Notes: generated by a model not told the origin, from the sequence alone. Positions 1 to 64,000 are shown, counted from the first letter of the stretch. The stretch: 64,000 nt of DNA from Convolutriloba macropyga (GCF_964194025.1 NC_134472.1:22692001-22756000); one strand, 5' to 3'. Program-made: numbers and translations.

Positions 1-126
1 TCACTCGAGAAGTGAAATCAAAAGCATGTTCCAGAAGAAAAGCGCAAGAACAGTCAAACAAAAATGTTGCATGAAAAGACACGTTTACAATGATTGCTTC
101 AAACTTTGTTCGAAAGGCATTAAAAA
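1..126 (-). mobile_element. 5' part of an E-family element (continues outside the window)
   Basis: Matches 22861-22985 and 47504-47625. Confidence 0.6.
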
Positions 127-154
127 CAAGTAATGCTAGTAAATGAGTGTGTAC

Positions 155-303
155 CTGATGATGGGTCTGGCAGACTTGACTAGTTGGTGTGATGCGAGGA
201 GGGAGAGACCTTCATACCTCATCAGGTATGCCATGCACAGACTGGCACTCCTACTCACTCCAGCCACACAGTGCACAAGAGTACGGCCTCCACTCAGTTT
301 CAC
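155..303 (-). CDS. DUSP14: DUSP14-like phosphatase, exon 3 with catalytic motif (VKLSGGRTLVHCVAGVSRSASLCMAYLMRYEGLSLLASHQLVKSARPII)
   Basis: Not in the ORF track; translated by hand. HCxxGxSRS active site and AYLM motif; acceptor CTTAG|GTG and donor CAG|GTACAC (phase 2). The gene continues left of the window. Confidence 0.93.
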
Positions 304-1111
304 CTAAGCAGACGTGGTACAGTATCAAGGACGAGGGAATCTTTTGAGCATTCCTTTGTCGTGAGTTTTTTCCATCGAAAAAAAATAATTTCTCGTATTG
401 AAGTTGCATTAGCGAAAAAAAACTGTTTATTGAACAAATTTCTCTAATTGAGCAAAAATTCAATTATACTGCTGTTCAGGAATCAAATTAAACAATAAAT
501 GTCACCTCAAACAAGAAAACTTTCATAAGTTCAACCTCAATACTCTCGGTGATTAGATTGAAAGAAACTGACTAACTGGGTTTTTATAATAATAGCTTTC
601 GGTCACGATAGAGCATCTTTGTGATGCTCATTCTGGACAGTTTACAAAACTTTTATTTCGGATACTGAAAACTTTTGACAAGAATGGGAAAAACTCAAGA
701 CGAGAAATGAAATTGTTGCAAAGTGCAAATCGAGTTTTCCTTTGTAATTCAAAGAACGTCCAATAATTATTTCAAGTACAAAAGACGACTACTGATAACG
801 ATTCTTCATTAAAACTTTTGAAAAAGTTTGACAGAAACAAGAACAAAGAAAATTTACTAAAAATCATCGAAATAAACAAATTGTTCGAAAACAGGTGCAT
901 ACTGTCGAAAACAAAGATGTAATGGCCACAAACATTTAAACATTTAGAATCTCAATCAAGATACCATAGTGTGGCGGCTACTAAAGACTTTTGTATCCAG
1001 ACAACAGAACTGTGGCAGAGCATTTACTGCGATTAAAACGGACGAATTGAGCTGAAAATTGGCTGATATTTGCTCAAAGAAACAGTTAGCATCTGAACAA
1101 CTAGCAATTGG

Positions 1112-3072
1112 AAACATAGCCGGCAGCTTGCCGGAAAATAGCTGCGATAGACGCTTGAGGCCCTCCATGAATTGAAACAAATAAAGAAATAAGATATAGA
1201 CAGATCGACCACCAGTCCCTCAATAGACGACTAGAATTTTTGGGATAGATTCAGACTGTCAATTTTATGACACATACGATCTATAACAAAAAAGCCCTAA
1301 AAGAACCTTTTTAAAATTGACATTTGAAATCAAAATCCTAAGACTAATACTCAAGAATTAGGGCATATAACGTTGGCACTACTTAGATGCACACTATTGA
1401 TCTCTAATTAGTTAATGTTCACAAAATTTAAAGTTCCATAAGAGAGTTCAGAAGTCATTCTCTTGAGAGGGGTAAGTCACGCAATTGACCTAAAAGCAGG
1501 AAAGACGTCACGCACAAATTTTATCTGCAAAGCAGTAGATGTCATTAAAAAAGTCAATTCCGAGACGTCAGGTCGCAAGAATCAATGATGGAGACAACGA
1601 ATTAAAAAATATAGCTGGACAAGTCCTGACGTACAATTCAAAAAATTTTCATTGACTAAACGAAAAATTAGACATAGAACGGACTATGAATGGATTGCAA
1701 AGAATAATCATCGCTAACACTTTGAAGCTTTTACCCCTAGGGCAAAATTTGACCATTTTAAATATAACTATTTCAAAAATATGTTGAAAACTACTTTTTC
1801 TTTCTGAAATTGCTGCAGTATTATATCTGCAAGGCCTGAAAAATTGACCAATTTTTTTTAAAAAATGAAATCAATAGCAAATTTTAATGAAACGTGTCTA
1901 AAATGTGATATTATAATCCTTAGAATCATTTCTGTGTCTCTAGAGGCTATCCAGTAACCCATTTCCAAACCTTAAAAAATTAATTTATTCAAAGATCGAT
2001 AGGCAATAATTTTTTAAAATTTCGGATTTCAAAAAATACAAATTAGTTCTTTTAAAATGATAAAAACATTCAATTGCCCCTAGCAGTTATTTAATAACAT
2101 ACTATCAAACCTTGTTTGATGTTATCTGGTTACTTAGGCAAGAAAAACAGAATAAAGACAAAGGTTTTGAAAAAAAAACTTGAAAAAATTGCTAAATTTC
2201 TCAGAAAATTTTTACAAATCGAAAGGTTAAATAGTTGAAAACAAATCCATTGAAATTATCAACCACGCAGTAATTTTTTTCAGACCGTGGAATAGGTTTC
2301 CTGGCACTTAAGAATGGACAAATATCAAAAATTGACAAAAACTTTAGGAAACCTTTAGGAAAACTTTAGGAAAATTGCAGATTTTATTTTGAAAAATGGT
2401 AAAATTCGAGGCATTAAAATGTTGAAAATCAATCCATTGTTACTAGAAAAATAGCAGTGCCCTATTATCAAACCTTAAAAGAGATTCCCTGTCCCCTTGA
2501 AAAATTGCCAAAATTGGGATCATTTTGCGTGTTTGTATTTCTAGTACGAAAACATATAGCTCATAATATGGTCTTAACAAGTAATTTTTTTGTCCCGCAA
2601 AAGTTTTTCATCAACTTTGAAAAACTTCAAACTTAGACTAATCAAACAAAAACTAAAAAAAATCACAAAAACATGAAAAATTGCACCATTTTCAGCACAA
2701 AAACTCCTAAAAATGACCTTTTAACCTTAAATTGAGGCCATCCCAGCAGTTGCACCACTCTTATCACTTGAAGGACTACTAACGTCCACTTTGGGCCTCT
2801 TATGAAACTCAATGCCCGCTTTACCTGTTTTATCCCGTTTTGAAAGACCAAAGTCACTGAAAATTGCGTGAACACATCTTAACAAAACACACAGCGCCCC
2901 AATACAATTCAAATTCTTTGAATTGTAAAAAATTAGGAGCGCAATAATAGCCACCTGAAATTGCTGACGCGGCTATTAAAAAAAAGGCAGCGCCCCAATA
3001 CAATTCAATTTCTTTGAATCGTAAAAAATCACGATGTCCCCAATAATAGCAGCTATGGCTTCGCCGCTATTA
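1112..3072 (-). mobile_element. Composite non-autonomous Helentron-type element (A1 host with C guest from ~1608; cap stack C-A-C-A at 2890-3072)
   Basis: 3' end stem-loop CCGGCA-GCT-TGCCGG beside subTIR AATAGCTGC; 5' cap AATAGC..GCTATTAAT; no TSD; body matches the copies at 42826, 47861 and 55766. Confidence 0.75.
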
Positions 3073-4586
3073 ATAAAACATACCCAGCAGATTGCCAGAA
3101 AATAGCCGCCTTTGATTCCCATAACTCTATTGGGATTGAAAGAAAAGAAAATATCAATAAAAAGTGATTTTTGTATAACATTTTTAAGTGGGATTTATTT
3201 TGATGTCATTTCATAATTGAACATACTCCTGTCTCCCAGTGAGAGGCTACAGGGTCTAGTATCAATACCAATAAGCATTATAGATAGTAAAAAAACTTAT
3301 GAGAACAAAGTTCAGGTTTCTGGCATCTAAAAATGGGTTTTATGGGTTTACCCCTTTCTATTTCTGACTTTGATTTTTTTACTGACTCTTCATTTTGAAT
3401 TGCTTTGCTGAGCAGCTGCTGTTTAAAAGAACTTTGAGCAGAATGACAGAAGAGTGAAAATAGCCTAGAGAAGTCAAAAAGATTTTACGCAAAATGTCGA
3501 AAAAGAGGCAAAACGGGTAAAGCAAAAAAAAAATCGACGAAGTAAAGAAACATAACAGGACAAGCCCTGACGTACAATTCAAAGAATTTTCATTGACTAA
3601 ACAGAAAATTAGACATAGAACGGACTATGAATGGATTGCAAAAAATCCGATCCGAAAAATCGAAAAAAAACAGTACAAAATCAGTACAAAATTGCCGCAT
3701 GTGAACAAAAAACCACTAGCGAGAAAGCGAATTTTTGTTCAAACACCTTTTTCTCACTCTACTTTAAAATTAGAGCGAAAAAATTTCACGCCCCAAAATC
3801 ACTCGTTATTTCGCTCCACTTCCTGTTTCAGCGTGACCAAAATCATTACTCCAATTTTACTTCAAAAATCATTAAAATGTGTGAACAGCTCGATCTAAAA
3901 AAAACATAGCAGGACAAGTCCTGACATACAATTAACTTTCAATGACTAAACAGAAAACTAGACCAAGAACGGGCTATGAATGGATTGGCAAAACCATTTA
4001 GAAAAAAATCCGATCAAAAAAATCAAAAAAACTGTAAAAATCAAAGTGAAATTGCCGCATGTGAACAAAAAACCACTAGCGAGAAAGCGAATTTTTGTTC
4101 AAACACCGTTTTCTCACTCTAATTTAAATTTAGAGTGAAAACATTTACGCCGCAAAACTTTCGACGTGAACAAAATCACTACTCCAATTTGACTTCAAAA
4201 ATCATGAAAATGTGGGAACAGATCTTAAAAAAAACATAGCCGGAATAATTCCGGAAGACTCGGAGAAAATTGTCCATACTTATGATTAAACAACTAGAAC
4301 AACTTTTGTGAACCCTAAACCTCCACAAATGGCGTAAAAAATTTAAGGGAGAATAGAAACGGCATTCAAAAACAAATTGAATAAAAAACTAGAAAAAAAT
4401 TATGAGTTTTTTTAATAGTACAAGGAAACAAAGCCGAATAAACTTCCTTTGCAATTAGAGCAATGGAAATCATAATACGTTAAGAAACTTATCTAAGATT
4501 TTAAAAAAAGAAAAACTGCAAATAAAAAGAATAATGGTTTAAAATTTCTCAATTTTTCCGTCAATTTTCCTAAGAAAATAATTTAT

Positions 4587-5088
4587 AACATAGGTGGCAG
4601 ATTGCCAGAAAATAGCCGCAATTGATTCGTAGATCGGCAGTCTAAAAAAACAGTAAAAAAGAAAAAAAATCGTCTTTTCATTGAAGGCTGATCTGTTATA
4701 TTTTGATTGAAAATCTGTATAAGTTATTGCTGCCTCTATTAGCTGATCTCAAATAACCTTCATTTAGAGTGACACACACCCATTTGACCTTATCTCTTTG
4801 AATTAAAGTAAATAAAAGTCAATTTCAAATTGAGGAAGTCATTTTTGAGAGTGAGGTAAGTCAAGTGTGACCAAAAATTTAATCACGCGCATGAACAAAA
4901 AGAAAAAATTCGCTCCACTAAGAGCGAAAAATGACGTCACACATGCAATTCAGTTAAAATTGCATGAACGAATGAACAAAAAGTGGCTGTGGCGTCATAT
5001 GGTCGTAACAAAAATCATGACGACGAAATAAAAGAAAAACCAAGAGAAGGCCAATAATAGCCCCAGTTATCGCTGTGCGGCTATTAAT
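4587..5088 (-). mobile_element. 'Empty' A2 Helentron-type element (~500 bp)
   Basis: Complete, with both termini; same sequence as 5804-6248 plus 7934-7982 but without the B guest. Confidence 0.82.
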
Positions 5089-6248
5089 CAACAAAACTTG
5101 AATCAATTGTTATCTGAACATTCTTAGTAACAAGCTTCTATTCAAATCCCACTTAAAGCATTAAAACAAAAAAAACAGGCAAAAAATCATTAAATTTTGT
5201 CTAAAAATCCGCAAAACTGATCAAAAACCTCCAAATTAGCATTGAACTCAAATTAAATACTTGAAACCTTCAATTCTTACCAAAACAAGCCTAAAACTAA
5301 TACAATACCATAATCAAACCTCATAACCATCAAAAGTTGCAACAACTGTTTTTAAAAGCCGCACGTGAACAAAAAAATTTTGCTCGCTTAGAGAAAATTT
5401 TTCACACATCAGTTTCTCGCTCTCTCGAAAACAGCGGTATGAACAAAAACCACTCTTTTTTCGCTCCGCTCTTCACTTTTGTTCAGCACCAAAATCACCC
5501 AAAAATTTTTCACGCCTTTCATTTCCCGCTTCAACAATCGCTCCAATAAAATTGATTTAAAAAAAGGACTTCTCCAATACTCTTCGAGTCGTAAAAAAAG
5601 ACAGCGCCCCAATACAATTCAAATTCTTTGAATTGTAATAAAAAATGGTGAAAGACGCCTGCCTGCACATTGCTCCAAGTAACTATAAATAGTGAATTCC
5701 AAGTATCATTTTGAGACACACTTCTTACAGCCACGCTTTCTACAAAGACGGCCAACTTTAGTCACTCCAATTTAAATCACTCCAATAAAATTGACTAAAC
5801 AAAAACATAGCTGGCAGATTGCCAGAAAATAGCCGCAATAGATTCGTAGATCGGCAGTCAAAAAACAGTAAAAGGACAGACCAAAAAAATTCGTCTTTTC
5901 GTTGAAGGCTGATCTGTTATATTTTGATTAAAGATCTGTATAAATTATTGCTGCCTCTATTAGCTGATCTCAAATAACCTTCATTTAGAGTGAAACACAC
6001 CCATTTGACCTTATCTCTTTGAATTAAATTAAATAAAAGTCAATTTCAAAGTGAGGAAGTCATTTTTGTGAGTGAGGTAAGTCAAGTGTGACCAAAAATT
6101 TAATCACGCGCATGAACAAAAAATCTCGCTCCACTAACAGCGAAAAATGACGTCACACATGCAATTCAGTTAAAATTGCATGAACGAATGAACAAAAAGT
6201 GGCTGTGACGTCATATGGTCGTAACAAAAATCATGACGACGAAATAAA

Positions 6249-7931
6249 AAACATAGCCGGAAGAATTCCGGAATCGACTCGAAGCACCAAAACATCACAA
6301 AAAGCTGAAGCGATTACCTTTTGTATTAAACCATAAACCCATTACCTCCCCGGGTCTGATCTAAAAATCGGTGAAATTTGAACCACTGTCACCAAAAGAA
6401 AATGCAGCAAAATTTTATTATTGAAAACCTTTGGTAACGTTAAGTCTGAAATATTTAGGATGGTCAAGAAACTGATAGCCAGACAAAGCTGACAGGGCCA
6501 TCAATTTCCCTCAGATAATTATTGATTCTAATCTCAAAAAGATCGCGAAAGCAAATGGCAGATATAAACTTTTCAAAAAAGACAGGAAAGTCAAAATTAT
6601 TCAAAAAAGAGTGTTCAAACATAAGAATCAGAGAAACACTACAATTAGATTTCTAATCACGGCAATTAAGCCAAAAATAATACATGATTCTTCCTTGTTG
6701 TATATATGCTAGACAACATGATTTCATACTAATTCAAAAAATTAAATTAATCAAAGAAACACAAAAGCAACAGAATGACATTCAAAGGCAAAAAATCGAC
6801 TGAAAACAATACCAAGCCCGGAAGAAAATTGCAATGAATAGTAATAAGTAGAAACGTTGGAAAAGACTTTCTAGCAAACTTCCTGTAGTGCCTTCTTTTG
6901 AATTAAATCCATTGCAAACCGAAACAACCAAGATCTAAGAAAAAGCTGAATTCATTCAATTTTTTAACAACTGAAAAAATCAATATAACGAATATAAAAT
7001 TAGGTGCCAGGACAAAACTAGAATGATACAGACAAGAATGTGAAGAATATGGAACCAATGTTAGGAACAAAAAATCAAGAAAAACGAGTACATTTCATTG
7101 ATCAGCATTCGAGACATAGAAAAGACAACGTGTCATTCGAGACAAAAATCCAACTTGCTGAACAGAATAAAACAAGAAAAAGCAGAATTCAGACATGCGA
7201 AACAATGAAACATTTTGCAAAAAAGTGGTCAAAAAATATTTAAGACTGCATTTATGAAAAAAATTTATCTGTTTTTTCAAAAAATTAACACCAAAAAATG
7301 ATTGAATTTTTATTGAAACAAAATTAACGTCCCTCATGTTCCCCAAAATACTATTTCTAGTAATTAAAAGCAAAATACAAACAAAAAACTGAAAAAAATT
7401 GGCAAAAAAGAGGCATTGAGTATAAGAATTATCAAAGGGAAGTTGCCATATTAACTGATTTTTGACAAAAAACAGCTAAAAGATCCAAAAATGAAGTAAC
7501 TAATAGAAAAAAAGCCAAAAATTAAATAAAAAATCAAGAAATATGTGCCAATTTCGCATTTGAAACGCAATTTCAGGCTATGCAAAATACTGTGCTATCA
7601 ATTTCCGGGGTTTACATTTCAACATAGCATCGATTAAAAATTATTTGTACAAAAAACCAAATTACAAGCAAAAAAACTAGGCCACTTAGACGAAAAAACG
7701 GCTAAAAATGGTTATCTATGTGCCATTCAGTCAAAAACTACTTTTCAATGTCAAAAAGTCATTCACTAAACGCAGCGCATGATCAAAAAAAACTTCTCTC
7801 GCTCAGAAAAAAATAGTTCACACTGCAATTTTACTCGCTTTCGCTTTTAGGTCAAAACATCGTCTGAACGAATAGTACTTTCGGTAAAAGAAAACCTTAA
7901 GAAAACCAATACTCCTCTTCGAGTCGTAAAA
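6249..7931 (-). mobile_element. B-family Helentron-type element (~1.7 kb) inside A2
   Basis: 3' stem-loop CCGGAA-GAA-TTCCGG and subTIR CGACTCGAA / TTCGAGTCG; homologous to 30020-32177, 37484-39278 and 44975-46461. Confidence 0.8.
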
Positions 7932-8316
7932 AAACCAAGAGAAGGCCAATAATAGCCCCAGCTATCGCTGTGCGGCTATTAAAAAAGACTTCTCCAATAC
8001 TCCTCTTCGAGTCGTAAAAAGACAGCGCCCCAATACAATTCAAATCCTTTGAATTGTAAAAAAATAGGAGCGCTATAATAGCCGGCTGAGAAGATGAGGG
8101 CGGCTATTAATAAATGAATTTCGTAATATCAGCTTGATGCTTATGAAAGCTCGACAAAAATTTAGACCTCAATCACGTAAAAAAACGCGCATTTGATATG
8201 CTTTTCAAGATTACCATTTAGAATGTTCTACGCAGAAAATGTTTTACAAGGTGTCTTTGAGAGAATTTAATTATTTCGTCATTATCATCAAACGCTGATT
8301 GATCAACAAAAGAGAC

Positions 8317-8532
8317 CTGATTGATTTTCTGTGCGATGTATTCGAAGTGAGCACTAAGCTGAGCAGATGGCATGTCATCTACAGCCACCCGCACATACTC
8401 TATCCCTGTTCTGGCTGCACCTGGATTGGGCAAATCAGGAGTCGCATTCACCACACACGTGATACCGTGCTGCCTCAACAGCTGTGTGTCTCTCGCACCC
8501 TCATACGACGAAATGAACAGACTAGGTGCCAC
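8317..8532 (-). CDS. DUSP14: DUSP14-like phosphatase, exon 2 (VAPSLFISS...GITCVVNAT...VDDMP...IAQKINQ)
   Basis: Acceptor TTTAG|GTG and donor CAG|GTCTCT; 216 bp, phase 0/0; contains GITCVVNAT and the general-acid D loop typical of atypical DUSPs. Confidence 0.9.
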
Positions 8533-9165
8533 CTAAACACAGGTACTCCCTACTCTTCAGATCTATAGTGAACGTCTTTTTCATTCCTGCCCTCCGTTGG
8601 GGTAATAGCTTACTGTCGTATTCTGAAAATCATTTACTCTGTGATGGTACATACCTTCTCTGTAACCGGGGACCATAAAGTACAGGAGGGGCAATAGCGA
8701 AAAAGATCCGAGTTTGTGTTGTTGCATTCCCTTTTTCACACGAAGAACTTTATAATTGACTGAATATTGGGTTATTTCCCATCATACCGACTCATTCTCC
8801 TACTCTAAAACTTTAAATGATATTTAGGGTCTGGAGGTTTTTATTTGCAATAAGCATGAAAGGTCATCATAATACAGTTCATAAGACAGGGTCAAGAACT
8901 GTACAACTTAGTCCAATCATTTAAAACAAAAAAGCGAGTCGAAAAAAATAGTAATTCAGACACAAGCATTTGCCGGGATCAGTTTTGAGAACGGGAAACG
9001 AGCATGTTTTGAGATCAGGAGCAAGTTCAGAGATCGCATTTCAGCTCTGAGTCTATCTTTAGAATGAGGACATATTGCAGAGACATGCCAAGAGCACAAA
9101 ATTCATCCGGTTGTTTGTCTATAATGTCGTGTTAGAGGGTAGATTAGAGTAAAGAAGTTGTTTAC

Positions 9166-9258
9166 CTTGCACAGACCAGATATCTTGTTCATTGGTTGCC
9201 AATCTGAAACATAATTTGGGTACTGAAGCCTCACTCCGGGTGGGTACCGAGCCATCAT
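9166..9258 (-). CDS. DUSP14: DUSP14-like dual-specificity phosphatase, first coding exon (MMARYPPGVRLQYPNYVSDWQPMNKISGLCK)
   Basis: ATG at 9258 with an in-frame TGA upstream; donor AAG|GTAAAC; a phase-0 join to the 8532 exon gives ...ISGLCKVAPSLFIS..., matching the start of the DSP domain. Likely 5'UTR acceptor TTTCAG at 9496-9497. Confidence 0.75.
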
Positions 9259-11199
9259 ACAAATACACACAAAGAGCCAATAGTCGATATTGTTTCAGAT
9301 TATGTTCCAATTAGTATTTTGCAGTGTTGTGCTGTGTTGCGATGGGAGGGGGGAGTGAGAATGGTGCTGCCTGACTGATTGGTGATGTGATCAGGTGAGG
9401 GTTGTTGAATGGGGGTGTTTGTTTGCGGGGTGAGGGGGAAGTTGAGTGAATTGGTTGTTACGAATTGGTTGCAAATTTGACACACAAAACAGCCTCTGAA
9501 AGATAAAAATGACTGCTCTATTTGTTAATCTCGGACGGAGTACTCAACCTGTCAATAAAAACAAGCGGCCAAAAAAACTCGACAAAATATCTTTGATCAA
9601 CTTTAAAAAAAAAAGCTAAAAAAATTATCTCGTTCCCTCTCCAACCGACAGAACTCCACTTCCCATGTAGTAGAAAAAATGATAAAAAAATTTTTGACGA
9701 CTGAATCTGAGTATCCAGCTCTTTAATATATCAAAACTCTTATTTCTCCAGAATGAAATACTTTAAGCTAAATTTTGACTAAATATGAGTTCAATCATGA
9801 AACCGCATAAGCTACAAACAACGCTCAATTTTTCATAACGGAAGTTTCTGAATTTCAATTTCAGTACGGAGGCTTGCCAATGCGCGATGGCATATAATGT
9901 TACGACTCCGCTCATCCACAATCTTCTCTCAATTGTCTACCCATTTTATTGAAGCAGAGATAGACTGCCTCTATTGATAGATTCTTGAATAAGGACGGAT
10001 GTCTATAAAAAAAGGCGTCAGATCAAAAAAGGCGTGAGATCAAATTGCTTAATTTCACTGTAGATCCAAAAATCAAGATCTATTCCGCTTTAAAAACAAA
10101 TCTCACCGAAGTATCTCTTTTTAGAGATAACAAGTGCCCTTCACTTTATTTCGATTAGATTTCAAATTCCAAAGGTATAGTGAGAAGTGAGCGCGGAAGT
10201 AAAACTGAAATTGACCTTATCGCACACCTAAAAACCTAAATTTAGAATGCAAAATCAGATCAGTTTTAAATAGAGGCTAACCAAACTTTATAACGACGTA
10301 ATTCACGTTTGAAGTAACTCATGCTTGCCCATTGGCCTTATAAAAGATAGCTCTAGCATATTGCTTATCGATTCAAATAAACAAGTACAATCGACAAAAA
10401 TAGAAAATGTCACGAATAAAACTCCAGTTTGTTTGAAATTTGAAGCAAACCAATACAACCTCAGAAAAAATTATAAAAACTAAAATCACTGAACAAGTAT
10501 ATAGGATTGAGTATGAAAAAATTGGGACCAATTGTTAAGGAGGTTAATTCAAGAATTGACAGAACAATATTGAGGCTTTAATTACCATTTTTTTAATTAA
10601 AACAATTTTTTGTCAAACAAACACGTTCAAAAATTTCAATCATGCTTCTCCGGAAACCCAATTGGACTCATCAATAATTAGAGTAATGACGAGTCCCTTT
10701 GTAAGCAACTAAATTTAACAAAAAAAAACAAAATTGAAAGATCAATTATAGACAGAACTAGAAGAACGGTCCATTTTTTGACAAAATTTGAATGGCGCCA
10801 TTTTAAAATAGATGATAAGCCAACAAGTAAAATGGCAATCTAAAGTGAAGGTCACAAAAAGGACACCAAGGCCATGTGAAGGTCACCAACGAGATTGACG
10901 GTCATGGAAACAATTAAAGAAACAAAAATTCTCAGAACTCAAATTCCGTCCATGATTTTCGAAAGTGACCGGTCATTAAAAAAAGCTATAAACTCCAGTC
11001 AGTCAAAAAGCCTTCTTACCACCTCTTCAATCAATGTAATACCGTAACAAACGTAGCGGAAAAAATACATCTGAAGTCAAAATTAACAAAAAATACTTAA
11101 AAATAATTTAAAAAATTCAGTGGCTAAAATCAAAATTCAAAACGAGATGTCTCAGTACTGGGACATAGTAAAATACTAAGAATAAAAAACGGTACACAC

Positions 11200-12310
11200 A
11201 TTTATAGAAAACACACAGTGTCAAGTTCACAAAATCATTATCTGCCCTCAGACCAACACAGACAACAGCCCTTATCCACCATAGGACAAAAAATGCATTA
11301 GCTAGACTAAGTAGTTTAATTCTGATAGTACTAAAAAACACGGAAACTTATAAAAATGAGTGGCTGAAAACCTTGTGATCATTATTCTTTCTTAACCAAA
11401 TGCAAACTCGAACAGACGGAACGCTAAAAACTAGATCAACTCTCATGAAATTTGACATTCTAAAAAAGACAACTTTACCAAGTAAACAACTAATTATAAC
11501 CAAACCACAAAAAGACATCTCGAAGTCAAATACCTCGTTTTCAAACTGAAGTTCAACCTGGAACTTCTCTCATGTAACAATTTCATTATTTTTGAGCTTG
11601 CTAAGCTCTAAATTTATTTGATTATATTCTATGAGCTCAATTTTGAATTTAAAAGAATCAGTAGTAAGAAAAATGACCTCTAAACTCAATTACTCCAAAC
11701 CGAGAAAGCAAACTCAAATAGATGTTACCCACGCTGGATCATCAAACTAACTCAGGAGTGCGCTATGCCATGTTCGCTCTTCAAACTCACTAAAAGTAGG
11801 TTTTAACAAATGGTTTTTCGAGTCAAATAAAGACATGCAAATAACAAAGAATCAAAGTGAAACACAAATTTCTTATAAATTTTGATGTTTGGGAACCAAT
11901 TTGCGAAACAAAAAACCGACAGAAAATACAAAATCTAGAATTCCTAAGAATACGCACACATTGAAGCATGAATCAGCTAGAATCTCTAATTGATGTGCAG
12001 GTAGACGAAACACTATTGATGTGCAATTTTTCCCAAAATATTATTTGTAAACTTTTTAAAACCATTCGCTGTCGAATGAACACATAAAAGAGTTTCAATT
12101 ATAATCCCTTAGACAATCAATTCCTCTTGTAAGCAGTCGGAACAATTAAAAATCCAATTGTAAACATCCAAATATAACAAAAAAAACCGAACGAGTGAAA
12201 TCCAAATAGACAAAACTCCATTTTTTCAAAAATAATTGGCTTCAAAATTATATCTGTGATTAGCTATCAGCAACGAGACGTCTCAATATTGGGAATTAGT
12301 AGCAATACAA
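11200..12310 (+). mobile_element. Possible highly decayed Penelope-like retroelement
   Basis: Remnants in the expected order: SPLS-like (~11266), CYPRWIIK (NGYP-like, ~11722) and IICKLFKTIRCRMN (GIY-YIG-like, ~12040); many stops and indels. Confidence 0.3.
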
Positions 12311-12879
12311 CATAAGAACAAAAATGGACGGAAACAAAATTTTAATGAAAACTCCGAACTTTTTATTAAAACAAATAGATGCAAGTAACCAATGCTATAA
12401 ACCAATGCTACAAAACTCTGAACATCATTTACATTCAATTAGACCTCGTGAGAACTTCATTGAGACGTGTCAGTTTCAGGAATCAATTGCAATAAAAAAA
12501 GCAAAATAAACAATTGGTAACATTTTAATGAAAAACTGAAAACTTTTCTCTCAAAGCCAACAAAATTATTAGTTCCCTACAGACCACATCAGACAATGAC
12601 ATAAAATTACAATTAATTAAATGCGTTGCATTCAGTATACTTTGCCGAGAAATCAAACAAAAAAAAAACCAAAACAGAAAACAAATGGCGACAAAAACAT
12701 ATAAAAAATGGCTCTAAAACCGAAAAATTTACACCAAAAAATTATAGAAAAATATTAACCAAAAATCCACCACGATAAGACATAGTTTGGCAATAATTAT
12801 TTAAAATTATTTCAAAAAATGTGAACAAAATCTGTGTGATAAGTGAAATGTTCACAAAAACATCAAAACTCCTCGAAGA

Positions 12880-13045
12880 GGACGAAATTCTAACTTTTTA
12901 AATTCACAAGCGATACCGGACGAGCTTTCTAGTGATACCACTCACAAATCTCCAAAAAACATATCGATCGGCCACAATTGACCTAACTAATAAAACAGTT
13001 GAGCATATAGTTCATCTCCCCACAAGTGGGGGTCAAAACAATAAA
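12880..13045 (-). mobile_element. 5' fragment of an F-family Helentron-type element
   Basis: Matches 29230-29422, including the CCCCACAAGTGGGG hairpin. Confidence 0.6.
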
Positions 13046-13197
13046 GTGGAAATTATTTCACTTAAGAAATTTACAATTAACATTTCATACCAATAATGTT
13101 TATATAGGCAGAACATCAATTAAAATTGACTTCAAAAACATGCAGGCAAGTGAAATCAAAGACCACTTTTAGTGAAACGCATGAAAAAAACGAAAAC

Positions 13198-13567
13198 AAC
13201 CGACTAACGTTGGAAGAATTGCTGGAGGCTCGAGTAAGGTCAAATCTATTGCAGTCTGCTTCAGTGGGAACTAAATTCACTGTTTCAAAGGACAGTCAAT
13301 AAAGTTATTATATACCACTACAAACACTAATAAAATTTAAAGTAAAAAACATACAAAATTGTGCGCACTTCTTAGGACTAATGAACTGCCGCCACTTGAA
13401 TTCAGCTGCTGACGCTTGTGAATGAGAGAAATTTAGATTCTTGTGAATGAGAGAGAAACTTAGATTATGCAAAAATGAAAAAGTCAAGGGCGCAAAAGTC
13501 AAAACGGTCAAGCAAATACTTGCCATGAAAACAGCCGTTAGTATACCGAAGAGTCATGCAATAAAAA
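13198..13567 (-). mobile_element. Diverged E-family-related element
   Basis: Starts AACCGACTAACGTTGGAAGAATTGC like 22628 and 47229; right part resembles the E body. Confidence 0.45.
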
Positions 13568-15731
13568 CACTAAACACTACCTATTTCAGAAATATCAAGA
13601 AAACTAAAAATACAGCCAATTTTAGCTTGAAACGTGGTTAGGTCTGGGCAAGCAGGTGGGAGCACAGGTAGGTGAATGGTCTGTAGTAGAGAGTAAAGCG
13701 ACATAAATGAGATCAATTTACCTATTGAGTTAAAAAAAAGAAGCACAATCTGACAACTTTTTCCTGTCAATTCTCCACCAGATGCAACTCCAAACCACTT
13801 GTTCTTAATAGATCTTCCATTACAGTTTTTGTACGTGATAACAACACATGATATAAAAACAAATTGATCCATACTGACCCCAATCCTTTTTGTTTCCAAA
13901 CTTTTTCCAATAAATTTGGAAAAGGATTGGAAACAAAAAAATAAATTCTAAATCTGATCACAATGAAGTTTTTTTCACACAACACAGGTAGTGCCATCAG
14001 AAAATGTGGAAAAATCTATGGTAGTACTACCGCTTGTGTTCAATTAGTGAATAGACCCACTTAAAAACAAACATCCAGAAAGGTCAAAAAAGCAAAAAAA
14101 TATTTTCTGAAACTAAAGTTTCCACAATTATTTCAGTGGAAAATGGTCTTTCAAACTTTCTGATCGACCCTGTAGTAACATATCTAAAAGAAAATCAGCA
14201 GAACATATAAGCAGAACATAGATAATTGAAACCAAGAATGTATGCCAAAAGGCATTGAAACAAAAAGATATGAGAAAACGTCAAAATAGACCTAACTTGT
14301 CAAAATTTTTAATCAATTTTTTTTCAAAAACAACTCAAAATTAATATAAGTCAGATAAAAAAGATCGCCAAAATAGCTTAATAAACACACTTCGACCATA
14401 AACTCCCCCAAAATACGACCCAGGCTCGCCACACCCGAGTGTTTCAGTACTGAGCCTGCGTATTTCCATAAAACCAGTACTGAAACAGCTCATTTACATC
14501 AAAAAAGTAGGTCATTATGTCCAGAAAGAAAACCAGAACAACTATTCAGACTGTTCACAGTAATCCATTCTGAATGTTTCTTATTGTTTCATTATTTGTT
14601 CTGCAGCATCAGCTTCAGCGGTGATTGAACTAAAATTTGTGTCACAAATTTGATGATAACATTAATGTACACTTTGTTGTTATCCTAGTATAGTTTCATT
14701 CTTATTGGCAAAGTATCGCCCGTCCTCTATTCGATGTATATTTACTCTTTTACATCGTCTTTCCATTTAGCAGTAGTGTTATCATATTGTGAGAATATGC
14801 CGGTGGTGTGCTGTAACTCAAACAGGTTAAAAAGAGAATGGTTTTAGGCTGATAGTAGTTATACAATAATGTTAATTAGGCTGATAATTGTATGATAATA
14901 GTTATTAAGAGATCAAAATCAGAATAAAATCAGAAGTACAAACTTACTCTGAAAACATCCTTTATCAGTATAAATTGTGCAAGTAATAGAATCTGTGCAA
15001 GTATAAAACATTCTATATACAGTCTCTGGAATTACAATGGTTCAGTACTGGGTGGTCGGCCCGGGAAACAAAAACGAAGAACGATACAAAAACGTATAAA
15101 TAAAACGTATGAAATGACAAAATATGACAAAGTGCAATACTTGCTCACAATGGTCAAAAACGGTTCCAAACGTACAATTTCGAGTTCTACCACTTTGACA
15201 GAAGAAGTTAGAATTAAAACTATTAAACTGCTCTCAGAAAGCCGCACCTGATCAAAAAGTTCGCTCCCTGATAGCATTTTTGCACAACCAATTTTCTCCC
15301 TTATCTTTCGAAAATTGTCAAGAACAAAAGCACAACTCTCTTTTCTCTCTGCTCGTCAATTCTGTCCAGCAACAAGTGAAAATCAATATTTCAACACGTG
15401 CGGAATTGATTTTTTACATGTTCCAGAACAACTCGAACGATTTAAAAAAAAGATGACTATAACTCCTGTTCGAGTCGTAAGAAAACCAACACGTTTACAA
15501 AAAATGCTTCAAACTTCATTTGAGAGCAATTAAAAACAGTATGCGAAATTGGTCAGACAACGGAGAATTATGCTCAGCTGATATTTCGAGTCTTGAATAG
15601 AACCACAATCTGTGTTTGGAAAAACTTAAAAGACCGACTAATTGTCACAAATTGATGGCTTCAATTGATTCAATTCAAACTAGCTCCAATGAAACAGCTT
15701 CCCCAACACGCACATACATACATCTTCAAAA

Positions 15732-16209
15732 GGTGAACAGACAAAACAGTCCCAAATAGCAAAATATTACCAGACAAATCAGTCCCAGACAAAATAGTCC
15801 CAAGAAAACAGACAAAAAAGTCCCAGACAAAATAGTCCGAACTAAAGATAGAGTAAAACATGTGCACATCAATTAAGAAAGAAACCCCTTAACGTATTCA
15901 TATGATTGTATTTCTTTGAACAAAAATTAAGCTTTTTACATTGTTTTTGACAAATAATGTATATTTAAACAAGTTTTTGGTTTATTCCTAATTCATATCA
16001 ATTAAAAAAAATTCATACGCTTAACTTATAGATTATGTTTGTTAATTGTTTGTAGATTATATTTACAATTGTTCCAATATTTTATTTGGGACTATTTTGT
16101 CTGGGACTGTTTTGTCTGTTTTTTGGGACTATTCTGTCTGGGACTGTTTTGTCTGGGAATATTTTGCAATTTGGGACTGTTTTGTCTGGGACTGTTTTGT
16201 CCGGACACG
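15732..16209. mobile_element. Foldback MITE with arms built from a 15-bp repeat (GACAAAAYAGTCCCA) and an 8-bp TSD
   Basis: 15740-15838 is the reverse complement of 16089-16200; CTTCAAAA flanks both sides (15724-15731 and 16210-16217). Confidence 0.82.
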
Positions 16210-16356
16210 CTTCAAAAATCTGTAATCTGTAATCGATATTCTAACCTAAGTAGGTTATACAAAAATCAACACTAAAACACTATATAGAAAGACTCATTAG
16301 TTCGTTCGAGCACTACGAGGCGGGTAAACAAAAAGGACCTGCTGGTTGGTAGTAGA

Positions 16357-19300
16357 TTTTCGGCTGGTTGGTAGTAAATTGATTGGCTTTCATTCGAACA
16401 GTTTAATAGCCAATTTTTTTTAAAATCATAAATTCCTAATTCTTGCAATTAAAGCAATAAGTTTTCGTCCTGCGGAACCAACCGCAGTAACTTAGCGCGC
16501 TTTTTCAGAGCGTAAGGAGAAACTGCAGCCATTCTCCAAAGACGCAAAGTAAAACACCAGGACTACCAGTGAATCGATGAACATGAACAGTAATAATCGC
16601 AAAATTTGATGAATGCAAGTCAATATTGGTCGAAATGAATGATAAAACAAAAACATTTCGAGCAATTTCAGTATTCGAAAGAGCTTGAAATGTTTAATTG
16701 ACATCAAACAATTAGATCGCCAATTCCAGTGGCCAAAAATTGCAACAACACGACAACGAGGAAAAGTAACAGCAAGTGTAGGATAATTTTGGAAACGCAT
16801 AACAGTTTCAAAACACTACTGAGATAACTCATTCAAATTAATGTTAAACCAACGGCATAGCCTCGAGAGCAAGAACAGGCTTCTTAGAGTCCTCGAGAAT
16901 TTCAGCAAGCACAAACTAACATAAAAAACTCAACAACGCAATACACACCAACTTGTTGCAAAACAATAGGGGCAGAGGCACAATGTAATTGCCTCAGAAG
17001 CACATCATTGAGACTTTTAGTTAAAAAGACCGCTCAAAAAATCTCAATTCAAATACTATCCTTATTTTTAAATCAAATTTCAATCACCAATCTCTCAAAT
17101 AATAGCCAGATAATGATCTAGTTCGGGTGACTTCTATTCAATTTCAACGATAGTTTACATTCTCAATATGAGCCCAGAAGTCTTGAGTGGCAAAAAATCG
17201 TGTACGATTTATCACGCACACCAAATCAGCTGCAGAAGCATCGGTGGCTTTTTTACAATTCAAAGAATTTGAATTGTATTAAGGCGCTGTCTTTAACAAC
17301 TCGAAGAGGAGTATTGGAGAAATCCTTTTTTAAATAAATTTTATTGGAGAGAATTTTGAAAGCCGGAAATGAAACACGTGAAAATTTTGGAGTGACTTTG
17401 TTGCAGAACAAAATGAAGAGTGGAGCGAAAAGAGAATGTTTTTTGTTCATATCGCTGTTTTCTAGAGAGCGAGAAATTGAGGTGTGAAAAAAAATCTATA
17501 AGCGAGCGAAATTTATTGTTCACGTGCGGCATTTTAAAGCAGTTTTTTGTTCAATTTCTTTTGCTTAAGGTCCGTTATAATTTTGTTTTAATTTTCGGCT
17601 GGTTGGTAGTAAATTGATTGGCTTTCATTCGAACAGTTTAATAGCCAATTTTTTTTAAAATCATAAATTCCTAATTCTTGCAATTAAAGCAATAAGTTTT
17701 CGTCCTGCGGAACCAACCGCAGTAACTTAGCGCGCTTTTTCAGAGCGTAAGGAGAAACTGCAGCCATTCTCCAAAGACGCAAAGTAAAACACCAGGACTA
17801 CCAGTGAATCGATGAACATGAACAGTAATAATCGCAAAATTTGATGAATGCAAGTCAATATTGGTCGAAATGAATGATGAAACAAAAACATTTCTAGCAA
17901 TTTAACTATTCGAAAGAGCTTGGAATGTTTAATTGACAGCAAGCAATGAGATCGCCAATTCCAGTGGCCAAAAATTGCTACAACACGACAACGAGGAAAA
18001 GTAACAGCAAGTGTAGGATAATTTTGGAAACGCATAACAGTTTCAAAACACTACTGAGAGAACTCATTCAAACTAATGTTAAACCAACGGCATAGCCTCG
18101 AGAGCAAGAACAGGCTTCTTAGAGTCCTCGGGAATTTCAGCAAGCACAAACTAACATAAAAAACCCAACAACGCAATATACACCAACTTGTTGGAAAACA
18201 ATAGGGGCAGAGGCACAATGTAATTGCCTCAGAAGCACATCATTGAGACTTTTAGTTGAAAAGACAGCTCAAAAAATCTCAATTCAAATACTATCCTTAT
18301 TTTTAAATCAAATTTCAATCACCAATCTCTCAAATAATAGCCAGATAATGATCTAGTTCGGGTGACTTCTATTCAATTTCAACGAGAGTTTACATTCTCA
18401 ATATGAGCCCAGAAGTCTTCTTGAGTGAGAAAAATCGTGTACGATTTATCACGCACACCAAATCAGCTGCAGAAGCATAGGTGGCTTTTTTACAATTCAA
18501 AGAATTTGAATTGTATTAAGGCGCTGTCTTTTACAACTCGAAGAGGAGTATTGGAGAAATCCTTTTTTTAAATAAATTTTATTGGAGACACTTTTGAAAG
18601 CCAGAAAAGAAACACGTGAAAATTTTGGAATGACTTTGTTCAAGAACAAAATGAAGAGTGAAGCAAAAAGAGAATGTTTTTTGTTCATATCGCTGTTTTC
18701 TAGAGGGCGAGAAATTGAGGTGTGAAAAAAATCTATAAGCGAGCGAAATTTTTTGTTCACGTGCGGCATTTTAAAGCAGTTTTTTGTTCAATTTCTTTTG
18801 CTTAAGGTCCGTTATAATTTCGTTTTAATTTTCGGCTGGTTGGTAGTAATTTGATTGGCTTTCATTCGAACAGTTTAAATGCCAATTTTTTTTAAAAAAT
18901 CATAAATTCCTAATTCTTGCAATTAAAGCAATAAGTTTTCGTCCTGCGGAACCAACCGCAGTAACTAAGCGCACTTTTTCAGAGCGTACAAAGAAACTGC
19001 AGCCATTCTCCAAAGACGCAAAGTAAAACACCAGGACTACCAGTGAATCGATGAACATGAACAGTAATAATCGCAAAATTTGATGAATGCAAGTCAATAT
19101 TGGTCGAAATGAATGATAAAACAAAAACATTTCGAGCAATTTTAGTATTCGAAAGAACTTGAAATGTTTAATTGACATCAAACAATTAGATCGCCAATTC
19201 CAGTGGCCAAAAATTGCAACAACACGACAACGAGGAAAAGTAACAGCAAGTGTAGGATAATTTTGGAAACGCATAACAGATTCAAAACACTACTGAGAGA

Positions 19301-20092
19301 ACTCATTCAAATTAATGTTAAACCAACGGCATAGCCTCGAGCGCAAAAACAGGCTTCTTATAGTCCTCGAGAATTTCAGCAAGCACAAACTAACATAAAA
19401 AATTAAACAACGCAATACACACCAACTTGTTGGAAAACAATAGGTGCAGAGGCACAATGTATTTGCCTCAGAAGCATATCATTGAGACTTTTAGTTTAAA
19501 ACACCGCTCAAAAAAATTCTCCATTCAAATACTATCCTTATTTTTGAATCAAAATTCAATCACCAATCTCTCAAACAATAGCCAGATAATGATCTAGTTC
19601 GGGTGACTTCTATTCAATTTCAACTACAGTTTACATTCTCAATATGAGCGCAGAAGTCTTGAGTGGCAAAAAATCGTGTACGATTTATCACGCACACCAA
19701 ATCAGCTGCAGAAGCATAGGTGGCTTTTTTACAATTCAAAGAATTTGAATTGTATTAAGGCGCTGTCTTTTACAACTCGAAGAGGAGTATTGGAGAAATC
19801 CTTTTTTTAAATAAATTTTATTGGAGACACTTTTGAAAGCCAGAAAAGAAACACGTGAAAATTTTGGAATGACTTTGTTCAAGAACAAAATGAAGAGTGA
19901 AGCAAAAAGAGAATGTTTTTTGTTCATATCGCTGTTTTCTAGAGGGCGAGAAATTGAGGTGTGAAAAAAATCTATAAGCGAGCGAAATTTTTTGTTCACG
20001 TGCGGCATTTTAAAGCAGTTTTTTGTTCAATTTCTTTTGTTTAAGTTTCATTATAATTTTGTTTTAATTTTCGGCTGGTTGGTAGTAATTTG
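16357..20092. repeat. Tandem array, 3 units of ~1237 bp
   Basis: CGGCTGGTTGGTAGTAA recurs at 16361, 17596, 18833 and 20072 (periods 1235, 1237, 1239); each unit ends with C and B2 Helentron caps plus part of the B2 body. Confidence 0.95.
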
Positions 20093-21312
20093 AAAGTTTC
20101 TAGAAATTCATATGAATTTTATGCTAAGTCGGAGGTTTTTTATGCATTTTGCTGATTCTTGGGCTATTGCGATTTTTTTACTACTATTTTTTTACTGCCT
20201 CAAATGGGTATTGAAGAGACCCCTTTAACTTGAGAAATGTCTAGATAAGAAATGGTTTCAGATTTTTGGATATGAAGCATTTTTTGTTGAGAAATATGAC
20301 AAAAAATGGCAAAAATTGAAACTAATTTTCTGAATTTTTTTTTCAGTTTTTCGGTTTTTTTTCTGTTTTTAGACAAGTTTCTTAGCCTATTATGACTTGC
20401 ATATTGTTTTGCGATCATCTGAATACGCTACCGGACGAAAGGAATTCTTTGGATTTATGTGCTTTTGTAATATTGTAACATTTATTAACTTTTTCCAGTT
20501 TTTAGTCCAAGTTGTTTGTAAGAGCTTATTTTTTCATGTTTTGGCTTCAAGTATTTCAAAAATTTTTTCATAAGTGGTTTTAGTAGGCACTGGTTGTTTT
20601 GATGAAGTAATATTGGCAGATATGGCTATTTCGAGACCTGAATTTATGACAAAATTTGATCAGATTTTTTGTTAGATTTTCTTGTTTTTACATTTATTGT
20701 TTTATGGTTTTGTTTCAAGATAATCATAAATTAGTTGAGGCACGTTTTGTCTGATGAGTATTTGGATGGCGTTTAAGTGGATTTGCACTTCGAATGGTTT
20801 CCGGAATTCTTCGGGCTATGTTTATTTGAGATCTGTTCACAATTTTCATGACATTTGAAGTCAAAGTGGAGTAGTGATTTTGGTCACGCCGAAACCGGAA
20901 ATGGAGCGAAAAAGCGGCGTGAAATTTTTTGAATCAAGTTTTAAAAAAGAATAAGAAATCAGTGGTTTAACAAAAATTCGCTTTCTCGCTAATGGTTTTT
21001 TGTTCACATGCGGCAATTTCACTTTGATTTTTAATGTTTTTTGATTTTTTGGATAGGATTTTTTTAAACTGGTTTTCCGAATCCATTCATAGTTCTAAGC
21101 TTAGTTTTTTTTCAAACCAGTTTTTTTTCTCGCTAGAGGTTTTTTGTTCACATACGGCATTTTGACTTTGATTCTCTGTTTTTAATTAAATTTTTGATCT
21201 GATTTTCTTAATGTTTTTCCCAATTCACTCATAGTCCGTTCCAGGTCTGTTTTTTGTTTAGTCACAGAACATTTCTTTGAATTGTACGTCGGGACTTGTC
21301 CTGCTATGTTTT
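19726..21312 (+). mobile_element. Composite Helentron-type element C > B2 in plus orientation
   Basis: C cap TTACAATTCAAAGAATTTGAATTGTA, then B2 cap; B2 3' end at ~20800-20823; C 3' end GGGACTTGTCCTGCTATGTTT at ~21291-21312. Confidence 0.75.
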
Positions 21313-21368
21313 TTATTTCTCGGGGTGGTCAAATGGTCGCAACAACAAAAGAACAATATATTAAAAAA

Positions 21369-22170
21369 AGACAAAACTGAAGAAATTTGTGACGAATTTA
21401 TAACTTGTAGTTCTCTGATTTTTTGTCATTTTTATATTTTCTAAGCCCAAATTGTCAGTAAAACCATTTTTGAGAGTGGTGCTCCGTTCATGCGTTGATT
21501 TTTATATGCACTTTTCATTTTGAAGACATTGTAATTTGCTAATTGCATTTTTATGTTAATTGTAGTTTTGCCTGCCTCTAGTTACCTCTTATATGTTGAG
21601 CTCTTTATCTTGAATGACAAGTTTTTTTCCCTCTTACATTTGTTATTGAAAAGCTTGGTAATCAACAAGCTGATGTCAAAATATTTCAATTTTAATGCAA
21701 GACTAGTCCTAAAACACGATCCGAACGAATGTATTGAAAATTTGAACAATCCTCGACCTCACCGGCAGACCAATTGAACTTCGAGACTAACAGACAAAAA
21801 AGTTTCACAAATTTAGTAAATTAAGTAAAAGACCATTAAAAATCAATTATTTTGACATTAGCTTATTGATTACCAAGCTTTTCAATAAAAAATGTAAGAG
21901 AGCAAAAAAACTTGTCATTCAAGACAAAGAGCTTAACATATAAGAGGTAACTAGAGGCAGGCAAAACTACAAATAACACAAAAATGCAATTCGCAAACTA
22001 CACTAAATGTCTTCAAAATGAAAAGTACATATTAGAATCTACGCATGAACGTAGCATCATTCTCATAAAGGGTTTTACTGACAATTTGAGCTTAGAAAAT
22101 ATAAAAATGACAAAAAATCAGAGAACTACAAGTAATAAATTCGTCATAAATTTCTTCAGTTTTATGTCTT
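21369..22170. mobile_element. Long inverted repeat / foldback element (~330-bp arms, ~135-bp spacer)
   Basis: 21369-21700 is the reverse complement of 21835-22170 with scattered mismatches; no clear TSD. Confidence 0.8.
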
Positions 22171-22627
22171 CAAAACCAATTCTGTCTTGTCATAATTAAC
22201 AGAACAATTCAGTTGCAGGGTACGATAAATCTGGTGGAGCATATATGAGACTAATAGAGTCAAAAAGGTAAACAAAACATAAAAAATAGCAAAAAGATGA
22301 AAAAATTAGTTCAAACTTGTTAAAGTGCTTGAAACTTATATCCTCAAACCCAATTTTCATCAAAATCCAACCATTATCCTCAGATAAGTTTTAAGAGCTT
22401 CACTGGTCTCAAGATAGAAAAAAAGAGAAATGCAAAAAAAGCTGCAAAATTTCAAAATTCGCGAAAACCTTTTGTGTTTAAGTTGGCATTATCAATACAT
22501 ATACCTCAAAAACCAGACAAAAAATTCTTGCTCGCGAAAACCAATTTTAATTAAAACCATTTATATTTTTTTACAATTATAGTGAGACCCATTGACAAAA
22601 AAGCGGATGAAAAACCTTGAAAACATT

Positions 22628-22985
22628 AACCGACTAATGTCGGAAGAATTGCTCTCGAACGACAGGCGGGTAGAAAAACATTTAACCCCGCCAGGATTCA
22701 AACCACTGACCTCCCGAACATCAGGCAGATGCAGTAACCACACGACTTTCAGTCACTTGTTTTTGCTATGCTATAACAGTCTTTATATTAGCAACAAGCT
22801 TTACTTCGGAGTGATAGCAATAGAGATCACTCAAAAATGAAAGACGAAAGCGTGAAAAAGTCACTTGAGAAATCAAAGTATGTTCTAGAAGAAAAGCGCA
22901 AAATGGTCAAGCAAAAAATTTGCATAAAAAAGACCAGCACGTTTAAACTAATTGCTATGAACTTCGTTTAAGAGCAATTAAAAAC
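22628..22985 (-). mobile_element. E-family Helentron-type element carrying a tRNA-like cassette
   Basis: 3' stem-loop CCGAC-TAAT-GTCGG; subTIR AATTGCTCTCGAACGA vs TCGTTTAAGAGCAATT; homologous to 47229-47625 and 1-126. Confidence 0.75.
22684..22752 (-). ncRNA. Degenerate tRNA-like (A-box/B-box) sequence
   Basis: ...GTGTGGTTA...GGTTTGAATCC... followed by T5; no intact cloverleaf. Confidence 0.5.
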
Positions 22986-23017
22986 AGTTAAGCCAAATTG
23001 CTGTACATAATTTAAAA

Positions 23018-23240
23018 AACCACTAGACAGAAAGCAAAATTTTGTTCAAACACACTTCTCTCGGTATTTTAAAACTATAGGGATAAACTTCACGCCAAAA
23101 AACCACTCCCTTTTCTGCTCCACTTACTGTTTCAGCGCGACCAAAAACGCCACTGCAAAAAGATCTAATAAAATCTTTGGATTGTAAAAAAAGACAATGA
23201 GAGACCAACAATAACCCCGCAATCGCTACGCGGCTATTGA
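23018..23240 (-). mobile_element. Truncated C element followed by an A-type cap
   Basis: C body (ACCACTAG...TTTCAGCGCGACCAAAA), degenerate C cap, then an ...GCGGCTATT cap. Confidence 0.55.
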
Positions 23241-24407
23241 TCATTTATTATTCCAGCAATCTAAAAATCCAGGAATTGCCCTAAAAACCATGAATTCTCT
23301 GCTTGTCAGTTTTAGAATCACATTTTGAGACTATTAAGGCTTTAAGAGAACTAATGCCCTCAATTTTTACCAGTTGTATCCCGATACTAAACACAAAAAT
23401 TCGTTGATGAGACGAAAAATAAGTCGAATGGAATATCGCATAAAAAGGAGCAACATCACTAAAATAATTGTTACGGAACTTGTTACAGAGCAGTCAAAAA
23501 AGAAGATGCAAGGTAACAGGAATGCTGTGAAAACTAATGACTTTTCACCTAAACAATTGCAACTTTGATTTAGACATGATATCCACACAGATTTTATGAT
23601 ACGGGGACCAGCTAACCTTTAATACTTCGCCTAATCTGAAAGAATGGAAAAACGTAATTAACAGTAGTGTAAACTTTTCAGGTAATATTATCTAGATTCA
23701 AACAAATTCAAAAGTCTATAGATAAAAAGATATTGACAAATAAAGCGGAAATAATCACCCATTCCTTCACCAAAGCTAAAATAGATCGGCCAATTTTATA
23801 TCAAATTGCTACCCGACTTAAATGTATCAGAGAGCGAAAAACACTAAAATGAAAACTGATTGCTAATGCAAATTGGACAATACCTTAACTGTAGTTATAC
23901 CACAAAACTAAGCTGAGACAATTAGAGATACGGGTGCAAACCTATTTCGTAGAAACTTGCGAAATAATACCTCAATTCATAAATTGAAGTTGAAAGAAAG
24001 CAAATTACAAAACACTTCCTCATATTAAGTAAGTGTTTCAAATATTTGACTTTTAATTTGAGAAAATTGAGCCCGACAATCCTTACCTAAATTGTGGTTT
24101 TTTGGAAGACAAATGAATTACTTCTTATCTGTATTTCGTTATAATCGATCTATTCATGCCATTGGCGGAAGTAATGAAGCAAAGATAGCTCCTTGAGTTA
24201 GTAGTACATGTATAAGTGTTATAAAACAAACAGCAGGGGAAGGGCCATTTGGACATGAATATTTTTGTCCATCTCACAATGCCATGGGAATAATTACCCA
24301 AAATTTTTGAAAAATCAATTTCCGTCCAAAATAAGAGGATGCCAGTTATATGAACAGCCCCCCCCCCCAGGTAATGTTGTATAACACATAAAATACTTAT
24401 GTAAGGA

Positions 24408-25271
24408 TCATAATCTGGATGTATCTCTTCCATAGAAGAGTGTCTTTGTCCAGTCAAGAGGCACTTGCATCCTCAGTCGCCAGCTACCTAGTCTGGTCAA
24501 GTACGCAGATCGCCACACGAACCACCCCACCCACCCTCCCAACTTCACGTTGGGCACATCCGTAAGGCCTTGGTAGTCTCCAATGTATGCCAGCATTCCC
24601 AGAGAGGTAAAGGAGAACTCAGTAAGTTTGCGATTGTTGAGACATTTGGCCAAATGACGACCTTGTCTCTCTGCCACTTGAGCTGTACAGGGAAGATGAA
24701 GTTTTAACACATCTGCACAATCTCCAATTGCAAATATGTTGTCACAAGTTGCAGTTTTTTCTTTATTTTCACTATGTTTATTTTTCAACACTTTTAACTT
24801 TCGATCAGTGACTATTTGACCAGCTGTGTTCTTCTCAGCCCATTCAGAACTTTTAGTCAGTTCACGAGGCGCCAATCCTGCACTCCAAACAACAAGCCCG
24901 CAGTCAATTCTCTTTCCCGATTTGAGCTCCACAAATTTGTCCGTCACTCTAACGACTTGATCTTGCACTAGAGAATACTGCTGTCGCGTTTTAAGTTTCT
25001 TTTCAGCAAAAGCTTGCAGCTTAGAGTCGAAAGACGGCAGAATTCTCTGAGCTTCAATCAAACTAACGCGCACTAAATTCTTCTCAGATTCGTAAAGACG
25101 GGCGACATCTTGCAGCAGAAAGTCGTATAGCTCTGCTCCGAATTCCACACCAGTTGGGCCTCCGCCCACTATCACAATGTGCAAAAGACGTTTCTTCTCC
25201 TCTTCACTCAGTCCAGGCTCCAAAGCCAGCTCAAAGTTGGACACGATTCTGTTCCTGATAGCTTGCGCGTC
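24408..25271 (-). CDS. NDH2: Type II NADH dehydrogenase, last exon
   Basis: Acceptor TTGTACCAG|GAC; second Rossmann motif VIVGGGPTGVE, acidic residue in LIEA (NADH-preferring type), AIGDC, AQVAERQG quinone-site motif, WRSAYL and C-terminal GRD; no EF-hand insert. Confidence 0.95.
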   Translation of the reverse strand, partial: DAQAIRNRIVSNFELALEPGLSEEEKKRLLHIVIVGGGPTGVEFGAELYDFLLQDVARLYESEKNLVRVSLIEAQRILPSFDSKLQAFAEKKLKTRQQYSLVQDQVVRVTDKFVELKSGKRIDCGLVVWSAGLAPRELTKSSEWAEKNTAGQIVTDRKLKVLKNKHSENKEKTATCDNIFAIGDCADVLKLHLPCTAQVAERQGRHLAKCLNNRKLTEFSFTSLGMLAYIGDYQGLTDVPNVKLGGWVGWFVWRSAYLTRLGSWRLRMQVPLDWTKTLFYGRDTSRL

Positions 25272-25842
25272 CTGGTACAAAAAGAGCAAATCCAGAGTCA
25301 CAGTCAAACTGTATTCAGCCAACAAAGAAAATTTTTATCAACTTAGAAATGTGGAAAAAGCTTGCATGTACTTGATTTAGAGATCAAAAACTTTTTTAAA
25401 ACATAATTTTCCGTTTTCAAAACAACCTTCACAACAAATCAGTGATTTTGAACGCGTAAAATTTCAGTATCTCGACATTTAGAAAAAAAGCATTCAGTGT
25501 ACTGTCAAGAATATTCGCCCAAACGTTAAAATTTTAAAATACATCGAAATTTTAAAACTCTTCTGTGATACCGTATCTCATTTCTCGTGCTAAATAATTG
25601 AGATAGGCTTCTAAAATTTGAAATCACAGATTAAATTTTGGTTCTGTGAATGCTTAAAAAGTCATGGGGCACAAACACAAAAGATATTGAATTATGACCA
25701 GAAGATCTTGAGCCTCATTTTCACATTATTCAAAATACTTCAAATTCTGCATCAGGAATACGTACCACCTACAAAACTCACTCCTTATAATTTCAGATCG
25801 CAACCATGCAGTTTAACTGAATTCCTTTCAATCCTCTATAAG

Positions 25843-28800
25843 ACAAGGCGGCTCGTTAATGTGCGTTCGCACATGATGTTCCGACCCGAGCTCATCTACA
25901 TTTTTGACTAAAATGTCAACCAAATCAAGAGATAACAAAAATAGATGTTTGAGTTTAAAACAATCGTTACACATTCTATCTACTAATTGAATTACTAATG
26001 CCATGCTTCATTACAGCACCAACGTGACCTGACATTGAAGAGACTAGAAAAAAAATAGCACCAACAAAATTTTGGCGGCAAAAAATGAATATCTAAATTT
26101 AAAAGCACCTGGTAACAACGTCAAAATGCAGTCAGATAAAACCTTAACTACACAAGTTTACCTTTTACTAACTATACAGCAGATGAAAAGTTTTCTTAAC
26201 GAGACTAGGTAACAAGCCGACAAAAAGAACGAACAGTGAGGCGAAACTTAAAAATTAATCAACATTTTTTGCACCAAGAAAATTCAAAAATCTTAAAAAA
26301 CATTGGTTTTTAATAAAAAAATCCTTGATAAATTACTAAAAAGTCATTACAAAACCAAAAGCACCCGTCTGTGGTCAGACTATGCCATAGAAACAAACTA
26401 AAGAGAAACTCAAAAAATTACAAACGATTTGCGAAAACACAAACCTTTGCTACCATTAAAATCAATAGCTATCATCTGAATATGTATTTTTAATTCAGTT
26501 GTTATTTCTGCTATTTCAGTTGAAGGATTTATACTGAAAGATTAAATAAGTTTACTTGGGCCACATTTAAAAACCATTGGGATCTGTTATTACGCGATTG
26601 TTCTGAAGGAACAGAAAAAGAAACGCAAAAAATGGCCATTCAATAAACGTTCAGAAAAACGAAACAACAGTGGCACATAATATCAATATATATGTTATTT
26701 CTTGAAATACACGAAATTCGATGGGACATCTGATTGATGAATAGAAGTTAAATTTGACGAAAAGAACCTATTCGCTATATACTGAATGTTTCGAGCAACA
26801 TCATTCATTCAGTCCTCAATTACAAGCCTATGAGATCTGTGAGCAATTTACGGCTACCTAAAGAACAAAAACAGCGAATTCAGGAAAAAAAATTGAGCGA
26901 CAAAAGGGTCGAAGGCATTAAAAAAATGAACTTTTCACTAAACACTCTTCAATTTTAAATTAATTTTTCAGGAGCAATGGGAAAACCTTTTTTATCAATA
27001 TAATTTCAAAAAATCAACAAATATAAACAAATACATTAGACGCACGAAAATTGCGGGAAAACACGTATTATCAACGCCATTAAATTCATTAGCCTTCAAA
27101 GGAAGCCAGTATATACAATAAATGATGCCTCGAGGGGACAATAAGTTTTTTTGCCAATCGTATTTCATCAATAAGACCTTACAACAAGTTAATGACTATG
27201 AAAACAACAACAGAGAGAGGCAAAAACCACAAATTCAGTAGAAAAGTGCCTGAAGAAAATGTCGAAGCAACTCAAATCATAAGCTCTTCCCTGAAAACTT
27301 TATTTATGATCCGTTGAACTTCTTCCCTAAACCAATAGGGACTCTCAGCAGTAAGATGATGTGATAAGATTTCAAAAGGATCGAAAAACAAAATAAAGTA
27401 CCCAAAAAAAATATGAATTCTCGTGGCATTGATGTTTTAAAACTAATAGGTAGAAGATAAAACCGCTAACCAGATTAATTTTGGCTATAGTAGAACGGAA
27501 ATGGATTCTGTTAGAACCAACAATGACCAAGAGTATTCACGAAAAAAAATTAGGAATGGTTGAATTTCAAAAAAGTTTCGAAAAATTATTTTTAAACCCT
27601 TAACAGCCAGTAAACTGAATCTTTCATCGGAGCTCAATGACGATGCTCAGATATAACCCATAGGGAGGAAAATGATGTCTGTCATGCATAGATAGTTAAA
27701 AAGACATCACAATAAGTCTTATGACAGAAAACAATAACAAAAACAGCAAAAACTAAAATTCAGTAGAAAAATGCGAGAAGAAAGTGTCGAAGACAATTAA
27801 ACCATTAGCTATTCTCTGAAAACTTTCTCTGTGATCCACTGAACGTCCTCTCTAAGCCAATTGGATTACAATAATCTTTGGATAATGTGATAAAGAGTTC
27901 AAAAGTGACCAATAATTCAAAAAATCCAAAAAAAAAATTTAAAAAAATTGAAATCTTTGTCATTGAAGTCATATAACCAATAGCTAGAAGATAAAACAGC
28001 TAAACAGAATATTTTTAGTCGCAGTAAAAAGCAAGTGGGTCCAGTCAATACTGAAACTCACTAACAGTTCAAGAAAAATTTAGGAATTGTTATTGTTCAA
28101 ATAAAATTTTCGAAAAATGATTTTTATTTTAACAGACATTAAATTCAATAGCTTTCAACGGAAGTCAATAAAAACGCTCAAAGATGCCCCGGTGGCAGTA
28201 CATTTATGTTTGTCATGCATAGGTATTCATTATGAGATCACAGTAAGTATAATGACTATTAAAACAACAAAAAAAAACAGGAGAAAACCAAAAAATCAGT
28301 AGAAAAGTGCAAGAAGAACGTGTCGAAGCCATTTAAACCATAAATTTTTGTTTAAAATTTTTATTGGTCATCCACAGAACATCGTTTTTAAGCTAATGGG
28401 AACTGTCAATATTTGGATAATGTGATAAGATTTCAAAAGTAACCAATAATACGTAAAAATCCAAAAAAAATTTTAAAAAATTGAAATTTTTTGTCATTGA
28501 AGTCATATAACCAATAGATAGAAGATAAAACCGCTAACCAGTTTAATTTTGGTTGCAGTAGGAAGGAAGAGGGTGCTCTCACCCCTGGACTGACTTACAA
28601 TTCACTATAATAAGATTATGATTCTTTAATATTCAAAAAAAAATTCGAAAAATTATTTTTTAAGTCTTAACAGCCATTAGCCGCCCCCTCAATGAAATAG
28701 ACATGTTCACTTAATGCTCATTATGGAACATATTGCACTGTTAGTCAATGAATCCCTACCATAGGACTCCAAAAAAAATAGTAAAACTTCAAAAAGAAAT

Positions 28801-29422
28801 TCAAAATTTCATTCAAAATTACGAAAACTCAGAATCGAAGCCAAAAAAAACATGAGCAATTCCTTGAAAACGACGTTTTTTGTTCATTGCGCTTCATTCG
28901 ACTATAAAGGAGTTTTGTCATTAATAGAACGTCGATATAAAATGTGACTTGTCTCTAGGTGACTTAAAAAAGCAAAAAAGAGAAAAGTTTTATTAAAAAA
29001 AGGGCTCTCAATTAGAGTTCGATTTTTTTTTGATAGTGAACTTCCCTATGAGACCAGAACTAGTCTTTCTATCGCCTTGCATTCAACTTTTACGAACTCA
29101 AAATTTATTCTTTTTATAGAAATTTGAATTAATGTTTTCGTAAAAAAGATCTTAGTTTGAAGAAAATTGTACTAAAAGTGAACAATCATGCTAAAGATCC
29201 CATTGTTCACACAAAACTTCAATCCTCGATAACTCCTCGAAAAAAACGAAATTCAAAAAAATCTTTTTACTTTTGAATTCTACGCTGGACCAGCTTTTTA
29301 ATGATACCACTCACATTTCTCTACGACGAATATATCGATCGGCCAAAATTCACTGAACAAAAAAAAAAAAAACCCATTTGAGTATATAGTTCCTTCCCCC
29401 ACAAGTGGGGTCGGAACAATTA
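25843..29422 (-). mobile_element. F-family Helentron-type element (3.6 kb) with three internal ~535-bp tandem units
   Basis: SubTIR TGTTCCGACCC / GGGTCGGAACA; 3' hairpin ATGTGCG-TT-CGCACAT; 5' hairpin CCCCAC-AA-GTGGGG; repeat units at ~27060-28680; inverted homologue at 58606-60957. Confidence 0.75.
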
Positions 29423-29604
29423 AATGTAGGTCTAGGCGAGTGACTGCCAAGTTTGCACAAATTTGTTACGACGCTTTTGGACCTATTCTACTTCGAAAAT
29501 TGATTCTTACAAATGATGATTATAAAAAACGACGCCTCTTCGGTCGTTGAACTAATGCCGGGCCACCATACTTTTAAATGCGCGTGATATGTCCTCAAAG
29601 TAAA

Positions 29605-32230
29605 AACATAGCCGGCAGATTGCCTGAATAGCTGCGAAATAGACTTATGTGCCGTAAAATACAGATGGAAAAAGATACAGAAGTGAGTTGATAATAGTTA
29701 TCGCCGCCGCCTACAAAACTTACAAGTTTATTTCAAAGGAGGTTGTTTTTGGGTGCAAAAAAATTTTTCCTGTCGCGTCTCGAACCGGCGATCTCCGGAT
29801 TAACAGCCAGTCGCCTTAACCACTCGGCTGTCGGACCATACAATCTGTTTTCTGACAATCAACTTTGTTTTAGGAACAGATTCTGTTTCTGAATAACCGC
29901 AATTTAGGTCACGCAGAAAGCGTGAAATCAAGCGCGAAAAAGCCATTTAAGCAGTGACGAGACAGAATGTTCTAGAACAAATGTAAAACGAAAATGAAGC
30001 GTCAGACGACGAAACAAAAAAACATAGCCGGAAGAATTCCGGAAGCGACTCGAAACCGCAAAACCTCACAAACAAAATCCTAATTGCAGCTGAAGCAATT
30101 ACCATTTGAATTCAACCATTAACTCATTACCTCCCCTGGTGTGATCTAAAAATTGGCGAAACTTAAACCACTGTCACCAAGAAAAAAATGCAGCAAAATT
30201 TTATATTGTTGAAAACGTTTGATAACGTTAAAAAATCCGAAATAGATAAGCAGGTCAAAATACTGATGGCCTAAAACAGCTGAAAGGGGTATCAATTGCC
30301 CTCCAATAATTCATGATTCTGATCTCAAAAAGATCAGAAAAGCAAACGGTAGATAACAATCTTAGAAACTAAGTTAAATCTTTTCTTTAAAAAAAAAAGA
30401 ATACTCAAATTTAAGAATCAGAAAACCACTATAATTACAGTTCTAATCACTGCAATTAAAACAAAAGACGGCACATACTTCTCCCGTGTTCTGCATATGC
30501 TAGACAACATGATTTAAAACTAATTCAAAATTAAAATAATCGCAGAAAAGACAAGCAGCAGAAAAATGTTCAAAGGCAAAAAATCGTTTAAATTAACACC
30601 AAGGCCGGAAGGAAGTTGCAGTAGATAGTATTAAGTAGAGCTTTTGGAAAAAGCTGGCTAGCAAACTCTCAGTACTGCCTTGTCTTGAATGAAATCAATT
30701 GCAAACAGAAATGACGAAAATCTAAGAAAATGCTGAAATCATTCAATTTTTTAACAACTGAAACAACCAAAAATAAATGTGCCATAAAAAGCTGCCAGGA
30801 CAAAACTAAAATGATACTAACTAGAATGATAAGAACATGGACACAATGTGAGGAACACCGTAATAAAAACAGATTCTTGATTTTTGAAAGTCAAAAAAAA
30901 ATTAAATTCAAGAAAAACGAATACATTTCATTGTTCAGCATAGAGACATAGAAAAGATAACTAGTCGTCCAATATAAAGATCTATCCTCCTGAAGTGAAC
31001 AAAAAAATAAGAAAAACCAGATATCAAACATACGAAACATTAAATATTTTACAGAAAAAGGTCAAAAAAACTTTTAATACTGCTTTCATGAAAAATGGAA
31101 GCTGAAAAAATCAATATACCAAAAATAAAAATAGGTGCCAGGACAAAGCTAGAATGATACTAACTAGAATTTTAAGAATATGGGCACAATGTAAGGAACA
31201 CCGTAACAAAAAAGCATTCTTGTTTTTTAAAAAGTTAAAAATCAAATTAAAAAATCAAGAAAAACAAATACAGTTCACTGCTCAACATTCGAGACCTAGA
31301 AAAGATAACTAGTCATCCGAAACAAAAATCTATCCTCCTGAAGAGAACAGAAAAAATAGGAAAAAGCAGAACTCAAAAATATAAAACATTGAAACATTTT
31401 GCAAAAAAAAAATTATCAAAAAACTTTTAAGACTGCATTTGCAGCTTCACCTGTTTTTCAAAAACTGAACTCCAAAAAATGATTGAATTTTTATTAAAAC
31501 GCAATTAAGGTCCCTCATATTGCACAAAAAGACTATTTCTAGTAATTACAATCAAAATACAAACAAAAAACTGACAAAAATCGGGAAAAAACTACCAAAA
31601 TCGGATTAGCATATGTATAATTTTATAAAACAAAAACACACCGAGGTAGAGAGAGGTGTTAAGTATATGAATTATCAAAGGGAATTTGCCAAATGAACTG
31701 ATTTTTGACAAAAAGACGGTTAAAAGATCTAAGAATGAAGAAATTAATAGAAAAAAGTCAAAAATTAACTAAAAAATCAAAAAATATGTGCCAATTTTCA
31801 AATTGAAACCCATATTCAGGCTCTGCAAAACACTGTGGCATCAATCTCCGATGTTGGCATTTCAATATAGTATCGAATAAAAATTATTTCTACAAAAAAC
31901 CAAATTACAAGCAAAAAAAATTGGCCACTTAGACGAAAAAACGGCTAAAAACGGTTATCTATATATGCCATTCAGTCAAAAACTACTTTTCAAAGTCAAA
32001 AAGTCATTCACTAAACGCAGCGCATGATCAAAAAACTTCTCTCGCTTAGCGAAAATTTGTTCACCAAGACAGCTTTTCTCACTTTCGCTTTTAGGTCAAA
32101 ATGCCGCGTGAACAAATCTACTTCCTGTAAAAAAAAAAAACCGAGAGAAAACCAATACTCCTCTTCGAGTCGTAAAAACCAAGAGCACCGCAATATAGCT
32201 ACGCTCAGCTTACAGCTTCGCAGTTATAAA
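29605..32230 (-). mobile_element. A3 Helentron-type element (tRNA-like cassette) with B guest at 30020-32177
   Basis: SubTIR ATAGCTGCGAA / TTCGCAGTTAT; the B copy has a ~350-bp internal duplication (~30760-31440). Confidence 0.78.
29768..29838 (-). ncRNA. tRNA-like sequence (GTT at the anticodon-equivalent position), probably non-coding
   Basis: AGCCGAGTGGTTAAGGC D-arm/A-box and GGTTCGAGA B-box; T-stem and acceptor stem pair poorly; downstream T run. Confidence 0.55.
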
Positions 32231-33108
32231 AAAAATTGAAATCTGATATAGCATTCAATAGGTTCCGTACTTTTTGCGTTGACAAATGTCCGCAAATACT
32301 CCATTCGCAAACACTTCATTTTTCTTCTCAAAACAATTCGCTAATAGCGACAGAAATTTTTCCAGCCAACAGTCGGGCAGCCTTACCACTAAAAAGATAT
32401 TTAACATTGAATAAAGATTCGCAAAAGATACTTCTGGAGACCGTCAAGCTGGTACACATCTCAACCTATTGATTTTGGTGCAAATTAGCTGAAACAATTA
32501 GCTTTTAAAATTTTCTGAAACAATTAGCTTTTAAAATTTCCTGAGATAGATTATGCATAAAAAGCACAACCAACCTACAATACAAGAGGATCAGAAAAAA
32601 ATCAAGAAGACAAAAATGTCCATGCGTAAAAAATGCCCATGCGTAAAGTAGGACTTGAGTACAAAAGAGCGACCAAAAATCGACCAGGAGCAGCCCTAGA
32701 AACTGACTAAAGTTGAGACGACCTGGCGAAGAGAGGACACTAGGAACTATAAAAGTTGACAACGATACCGATTACCAAAAAGTCAAACGAATAAAGAATC
32801 ACAAAGAAATCATAGTGGTCACCAAAGCTCTTTTTATCAATCAATTATTGCGCGTTTCGTTTTTGTCCTTTGTGTTATCATGATTTTTTGAAACAATCAC
32901 AAGTTTAGGTCCAAATTAATACATTTAAACCATTTCTTTTGCGTTATATTTGATATCATCTCGCAGATAAAAGGATATATCACAACTTAAAATTAATAGT
33001 TGTCGACTTTTAAAGCACCGTTTTAGACAAATCTGTTTTATTCCCAGCATTATTCGAAAACAATGACATTTTGCCTAGTTTTCAGGCATATTCAGACACT
33101 TTTACTAC

Positions 33109-33344
33109 CCTGTATCTCTTTGAGGAATAGAGCGTGCTGCTGAACTCCTGGGATGTTGAAGGTGTTGGACAGACAGCCTATTCCGACGACCAGTTTGTCA
33201 AATGGGAGCGAGTATTCTACATCTGGCTTGACACTGCTTCTACAGTGCACTAATTTGCTCTCCTCATCAATTGAAGTTGCATGTGCTAAGTGAAATTTTT
33301 CAGCATCAGTGAATCCGATATTCCGAATCGGCTCAATTATCGAC
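33109..33344 (-). CDS. NDH2: Type II NADH dehydrogenase, middle exon (SIIEPIR...FDKLVVGIG...TFNIPGV...FLKEIQ)
   Basis: Acceptor TTTTAG|G completes the R of EFRS; conserved NDH-2 motifs. The donor reads CAG G|GTAGT, one base out of phase with the next exon (see findings). Confidence 0.9.
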
Positions 33345-33987
33345 CTAAAAATCAACTCACGCAAACTATAGCTTCTAAAATTCGGAATTTAGAATTAACC
33401 GAAACAAATAAGAGGTAGAGGATTGCATCATTTGTCCGTGAGAAAAATTTCGCTATAATAATATATCAAATAAAAAAGATACTCAATCTCTTAATCATTG
33501 CCTGTCGTAATTTTGCAAATGATAGCCTATGATGAACAGACATAGTACACTCAACTGGAAAGTTTTGACCTACACGTTGTTTGCTACTTTTCCTTCTCAA
33601 ATACTCATCAAAAAAGTTCCAAGAGAACCAATGAGAAAGTTCAAGTGCGATTATCATCAGATGCTGTGATTTCTCGGTTAAGATCGTTCAATTCTCTATT
33701 GATATACGAACTATCTTCACTTCCTAAATTCATGTTTCAAATGAATTCACAATAATGGCTATGTTATCGATAGTATAAAGTAGTAATAACGGGGATACTT
33801 GCAGCAACGAAAAATCGGAACCCGTTAACCCCGAAACTTTCATTGCTAAAAATCCCAAGTTAAAACAAAACGAAGCCATCAAAAAAAAACATAAGTTAGA
33901 CGTTAATTGTCCGAAAATCAACTTCAATCAGTGCTATAGTAAAACAAGCTCTAATACTGCGTGAATGATCAATGTGAGTGTATGTAC

Positions 33988-34313
33988 CTGAACTCTAGTG
34001 TTCCAACAGTAGTGGAAGCGAGAAGAGGAGTGAACAGAAAGTAGTTTCTGGGACTGACTACTGTGACGTCATACTTCTTCCTATCAATGGTCTTCACAAA
34101 CGAGTACCTGGCCCATCCAGTTCCCAACACAACCACCCTCTCCCTCTCGTCTTTTCCCTCTCCTCTTTCCACAGTTGCGTAACTCCTACTTTGTGACGTC
34201 ACAGCTCCTCTCCGGAACAGGCCTCTGTTCATACTCCTCCTCAGCTGCACTAATGACGTCATTTTCAATGTACACTCAAACACTTTAATCTGATGCTTTC
34301 TCCAGACATTCAT
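33988..34313 (-). CDS. NDH2: Type II (alternative) NADH dehydrogenase, first coding exon, copy 1 (frame intact, GTGWAR variant)
   Basis: [23 protein letters not shown] and VGTLEFR motifs; Arg-rich N-terminus resembling a mitochondrial presequence (alternative start 34262, ...SRSYAT); donor AG|GTACAT, phase 2; acceptor TTTCAG at 34364-34365. Confidence 0.88.
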
Positions 34314-34569
34314 TCAGCCAATTATAATTGAAGTCAGTTGTTTCACTTTTCACATTCACATTTCTGAAAGAAGACTTTATTGTCAATTTAGTCTCAGGAG
34401 ACATCACATTGATAGGTCTCGATTGTTTCAAGTTTGATAGGTCACATTGATAGGTCTCGATAACAAACAGCTGATTGTTATGGGCTTATCCAGCTATCTT
34501 CTTAGCGCTCCTTATTTTTCCAAGTACGTCTTTTTTATCCGTTGATATAAGATAACTACGATTATAATC

Positions 34570-35240
34570 AACATAGCTGGCAGATTGCCAGAAAATAGCC
34601 GCAATAGATTTGTAGATCGGCAGCCTAAAAAACAGTAAAAAAGACAGACCAAAAACATTGTCTTTTCATTGAAGGCTGATCTGTTATATTTTGATTAAAA
34701 ATCTGTATAAGTTTTTGCTGCCTCTATTAGCTGCTCTCAAATAACCTTCATTTAGAGTGACACACATTCACTTGACCTTATCTCTTTGAATTAAAGTAAA
34801 TAAAAGTCAATTTCAAATTGAGGAAGTCATTTTTGAGAGTGAGGTAAGTCAAGTGTGACCAAAAATTTAATCACGCGCATGAACAAAAAGAAAAAATTCG
34901 CTCCACTAAGAGCGAAAAATGACGTCACACATGCGATTCAGTTGAAATTGCATGAACGATTGAACAAAAAGTGGCTGTGACGTCATATGGTCGTAACAAA
35001 AATCATGACGGCGAAATAAAAAAAAAACATAGCCGGAAGAATTCCGGAAGCGACTCAAAGCAACAAAACTACACAAAAACCGTAAATGCAGCTGAAGTCT
35101 TTATCCTTTGTATTAAACCTTTAACTCATTACCTCCCGAGGTCTGATCTAAAAATTAGTGAAATTTAAACAACAATCACCAAGAAAAACAAAATGCAGCA
35201 AAATTTTATATTATTGAAACCGTTTGGCAACGTTAAAAAA
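34570..35240 (-). mobile_element. A2 > B composite, truncated by the duplication breakpoint
   Basis: Near-identical to 37031-37699. Confidence 0.8.
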
Positions 35241-35756
35241 GACTTTTAACTTAATCATTCTTAATCATTGCCTGTCGTAATTTTGCAAATGATAGCCTAT
35301 GATGAACAGACATAGTACACTCAACTGGAAAGTTTTGACCTACACGTTGTTTGCTACTTTTCCTTCTCAAATACTCATCAAAAAAGTTCCAAGAGAACCA
35401 ATGAGAAAGTTCAAGTGCGATTATCATCAGATGCTGTGATTTCTCGGTTAAGATCGTTCAATTCTCTATTGATATACGAACTATCTTCACTTCCTAAATT
35501 CATGTTTCAAATGAATTCACAATAATGGCTATGTTATCGATAGTATAAAGTAGTAATAACGGGGATACTTGCAGCAACGAAAAATCGGAACCCGTTAACC
35601 CCGAAACTTTCATTGCTAAAAATCCCAAGTTAAAACAAAACGAAGCCATCAAAAAAAACATAAGTTAGACGTTAATTGTCCGAAAATCAACTTCAATCAG
35701 TGCTATAGTAAAACAAGCTCTAATACTGCGTGAATGATCAATGTGAGTGTATGTAC

Positions 35757-36083
35757 CTGAACTCTAGTGTTCCAACAGTAGTGGAAGCGAGAAGAGGAGT
35801 GAACAGAAAGTAGTTTCTGGGACTGACTACTGTGACGTCATACTTCTTCCTATCAATGGTCTTCACAAACGAGTAGCTGGCCCATCCAGTTCCCAACACA
35901 ACCACCCTCTCCCTCTCGTCTTTTCCCCTCTCCTCTTTCCACAGTTGCGTAACTCCTACTTTGTGACGTCACAGCTCCTCTCCGGAACAGGCCTCTGTTC
36001 ATACTCCTCCTCAGCTGCACTAATGACGTCATTTTCAATGTACACTCAAACACTTTAATCTGATGCTTTCTCCAGACATTCAT
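35757..36083 (-). pseudogene. NDH2: Duplicate of the NDH-2 first coding exon (copy 2) with a +1 frameshift
   Basis: Near-identical to 33988-34313; one extra C in the run at 35925-35928; retains GTGWAS; both splice sites intact (36134-36135 and 35755-35756). Confidence 0.8.
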
Positions 36084-37030
36084 TCAGCCAATTATAATTG
36101 AAGTCAGTTGTTTCACTTTTCACATTCACATTTCTGAAAGAAGACTTTATTGTCAATTTAGTCTCAGGAGACATCACATTGATAGGTCTCGATTGTCTCC
36201 CCAATTAATAATTTTAAATAACTGAATTAAATAACGGATTTAAATAATGATCAACAGCTCTTCTAGGTTCTTACAGATCACTCCGAATACTTTTCCAACC
36301 CCTGAAACAAGCATTCAGCTCAGATAACTCCACTTCTGGGCCAAAGAGTTCTCTTGGCTTATTTCTCAATTTGAATTCATTTTTCCAATTATCTCGAATT
36401 CTAAAACTACTCTTTTGTATAAGGGCTGCGATGTTCCGTATCAAAACTCTTTCCAAATTTGCTCATTTTCAGAGCTAGGAGAAACATTTTTTTTTGTATC
36501 AAAGTCATAGGGTAATGGCCAAGAAAAAGAAACCAAAGTTTCCCGCATTTTGAAATTTCCCGAGAAACCTCCTACAATCCGCTTCTTTCAGAAATATCTC
36601 AACACCGGTAATTTTTTGTCAATGGAACAAACTTGTTTGGAACAAAAAACACTGGGCTTCACGCACGGTCAAGGAGAAACACGCAGAAAAAAAAACAATA
36701 TTGTCATGTTCTGCCTGCCACTCCCATATTATTCAGATTCAATTTTCTGTGGGTACTGTTCAGCTCAGTGTTTAACAATTTTTAACACCCTTTCCAATAT
36801 GAAAATTACAAAAAAATTCATTTTCAATTTTTATATGCGAAAAATTGTTAACATACATTTCTAACAGGTAACAAGGTTTTCAAAATATCTCAAAATACAG
36901 AGTTTAATTCTTTCGCAGACACTCCATTCAGCTGATTGTTATGGGCTTATCCAGCTATCTTCTTAGCGCTCCTTATTTTTCCAAGTACGTCTTTTTTATC
37001 CGTTGATATAAGATAACTACGATTATAATC

Positions 37031-39326
37031 AACATAGCTGGCAGATTGCCAGAAAATAGCCGCAATAGATTTGTAGATCGGCAGCCTAAAAAACAGTAAA
37101 AAAGACAGACCAAAAACATTGTCTTTTCATTGAAGGCTGATCTGTTATATTTTGATTAAAAATCTGTATAAGTTTTTGCTGCCTCTATTAGCTGCTCTCA
37201 AATAACCTTCATTTAGAGTGACACACATTCACTTGACCTTATCTCTTTGAATTAAAGTAAATAAAAGTCAATTTCAAATTGAGGAAGTCATTTTTGAGAG
37301 TGAGGTAAGTCAAGTGTGACCAAAAATTTAATCACGCGCATGAACAAAAAGAAAAAATTCGCTCCACTAAGAGCGAAAAATGACGTCACACATGCGATTC
37401 AGTTGAAATTGCATGAACGATTGAACAAAAAGTGGCTGTGACGTCATATGGTCGTAACAAAAATCATGACGGCGAAATAAAAAAAACATAGCCGGAAGAA
37501 TTCCGGAAGCGACTCAAAGCAACAAAACTACACAAAAACCGTAAATGCAGCTGAAGTCTTTATCCTTTGTATTAAACCTTTAACTCATTACCTCCCGAGG
37601 TCTGATCTAAAAATTAGTGAAATTTAAACAACAATCACCAAGAAAAACAAAATGCAGCAAAATTTTATATTATTGAAACCGTTTGGCAACGTTAAAAAAG
37701 AGCGACATGAATAGGATGGCCAAATTACCAATAGCCTGAAAAAACTGACAGGGTTATCAATTGCCCTCAAATAACTCATGATTCTCAAGGTCGCGTAAGC
37801 AGACGGCAAATAATAACCATAGAAACTAAGTTAAATTTTTCAAAAATAATGCGCAAATTTAAGAATCGGAAAACCACTACAATTAGATTTCTAATCACTG
37901 CAATTAAGTCAAAAACAACACATACTTCTTCCTTGATATATATATATTCCAGACAACATGATTTCATACTAATTCGAAAAATAAATTAATAGAAAACACA
38001 AGCAACAGAATAAATCAAAGGCAAAACATTGTTTAAAGACAATAACAAGGACTGAAGAAAACTGCAATAAGCAGTAGTAATAAGCAGAAATTTTTGGAAT
38101 AAGTTTTCTAGCAAACTCTCAGGACTAATGTATGATGAATGAAATCATTTGCAAACCAAAGAAATGAAAATCTAAGAAAAACCTGAAAATATTCAATTTT
38201 TAACAACTGAAACAATCAAAAAACGAATAAAAATGTAGATGCAAGGACAAAGCCAGAATGATACAAACTAGAAGGTGAAAACTATGGACAGAATGTAAGG
38301 AACACAGTAACAAAAAGACTAATTGTTGATTTTTGAAAGTTAAAAATAAAATAAAATAAATGAAGAAAACGATTACATTTTAATGTTCAGCATTCGAGAC
38401 ATAGTAAAAACAACGAGACATCTGAGACAAAGACCTATCATCCTGAACGGAACAAAAAAAGGCAAAATCAGAATTCAAACCTACAAAACATTTTGCAAAA
38501 AAATGTTCAAAATTTTTCAGACCGCATTTATGAAAAAAAAATTTCATTAAAAAAAAAGGTTTTCGAAAACTTAACGCCAAAATATGATTGATTTTTTATT
38601 GAACGAAATTTAAGTCTCTCATGTTGCACAAAAATACTAGTGCTAGTAATTAAAACTAAAAAACAAACAACAAACTGAGAACAATTGGAAAAAAACTACC
38701 AAAATCGGATTAGCATATGTACAATTTTATAAAACAAAATTACATGGAGATAGAAAGAGGCGTTGAGTATATGATTTATCAAAGGGACGATCCTATGTTA
38801 ACTGATTTTTGACAAAAAGACGGCTGAAAGATAAAAAATGAAGAAATTACTAGAAAAAAAGACAAAAATTAACTAAAAAATCAAGAAATATGTGACAATT
38901 TTGAACTTCAAACGCATTTTCAGGCTCTGCGAAACACTGTGGTATCAATTTCCGAGGTTTACGTTTCAATATAGCATCCAATAAAAATTATTTCTACAAA
39001 AAAGCAAACTGCACGCAAAAAAAGGGGCACTTGGACGAAAAAACGGCCAAAAACCGTTATCTATATGTGCCACTCAGTCAAAAACTACTTTTCAAAGTCA
39101 AAAAGTCATTCACTAAACGCAGCGCATGATCACAAAACTTCTCTCGCTCAGAAAAAATTAGTTCACTGCAATTTTACTCACTTTCGCGTTCAGGTCAAAA
39201 CATCGTCTGAACGAATAGTACTTCCGGTAAAAAAAAAAAACCTAAAGAAAACCAATACTCCTCTTCGAGTCGTAAAAACCAAGAGAAGGCCAATAATAGC
39301 CCCAGCTATCGCTGTGCGGCTATTAA
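37031..39326 (-). mobile_element. Complete A2 > B composite Helentron-type element
   Basis: Same architecture as 5804-7982. Confidence 0.82.
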
Positions 39327-42253
39327 AAACTGATTAGTACGCCAACTATCCGTTCATGAATTACATTAATGAAAAGTTGAAGTAATGGTCAGTCTTAATG
39401 GATAGTTTTGCTTGTAGGCCTTCACGCATTATAGAATCACAGAACTTAAACGACTAACATTGGACGAATAGATGCTCTCAAATCACTGGCTTCGTCGGTA
39501 GCTAGCTGCAGCCTAAAGAGGCTAGCATTAACTTAATCTAGAGGGGGGCTGGTTGAGCATGGGAGTTGGCGGCAGTGGGGGCTGCGGGTGGAGTTGGGAA
39601 GGGTGTTCGGAGTGCTCTAAGAGAACTTAATTCCCTCCCGGCTTTACCTGTTTATCACGTTCGTGAGGACGAAAAGTCCAATGATTAGACGCTAAAAGTT
39701 GGTAATACGAAAAATCGCATACAAAAAGGTCAATAGGACTAACATTATTGCTAAAAACTTTATTTGAGAGCAATTAAAAATGAAGCTTTTTCGTTACATA
39801 TCATTTTACCCAAGGTCTAAATGCCCACCCAATGTGCCATAATAAAATCATTCCCTTTACCTACAGTACTAGAGCAAGTTTGATCAAAATCCATTGTTTA
39901 ATTTGATCTCATAATTGGTTAAGATAGTTTCAAATCCAGTCCTACGAGCCACTGAGGCATGACTGTAATGATTAGTTCATAATTTTTTCCACTTCAGCAT
40001 GACTATGCGAAATGGTATTTCTAAAAATTTTAACAGCAGGGTAAAATATTGCAAATATTTTGAGTGTTCTTTCCAAACGCCAAGCCTACAAGACTGATTC
40101 GTAACACAAGCAATTATTTCATAACACAAGCAATAAGAAAAATCAAAAGCTAGTAGTCTAATATACTTCGAAAAACTAAAGATTTCATTAGTGAAAGACA
40201 GGAGGCTTATCAATGAACTATACAAATAAACATTTCTGAAAAGATAAATAATATGATGAAAACCATCATTGTTAAAAATAGATTTGCATTTGAAATATTA
40301 TGGATCAACATCTGTGTATTATTCTGAAGCTTTCCGATTTGCCGTGTACAGAAAAAACGTCCAATTCAAATTATTTTAAACGGTTCCAAAATGATTAAAG
40401 AGGTCGATAAATAGAATCTCGGACAATGTTAAAATATCCAGGATATAGTGCAATTTGACTCATGTCTTATACTCTCCGCCATGTCCAGAAATTCAATACG
40501 TCACGAAATCTTAAGTGTACAGAACCCTTCACAGCTAACAGATTCGTTTACAGTTTACAGAACCCTGTACTAATTGAAAGCGATATGGTTGTTCAGTTCA
40601 CCTTTTTATCGACAAAAGCGGTAACTTTTGCTATCGTTGGTTTAGATGGATAATTTAAGAATTGGTGACCCTGATTAAGAAACCCTATGGCTGTTTCATT
40701 ATAAACAGATGAATGATTAAGAGCATTGAAATTAGCAACAGCAATTGTCTGCCCGTAGGGCAACAAACCAGTACATTTTGCGTCTTAGGGGCGTTATTTT
40801 TATATTTTGAGGTAGTAGTTAATAACTTTGATAGTTCGTGAAACTTTGGTGTTAATTACAAATTTTTGTCAAAAAAGCAAGGTTGTCATTTGTATTCCTT
40901 TCAAATTAACACTTTTTGTCAATTGTAAGTGTCTTCATGACAAATAGTTCAATTCATCACCTCACTCATCGCAGGTGATTTCTCGTTTGATTGAAAAAAT
41001 TGTCTGTTAGGCTACTATTCTGTTACGCCAAAAATAAAAATCTATACTAACTAATAGAGTAGCTAAGCAAAAATAAGGCACAGGAGCAAGAAAGTTACTC
41101 TCACTATCTTAAGAACTGGCCTCATGGACTTGACAAAAAAACAATTTGAGCAACCTCGGAAAATATGAGCAATGTGTTAATACACTTCCGGAAAAACACA
41201 GACTAAAATGTTGAGCAATAAAACAGCTCAGCAAACGAAAAGCTTAATTAAGATTTCGTTTGATCCATTTCACTATGAAATAACAATGCATGGAAAAAAC
41301 AGGAAAAATTCAATAACTCCGATTTAATTCATCAATATCTCATATGTAGCAGCTTGATATAACAAATTTGTCTAACTTATGGATTGTTTATAACAACAGT
41401 CCTCAAGTAGATTTCAATTAGACTTCGACATTCTCCGCCGATCGACACGCCTCCAATTGAAGTAAGCTGAAGAAATCTTGAGAGTTCGGAAAAAAATATT
41501 CCCACGAGTAGAAAAAATCACCCCAATAAGAGTTAACACGGATATCAAACTCACAAAGTCCAGACTCAGCCCCAAAATTGGACAAATGAAAGAACAAAAG
41601 CTGATTTGACGACGAAGAAAAAAGCATCAACATAAGGATAATAGTAACTCCACCACGCTAATGCAGTTAAAAACAAATCTTTTCCCTAAATATTTAATGT
41701 ATGGGCAAAAAACAGGCATCGTCGATCGAGTTCTACAAATTTTCTTTTGACGCGTAAAAAATTTAAATTATTAGAAATGGTGTAGAGAATAATTTACATA
41801 AATCAAGAGCTCATTTGTTCAATTATTTGCACTATTTACAGAGATCGATTGCCATTGAGAATAAGAATCTAAAGCTAATTTAGGAAATTTAGTTATGAAT
41901 GTCACAAAAAGAAGCACAGTAGCAATTCTGAATTGAAACTGATTGAGAGCAGTTTGACTGAGTGCACTTTTTGTATTACTCTATCTAAATTCAAGTGAAG
42001 AGTAGCTTTTTGAAATTTCATTGCCAATTTTTTTAATCATGTTTTTTATACAGACAAATTTTCTATTGTGAGAACCACACGCAGTAAAATTTCGGCATCC
42101 ACCATTTTGATGTTCATAGTTGACAGCAAGCTCTCATCTGTTTTTTTTTTCGAAACCTTGCACGGTAAAAGTGCCAATAGTAAATGCAGTTTGATGTGCT
42201 AATTTGACGACTGACAACGTTTTCATATCTGGATATTTCTTCTCAGTGCTTGA

Positions 42254-42494
42254 TCATTTGGACTTTGTGCTGCCTGCTGACTTTTTCCTCTGCGGCTTCT
42301 CACTTGAATCGCTATTCCCCTTTCCTGACTTGTTCTCTTTCGATTGTCCTTTGGAACTTGAGGTCGATGAAGCAGAAGTGACTCGTTCTTTCGCGACTCC
42401 GCTAACGCCACTCGTCGATTCTTCCCACTGTTGAGTCCACTTGGGAAGACATGTATTCACGTAATTCCAATAGATCTCTTTCTGGATTTTAAGT
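42254..42494 (-). CDS. CEP15: CEP15/C3orf14-like protein, last exon (LKIQKEIYWNYVNTCLPKWTQQW plus S/K-rich tail)
   Basis: Acceptor TTTTTAG|A gives an in-frame phase-2 join; YWxxVxxxxPKW motif as in C3orf14. Confidence 0.78.
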
Positions 42495-42825
42495 CTAAAA
42501 AGTATTCAGTGCTCATTTAAGAAAAAGGACTCGAATCAGATTGCAGAAACGACACACAGAGTTAACTAACTACATTCTCATAATTGCAGGTTCTCTTATA
42601 TTTCCCGCCTCAATTGATAAACTGACTTCCTAAATGCGGAAAAAATTGCGTAAAACTGCACAACATTGAGGGGAAATTCATTCATTTTATTTGAAAATAG
42701 ATTTTCTTCATGTAAATGGAGACCAAAAGGAAAAGACAAACACATTTTAATTTAAAAATTGCTTCTAAAAAAATTCGTCAAAATGTGGCAACTTAGGAAG
42801 CCTCTTAATCTTTGTGTCTCACAAA

Positions 42826-45800
42826 AACATAGCCGGCAGAGTGCCGGAAAATAGCCGCGATGGACACTTGTGGCCTTCCATGGAATTAAAACAACTAAAG
42901 AAATAAGATAGACAGACTGACCACCAGTCGTTTAATAGACCACTTGACTTTTTGGGTTAGATTCGGACTGCCAATTTTATGACACATACGTTCTATAACG
43001 AAAAAAACCCCTAAGAGCTATTTCAAAAATAATATTCGAAATCAAAAACTAGGACTCTGATACTCAAGAATTAGGTCGTATACGTTTGGCACTACTTAGA
43101 TGCAAACAATTGATCTTTAACTAGTAAATGTTCAGAAACTTAAAGTTCATTAAGTGAGTTCAGAAGTCGTTTTTTTTGAGCGCGGGAAGTCACAAATTGA
43201 ATTGACCAAAAAGCAGAACAAATGACGTCACGCATACAAACTGTAATTGCAAAGCAGTAGAAGTCACTCAAATCAAAAAAGTCAATGGTCGCAAGAATCA
43301 TCGATGGAGACGACGAATTGAAAACAAATAGCAGGACAAGTCCTGATGTACAATTCAAAGAAATTTCATAGACTAAACAAAAAATAGACCTAGAACGGAA
43401 TGAGTGAATTGGGAAAACCATTTAGAAAAAAAATCCGACCAAAAATAGAAATAACAGTAAAAATCAAAGAAATTGACACATTTGAACAAAAAAGCACTAG
43501 CGAGAAATGGAATAATTCCCCCTCCCTTCACCCTAACTACCCCCACCAACCCCAACTACCCCAGCACTAACCACCTCCCCAACCTATCTCCCCCGCACCT
43601 AAAAAATTGTCGGCATTTTTAAAACACTTTAATGTGGTTTGTTGGGCTACTTTTTTTCTCTTGTCTATTTTGATGAAAAACACAACCGAAATCATCTCAA
43701 AAAATTGAGAAACTAAAACATTCATACTAAACAAAAATATAATCATTGCTAAAACTCTTGAAACTTTTAACCCAAAGGCAAATTTTGACCCCTTCAAATA
43801 CAACATTTTCAAAAATATGATTAATGCCAATTTTTGATTCTGAAATTGGTCCAGTTTTATATCTGCAAGACCTGAACAAAAATCATTTGCCCTTAAAGAT
43901 AGATTGACCCAAAAATTTAAAATGAAATCAATCACAAATTTTAATGAAATGTTGTCCAAAAATAGTGATATTAAAATCTTCAGAATCATTTCTGTATCCT
44001 TAAAGGCCATCCAGTTATCCAATTGCAAGCTTTAAAAAAATCATTGGCACAAAAATCGACAGGCAATAATTTTTAGAAATTCAAATTTCAAAAAATAGAA
44101 GTTCGGCCTATTAAAATGTTAAAAACCCTTCAATTGACCCTAGCAACTGTTTAATAACATACCATCAAACACTGGATGGGGTTACCTGGCTAATGAGGCA
44201 AGAAAAACTGAATAAGAGACTAATGTTTTGAAAAAACTTTAAAATAATGCAAATTTTTTCAGAAAACTTCTAAAATTCGAAAGGTTAAATTGTTAAAAAA
44301 CAAATTCATTGAAACTAACAACCATGCAGTAACGTTTCATAAGACCATGGAATAAGTTTTTTGGCACGTGAGAATGCACAAATACCAAAAATTGACAAAA
44401 ACTTTAGGAAACCTTAAAAAATAGCAGATTTCATTAAAAAAAGCTAAAATTCGGGACACTAAAATGTTGAAAACCAATCCTTTGTTACAAGAAACTAAGC
44501 AGTGACCTATTATCAACCCTTAAATTAGATTCCCTGGCCCCTGAAGCTGGAAAAACTCTAGAAATGAGAAAAATAATTCAAAAAACTTGAAAAACATTGC
44601 AAAAATTTTCATCATTTTGCGTGTTTGTGTTTGTAGTACCAAAACAAATAGCACATAAAAGGTCACAACAAGTAAGGTCTCACAAAAGTCCTTCACCAAC
44701 TTGAAAAAACTTTTACCGAAGGCTAATCAAACAAAAAACTAAAAAAACAGAAAAAAAACATGAAAAATTGCACCATTTTGAGCCCAAAAACGCCTAAGAA
44801 TGACATTTCAGCCTTAAATTGAGGCCATCCCAGCAGCTGCACCACCCTAAGCACTTGAAGGACTACTAAAACTCACATTGGGCCTCTAATGAAAATTAAG
44901 GCACGCTGGGCTTTACCTGTTTATCCCGTTTTGAAAGATCATTAAAAAATGTGTGAACACATCTTAAAAAAAATAATTCATGATTGTAATCTCAAAGAGA
45001 TCGCGAAAGCAAACGGCAGATAAAAATCTTAGCAACTAAATTAACTTTTTCAAAAAAGTAATCAAAAATCAAGACTCACAAAACCACTAAAATTAGATTT
45101 CTAGTCACTGCAATTCAGACAAAAACAACGCATAATTCTTCCTTGTTGTATATATTCTACGCATGATTTCATACTAATTTAAAAATTAAATTAATCATAG
45201 AAAACACAAGCAACAACAGAAATCAGAGGCAAAAAATCGTTTAAAAACAATACTAAGGCTGAGAAAAATTGCAATAAATGGTAATAAGTGGAGATTTTGG
45301 AAAAGGCCTTCTAACAAATTCTCAGAACTCTCAGTACTAGTGTTAAGTTGAATGAAATCAATTGCAAACCAAAGAAATGACAAAAATCTGAGAAAAAACT
45401 GAAATCATTAAATTTTTTAACAACTGAAAAAATCAACAAAACCAATATAAAAGTAGGTGCCAGGACAAAGCTAGAATGATAAAAAGTAGAATGCGAAGAA
45501 TACGGACACAAGGTAAAGAACACCGTAAAAAAGACTAACTCTTCATATTGGAAAGTTAAAAATCAAATTGAAAAAATCAAGAAAAACGAATACATTTCAT
45601 TGTTCAGCATTCGAGAAACAGAAAAGACGACGAGCCATCCGAGACAATTATCCATTCTTGTGAACAGAACAGAAAAAGAAATAGCAGAATTCGAACTTAC
45701 GAAACATGGAAACATTTTGCAAAAAAGTCATTGAGATTGCATTTATAAAAAACTTTTCATTGTTTTTCAATAACTTAACGCCAAACGTGGTTGATTTTTA

Positions 45801-46508
45801 TTGAAACAAAATGAAAATCCCTCATGTTGCACAAAAAGGCTCTTTCTAGTAATTAATACCGAAATTCGAACAAAAAATTAAAAAATTGGAAAAAAAACTA
45901 CCAAAATCGGATAAGCATATGTACAATTTTGTGAAACAAAATTACATCGAGGTATAAAGAGGCGTTGAATATGTGATATATCAAAACGAAGTTGCCAGAT
46001 TAACTGATTTTTGAGAGAAAGACGGCTGAAAGATTAAAATGAAGAAATTAACAGAAAAAGCCAAAAATTATCTAAAAATCAAGAAATATGTGCCAATTTT
46101 GAACTTCAAACGCATTTTCAGAATCTGCCAAGCACTGTGGTATCAATTTCCGAGGTTTACGTTTCAATATAGCATCGAATAAATATTATTTCTACAAAAA
46201 ACCAAATTACAAGCAAAAAACAAGGCCACTTAGACGAAAAAACGGCTAAAAACGGTTATCTATATGTGTCATTCAGTCAAAAACTACTTTTCAAAGACAA
46301 AAATTAATTCACTAAACGCAGCGCATGATCAAAAAATTTCTCTCGCTCCGATTAATAGTTCACACTGCAATTTCACTCGTTTTCGCTTTTAGGTCAAAAC
46401 ATCGTCTGAACAAATAGTACTTCCGCTAAAAGAAAACCAATAATGCTCTTCGAGTCGTAAAAACCACTATGTCCCCAATAATAGCCGCTATCGCTTAGCG
46501 GCTATTAA
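42826..46508 (-). mobile_element. Chimeric A1 > C / B composite filling a CEP15-like intron
   Basis: A1 3' end at 42826; C 3' end at ~43325; segment homologous to 1720-2885; B body; B cap then A1 cap (AATAGCCGC-TATCGCTTA-GCGGCTATT). Confidence 0.78.
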
Positions 46509-46570
46509 TCAATAGACTTGCATGTCATATTAACTGAAATTTTTGAGTATAAATTTTGAGAGAAACGGAC

Positions 46571-46731
46571 CTGGTGGCAGTGACAGTTGATTGTCTAGCA
46601 GAGGCCTCCTCTTCCACCCTGTCCACTGTGTCTTTCACCTCCTTGACTAGTCTCTCGTTCCTCACTTTCTTAGAGAACCAGAACTTGTCTACATCCACCA
46701 GCCGCTCAAACTCCTCATCCGCCACTCCCAC
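46571..46731 (-). CDS. CEP15: CEP15/C3orf14-like protein, exon 2
   Basis: Acceptor TTTAG|GTG and donor AG|GTCCGT (phase 2); RNxxLxKE motif. Confidence 0.78.
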
Positions 46732-47228
46732 CTAAACAAATACCATTTGCAACTTATGCTGTGATCGAACATTTACGCTGACGAGTGCTATATTAATGGA
46801 ACCAATTTCATGTCATTGTATTTTTTTGTATAATGATTTGAGTCGCATGAACTAAAAAGCGAAACAAAGATAGATATCTTAATACACTCCGGCAAACTTA
46901 CAAAGCAAAAGAAACTAACGAAGTTTGTAAAAAAATAAATTTGACCTATTTCCGACACGATTCGACAATAGATTGATATAAAACTTAACTTTTTTGAAAC
47001 CTTTTTTTAGCGTCTTCAGAAATGCAACACTGTAGTATTATGCTCTGTGAATATGAGACGTTACTACAAACAAGAATACTGCACCAATTAGGCGCGTGGA
47101 GCAATAGGTTTCATCAATCTTGAGCTCTTCTATGAATCTTTATTTTTCCGCGGAACCTCACCATCCATAAACAGATTGCAGGAAATTAACAGAAGCAATT
47201 TTCAATCACCTTTTAAATAAAACTCATA

Positions 47229-47625
47229 AACCGACTAACGTCGGATGAATTGCCCTCGAACGACAAGCGGGGCAATTTAATTTATATGGGGCGTAGCTGT
47301 GAAATGATTTCTGGTAGAAAATAAACGTCCACACGGGGATTCGAACCCAAAACTCGCGGATAACAATCTGACCTCTTATCCACTCAGCTATAAAGGATTC
47401 GATTTTGCTTCCCCCATAATCATATTTATATCAGTAAGGAACTTTGTTTCAGAATGAGAGAAACTTATATCACACAAAAATGAAGAACTCAAATATGGAA
47501 AAGTCACTCAAGAAGTCAAAGAATGTTTGAGAACAAAAGCGCAAAAACGTCAAGCGATAATTTTGGCATAAAAAGACTCGCACGTTTACAAAAATTGCTT
47601 TACACTTCGTTCGAGAGAACTAAAA
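47229..47625 (-). mobile_element. E-family Helentron-type element with tRNA-like cassette (47327-47396)
   Basis: CCGAC-TAAC-GTCGG stem-loop; CTCGAACGA / TCGTTCGAG subTIRs; TAGCTGAGTGG A-box and GGTTCGAATCC B-box. Confidence 0.75.
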
Positions 47626-47860
47626 ATTAAATACAAGCACACCCAAGTCATAATTTTAACTTGAATAACATTGATAAAAGGACAACGTGAAGAAAGAAAA
47701 ACAAAATTTGAAGGCCAAAGATAAATCAGCTCCACAAAACATCTGAATAAGCAATCCTTTATTCAAGCCCGCTACACATCAAAATCATTGAAAAAAGCTA
47801 GAAAAAGTCTCCGGATTTAAAAGACCACATATTTGAAAAACTTTAGAAAAAAAACAGATA

Positions 47861-48352
47861 AACATAGTCGGCAGATTGCCAGAAAATAGCCGCGATAGAC
47901 GCTTGTGGCCTTCCATTGAATTGAAACAACTAAAAAAATAAGACAGACAGATTGACCACCAGTCCTTTACTAGACCACCAAGCTTTTTAGGTTAGATTCG
48001 GACTGTCATTTTTATGAGACACACGCTCTAAAAGGAAAAAGCCCTGGAAGATCTTTTTCAAAATTTATATCCGAAATCAAGACTTAAGACTCTAATACTC
48101 AAGAATTAGGGCATATATGCTTGGCACTACTTAGATGCACACCATTGATCTTTTACTAGTAAATGTTCATAAAACTTAAAGTTCATTAAGTGAGTTCAGA
48201 AGTCATTTTTTGAGTGCGGGAAGTCACAAATTGAATTGACCTAAAAGCAGAACAAATGACGTCACGCATACAAATTTTAATCGCAAAGCAGTAGAAGTCA
48301 TTGAAATTGAAAAAGTCAATGGTCGCAAGAATCATCGATGGAGACGACGAAT
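47861..48352 (-). mobile_element. A1 element lacking its 5' cap
   Basis: Body matches 42826-43318 and stops exactly at GACGACGAATT, the site occupied by C in other copies. Confidence 0.72.
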
Positions 48353-49311
48353 TAATAGCCGCCCCTTAATTACATACATCATTTTTCACAATTTGACAAA
48401 CCTTTGTAATTGTGATGTGAAGTAATTATGTAAAACCAAATCTATAGTAAATTGGAAGTATTTAGAATAATTACATTGGCATTTCATAACAGCTGCATTT
48501 CATCGCAGTCAATCTTATTTGGGCAAAATTTTGTCACAATGTTTTAGTTTACGTCAAATGGAGACAAGAAACTTGGGATGTAATTTTGGTTTCAGTCCCC
48601 TTAAAACTTAAATTGATCAAAATTTATTTTTACAGGCCTAAGGACAATTAATCAAAGGACTAAGAACGACGGATCAGGAATTCAGGGAATGAATTACGCA
48701 AACTAAGAGCATGCTTCCGTAATTTCGAAAGCTTCTAACTCTTTGCATAGATCAATAATAAGAAATTGCAGATTAGCATTTACGTATACCACGGCTGTGG
48801 GGAACTTTAGTGACCTGAGTAAGGTCTTAATTAATTGAAAATTTCACCAAACCATGATTTAGCCTATTTGAGACTGTTCCCGCTATCTCCAAAAATTGAA
48901 ATAAGAGTTAGTTACACTAACATTGCAAAGAGCTAAGACTAGCAGCGTATAATAGAGACGAAAAATGGTCACTGCTTTCAATTAGTGTAAACATAGTTTG
49001 CGCGGACAGTACGTAAGAAGAATTCAAATTTTGAAACAATTGATCAAACTGTCTTTAATATCCGTTAACGCTTCAAGGGGGCACAGGACCTAGATTGTAG
49101 TTTGCTCAGAATATTTTGAATTTTTAAGTCATTGAGTTTTGGCAATGAGCGTCTCAGCAACCTATAAAGTGTTCTAAAAATGATTGGGAAGATACAACCA
49201 GTCAAAGAGCGACTACTCCCAAATAAAGTCAAACTAATTTCATTATTCTGGGATTTTGAGCTATGAGAGCTGGGTTAGATTCGGAATGTTTAAGGCTGGC
49301 TGTTCTCTAAC

Positions 49312-49428
49312 ATGTCTTGCGTCTATCGTGTGTCGGATGGTCTCTTCAAGCAGTTCCTTTCTCCTCTGGATGATCTGATTATGTCTCTTGATCAGTTCCC
49401 TCTCCCTCTCAAGCCAATACTCCCCCAT
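49312..49428 (-). CDS. CEP15: CEP15/C3orf14-like (DUF4570) coiled-coil protein, first coding exon (MGEYWLERERELIKRHNQIIQRRKELLEETIRHTIDARH)
   Basis: Not in the ORF track. ExxLxKRHxxI...R..LL resembles the C3orf14 N-terminus as I recall it; donor CAT|GTTAGA, phase 0. Confidence 0.72.
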
Positions 49429-50049
49429 CTACCCACCAAAATTATTCTTTTTCTTTCCTTTCACTACTGCACTCTCGGAACTAGTGTACTCTTTTCTCAC
49501 TACCATGTGACCGAATATCCTCTGGTGTATACCCACCACATGCAACCTCTGAAGACAAAACCACAAATTACCCACAGAAATGTTTTCACATACCAGTTCG
49601 ACGCCGATTTTTGTTCGGAATTTCATTTTTACAAAACCTTGCTTTTTTACTCTTTACAGTTTTAAAACAGAAAACAATCGAAAATGCTTTCTAGTACTGC
49701 ATTATACACATCAGATAAAACTGCTGAAAAACCCATATGCTATTAACTATTTTAGTTAGTCCGACTCAAACTGTTAGGCGAGTGTTGTGCACTCAATTTT
49801 GGCGAACGCAATATTTATGAGAAAGGTTTAAAGGGTATCATTAGAAAATTTCTTTTCCGAATTGAGAAGTAAATTACTTTTATAACCAATCGGTAACATT
49901 TACAAGTCATATACAGTCTACTTCTTCAGTACAAGTAAATCAAAATTAAGGTCTTAGTTTTCTGCTAAACAAAAAAATAACTTCTGAAGTAGCTAAAGTT
50001 TCTCTCGAAAGTACAAGTTTATATTGGTAGAGCGGAAGCCGTTTTCACA

Positions 50050-50422
50050 TTCGTTTAAATTTTGATTGACATTTTATTTTCTGTATTTCCAGAACAGGTT
50101 AATTCCGACAATAAAGAATCACTTCTTAACTTTGAAACACTCATTTGAGTTATTAACAATTCTGCTGGTGAAACGTCAGATTTCAATAAAAGATCTCTTG
50201 ACCTTTCAATCAATTTTCTCTTGTAGCCAATTTGTAGTACTTTGAGTAGCCTGAGCACAGTGAGAGGAGAGGACTAAGGATCTGAACAACATTAGTGGGG
50301 CTTCAAATGGTATTTGATGGCGTAGATTACATACTGATCGTATGCCCACTGCCATTTTTGAGAGAACTTGATTAAGTTGTTTCCGAAAGCTCAAATTTTA
50401 ATCAATCTCAAACGCAAAATAT
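50050..50422 (-). mobile_element. Decayed non-LTR retrotransposon fragment (region after the RT core)
   Basis: Reads YFAFEID*NLSFRKQLNQVLSKM...LMLFRSLVLS then ...SRDLLLKSDVSPAELLI, like the YLGxxIDxxLSF thumb region of CR1/L2-group RTs; contains a stop and a frameshift. Confidence 0.6.
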
Positions 50423-52937
50423 CAAGGCGTGATAACAATCGCTCGAAACATTCTCGCAAAAATTTTGATCTCAAGCTTAGTGATTGTAAAAAAAATGTTA
50501 AAAATTATAAATTTTAAGATTTCCAACCAGTGTTTCGAAAGTTTTGATTTTACTCGATCTGTGTTACCTCGGATGGTCGCCATAAACTTAACTGACCTGG
50601 ACCAATCAAGAAACATTGCTGGAAGAGTCCAAAATCGAGTAGAAAAAAAACTTCATTCAATTCACACCGGCCTGAGTATATTAAGGACTCAGCGAAAATT
50701 CTTCATTGTAATTTTCATTGTACCCTATTATATTAATCAATTTCATTCGAGAAAATACAAAACTAAATCAGATAAGCAAAAATTGATATTTTAATGAAAA
50801 CTATTGGGTTGCAACTCCACAAGATTTTTTCAATAGACGATGCAGTACAAATCCTTTCTGCGTATTTTCTTAAATAATTGGTGTCCCTTGATAAACAAAA
50901 AAAAAGAAACATAACCAGAACAGAGGAAATTGTCAAGGTACAAAAACCAAAAATTTACGATCCACAAAACATCGCTTGAGATCCCATAAATCAATTCAAA
51001 TCCGCCAAAAAAGTTACTGCACTCGAGTATTACACTCTATATAAAACCAACAAAACAGGCAGTAAAATAGACAAGAACAGTGGAAACATGAATACCTAAA
51101 TAATCTAGATATTATCTCTGAAATATCAAGACAAAACTCTGAAACTCAGAGGAACAACATTGACCAAAAAATAGAGTTTAGTTAAACCAAAAAATACTTT
51201 GAAAATGCCTCATATGAAAACAATATTGGTCAATATGCAAACTTCACACATCACTCTTCCTTAAAAGTGAGCAGAAAACTACCACTCACATTTTCCACAA
51301 TGATTTTGATTTGGGGTCATTATTTAGGCTTCAACACTTGTTTTCACGTGCAGCTTCAACTGCTATATCCTGTTTTAATGGCACTTCACAGATTAAAAAA
51401 CCACTAAGAAATCAACCATAGCCAATTGACCGGATCAATATCCAAAACTTCGCCAAAACATAAAGTGTTAAATATCAAAAAGAAATGCACAAAACAAATG
51501 GAATAAAGGAACGACCAGACACTTCATTTACGATATAAATTAACAGTATGGGGTTTTGTCCCCGTTTGAAGGGACAAAATAACAATCTCTAAGTCCGAAA
51601 TCAAATAATTTGGACGTATATTTTAAGTTTGCATTTTGGCTGTACTTTGCTGTCTAGTTGGTATCTAGTCTCATTAATTAAAGGTCTTATCACATTATTG
51701 GCGTTGAAAAAAATCAAAATTGAATATATCTAATGTTTTAAGCGCATTGCTTATTATCTTAACTGCTTCGACACCTTCTTTTCGCAAAAATCAGTTGGAT
51801 TTTTATTTTTGTCTATATCGTCAAATGACATTATCTGGATAAAGACATATCTCAACGGTTTCTGTGGCGAATTAAATGAACCTATTTCACGATTTCCTTT
51901 GATAGCTAATGTTTTTGTCAGTTTAAAGATAATTCTTTTCGAAAAAAAGACGTATTTTTAAACTTTGATCTTTTTGTCTCAATATTCAGATGTCACATAC
52001 CAAAATGATGATGTTCAAAGAAGGAGCAATTCATTATATCTTATTTTTAAGGAATGGAATATGGTTTTATCGACTTCAAAACAGTTTTCTGACGAAATTT
52101 AATTGAATTTACGTTTTTCGCCTGTATTTGTCGTTTGTTTACGCAGTACGCAGACGTACGGCATATTCCGGATAATGCCAGGTCTAAATGTCTTCATATT
52201 GAGGTATGAATTAACATAAACCTATTTATGATGTTCAATGGTTTTCATTATTGGAGTTGACTTTGAAAAACTTTATTTTTTCCTTCATCGTTTTGTTCTT
52301 TTTTTGTCTACTTGTTATCGAGTCTCATCAAGGACTGCTTCCATGTTTTTTCTAGTGAAGTACTAATTAATTGGCTCAGTTAGAATTTCTGATGCTATTT
52401 TGACTTTTCATCAAAAAAGACCTGAGTTTTGATGTAAATATAGTTTGTTGTTATTTGATTTTGTTTTTGTCTGTCTCGTAGTCTTAATAATGGCAGGTCT
52501 CATCGATCCCCTAATGTGGTCTTATTTACCTTACTAAGTAATTTGAGTTTGAGGCATTTTTTTATTTAAACGCCAATAATTTTGAAATGAGTTTTTGAAA
52601 GTTTATCTCTTCCTCATTTGGTAGACAATTAAGCTCAAAACGTGCACGGACGGGGAAATGTGTTTTTTAAGATATTTTCACCATTGCGATTTTTGTGACA
52701 TCGAAACAGTAAATGAAGCAAAAAAAATTGAAAATGGTTTTAATGGCATTAAATTTTATCCCTATAAATTTATAAAGTAGAGTAAAAAAGGTGTTTGAAC
52801 GAAATTTCCTCTCTCCCTAGTGGTTTTTCAAGTTCTTCATCAGTTTTTAGCGAGCCCCATTGTCTCATTTCTCAAGACAAAAGTCAAAGGGTTAGACAAA
52901 ACATTGGTCGTAGGAAAAACGCGTCTTCCCCTTTTTA

Positions 52938-52968
<31 letters not shown>

Positions 52969-52972
52969 ACAC
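52938..52972. repeat. Poly-C plus (CA)n microsatellite
   Basis: Directly visible. Confidence 0.95.
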
Positions 52973-53659
52973 AAGATATATAGTCATGTTACAGATACGT
53001 ATACCCACCCCGAAGTATAGTTTTATATAGCGTAAAGGGAGCTGTAACTATGTGGGAGGCTATGATGGGAAAAGTCTGAAAAATATCGTTAAAAATGGCA
53101 AACAGGATAAAAATAATTGCTATAAGCTTGGTTTGAGATCAACCAATAAGCTGATCAATAACTGTTTTAGAATTTGAAGTGTAATCAATCGATCGCCAGA
53201 AAGCTCTATGCAGACAGCAAACTACAAACAAGAAACACGAGGAGAGCAGAAATAACCCCGGCTTTTACTTCAGTCATTTAAAAACCATAAATCAATAATA
53301 AATTGAATTTTAATTAAAGCTTTATTCAAAACTCAAACAAAACACTAAAATACTTTAAACTACATTTATTAAATAGGATAAAAACAATAAGCATTAATCT
53401 GGAAAACTGCGTGAAATCACTTTTATAAAAATGAAAATTATCAGAAATGTAACAAAAGATCCACAAGTACCCATATTTAGAATACTATAGGGATTGTCGA
53501 TTTCAGAGTTTGGAAGAGGAACACCATTAGAATAATCAGGAATTAGCATACAAGTGGACCTCGCAAAATGCAATCTCGTTGTATCTCGTGGAATTAAAAC
53601 GAAAAACCTGCTCCGATCTATATTCATGTGCGAATATTAAAGCTATTAGTTTATCTTAA

Positions 53660-54860
53660 TCAACAAGCAATCTCCCTCCACTTTCTGGCTACATAATCCT
53701 CTACAATCGGATCCACATCAACAACATCCAGTGGCCACTTCTCCGAAACAAGAGAAGTTTTTCCGGTGATCTTCAGTGTGGAGAAATTATTGGCAGAGTG
53801 AACATGTTTGAGTTGACTACTATGTGAGAAGTGAGTGCTGTGTTCGTGTTGGAGGAGGTGTTGAGTATCAAGGAATCTGGCCGAGGGACAGAGGAAGCAG
53901 TTAAACTCGGCATCCCACCTGTGCTCCAGTCGGTGTCTGGCTAGTTCACCATTGTCCCCAAAGCCCAGACCACACAACTCACATGGGTACCGTCTGTCTT
54001 TCAAGTGCAACTGTTCATGCCATTTCAGTCCAGATCGAGAGCCAAATTTCTTGAAGCAAGTTTGACAGCGCCAGAATTTGGGAACAGAGCTTTCTCTCCT
54101 TACAACATTTATAACTGATTTGTGTTCTGGATTCACAGCCCCGAATCGAGGGCAGTTTGTGTTTTGATGTTCCTTGAGTTTGTCCTTCGTAGCATACACT
54201 TTGAAACAGTATTCACAAGAGAATTTATATCCAATATCCTCGTCATTGACAACTGCAATTTCTGGCTCAATTTTGTTCTCATCGCGAGATTGTTCAACAA
54301 TTTTGTTGGAGATCTGTCTAAATGGACAGCTTTGAATGTGTAGATTAACTGTGAACACATCAGGAAATCTTTCTGAACAGAATACGCATTTTATACTCTC
54401 GAATTTTAAATCATCAGTTAAACCGTTGAAAATCCCAAATTTTGTACTTTCGTCTGCCGCTGTTTCAATGCCTTGATCGCGCATCTGATTTTCTTGATTA
54501 AATTCGCCCAGTTGAGGTTGACCCCATCCATCAGGTCGAGTGAAAGGTGAAGACAACAACAGTTTAGATCCCAGTCTCTCTTTCACAGATTTCTTAACTT
54601 GCTTTGATTGAGGCGACCTGAATCTTTCTATAGTTCTCATTTTAGGAGTTCTCTTCACTTTGCTTTCACTTTCTCCTCCCAAATAACTAAATCTGTCAGT
54701 CATGTCTGGAGATCTGAGCTCTCTCCTATTTTCCTTCTCTCTCTTCAAATGTCGATCTGGAATCTGAATCTTTCTCAGCTGCAGTTTGAACGCCTTCATC
54801 TTTATGGCTGTGGCTGCCGCAGCTGTTGCTTTTGCGTGGCTCTTCTGTCTGTGTGAGGAC
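53660..54860 (-). CDS. C2H2 zinc-finger protein A, last exon (end of split finger, two C2HC and three C2H2 fingers)
   Basis: Acceptor TTCACAG|G at 54861-54862; the frame is open for 20 codons upstream of the annotated ATG and supplies SSH, completing HKRSSH. Confidence 0.9.
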
Positions 54861-55765
54861 CTGTGAACAAGATAACGATATTAGCATCAAATTCTTCATA
54901 AGAAAAACTAATCCGCTAGAATAAGCAAAGTTTGGGCAGAGTAAGAAAAACTAGCACAGTTCTATGCAATCATTTTCATAAAAGCTCAGCTACACGGAGA
55001 TGAAAAATTGCCGATAGATAAGCATTTTTAAAAGCTACACTAAGAATTTCCTGGATATTTTAAGTTATAAATGTGCAAACCAACAGAACACCTCTCACAC
55101 TGAATTCTTTTCAAGACAAACAAAATATCCGTTTCTATTAAAATAATTTTTTCTGCTTAAAATTTTGCAGAAAAGATCAATGCGACGGTTATCAATTAAC
55201 TTGAAATAATTGTTGAACACTTTTACTTGACTTTTAGTCGGAGAACATTTCAACTTTTTGTGGTAAAATTTCTGCAGTTGGGTTTCGCTGCTTGAAATTC
55301 TGAATGATAGCAATTTAGAAACCAAGGAATCAAGATTAGACTAAAACACTGCTGGTAGAGACAAAAAGACTCTAGCTAGAAAAAATTTCTGCCAAATTAA
55401 TCTGAGAGCAATTAACTCAAAAAGGTGATATCCGAAAACCTTATCAATCAGCCAGTAAGAAAAAGGCCAGGCCAAATTGAACTTATTTATAAAAAAGATT
55501 TTAAAGATAACTGAACTGTCAGTCGAACTGGAGAAATGTCGAACTAAGAAATTATTTTTTAAAAAAAAAAACAAAAAAACGTATATGCCTATTTCAAGAT
55601 ACACATTCTAAGCAAAATGATGAATTCTGTTTTTAGGCAAAAAATTGGTTATAAAGCTTCGTTTCAATTAAATGTGACTGGGCTGACTTTAACAGAAGGC
55701 CCATTTTTATAATTGACCTTGAAGGCACTTGAAGATTTAAAAAATAAAATTGCGACAAATAACGA

Positions 55766-56855
55766 ATATATCCGACAGATTGCAGGAAAACAGCCGCGAT
55801 AGACGCTTGTTGCCTTGCATGAATTGAAACACCTAAAGAAATAAGATAGACAGATTAACCACCAGTCCTTTCATAGACCAATAGACTTTTTATTTAGATC
55901 CCGACAGTCATTTTCACATACGGTCTATAAGGAAAAAGCCCTAATAGGGCTTTTCCTAATTTAATATTCGAAATCAAAAACTCAAGACTCTAATACTCAC
56001 GAATTAGGGCATATACGTTTGGCACTGCTTAGATGCACACTATTGACCTTTAACTAGTAACAATTCATAAAATATGAAGTTCATTAAGAGAGCTCAGAAG
56101 TCATTTTTTTTAGTGAGGTAAACCACGCAATTGACCTAAAAGCAAAACAAATGACGTCACGCACACAAAATTTAACTGCAAAGCAGTAAAAATCACTGAA
56201 ATTGAAAAGGCCAATTCCAAGAAGTCAGGCAAGAATCATCGATGGAGACGACGAATTAAAAAAAAACTTAGCAGGACAAGTCCTAACGCACAATTCAAAA
56301 ATTTTCATTGATTAAACAAAAAACTAGACCTAGATCGGACTATGAGAGAATTGGGAAACCCATTTCTAAAAAAAACAAGATAAAAAAATAGAACAAAAAA
56401 CAGAAAATCGATGTCAAAATGCCGCATGTCAACAAAAAACCACTAGCGAGAAATGAAAATCTGGTTCAAACAAAAAACTAGGCCTAGAATGAACTATGAG
56501 TGGATTGAGAAAACCATCAAGAAAAAATCCCAACCAAAAAATTGAAAAAGAAACAGTAAAAGTCAAAGTGAAATCGTCGCATGTGAACAAAAAACCACTA
56601 GCGAACAAAAAACACCGTTTTCTCACTCTACTTTAAAATTAGAGCAAAAAAATTTCACGCCCCAAAATCACTCGCTATTTCGCTCCACTTTCTGTTTCGG
56701 CGTGACCAAAATCACTACTCCAATTTGACTTCAAAATTCATGAAAATGTGTGAGCAGCTCTTAAAAAGACAGCGCCTCAATACAATTAAAATTCTTTGAA
56801 TTGTAACAAAACCACGATGTCCCCAATAATAGCCGCTATTGCTTCGCGGCTATTA
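55766..56855 (-). mobile_element. Complete A1 > C composite in the zinc-finger gene intron
   Basis: A1 3' end at 55766; C 3' end at ~56266; C cap 56768-56808; A1 cap 56811-56855. Confidence 0.8.
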
Positions 56856-58605
56856 ATAAAAATTCCTGGAGCTTGAAAAATCAGAAATTTTGCGTATCCA
56901 GTAGATTAACATAGGTTAAATTCTCTTTTATAATCTCGAGTTTACCCTTGAAAGATCAAACTTTGAACTGTTTGCCATAAAACCACAAGAAGCGCTAAAA
57001 GCAAAAGGAGAACAAGCAAGCGTCAGTCGTACTTGATACAGATTGTTTAACTTGCGGAACTTTTTTTCAATTATGTTCAATTTGTTTTGATAACAGCCAA
57101 CAATTAAAAAAAACAGCTGATCTTCTAGAACGGTAGCATATAGATTGCAAACAATACAGAACTAAGTCGGTCATTTAGTGAGAGGCCGTCATTGAAGAAC
57201 CAAACATTAACCACTTAATACAGCTAAACACTCTGGTATCACTGAAAAAAAAGACGTCACTCGCGTATATGCCGCTAAAAGATGGCATGTAAAGAGGAAA
57301 AATGTTGCTCTTTTCAGCGTCCAGAACTGTTCCAACAAAAAAACTTTTGAGAAAACAAAAGAAACCCAAGACAGAAGAAACAGCCAAGCACAACAAAGTT
57401 TTGCAGCTATGTAAATTTGCCTCCCCTTCTCAGACAGACTACCAAAGAATATTTGTAGGGGTCTCCTTGTCGGGGCCAAGAACATAATTTTCGAGCATGA
57501 AGAATTTTGCAGAAAAGATAATTTAGCATCAATACTAAGCAGGAAAAAGAGTTGCAAAAGATAAATTTTAAGTGTTTTTCTCAGTAAACAAATTTCTTGA
57601 CTGTAACGAACCTCCCATATTTAATTATTTTCAGTAAATCTCAATCAAATAAACGCTTATCGCACTGAAAGCATGGTATTCCAAAGTTTTTCCGATACTT
57701 AGAGGATGGAAAAATCAACTTCACAAAAAGTAGACCTTTGTGTTTAATTTTTCAAGAGAATCCTATTAAAAACTCTAATGGTATTTCTCTTTATTGATGC
57801 TAATCATTTCGAAGCCAACTGGAGAGAACAGGCACTACGGGCTATTCTAATTTAAGGAAAATTGACGAAGGATATTTAAAAAAACGTTTTTTTAGCTCTG
57901 TTTAAGCGAATACGAATACCGTAGTTTTGATGTCGCACATCTTTTGAAGATAAAAATTGATAACGAAATAAACCGTGGTATAACTAAGAGATCAATGCCC
58001 TGTTTCCCGATAAAAGTTCTCATTTCAGTCTGTTTTTAGGTCAAAAGGTGACTCCTAAATAATTCGACTGAAACTCCTCATCAAATGTAGGCCAAAACTA
58101 AAACTGAAAATCACTTGAAGTATCGGGAACAATCAACCAAAGACATAGATTATACCTTTTCAAGAAATTGTTTTTTAGCTTCGAGTATCCCATATGCGCA
58201 CACTTCTTTAAACTTTTAGTTATACCAATTTTTAGTTATAACTGTGGGACATGAATTTCAGTTTAAGCGTAAGTTCTTTATCTGTGATATTTCAAATGAC
58301 TCATAATAATGCCTTATGCTGTGTTCGATGAATCAATAAGACTGATTTCGGCAGCCATTTTGTCAAGTTAGTGAGCTTAACTATCTAGTGAGCCCATTAA
58401 AATACGAATCATTCAAGTTCGTATTTTCTATCTCGTTTTTTAGAAATAATTTGTGCCTCTCATGATCATTTGCACACAATTTCTGAAAAATCAAACTTGA
58501 AAATCAACTGGAAGGCATGCCATAGGTTAAAAGCTAACTTGAAAGTTCAAAGCAAAAAAAATTTTTCAGTTTTTCTAACTTTTTTTCTTAAAATTTAGCG
58601 TTAGT

Positions 58606-60957
58606 TTTATTTGTTCCGACCCCATTTGTGGGGGGAGGAACTATATACTCAAATGGGTTTTTTTTTGTTCAGACAATTTTGGACGATCGATATACTTATC
58701 GTTGAGAAATGTGAGTGGAATCATTAAACAGATCGTCCAGCGTAGAATTCGAAATTAAAAAGATTTTTCTGAATTTCGTATTTTTCGAAGAGTTATCGAG
58801 GTTTAACGTTTTGTGTGAACATGTGATATTTGTTCACTTTTAGCATGATTTTGTTTAATTTAGCGTAATTTTCGTTCAAATTAAGGCTTTTCAATAAAAA
58901 TATTACTTCAAAAGTACTTTTCATGCTACAAAAGGAAACAATTTTTGTGTTACCAGCAGACCGATTAAAAGGCTAGTTCTGGTCTCGTGAGGAAGTTTAC
59001 CATAAAAAAACTCGAATTCAATTTAAGAGCTGGTTTTTTTTAGAAAACTTTCTATTTATTATGGTTTTTTTTAGTCACTTTTCATATCAAAACTCTGTTA
59101 ACGACAATACTCATTTACAGTCAACTGATACCCAATGAACAAAATATTCGTTTTCAAGGCATCAATCATTGGAAATATTGGAAATCCTATGGCAAAGACT
59201 CGCTAACTACAAGTGCAGCCGGCTTTCTAATGAGCATTAGGTAAACCTATATAGCGCTTTGAGTGGACAGCTAAGGGCTGTCAAGACTTTAAAAAATAAT
59301 TTTTCAAAATTTTTCTGCAAATTAGCCGATATTAAACTAATTTTCATGAAAAGTAAGTCTTTCTGGTAAGCGGTTTTATCTGCTAACTATTGGTTTTATT
59401 ACTTCGATAACACGAGTTTCGTATTTCAAAAAAAAACTTGATTTTTTTGTAATTTTGTTTCCTATTGAAATCCTATCTCATTATCTTCGTATTGGCAGTT
59501 CTCATTGGCTTAAAAAGATAAGACGTTCAGTGGATCACACATAAATTTCTCAGAGAAAAGATTATGGTTTAAATGGCTTCGACAATTTTCTCAAATTTTT
59601 TCAGTTTTTGCCTGAGTTTGTCGTTGTTTTGATTATCATAGGACTTATTGCGATGTCTTATAGATAAGGCATTGATTACCAAAAATCCAAGTCCTCCCAT
59701 GGAGGCATAAGGTAGTATATTTTTTTATTTCTGCTGAAAGCTCTTGAATTTAACGGCTGTTAAGACTTTAAAATTAAGTTTTTAGAATTTTTTTGACATT
59801 AACTAATCTTAAATTTAATTTCAAGAACTGAAAGTGAGTCTCAGTATTGACAAGACCTCCATCTTTTCTATTGCAATTAAAACGAATCTGACCAGAGTGT
59901 TAATCTTCTAACTATTGGTTTTATGAATTCGATGCCACGAGTTTTCATAATTTTTTTTAAAATTACGCTTATGGTTTAAATTAAACACTTTTTTTTGGTT
60001 TGCATGTATTTGTTGTTGTTTTCATAATCATAAGACTTATTGTGATGTTCTTTTGATTACTTACGATAGACAATCAGCCTTGCCCACATTGAGGCATAAC
60101 TTAGCTTATTTTTTGTCTTCCGTTGAAAGCTACTGAATTCAAAGATGTTGATATAATGGGTTTTCTCAAAAATTTCGAGGTTTTATTATATATGTTCATA
60201 CTTGTTGATTTTTGGAGTGAGTCATATTGTTAAAAAAGAAGAACCCCATTGCATATAAAAATTTATGAGATTAGAAAAATTTTACCAAAAATTCTTTTTC
60301 TTGGCTTCGACACTTTTCTCGCTGAATTTTTTTTTTGAAGTTGCTGTTTTTGCCTTTTTTAATTTTCATGTAGTCGTACAATGACGACTGGTCTCATAGG
60401 CTTCTAATTCAGTATTGAATGAATTATGTTGCTCAATGCACTCAGTTTATAGCGAAGTATTAAAGTTTACGCTATTGTTCGTTCTCAAAGATTTTTTATA
60501 CTTTTCAGTTTTTGCTCTTTTCGTCAGCCTGTAATTTATTCTCATCATTGAGAGGTTCCATCCAACTTCTAGTAATTCATAAACTATTTTTCCATTGATG
60601 TCAAGTCGTAACTCATGTTTTGTTTGTTAGACAATATGCGTGTTCATAAAATTTTGTGAGTGGTCAATATTTGTGTTTCTTTTTCTCTTCTTTTAGCACA
60701 TTCGCTGAAAAAATTTTGTTTCTGCTTATTTTGGGGCTTGTTTTTTCTCGTAGTCTTTCTGTTGGCAGATATTGTGAGCGCTTTAATGAGGCATGGTATT
60801 ATGCAGTTCAATTATTAGTTCGGTTTAGTTACAATTTTTTAAAACTCAAACATCTATTTTTAATTATCTCATCATTAGGTTGACAATTAAGTCAAAAATT
60901 AGTTGAACTCGGGTCGGAACATCATGTGCGAACGCCCATTAACGAACATCCTTGTTA
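58606..60957 (+). mobile_element. F-family Helentron-type element, plus orientation
   Basis: Starts TTGTTCCGACCCCATTTGTGGGG; ends GGGTCGGAACA-hairpin-CTTGTT. Confidence 0.75.
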
Positions 60958-61526
60958 TTTTCAGTCTCATACTGGTGAAAATTCTCTATCTTTCTTGGTT
61001 AATTACAAAACGTGTTGGGGTACATAATTCTAAATAAGTTTCCATAAGGTTTCAGGAAAAACCCGCGAACAGTTCCAATTAGTCTTTTTTGTGTTCCCCT
61101 TTTGAATTCTTGTCTCCTATAAAATTTCAATAAAATTTTTATTTTTTTAAAACAATTTTGTAAACTCAAATATAGTTATTAGTAATCTGCTTTAATAACT
61201 AAGCTACTCTCCTCTCTATATAGAAGAGGACAAAACTCAACAAACACTTTTCCAACAAAGCTCAAATGAAGCCTCTAAGTGCGACAACATACTGTCTCGT
61301 TTTTTTGCTCTACAATGCGTACAGCAAAAGTGAGAAATTGACTATGGAAAAGTATGCCTCGCATTCATATTTCCCCATTTGGAAAAATGTTGGAAAAATT
61401 GGAAAGATGATGGAGGATAAGAAACGAGACAAAGACCTACATTTAAGAACCACATTTTGCTACAATGAATTTACTTATGCTGCGTGGTGGGCTGAATGGT
61501 AGTAATTATAGAAGGAAGCAGCTGAC

Positions 61527-62882
61527 CTTTTGTGTTTCTCGAGTGCTGCCAACCTAGAGAATCCTCTGCTACATGTTTCACACCAGTAGCCCTGAGATCC
61601 CTGCTGATGAGTAGATGAACTATCCATCATAACTGACGAGACGTTAATAGAGGACACTTCAGAACTTGCAACATCAGTCATGTCTGCTGTTCCAACTGAT
61701 GATTTCCTGTTCAATCGCATTGGCATATATTCACTCTTTTTGTTTTTGCTGTATTCCTTGCTTCTGTTGTCGCTTGAAGAGACAGACTCGCTATCTTTGT
61801 CTTTACTCATTTGCTTCTTCACATTAGTGTTACTACTTTCGAAGTCATCGTCCAAATACTTTCTGGGAATTTTGATTTTCCTTCCAGTGCGGCTCTCGCC
61901 TACTGGCTGAGTTATTTTCAGTGTCGTTTTCTCATTGTCAACATTTCCACTCGTCCCTCGACCCGATGAGGCAGTACTTCTTTGTGATTGCTGGTCAAAC
62001 TCTGCTATTTTAACAATTGCACTGTTGCTGTTTTTGTTCACTTCATTATTCGCCGATACTTTGTCTAATTTGACTCTTTTACTCGATGTATTTCTCACCG
62101 AAAGATCCGCATAATCAATACGCTTCCTCTTGCTACTTCTGGTGGAAATGACCGACTTGTTTACGAGGGTGGATGTGGATTGTTTATTAAGTCTACCAGC
62201 AGTTGAAACCTGTCTTTCCATCTCCTCAATGACAAACCACATCTTTTCAGGCACTTCCATTCTTTCAACTGCCAACACCATCCGCCTCTCTTCTTTTCTA
62301 TTTCCTCTTTGAGATCCAGACTTTCCAAAGAACATCTCAGACACACTAGGGAATCCAAACTGTAGAGCTGCATTGAACTGGATCTCTTTCTGTTCCTGAC
62401 TTCGCTTTTGAACTAAAGACAGCTCATTATCTGTTGTATTCTCTTTTTTGTTATTTTCTCGGATCGTATTTCTACCTGCCTTGTGTTGACCCCTTTCAAA
62501 GATTCTATTTTTTGTACGTTCCTTAAGCTGTGCTGTTAAATTTGACTTGACTTTGGCCGATTTCACGTGACGCTTCAGTTTTCTAACAGGGCCTCGTTTG
62601 TCAATCGCCAGCATTTTGCTCCTCACTAACAAATTCTGACCCTTTTTCAATTTCATCTTCAGAGCCTGTACTTGAGCTCGTTTCTTCGTCGGAATATTTC
62701 CTTTGCTTTTCACTTCTTTGGCGGCTGGAACAACTTTTGCATGATCTCCGCTGTTGATTTTTTTCACAGGAGAGTTCTGAGCATGGGACAATTTCTTGTG
62801 ATTGGCCAATGCACTCTCCCTTGCAAAGTCCAACTTGCAGGTAGAGCACTTGTACTGCTTCCTCTTAAAGCGCATTGTTAAT
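61527..62882 (-). CDS. C2H2 zinc-finger protein A, large basic/low-complexity exon (one complete finger, one split finger)
   Basis: 466-aa ORF with CSTC..H..H finger; donor AAAAG|GTCAGC at 61525-61526 (phase 2) interrupts CETC-x12-HKR. Confidence 0.88.
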
Positions 62883-63070
62883 CTGAAAAAACATTCGTAT
62901 CATGCCAGTTGCTACTCATAAACCGTAATACTAAAAGATACATAACCCACACAAATACTAGCGACTGAAATAGTTGGTAAGTACAAAAAGATATCTGCTC
63001 TATGTATCAAAATAACAGGTTATTTTATTGTATACAGAACCTTTTATTATGTTGTATACAAAATTAGCAC

Positions 63071-63078
63071 CTTTTCAT
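63071..63078 (-). CDS. Possible tiny first coding exon (ATG AAA AG) of zinc-finger gene A
   Basis: ATGAAAAG|GTGCTA donor is phase-compatible with acceptor TTTTCAG|A at 62883-62884, giving MKRLTMRFKRK. Confidence 0.35.
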
Positions 63079-63382
63079 TGCTCGCAAGATCTAATGAACT
63101 TTATTGGCGTCGGTTTCGAAGGATTATTCGCAATACAGTTTTTGAAGTTCATCATATCGATACAAAATTAGGAATCCCCCCTCACTCAGGTGATTAAACA
63201 TTTTGTTTTCATTGTCATGTCTTAACAAACTATTGCGGGCTTTTACACTAATTATGGTTTTTATAGCCCAATAAGAGGTCAGATTATCCATTACATCTAT
63301 GCATTACTACTAAATATCAAAAATGGAGGGTCATAATTAACCGGTGGGGGTGGGGGGGTTCTCAAAATTTTGGAACATTTAT

Positions 63383-64000
63383 TTAAGGAAGCTCTCTCCA
63401 TTTCCTCGATACAAAATCTGCCACAAGAGGATTGATCTCAACTAAGTCGATGGGGTTGGACTCACTCTTCAACCAAGTCTGGCCGATTAACTTTATAGTG
63501 CAGAAGTTTTTAAAAGAAGGAGCAGAGCTACTCGAATGATTTGGTTGTTTGTTATTGTATTGATTCTGTTGACTGTGTGTATTGTGTTCGTGTTGGAGGA
63601 GGTGTTGAGTGTCAAGGAATCTGGCTGATGGACAGAGGAAGCAGTTGAACTCGGCATCCCACCTGTGCTCCAGTCGGTGTCTGGCCAGTTCACCATTGTC
63701 CCCAAAGCCCAGACCACACAACTCACATGGGTACCGTCTGTCTTTCAAGTGCAACTGTTCATGCCATTTCAGTCCAGACCGATTCTCAAACTTTTTCAGA
63801 CAAACAGAACATCGCCACACTTTTATAATGGAAATCTCAGAAAAGGAAGTGTCTATGGTTGAAACGTTCTTGTTAGCACGCCTTCGATCAGTGCTACGTG
63901 TGGATGATCTGATCTGGGGACAGTTGTTTCGTTGGTGATCATTTAGCTTTCGCGCATTGGGGAACACTTTGAAGCAGAAGTCACACGACATTCGATATTG
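63383..64000 (-). CDS. C2H2 zinc-finger protein B (tandem paralogue of A), last exon, partial
   Basis: One C2HC and three C2H2 fingers plus a C-terminal ...V.RKWRE motif, collinear with 53660-54220; runs off the window. Confidence 0.9.
   Translation of the reverse strand, partial: QYRMSCDFCFKVFPNARKLNDHQRNNCPQIRSSTRSTDRRRANKNVSTIDTSFSEISIIKVWRCSVCLKKFENRSGLKWHEQLHLKDRRYPCELCGLGFGDNGELARHRLEHRWDAEFNCFLCPSARFLDTQHLLQHEHNTHSQQNQYNNKQPNHSSSSAPSFKNFCTIKLIGQTWLKSESNPIDLVEINPLVADFVSRKWRELP

What the first reader, a model, noticed from the sequence alone, without database searches (positions are those of the whole stretch)
3076..8110. Russian-doll Helentrons: guests sit just inside the 5' hairpin cap of resident elements
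Seen: comparing empty A2 (4587-5088) with filled A2 (5804-7982) shows B inserted without a TSD in the A-run between GACGACGAAAT and the ~50-bp cap. The same cap-adjacent position is used in distinct host/guest pairs: B in A2 (6249), B in A3 (30020), C in A1 (1608, 43325, 56266), C in A4 (3548), C in C (3903), B2 in C (4233, 20823), A2 in B2 (5804) and a B-type cap before an E cap (15466-15535). The bodies contain many other A/T runs, yet I see only one mid-body insertion (4587). Established: Helentrons/DINE-1 have subTIRs, a 5' inverted repeat and a 3' stem-loop, and insert at TT without a TSD. Inference: a targeting system in which integration is directed to the 5' end of resident rolling-circle elements (via bound RepHel, or a nicked or extruded hairpin). 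This would give a safe harbour and composites that several transposases could mobilise. I do not know of this being described.
Basis: partly seen in the sequence, partly recalled or inferred. Interest (0 to 1): 0.9.

Follow-up and report, generated by a model that had tools for sequence, protein, structure and literature searches.

The report
Rolling-circle transposons nested at one fixed spot
Short non-coding rolling-circle jumping genes in this animal genome sit inside one another like Russian dolls, nearly always at one spot 34-60 bases inside the host copy's front end, which points to a preferred landing site that has only partly been described before.

Summary
Window 1112-8114, and eight further clusters, consist of non-autonomous Helentron/Helitron2-type elements (HINE-like). 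Each has a 5' 'cap' (subterminal repeat, mostly palindromic, plus a TATTGG box) and a 3' subTIR + stem-loop + CTATGT.

Of about 24 elements with a recognisable 3' end:
- 13 abut a host body exactly at the T-run behind the host's cap (at least 8 different host/guest pairs)
- one is a confirmed mid-body insertion
- one is tandem
- nine lie in other DNA

Empty and filled copies prove insertion without TSD for B in A2 and for A2[B] in B2. Against TT availability the bias is extreme (P about 1e-8 or less). It is not only amplification of a few chimeras. Two A2 hosts are 92.6% identical with identical caps, yet their B guests are 82% identical, so these are separate hits at the same site. Some composites (A1[C], the C-cap+B2-cap doublet) did spread as units, and surplus caps fit chimeric excision.

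Stacked 5' termini from 'self-insertion' are already published for Fusarium Helitron2 elements. New here are the fixed landing site used across families and B/C families seen only as guests. This scan has noted the same pattern in other windows of this genome.

The parts
1114..1609 (-). A1 host: 3' end (ACATAGCC + GGCAGC..GCC stem-loop + subTIR) and body, ending in GACAACGAATT at the cap junction
   Evidence: paralogs at 42827, 47861 and 55768
1610..2932 (-). C_long guest in A1: C 3' end, a 1.2-kb internal segment, and the C cap (2884-2932)
2933..3078 (-). Cap stack: A4-type cap (2933-2984), C cap (2985-3028), A1 cap (3029-3078). Two of these caps have no matching 3' end, so they are surplus caps
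   Evidence: fits the chimeric-excision model of PMC5148889
3078..3549 (-). A4 host 3' end and body. Its 3' end directly abuts the A1 cap (head-to-tail tandem). The body ends in ATCGACGAAGTAAAGAA at the junction
3550..3903 (-). C_outer: 3' end and body. Guest in A4 and host of C_inner
3904..4233 (-). C_inner: 3' end and body. Guest in C_outer and host of B2a
4234..4587 (-). B2a 3' end and the 3' half of its body
4588..5087 (-). A2a: complete, empty A2 element (cap 5035-5087), inserted in the mid-body of B2a
   Evidence: empty paralogous site at about 20265-20282
5089..5599 (-). B2a 5' half of body and B2 cap (about 5566-5599)
5600..5645 (-). Cap of C_inner
5646..5804 (-). B2b body fragment (no 3' end). 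It ends in CCAATAAAATTGA...AAAA at its cap junction
5805..6250 (-). A2b 3' end and body. Guest in B2b and host of B_a
6251..7934 (-). B_a: complete B element (3' end CCGGAAGAATTCCGG stem-loop; 5' end CCAATACTCCTCTTCGAGTCGT + A-run) inside A2b
7935..8114 (-). Cap stack closing the nest, in bracket order: A2b cap (7935-7986), B2b cap (7987-8020), C_outer cap (8021-8064), A4 cap (8065-8114)
   Evidence: also noted on this window as s1-214663
13195..15545 (-). E host (3' end and body 13195-13530, cap 15497-15545) holding a B-type guest (13531-15496)
16356..21316 (+). Plus-strand cluster: [C cap][B2 cap][B2 body] in three local tandem units, B2 3' end at 20821, C body and 3' end to 21316, then an A-like body end
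29606..32235 (-). A3 host (body 29606-30021, cap 32179-32235) holding B_b (30022-32178)
37032..39327 (-). A2c host (body 37032-37485, cap 39274-39327) holding B_c (37486-39273). 34468-35242 is a local duplicate of the left part
42827..46511 (-). A1b body, then C_b (43325-44972, no cap), then B lacking its 3' 266 bases (44973-46463), then an A1-type cap (46464-46511). Irregular double occupancy of one site
55768..56862 (-). Compact A1d[C_d] composite: A1 body 55768-56259, C 56260-56811 (empty C, body joined to its own cap), A1 cap 56812-56862
22624..22986 (-). Empty E element (reference for the E cap junction)
47224..48365 (-). Empty E element (47224-47626) and A1c (47861-48365), which has an aberrant short 5' end

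Best explanation
These are non-autonomous HLE2 (Helentron/Helitron2-type, HINE-like) rolling-circle elements of at least four terminal families (A, B, C, E). Their integration strongly prefers one site in resident elements of the same superfamily: the short T-run directly 3' of the resident 5' terminal module. That module is the subTIR or hairpin, a shared TATTGG box and a 7-10-nt spacer, and the site lies 34-60 nt from the host's 5' end. The guest always enters in the host's orientation.

Repeated hits give bracket-like nests, with the 3' ends in order on one side and the caps stacked on the other. Two things then happen:
- whole composites are re-mobilised from the outer cap to the outer 3' end;
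- chimeric units are excised from an outer cap to the first 3' end, which leaves surplus stacked caps.

Shown here: the anatomy, insertion without TSD, the site bias, independent hits at one site, the shared orientation, and the mobility of composites.

Inferred: the transposase (or its nuclease) bound to the resident 5' module, or single-stranded DNA exposed next to that module (possibly in a transposition circle), directs strand transfer to the adjacent T-run.
For: Anatomy:
- The 5' subTIR lies 2-4 nt from the terminus. The 3' subTIR is followed by a 5-6-bp GC stem-loop and CTATGT.
- A TATTGG box is shared by the A, B and C caps, and CTATGT by their 3' ends.

Empty versus filled pairs:
- B in A2 and A2[B] in B2, and the E and C hosts.

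Tally and statistics:
- 13 of 15 element-in-element contacts are at the cap junction. One is mid-body and one is tandem. All 14 nested guests (13 at the cap junction, 1 mid-body) point the same way as their host.
- Statistics against TT sites: 2e-12 and at most 1.5e-8. The figure stays below 1e-4 even if only 5 events are independent.

Independence of events:
- A2 hosts are 92.6% identical and their caps 54/54 identical, while their B guests are 82.2% identical (Fisher P = 1.5e-8). The T-run split also differs, 7+5 against 5+7.

Composite mobility:
- A1[C] sits in three different flanks.
- Surplus caps lie at 2933-3028.

Public contigs:
- In the contigs of four public runs, the best-supported joints are all cap-to-cap or body-end-to-cap. 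They include pairs absent from the window: C cap to A2 cap, B cap to B2 cap, and B cap to A4 cap.
Against: - Only one 64-kb window could be annotated in full.
- The contig-based read table was cut to 15 of about 6,600 joints, so genome-wide proportions are unknown.
- Several hosts (A1, A3, A4) have no empty copy here.
- The divergence argument assumes equal neutral rates and no gene conversion among the young, very abundant A2 copies.
- Two loci (5646-5804 and 44973) have 3'-truncated guests at the site. Plain insertion does not predict this.
- The B cap has almost no hairpin, so a purely hairpin-driven mechanism is doubtful.
- No transposase gene is in the window.
Confidence: 0.65

Rival explanations
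1. A few chance insertions near 5' ends created chimeric master copies. Everything seen now is amplification of those composites, with no target preference.
For: - The three A1[C] copies share one junction and about 80% identity in both host and guest.
- The [C cap][B2 cap] doublet is conserved in 5 copies.
- C[B2] at 4234 and 20821 have similar host and guest divergence.
- The families are extremely abundant.
Against: - At least 8 different host/guest family pairs use the same relative site, in hosts with unrelated bodies (A1-A4, C, B2, E).
- A2 hosts are far more alike than their B guests.
- Contigs show further pairs.
- Even with 5 independent events, P is below 1e-4.
Confidence: 0.12
2. 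The junctions are made not by integration of a complete guest but by template switching or recombination during rolling-circle copying. The host's cap/body boundary would act as a pseudo-terminator or nick site, because the second arm of the palindromic cap has the sequence of the 3' subTIR, and strands would be exchanged there.
For: - The second arm of the cap equals the 3' subTIR and is followed after 13-17 nt by a T-run. True 3' ends have 23-25 nt.
- Two junctions at this boundary join to 3'-truncated partners (5646 and 44973).
- Surplus caps exist.
Against: - Most guests are complete from cap to CTATGT and are flanked cleanly by both halves of the host T-run. That would need two precise switches each time.
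- The spacer has no stem-loop like a real 3' end.
- Guests of other families use A-type caps.
Confidence: 0.15
3. The pattern comes from ascertainment, local sequence or assembly. Either nested ends are only noticed beside caps, or the cap-adjacent T-run is simply the best T-run, or repeats were mis-assembled.
For:
- The junction does lie in a T4-T8 run.
- The region is highly repetitive.
Against: - Motif, BLAST and regex scans of both strands for all A, B, C and E termini found no further internal termini.
- Hosts carry 10-30 other T-runs of 4 or more, some of them longer, and these are unused.
- The same joints occur in the contigs of four runs from at least two samples.
Confidence: 0.05

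Closest known systems
HINE / DINE-1-like non-autonomous Helentrons (Thomas, Vadnagara & Pritham 2014, PMC4067079)
   Same: - Non-coding elements with 9-13-bp subTIRs. The 5' one lies 2-4 nt from the end and is itself palindromic, as in the mite HINE-Mo families.
- A short palindrome lies between the 3' subTIR and the 3' end.
- Termini are T-rich, insertion is into T-runs or TT, and there is no TSD.
   Different: - That paper reports only a general preference for T-rich sequence. It reports no fixed landing site inside other elements.
- Here the 3' subTIR sits closer to the end (23-25 nt).
- The autonomous partner was not seen, so calling these 'Helentron' rather than 'Helitron2' is not established.
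FoHeli1/2 Helitron2 elements of Fusarium oxysporum with multiple 5' termini (Chellapan et al. 2016, PMC5148889; PMC13342296)
   Same: - Short 5' terminal pieces (the first 31, 65, 73 or 85 nt, and up to five of them) are stacked in front of a single 3' end.
- Such copies occur at different loci.
- The proposed origin is self-insertion near the 5' end followed by excision from the outer 5' end to the first 3' end. The surplus caps at 2933-3028 fit this exactly.
   Different: - In Fusarium the stacks are from the same family, host bodies are usually not retained, and no landing-site preference is claimed or tested.
- Here the nests cross families, host bodies and 3' ends are kept in bracket order, and the site bias is quantified.
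IS200/IS605 (IS608) and IS91: HUH transposons with transposon-directed or end-like target sites
   Same: Single-strand HUH chemistry, no TSD, and insertion at a fixed short distance from a hairpin or end-like sequence in a fixed orientation.
   Different: These are prokaryotic elements with no helicase fusion (IS608). Their target is a tetra- or pentanucleotide read by base pairing with the element's own end. This is an analogy only. Nothing here shows base-pair guidance.
Site-specific Helitrons of Paramecium (telomeric C4A2 repeats; PMC13085455) and nested maize Helitrons with multiple termini (PMC3288121)
   Same: - They show that Helitron-like elements can have strict strand-specific targets.
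- They show that nested copies generate elements with several termini.
   Different: The target is different (telomere repeats). The maize elements are canonical HLE1 with mainly multiple 3' ends. Neither case lands inside the 5' module of a resident element.

Membership tests
HLE2 non-autonomous elements (HINE / DINE-1-like, Helentron- or Helitron2-associated) | Subterminal inverted repeats, with the 5' one a few nt from the terminus | tested here: met
   - Family A: TTAATAGCCGC... at the 5' end pairs with GCGGCTATT at the 3' end.
- Family B: ACGACTCGAAG pairs with CTTCGAGTCG.
- Family C: ACAATTCAAA pairs with TTTGAATTGT.
- Family E: AATTGCTCTCGAACG pairs with CGTTCGAGAGCAATT.

HLE2 non-autonomous elements (HINE / DINE-1-like, Helentron- or Helitron2-associated) | Short palindrome (stem-loop) between the 3' subTIR and the 3' terminus | tested here: met
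   The stem-loops GGCAnnnTGCC, CCGGAAnnnTTCCGG, GGACnnnnGTCC and CCGACnnnnGTCGG are each followed by (C)TATGT. The DNA folds give z from -1.4 to -4.8.
HLE2 non-autonomous elements (HINE / DINE-1-like, Helentron- or Helitron2-associated) | Insertion into TT or T-rich sequence without target-site duplication | tested here: met
   Empty versus filled A2 and B2 sites. The T count on the two sides varies (7+5 against 5+7), as described for HINEs.
HLE2 non-autonomous elements (HINE / DINE-1-like, Helentron- or Helitron2-associated) | Autonomous partner with matching termini that encodes Rep-helicase (plus an APE nuclease for Helentron in the strict sense) | not testable with these tools
   No RepHel ORF lies in the window. 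An unchecked scan note (s1-263058) reports a RepHel with a GIY-YIG-like tail elsewhere in this genome.
Canonical Helitron (HLE1) | 5' TC, 3' hairpin + CTRR, insertion between A and T, no inverted repeats | tested here: not met
   The ends are T-run + subTIR at the 5' side and CTATGT + T-run at the 3' side. SubTIRs are present and the targets are T-runs.
Composite HLE2 with multiple 5' termini (FoHeli type) | More 5' termini than 3' termini in one unit, with the repeated 5' piece under 200 bp | tested here: met
   2884-3078 holds four caps for two 3' ends. Caps are 34-60 nt long.
Composite HLE2 with multiple 5' termini (FoHeli type) | Composite found at several loci with unrelated flanks (moved as a unit) | tested here: met
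   A1[C] occurs at 1114, 42827 and 55768 with different flanks. The [C cap][B2 cap] doublet occurs at 5566, 7987 and 17249.
Composite HLE2 with multiple 5' termini (FoHeli type) | Stacked termini belong to the same family (self-insertion) | tested here: not met
   Most stacks mix the A, B, C and E families. Only C in C (3904) is from the same family.

The most novel reading that the evidence does not exclude
HLE2 transposases 'home' to the 5' terminal module of resident elements and integrate at a fixed offset behind it. This would be a general property that also explains the stacked 5' termini of fungal Helitron2 elements. Under this reading, families B and C are obligate parasites of other elements: in this window all 12 non-duplicate copies are nested and none lies in ordinary DNA. 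They would live only inside hosts and evolve by shuffling modular caps.
Probability: 0.3. Interest if true: 0.8.

Novelty: new variant of a known kind. Interest (0 to 1): 0.62.

Why it matters
No biochemistry exists for the integration of Helentron/Helitron2 elements. A reproducible, orientation-specific landing site defined by a resident 5' end would give a concrete substrate for testing how these HUH-helicase transposases choose and cut targets.

It would also explain how compound 5' ends and chimeric families arise. It would account for why these elements pile up into dense one-directional clusters, here about 40% of a 64-kb gene-bearing window. It would warn annotators that 'multiple 5' termini' are footprints of targeted nesting and not noise.

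If B and C really live only inside other elements, they would be an example of transposons that parasitise transposons.

Tried and rejected
- **Transposase in the window.** I looked for a RepHel gene. The only ORFs of 130 aa or more are an NDH2-like gene and C2H2 zinc-finger genes.
- **Copies in public collections.** Searches with an A 3' end and a C cap gave 0 hits in the metagenome and viral contigs.
- **Genome-wide test by reads.** The runs are held only as Logan contigs and the output was cut to 15 of about 6,600 joints. It is therefore supportive but not quantitative.
- **tRNA-like segments.** Those seen by eye in A3 and E are not called by ARAGORN or Rfam.
- **Empty A1 copy.** The only candidate (47861-48365) has an aberrant short 5' end, GCGGCTATT joined directly to the body, so the C-in-A1 empty site stays unverified.
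- **Possible second mid-body event.** E_22 lies next to a 3'-truncated C fragment at 23014-23170. No C 3' part lies to its left, so this stays unresolved.
- **Rejected: the longest T-run wins.** A4, A2 and C have longer unused runs.
- **Rejected: a hairpin alone directs insertion.** The B2 cap barely folds yet is used as a host.
- **Rejected: a canonical Helitron reading.** The termini do not fit.
- **Literature.** I found no description of a fixed nesting site in PMC4067079, PMC7492417, PMC11417382, PMC5876387 or PMC13085455. The Thomas & Pritham 2015 review is not held in the library.
Full report
**What is there.**

The window is AT-rich animal DNA with strong A excess on the + strand across many stretches. 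Reading 1-9000 and self-comparison show that 1112-8114 and eight further clusters are built from short non-coding repeats. Most lie on the minus strand. The clusters are 13.2-15.5, 16.4-21.3, 22.6-23.2, 29.6-32.2, 34.5-39.3, 42.8-46.5, 47.2-48.4 and 55.8-56.9 kb.

On its own strand each repeat has two ends:
- The 5' 'cap' is a T-run, then a subterminal repeat 2-4 nt from the end (palindromic in families A, C and E), then a TATTGG box in A, B and C, then a 7-10-nt spacer.
- The 3' end is the inverted copy of the subterminal repeat, then a 5-6-bp GC-rich stem-loop, then (C)TATGT and T's.

This is the anatomy described for HINE/DINE-1-like partners of Helentrons (PMC4067079). It is not that of canonical Helitrons. 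No Rep-helicase gene lies in the window, so 'Helentron' in the strict sense cannot be tested. I call them HLE2-type non-autonomous elements.

**Checking the observation.**

Empty and filled copies prove real insertions:
- A2 empty (4588-5087) reads ...GACGACGAAATAAAAGAAAAA|CCAAGAGAAGGCCAATAATAGCC... In A2b the same two halves are separated by a complete B element, 6251-7934.
- B2 is empty at 5540-5600 and in three plus-strand copies. At 5804/7987 it is split by the whole A2b[B] composite.
- The C body end (...ATGAAAATGTG.GA.CAG.TCTTAAAAA) is followed by its own cap at 56760, by a B2 3' end at 4234 and 20821, and by a C 3' end at 3904.
- An E host (13195-13530, cap 15497-15545) holds a 2-kb B-type guest. 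Two empty E copies give the reference.
- There is no duplication beyond the ambiguous T-run.
- Termini across 3078-8114 close like brackets: A4( C( C( B2( A2 ) ) ) B2b( A2( B ) ) ) ). The five stacked caps lie at 7896-8114.

**Tally.**

I listed every recognisable A, B, C and E 3' end and its outer flank. Motif, BLAST and regex scans of both strands found no others.

| Flank of the 3' end | Count |
|---|---|
| Host body end at the cap junction | 13 |
| Another element's cap (tandem, at 3078) | 1 |
| Host mid-body (A2a in B2a) | 1 |
| Non-element DNA | 9 |

- The mid-body case is verified by a paralogous empty site at about 20265-20282.
- All 14 nested guests point the same way as their host.
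- All 12 non-duplicate B- and C-type copies with a recognisable 3' end are nested. The 9 copies in other DNA are all A or E.

**Is it more than chance?**

- Hosts carry 69-206 TT sites and 10-30 T-runs of 4 or more. The cap-adjacent run holds 3-7 TT sites.
- The product of per-host probabilities is 2e-12, and P(at least 8 of 9) is at most 1.5e-8.
- Against all TT sites of the window, even 5 independent events give P below 1e-4.
- In A4 the guest sits directly behind the cap and not in the T10 run 16 nt further in. So distance from the cap sets the site, not run length.

**Independence.**

- Some composites clearly spread as units. A1[C] occurs in three different flanks with one junction and similar host and guest divergence. 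The [C cap][B2 cap] doublet is conserved in five copies. The copies at 34570 and 37031 are a local duplication.
- The pattern still does not reduce to one or two chimeras. At least eight host/guest pairs involve hosts with unrelated bodies.
- The two A2[B] copies disagree internally. Their hosts are 92.6% identical and their caps 54/54, but their B guests are only 82.2% identical (33/445 against 291/1638 mismatches, Fisher P = 1.5e-8). The T-run is also split 7+5 in one and 5+7 in the other. These are best read as two separate B insertions into the same site.
- Caveat: gene conversion among young A2 copies could mimic this.

**Genome-wide hint.**

- Contigs of four public runs of the same organism were laid on 2860-8120. 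The families are extremely abundant, with 18,000-168,000 contigs laid.
- A2 termini (5803 and 7985) have hundreds of heterogeneous A-rich flanks.
- The best-supported joints are all cap-to-cap or body-end-to-cap. They include pairs absent from the window: C cap to A2 cap, B cap to B2 cap, B cap to A4 cap, and C cap to C cap.
- Only 15 of about 6,600 joints were displayed, so this supports the pattern without quantifying it.
- Notes of this scan report the same 'Russian-doll' pattern in many other windows of this genome, and one follow-up did so in a neighbouring window. These are leads and not independent evidence.

**Mechanism.**

Shown: strand-specific, TSD-free insertion at a fixed site 34-60 nt inside the host's 5' end, used by several families. 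Re-mobilisation of composites follows. Surplus caps (2933-3028: four caps for two 3' ends) match the published model of excision from an outer 5' end to the first 3' end (PMC5148889).

Inferred: the resident 5' module directs strand transfer to the adjacent T-run. Possible routes:
- A transposase bound to the shared TATTGG-box module.
- Single-stranded DNA exposed beside the palindrome.
- Integration into a host's single-stranded transposition circle. This would explain the constant orientation.

A purely hairpin-driven model is weak, because the B2 cap hardly folds yet serves as a host.

A rival is strand exchange at a pseudo-terminator. The second arm of the cap equals the 3' subTIR and is followed after 13-17 nt by the T-run, against 23-25 nt at true ends. 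This rival is favoured only by two irregular junctions with 3'-truncated partners (5646-5804 and 44973).

**Comparison with what is known.**

- HINE papers report only a general T-rich preference.
- Fusarium Helitron2 elements carry up to five stacked copies of their first 31-85 nt, ascribed to self-insertion.
- I found no statement of a fixed landing site shared across families, no retained bracket-ordered nests, and no families seen only as guests.

**Verdict.**

The targeting inference is supported statistically, but its mechanism is untested. I class it as a new variant of a known kind, of moderate to high interest.

Noticed in passing
window 29761-29840 (A3); 22680-22760 and 47320-47400 (E elements): By eye, the bodies of A3 and E carry antisense tRNA-like segments with A-box and B-box motifs (for example GGTTCGAATCC on the opposite strand). 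ARAGORN and Rfam do not call them. Other scan notes mention tRNA-like cassettes in Helitron-like arrays of this genome.
   Followed up: partly
window 16356-20093: Three local tandem units of about 1,237 bp, 96% identical. Each begins with the [C cap][B2 cap] doublet and part of the B2 body. This looks like a head-to-tail array starting at a compound 5' end.
   Followed up: partly
window 42827-46511: Irregular composite: an A1 body, then a C element without its cap, joined exactly at the C cap junction to a B that lacks its 3' 266 bases, then a B cap and an A1-type cap. Either one deletion of about 310 bp or a strand exchange at the junction could explain it.
   Followed up: partly
window 47861-48365: This A1 copy's 5' end is only GGGGCGGCTATT joined directly to the body (AATTCGTCGTC). 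It has no first hairpin arm, no TATTGG spacer and no T-run. It is either a deleted cap or a simpler 5' end form.
   Followed up: no
window 21373-22163: A pair of 330-bp inverted repeats, 91% identical (21373-21697 against 22163-21834). This is a foldback or MITE-like element of another class next to the plus-strand cluster.
   Followed up: no
window 33481-36196 and 34468-37701: A local duplication of about 2.46 kb (99.4-99.7% identity) that copies the flank, A2 and the start of B. It inflates the apparent number of A2[B] junctions.
   Followed up: yes
window 43514-43600: A C-rich low-complexity tract (CCCCTCCCTTCACCCTAAC...) interrupts the C element of the 42827 composite. Its origin is unknown.
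   Followed up: no
window 24408-25325 (-), 53660-54799 (-), 61475-63991 (-): Host gene fragments lie between the element clusters: an NDH2-type pyridine nucleotide-disulphide oxidoreductase exon and C2H2 zinc-finger ORFs. The element clusters therefore lie in gene-bearing DNA.
   Followed up: partly
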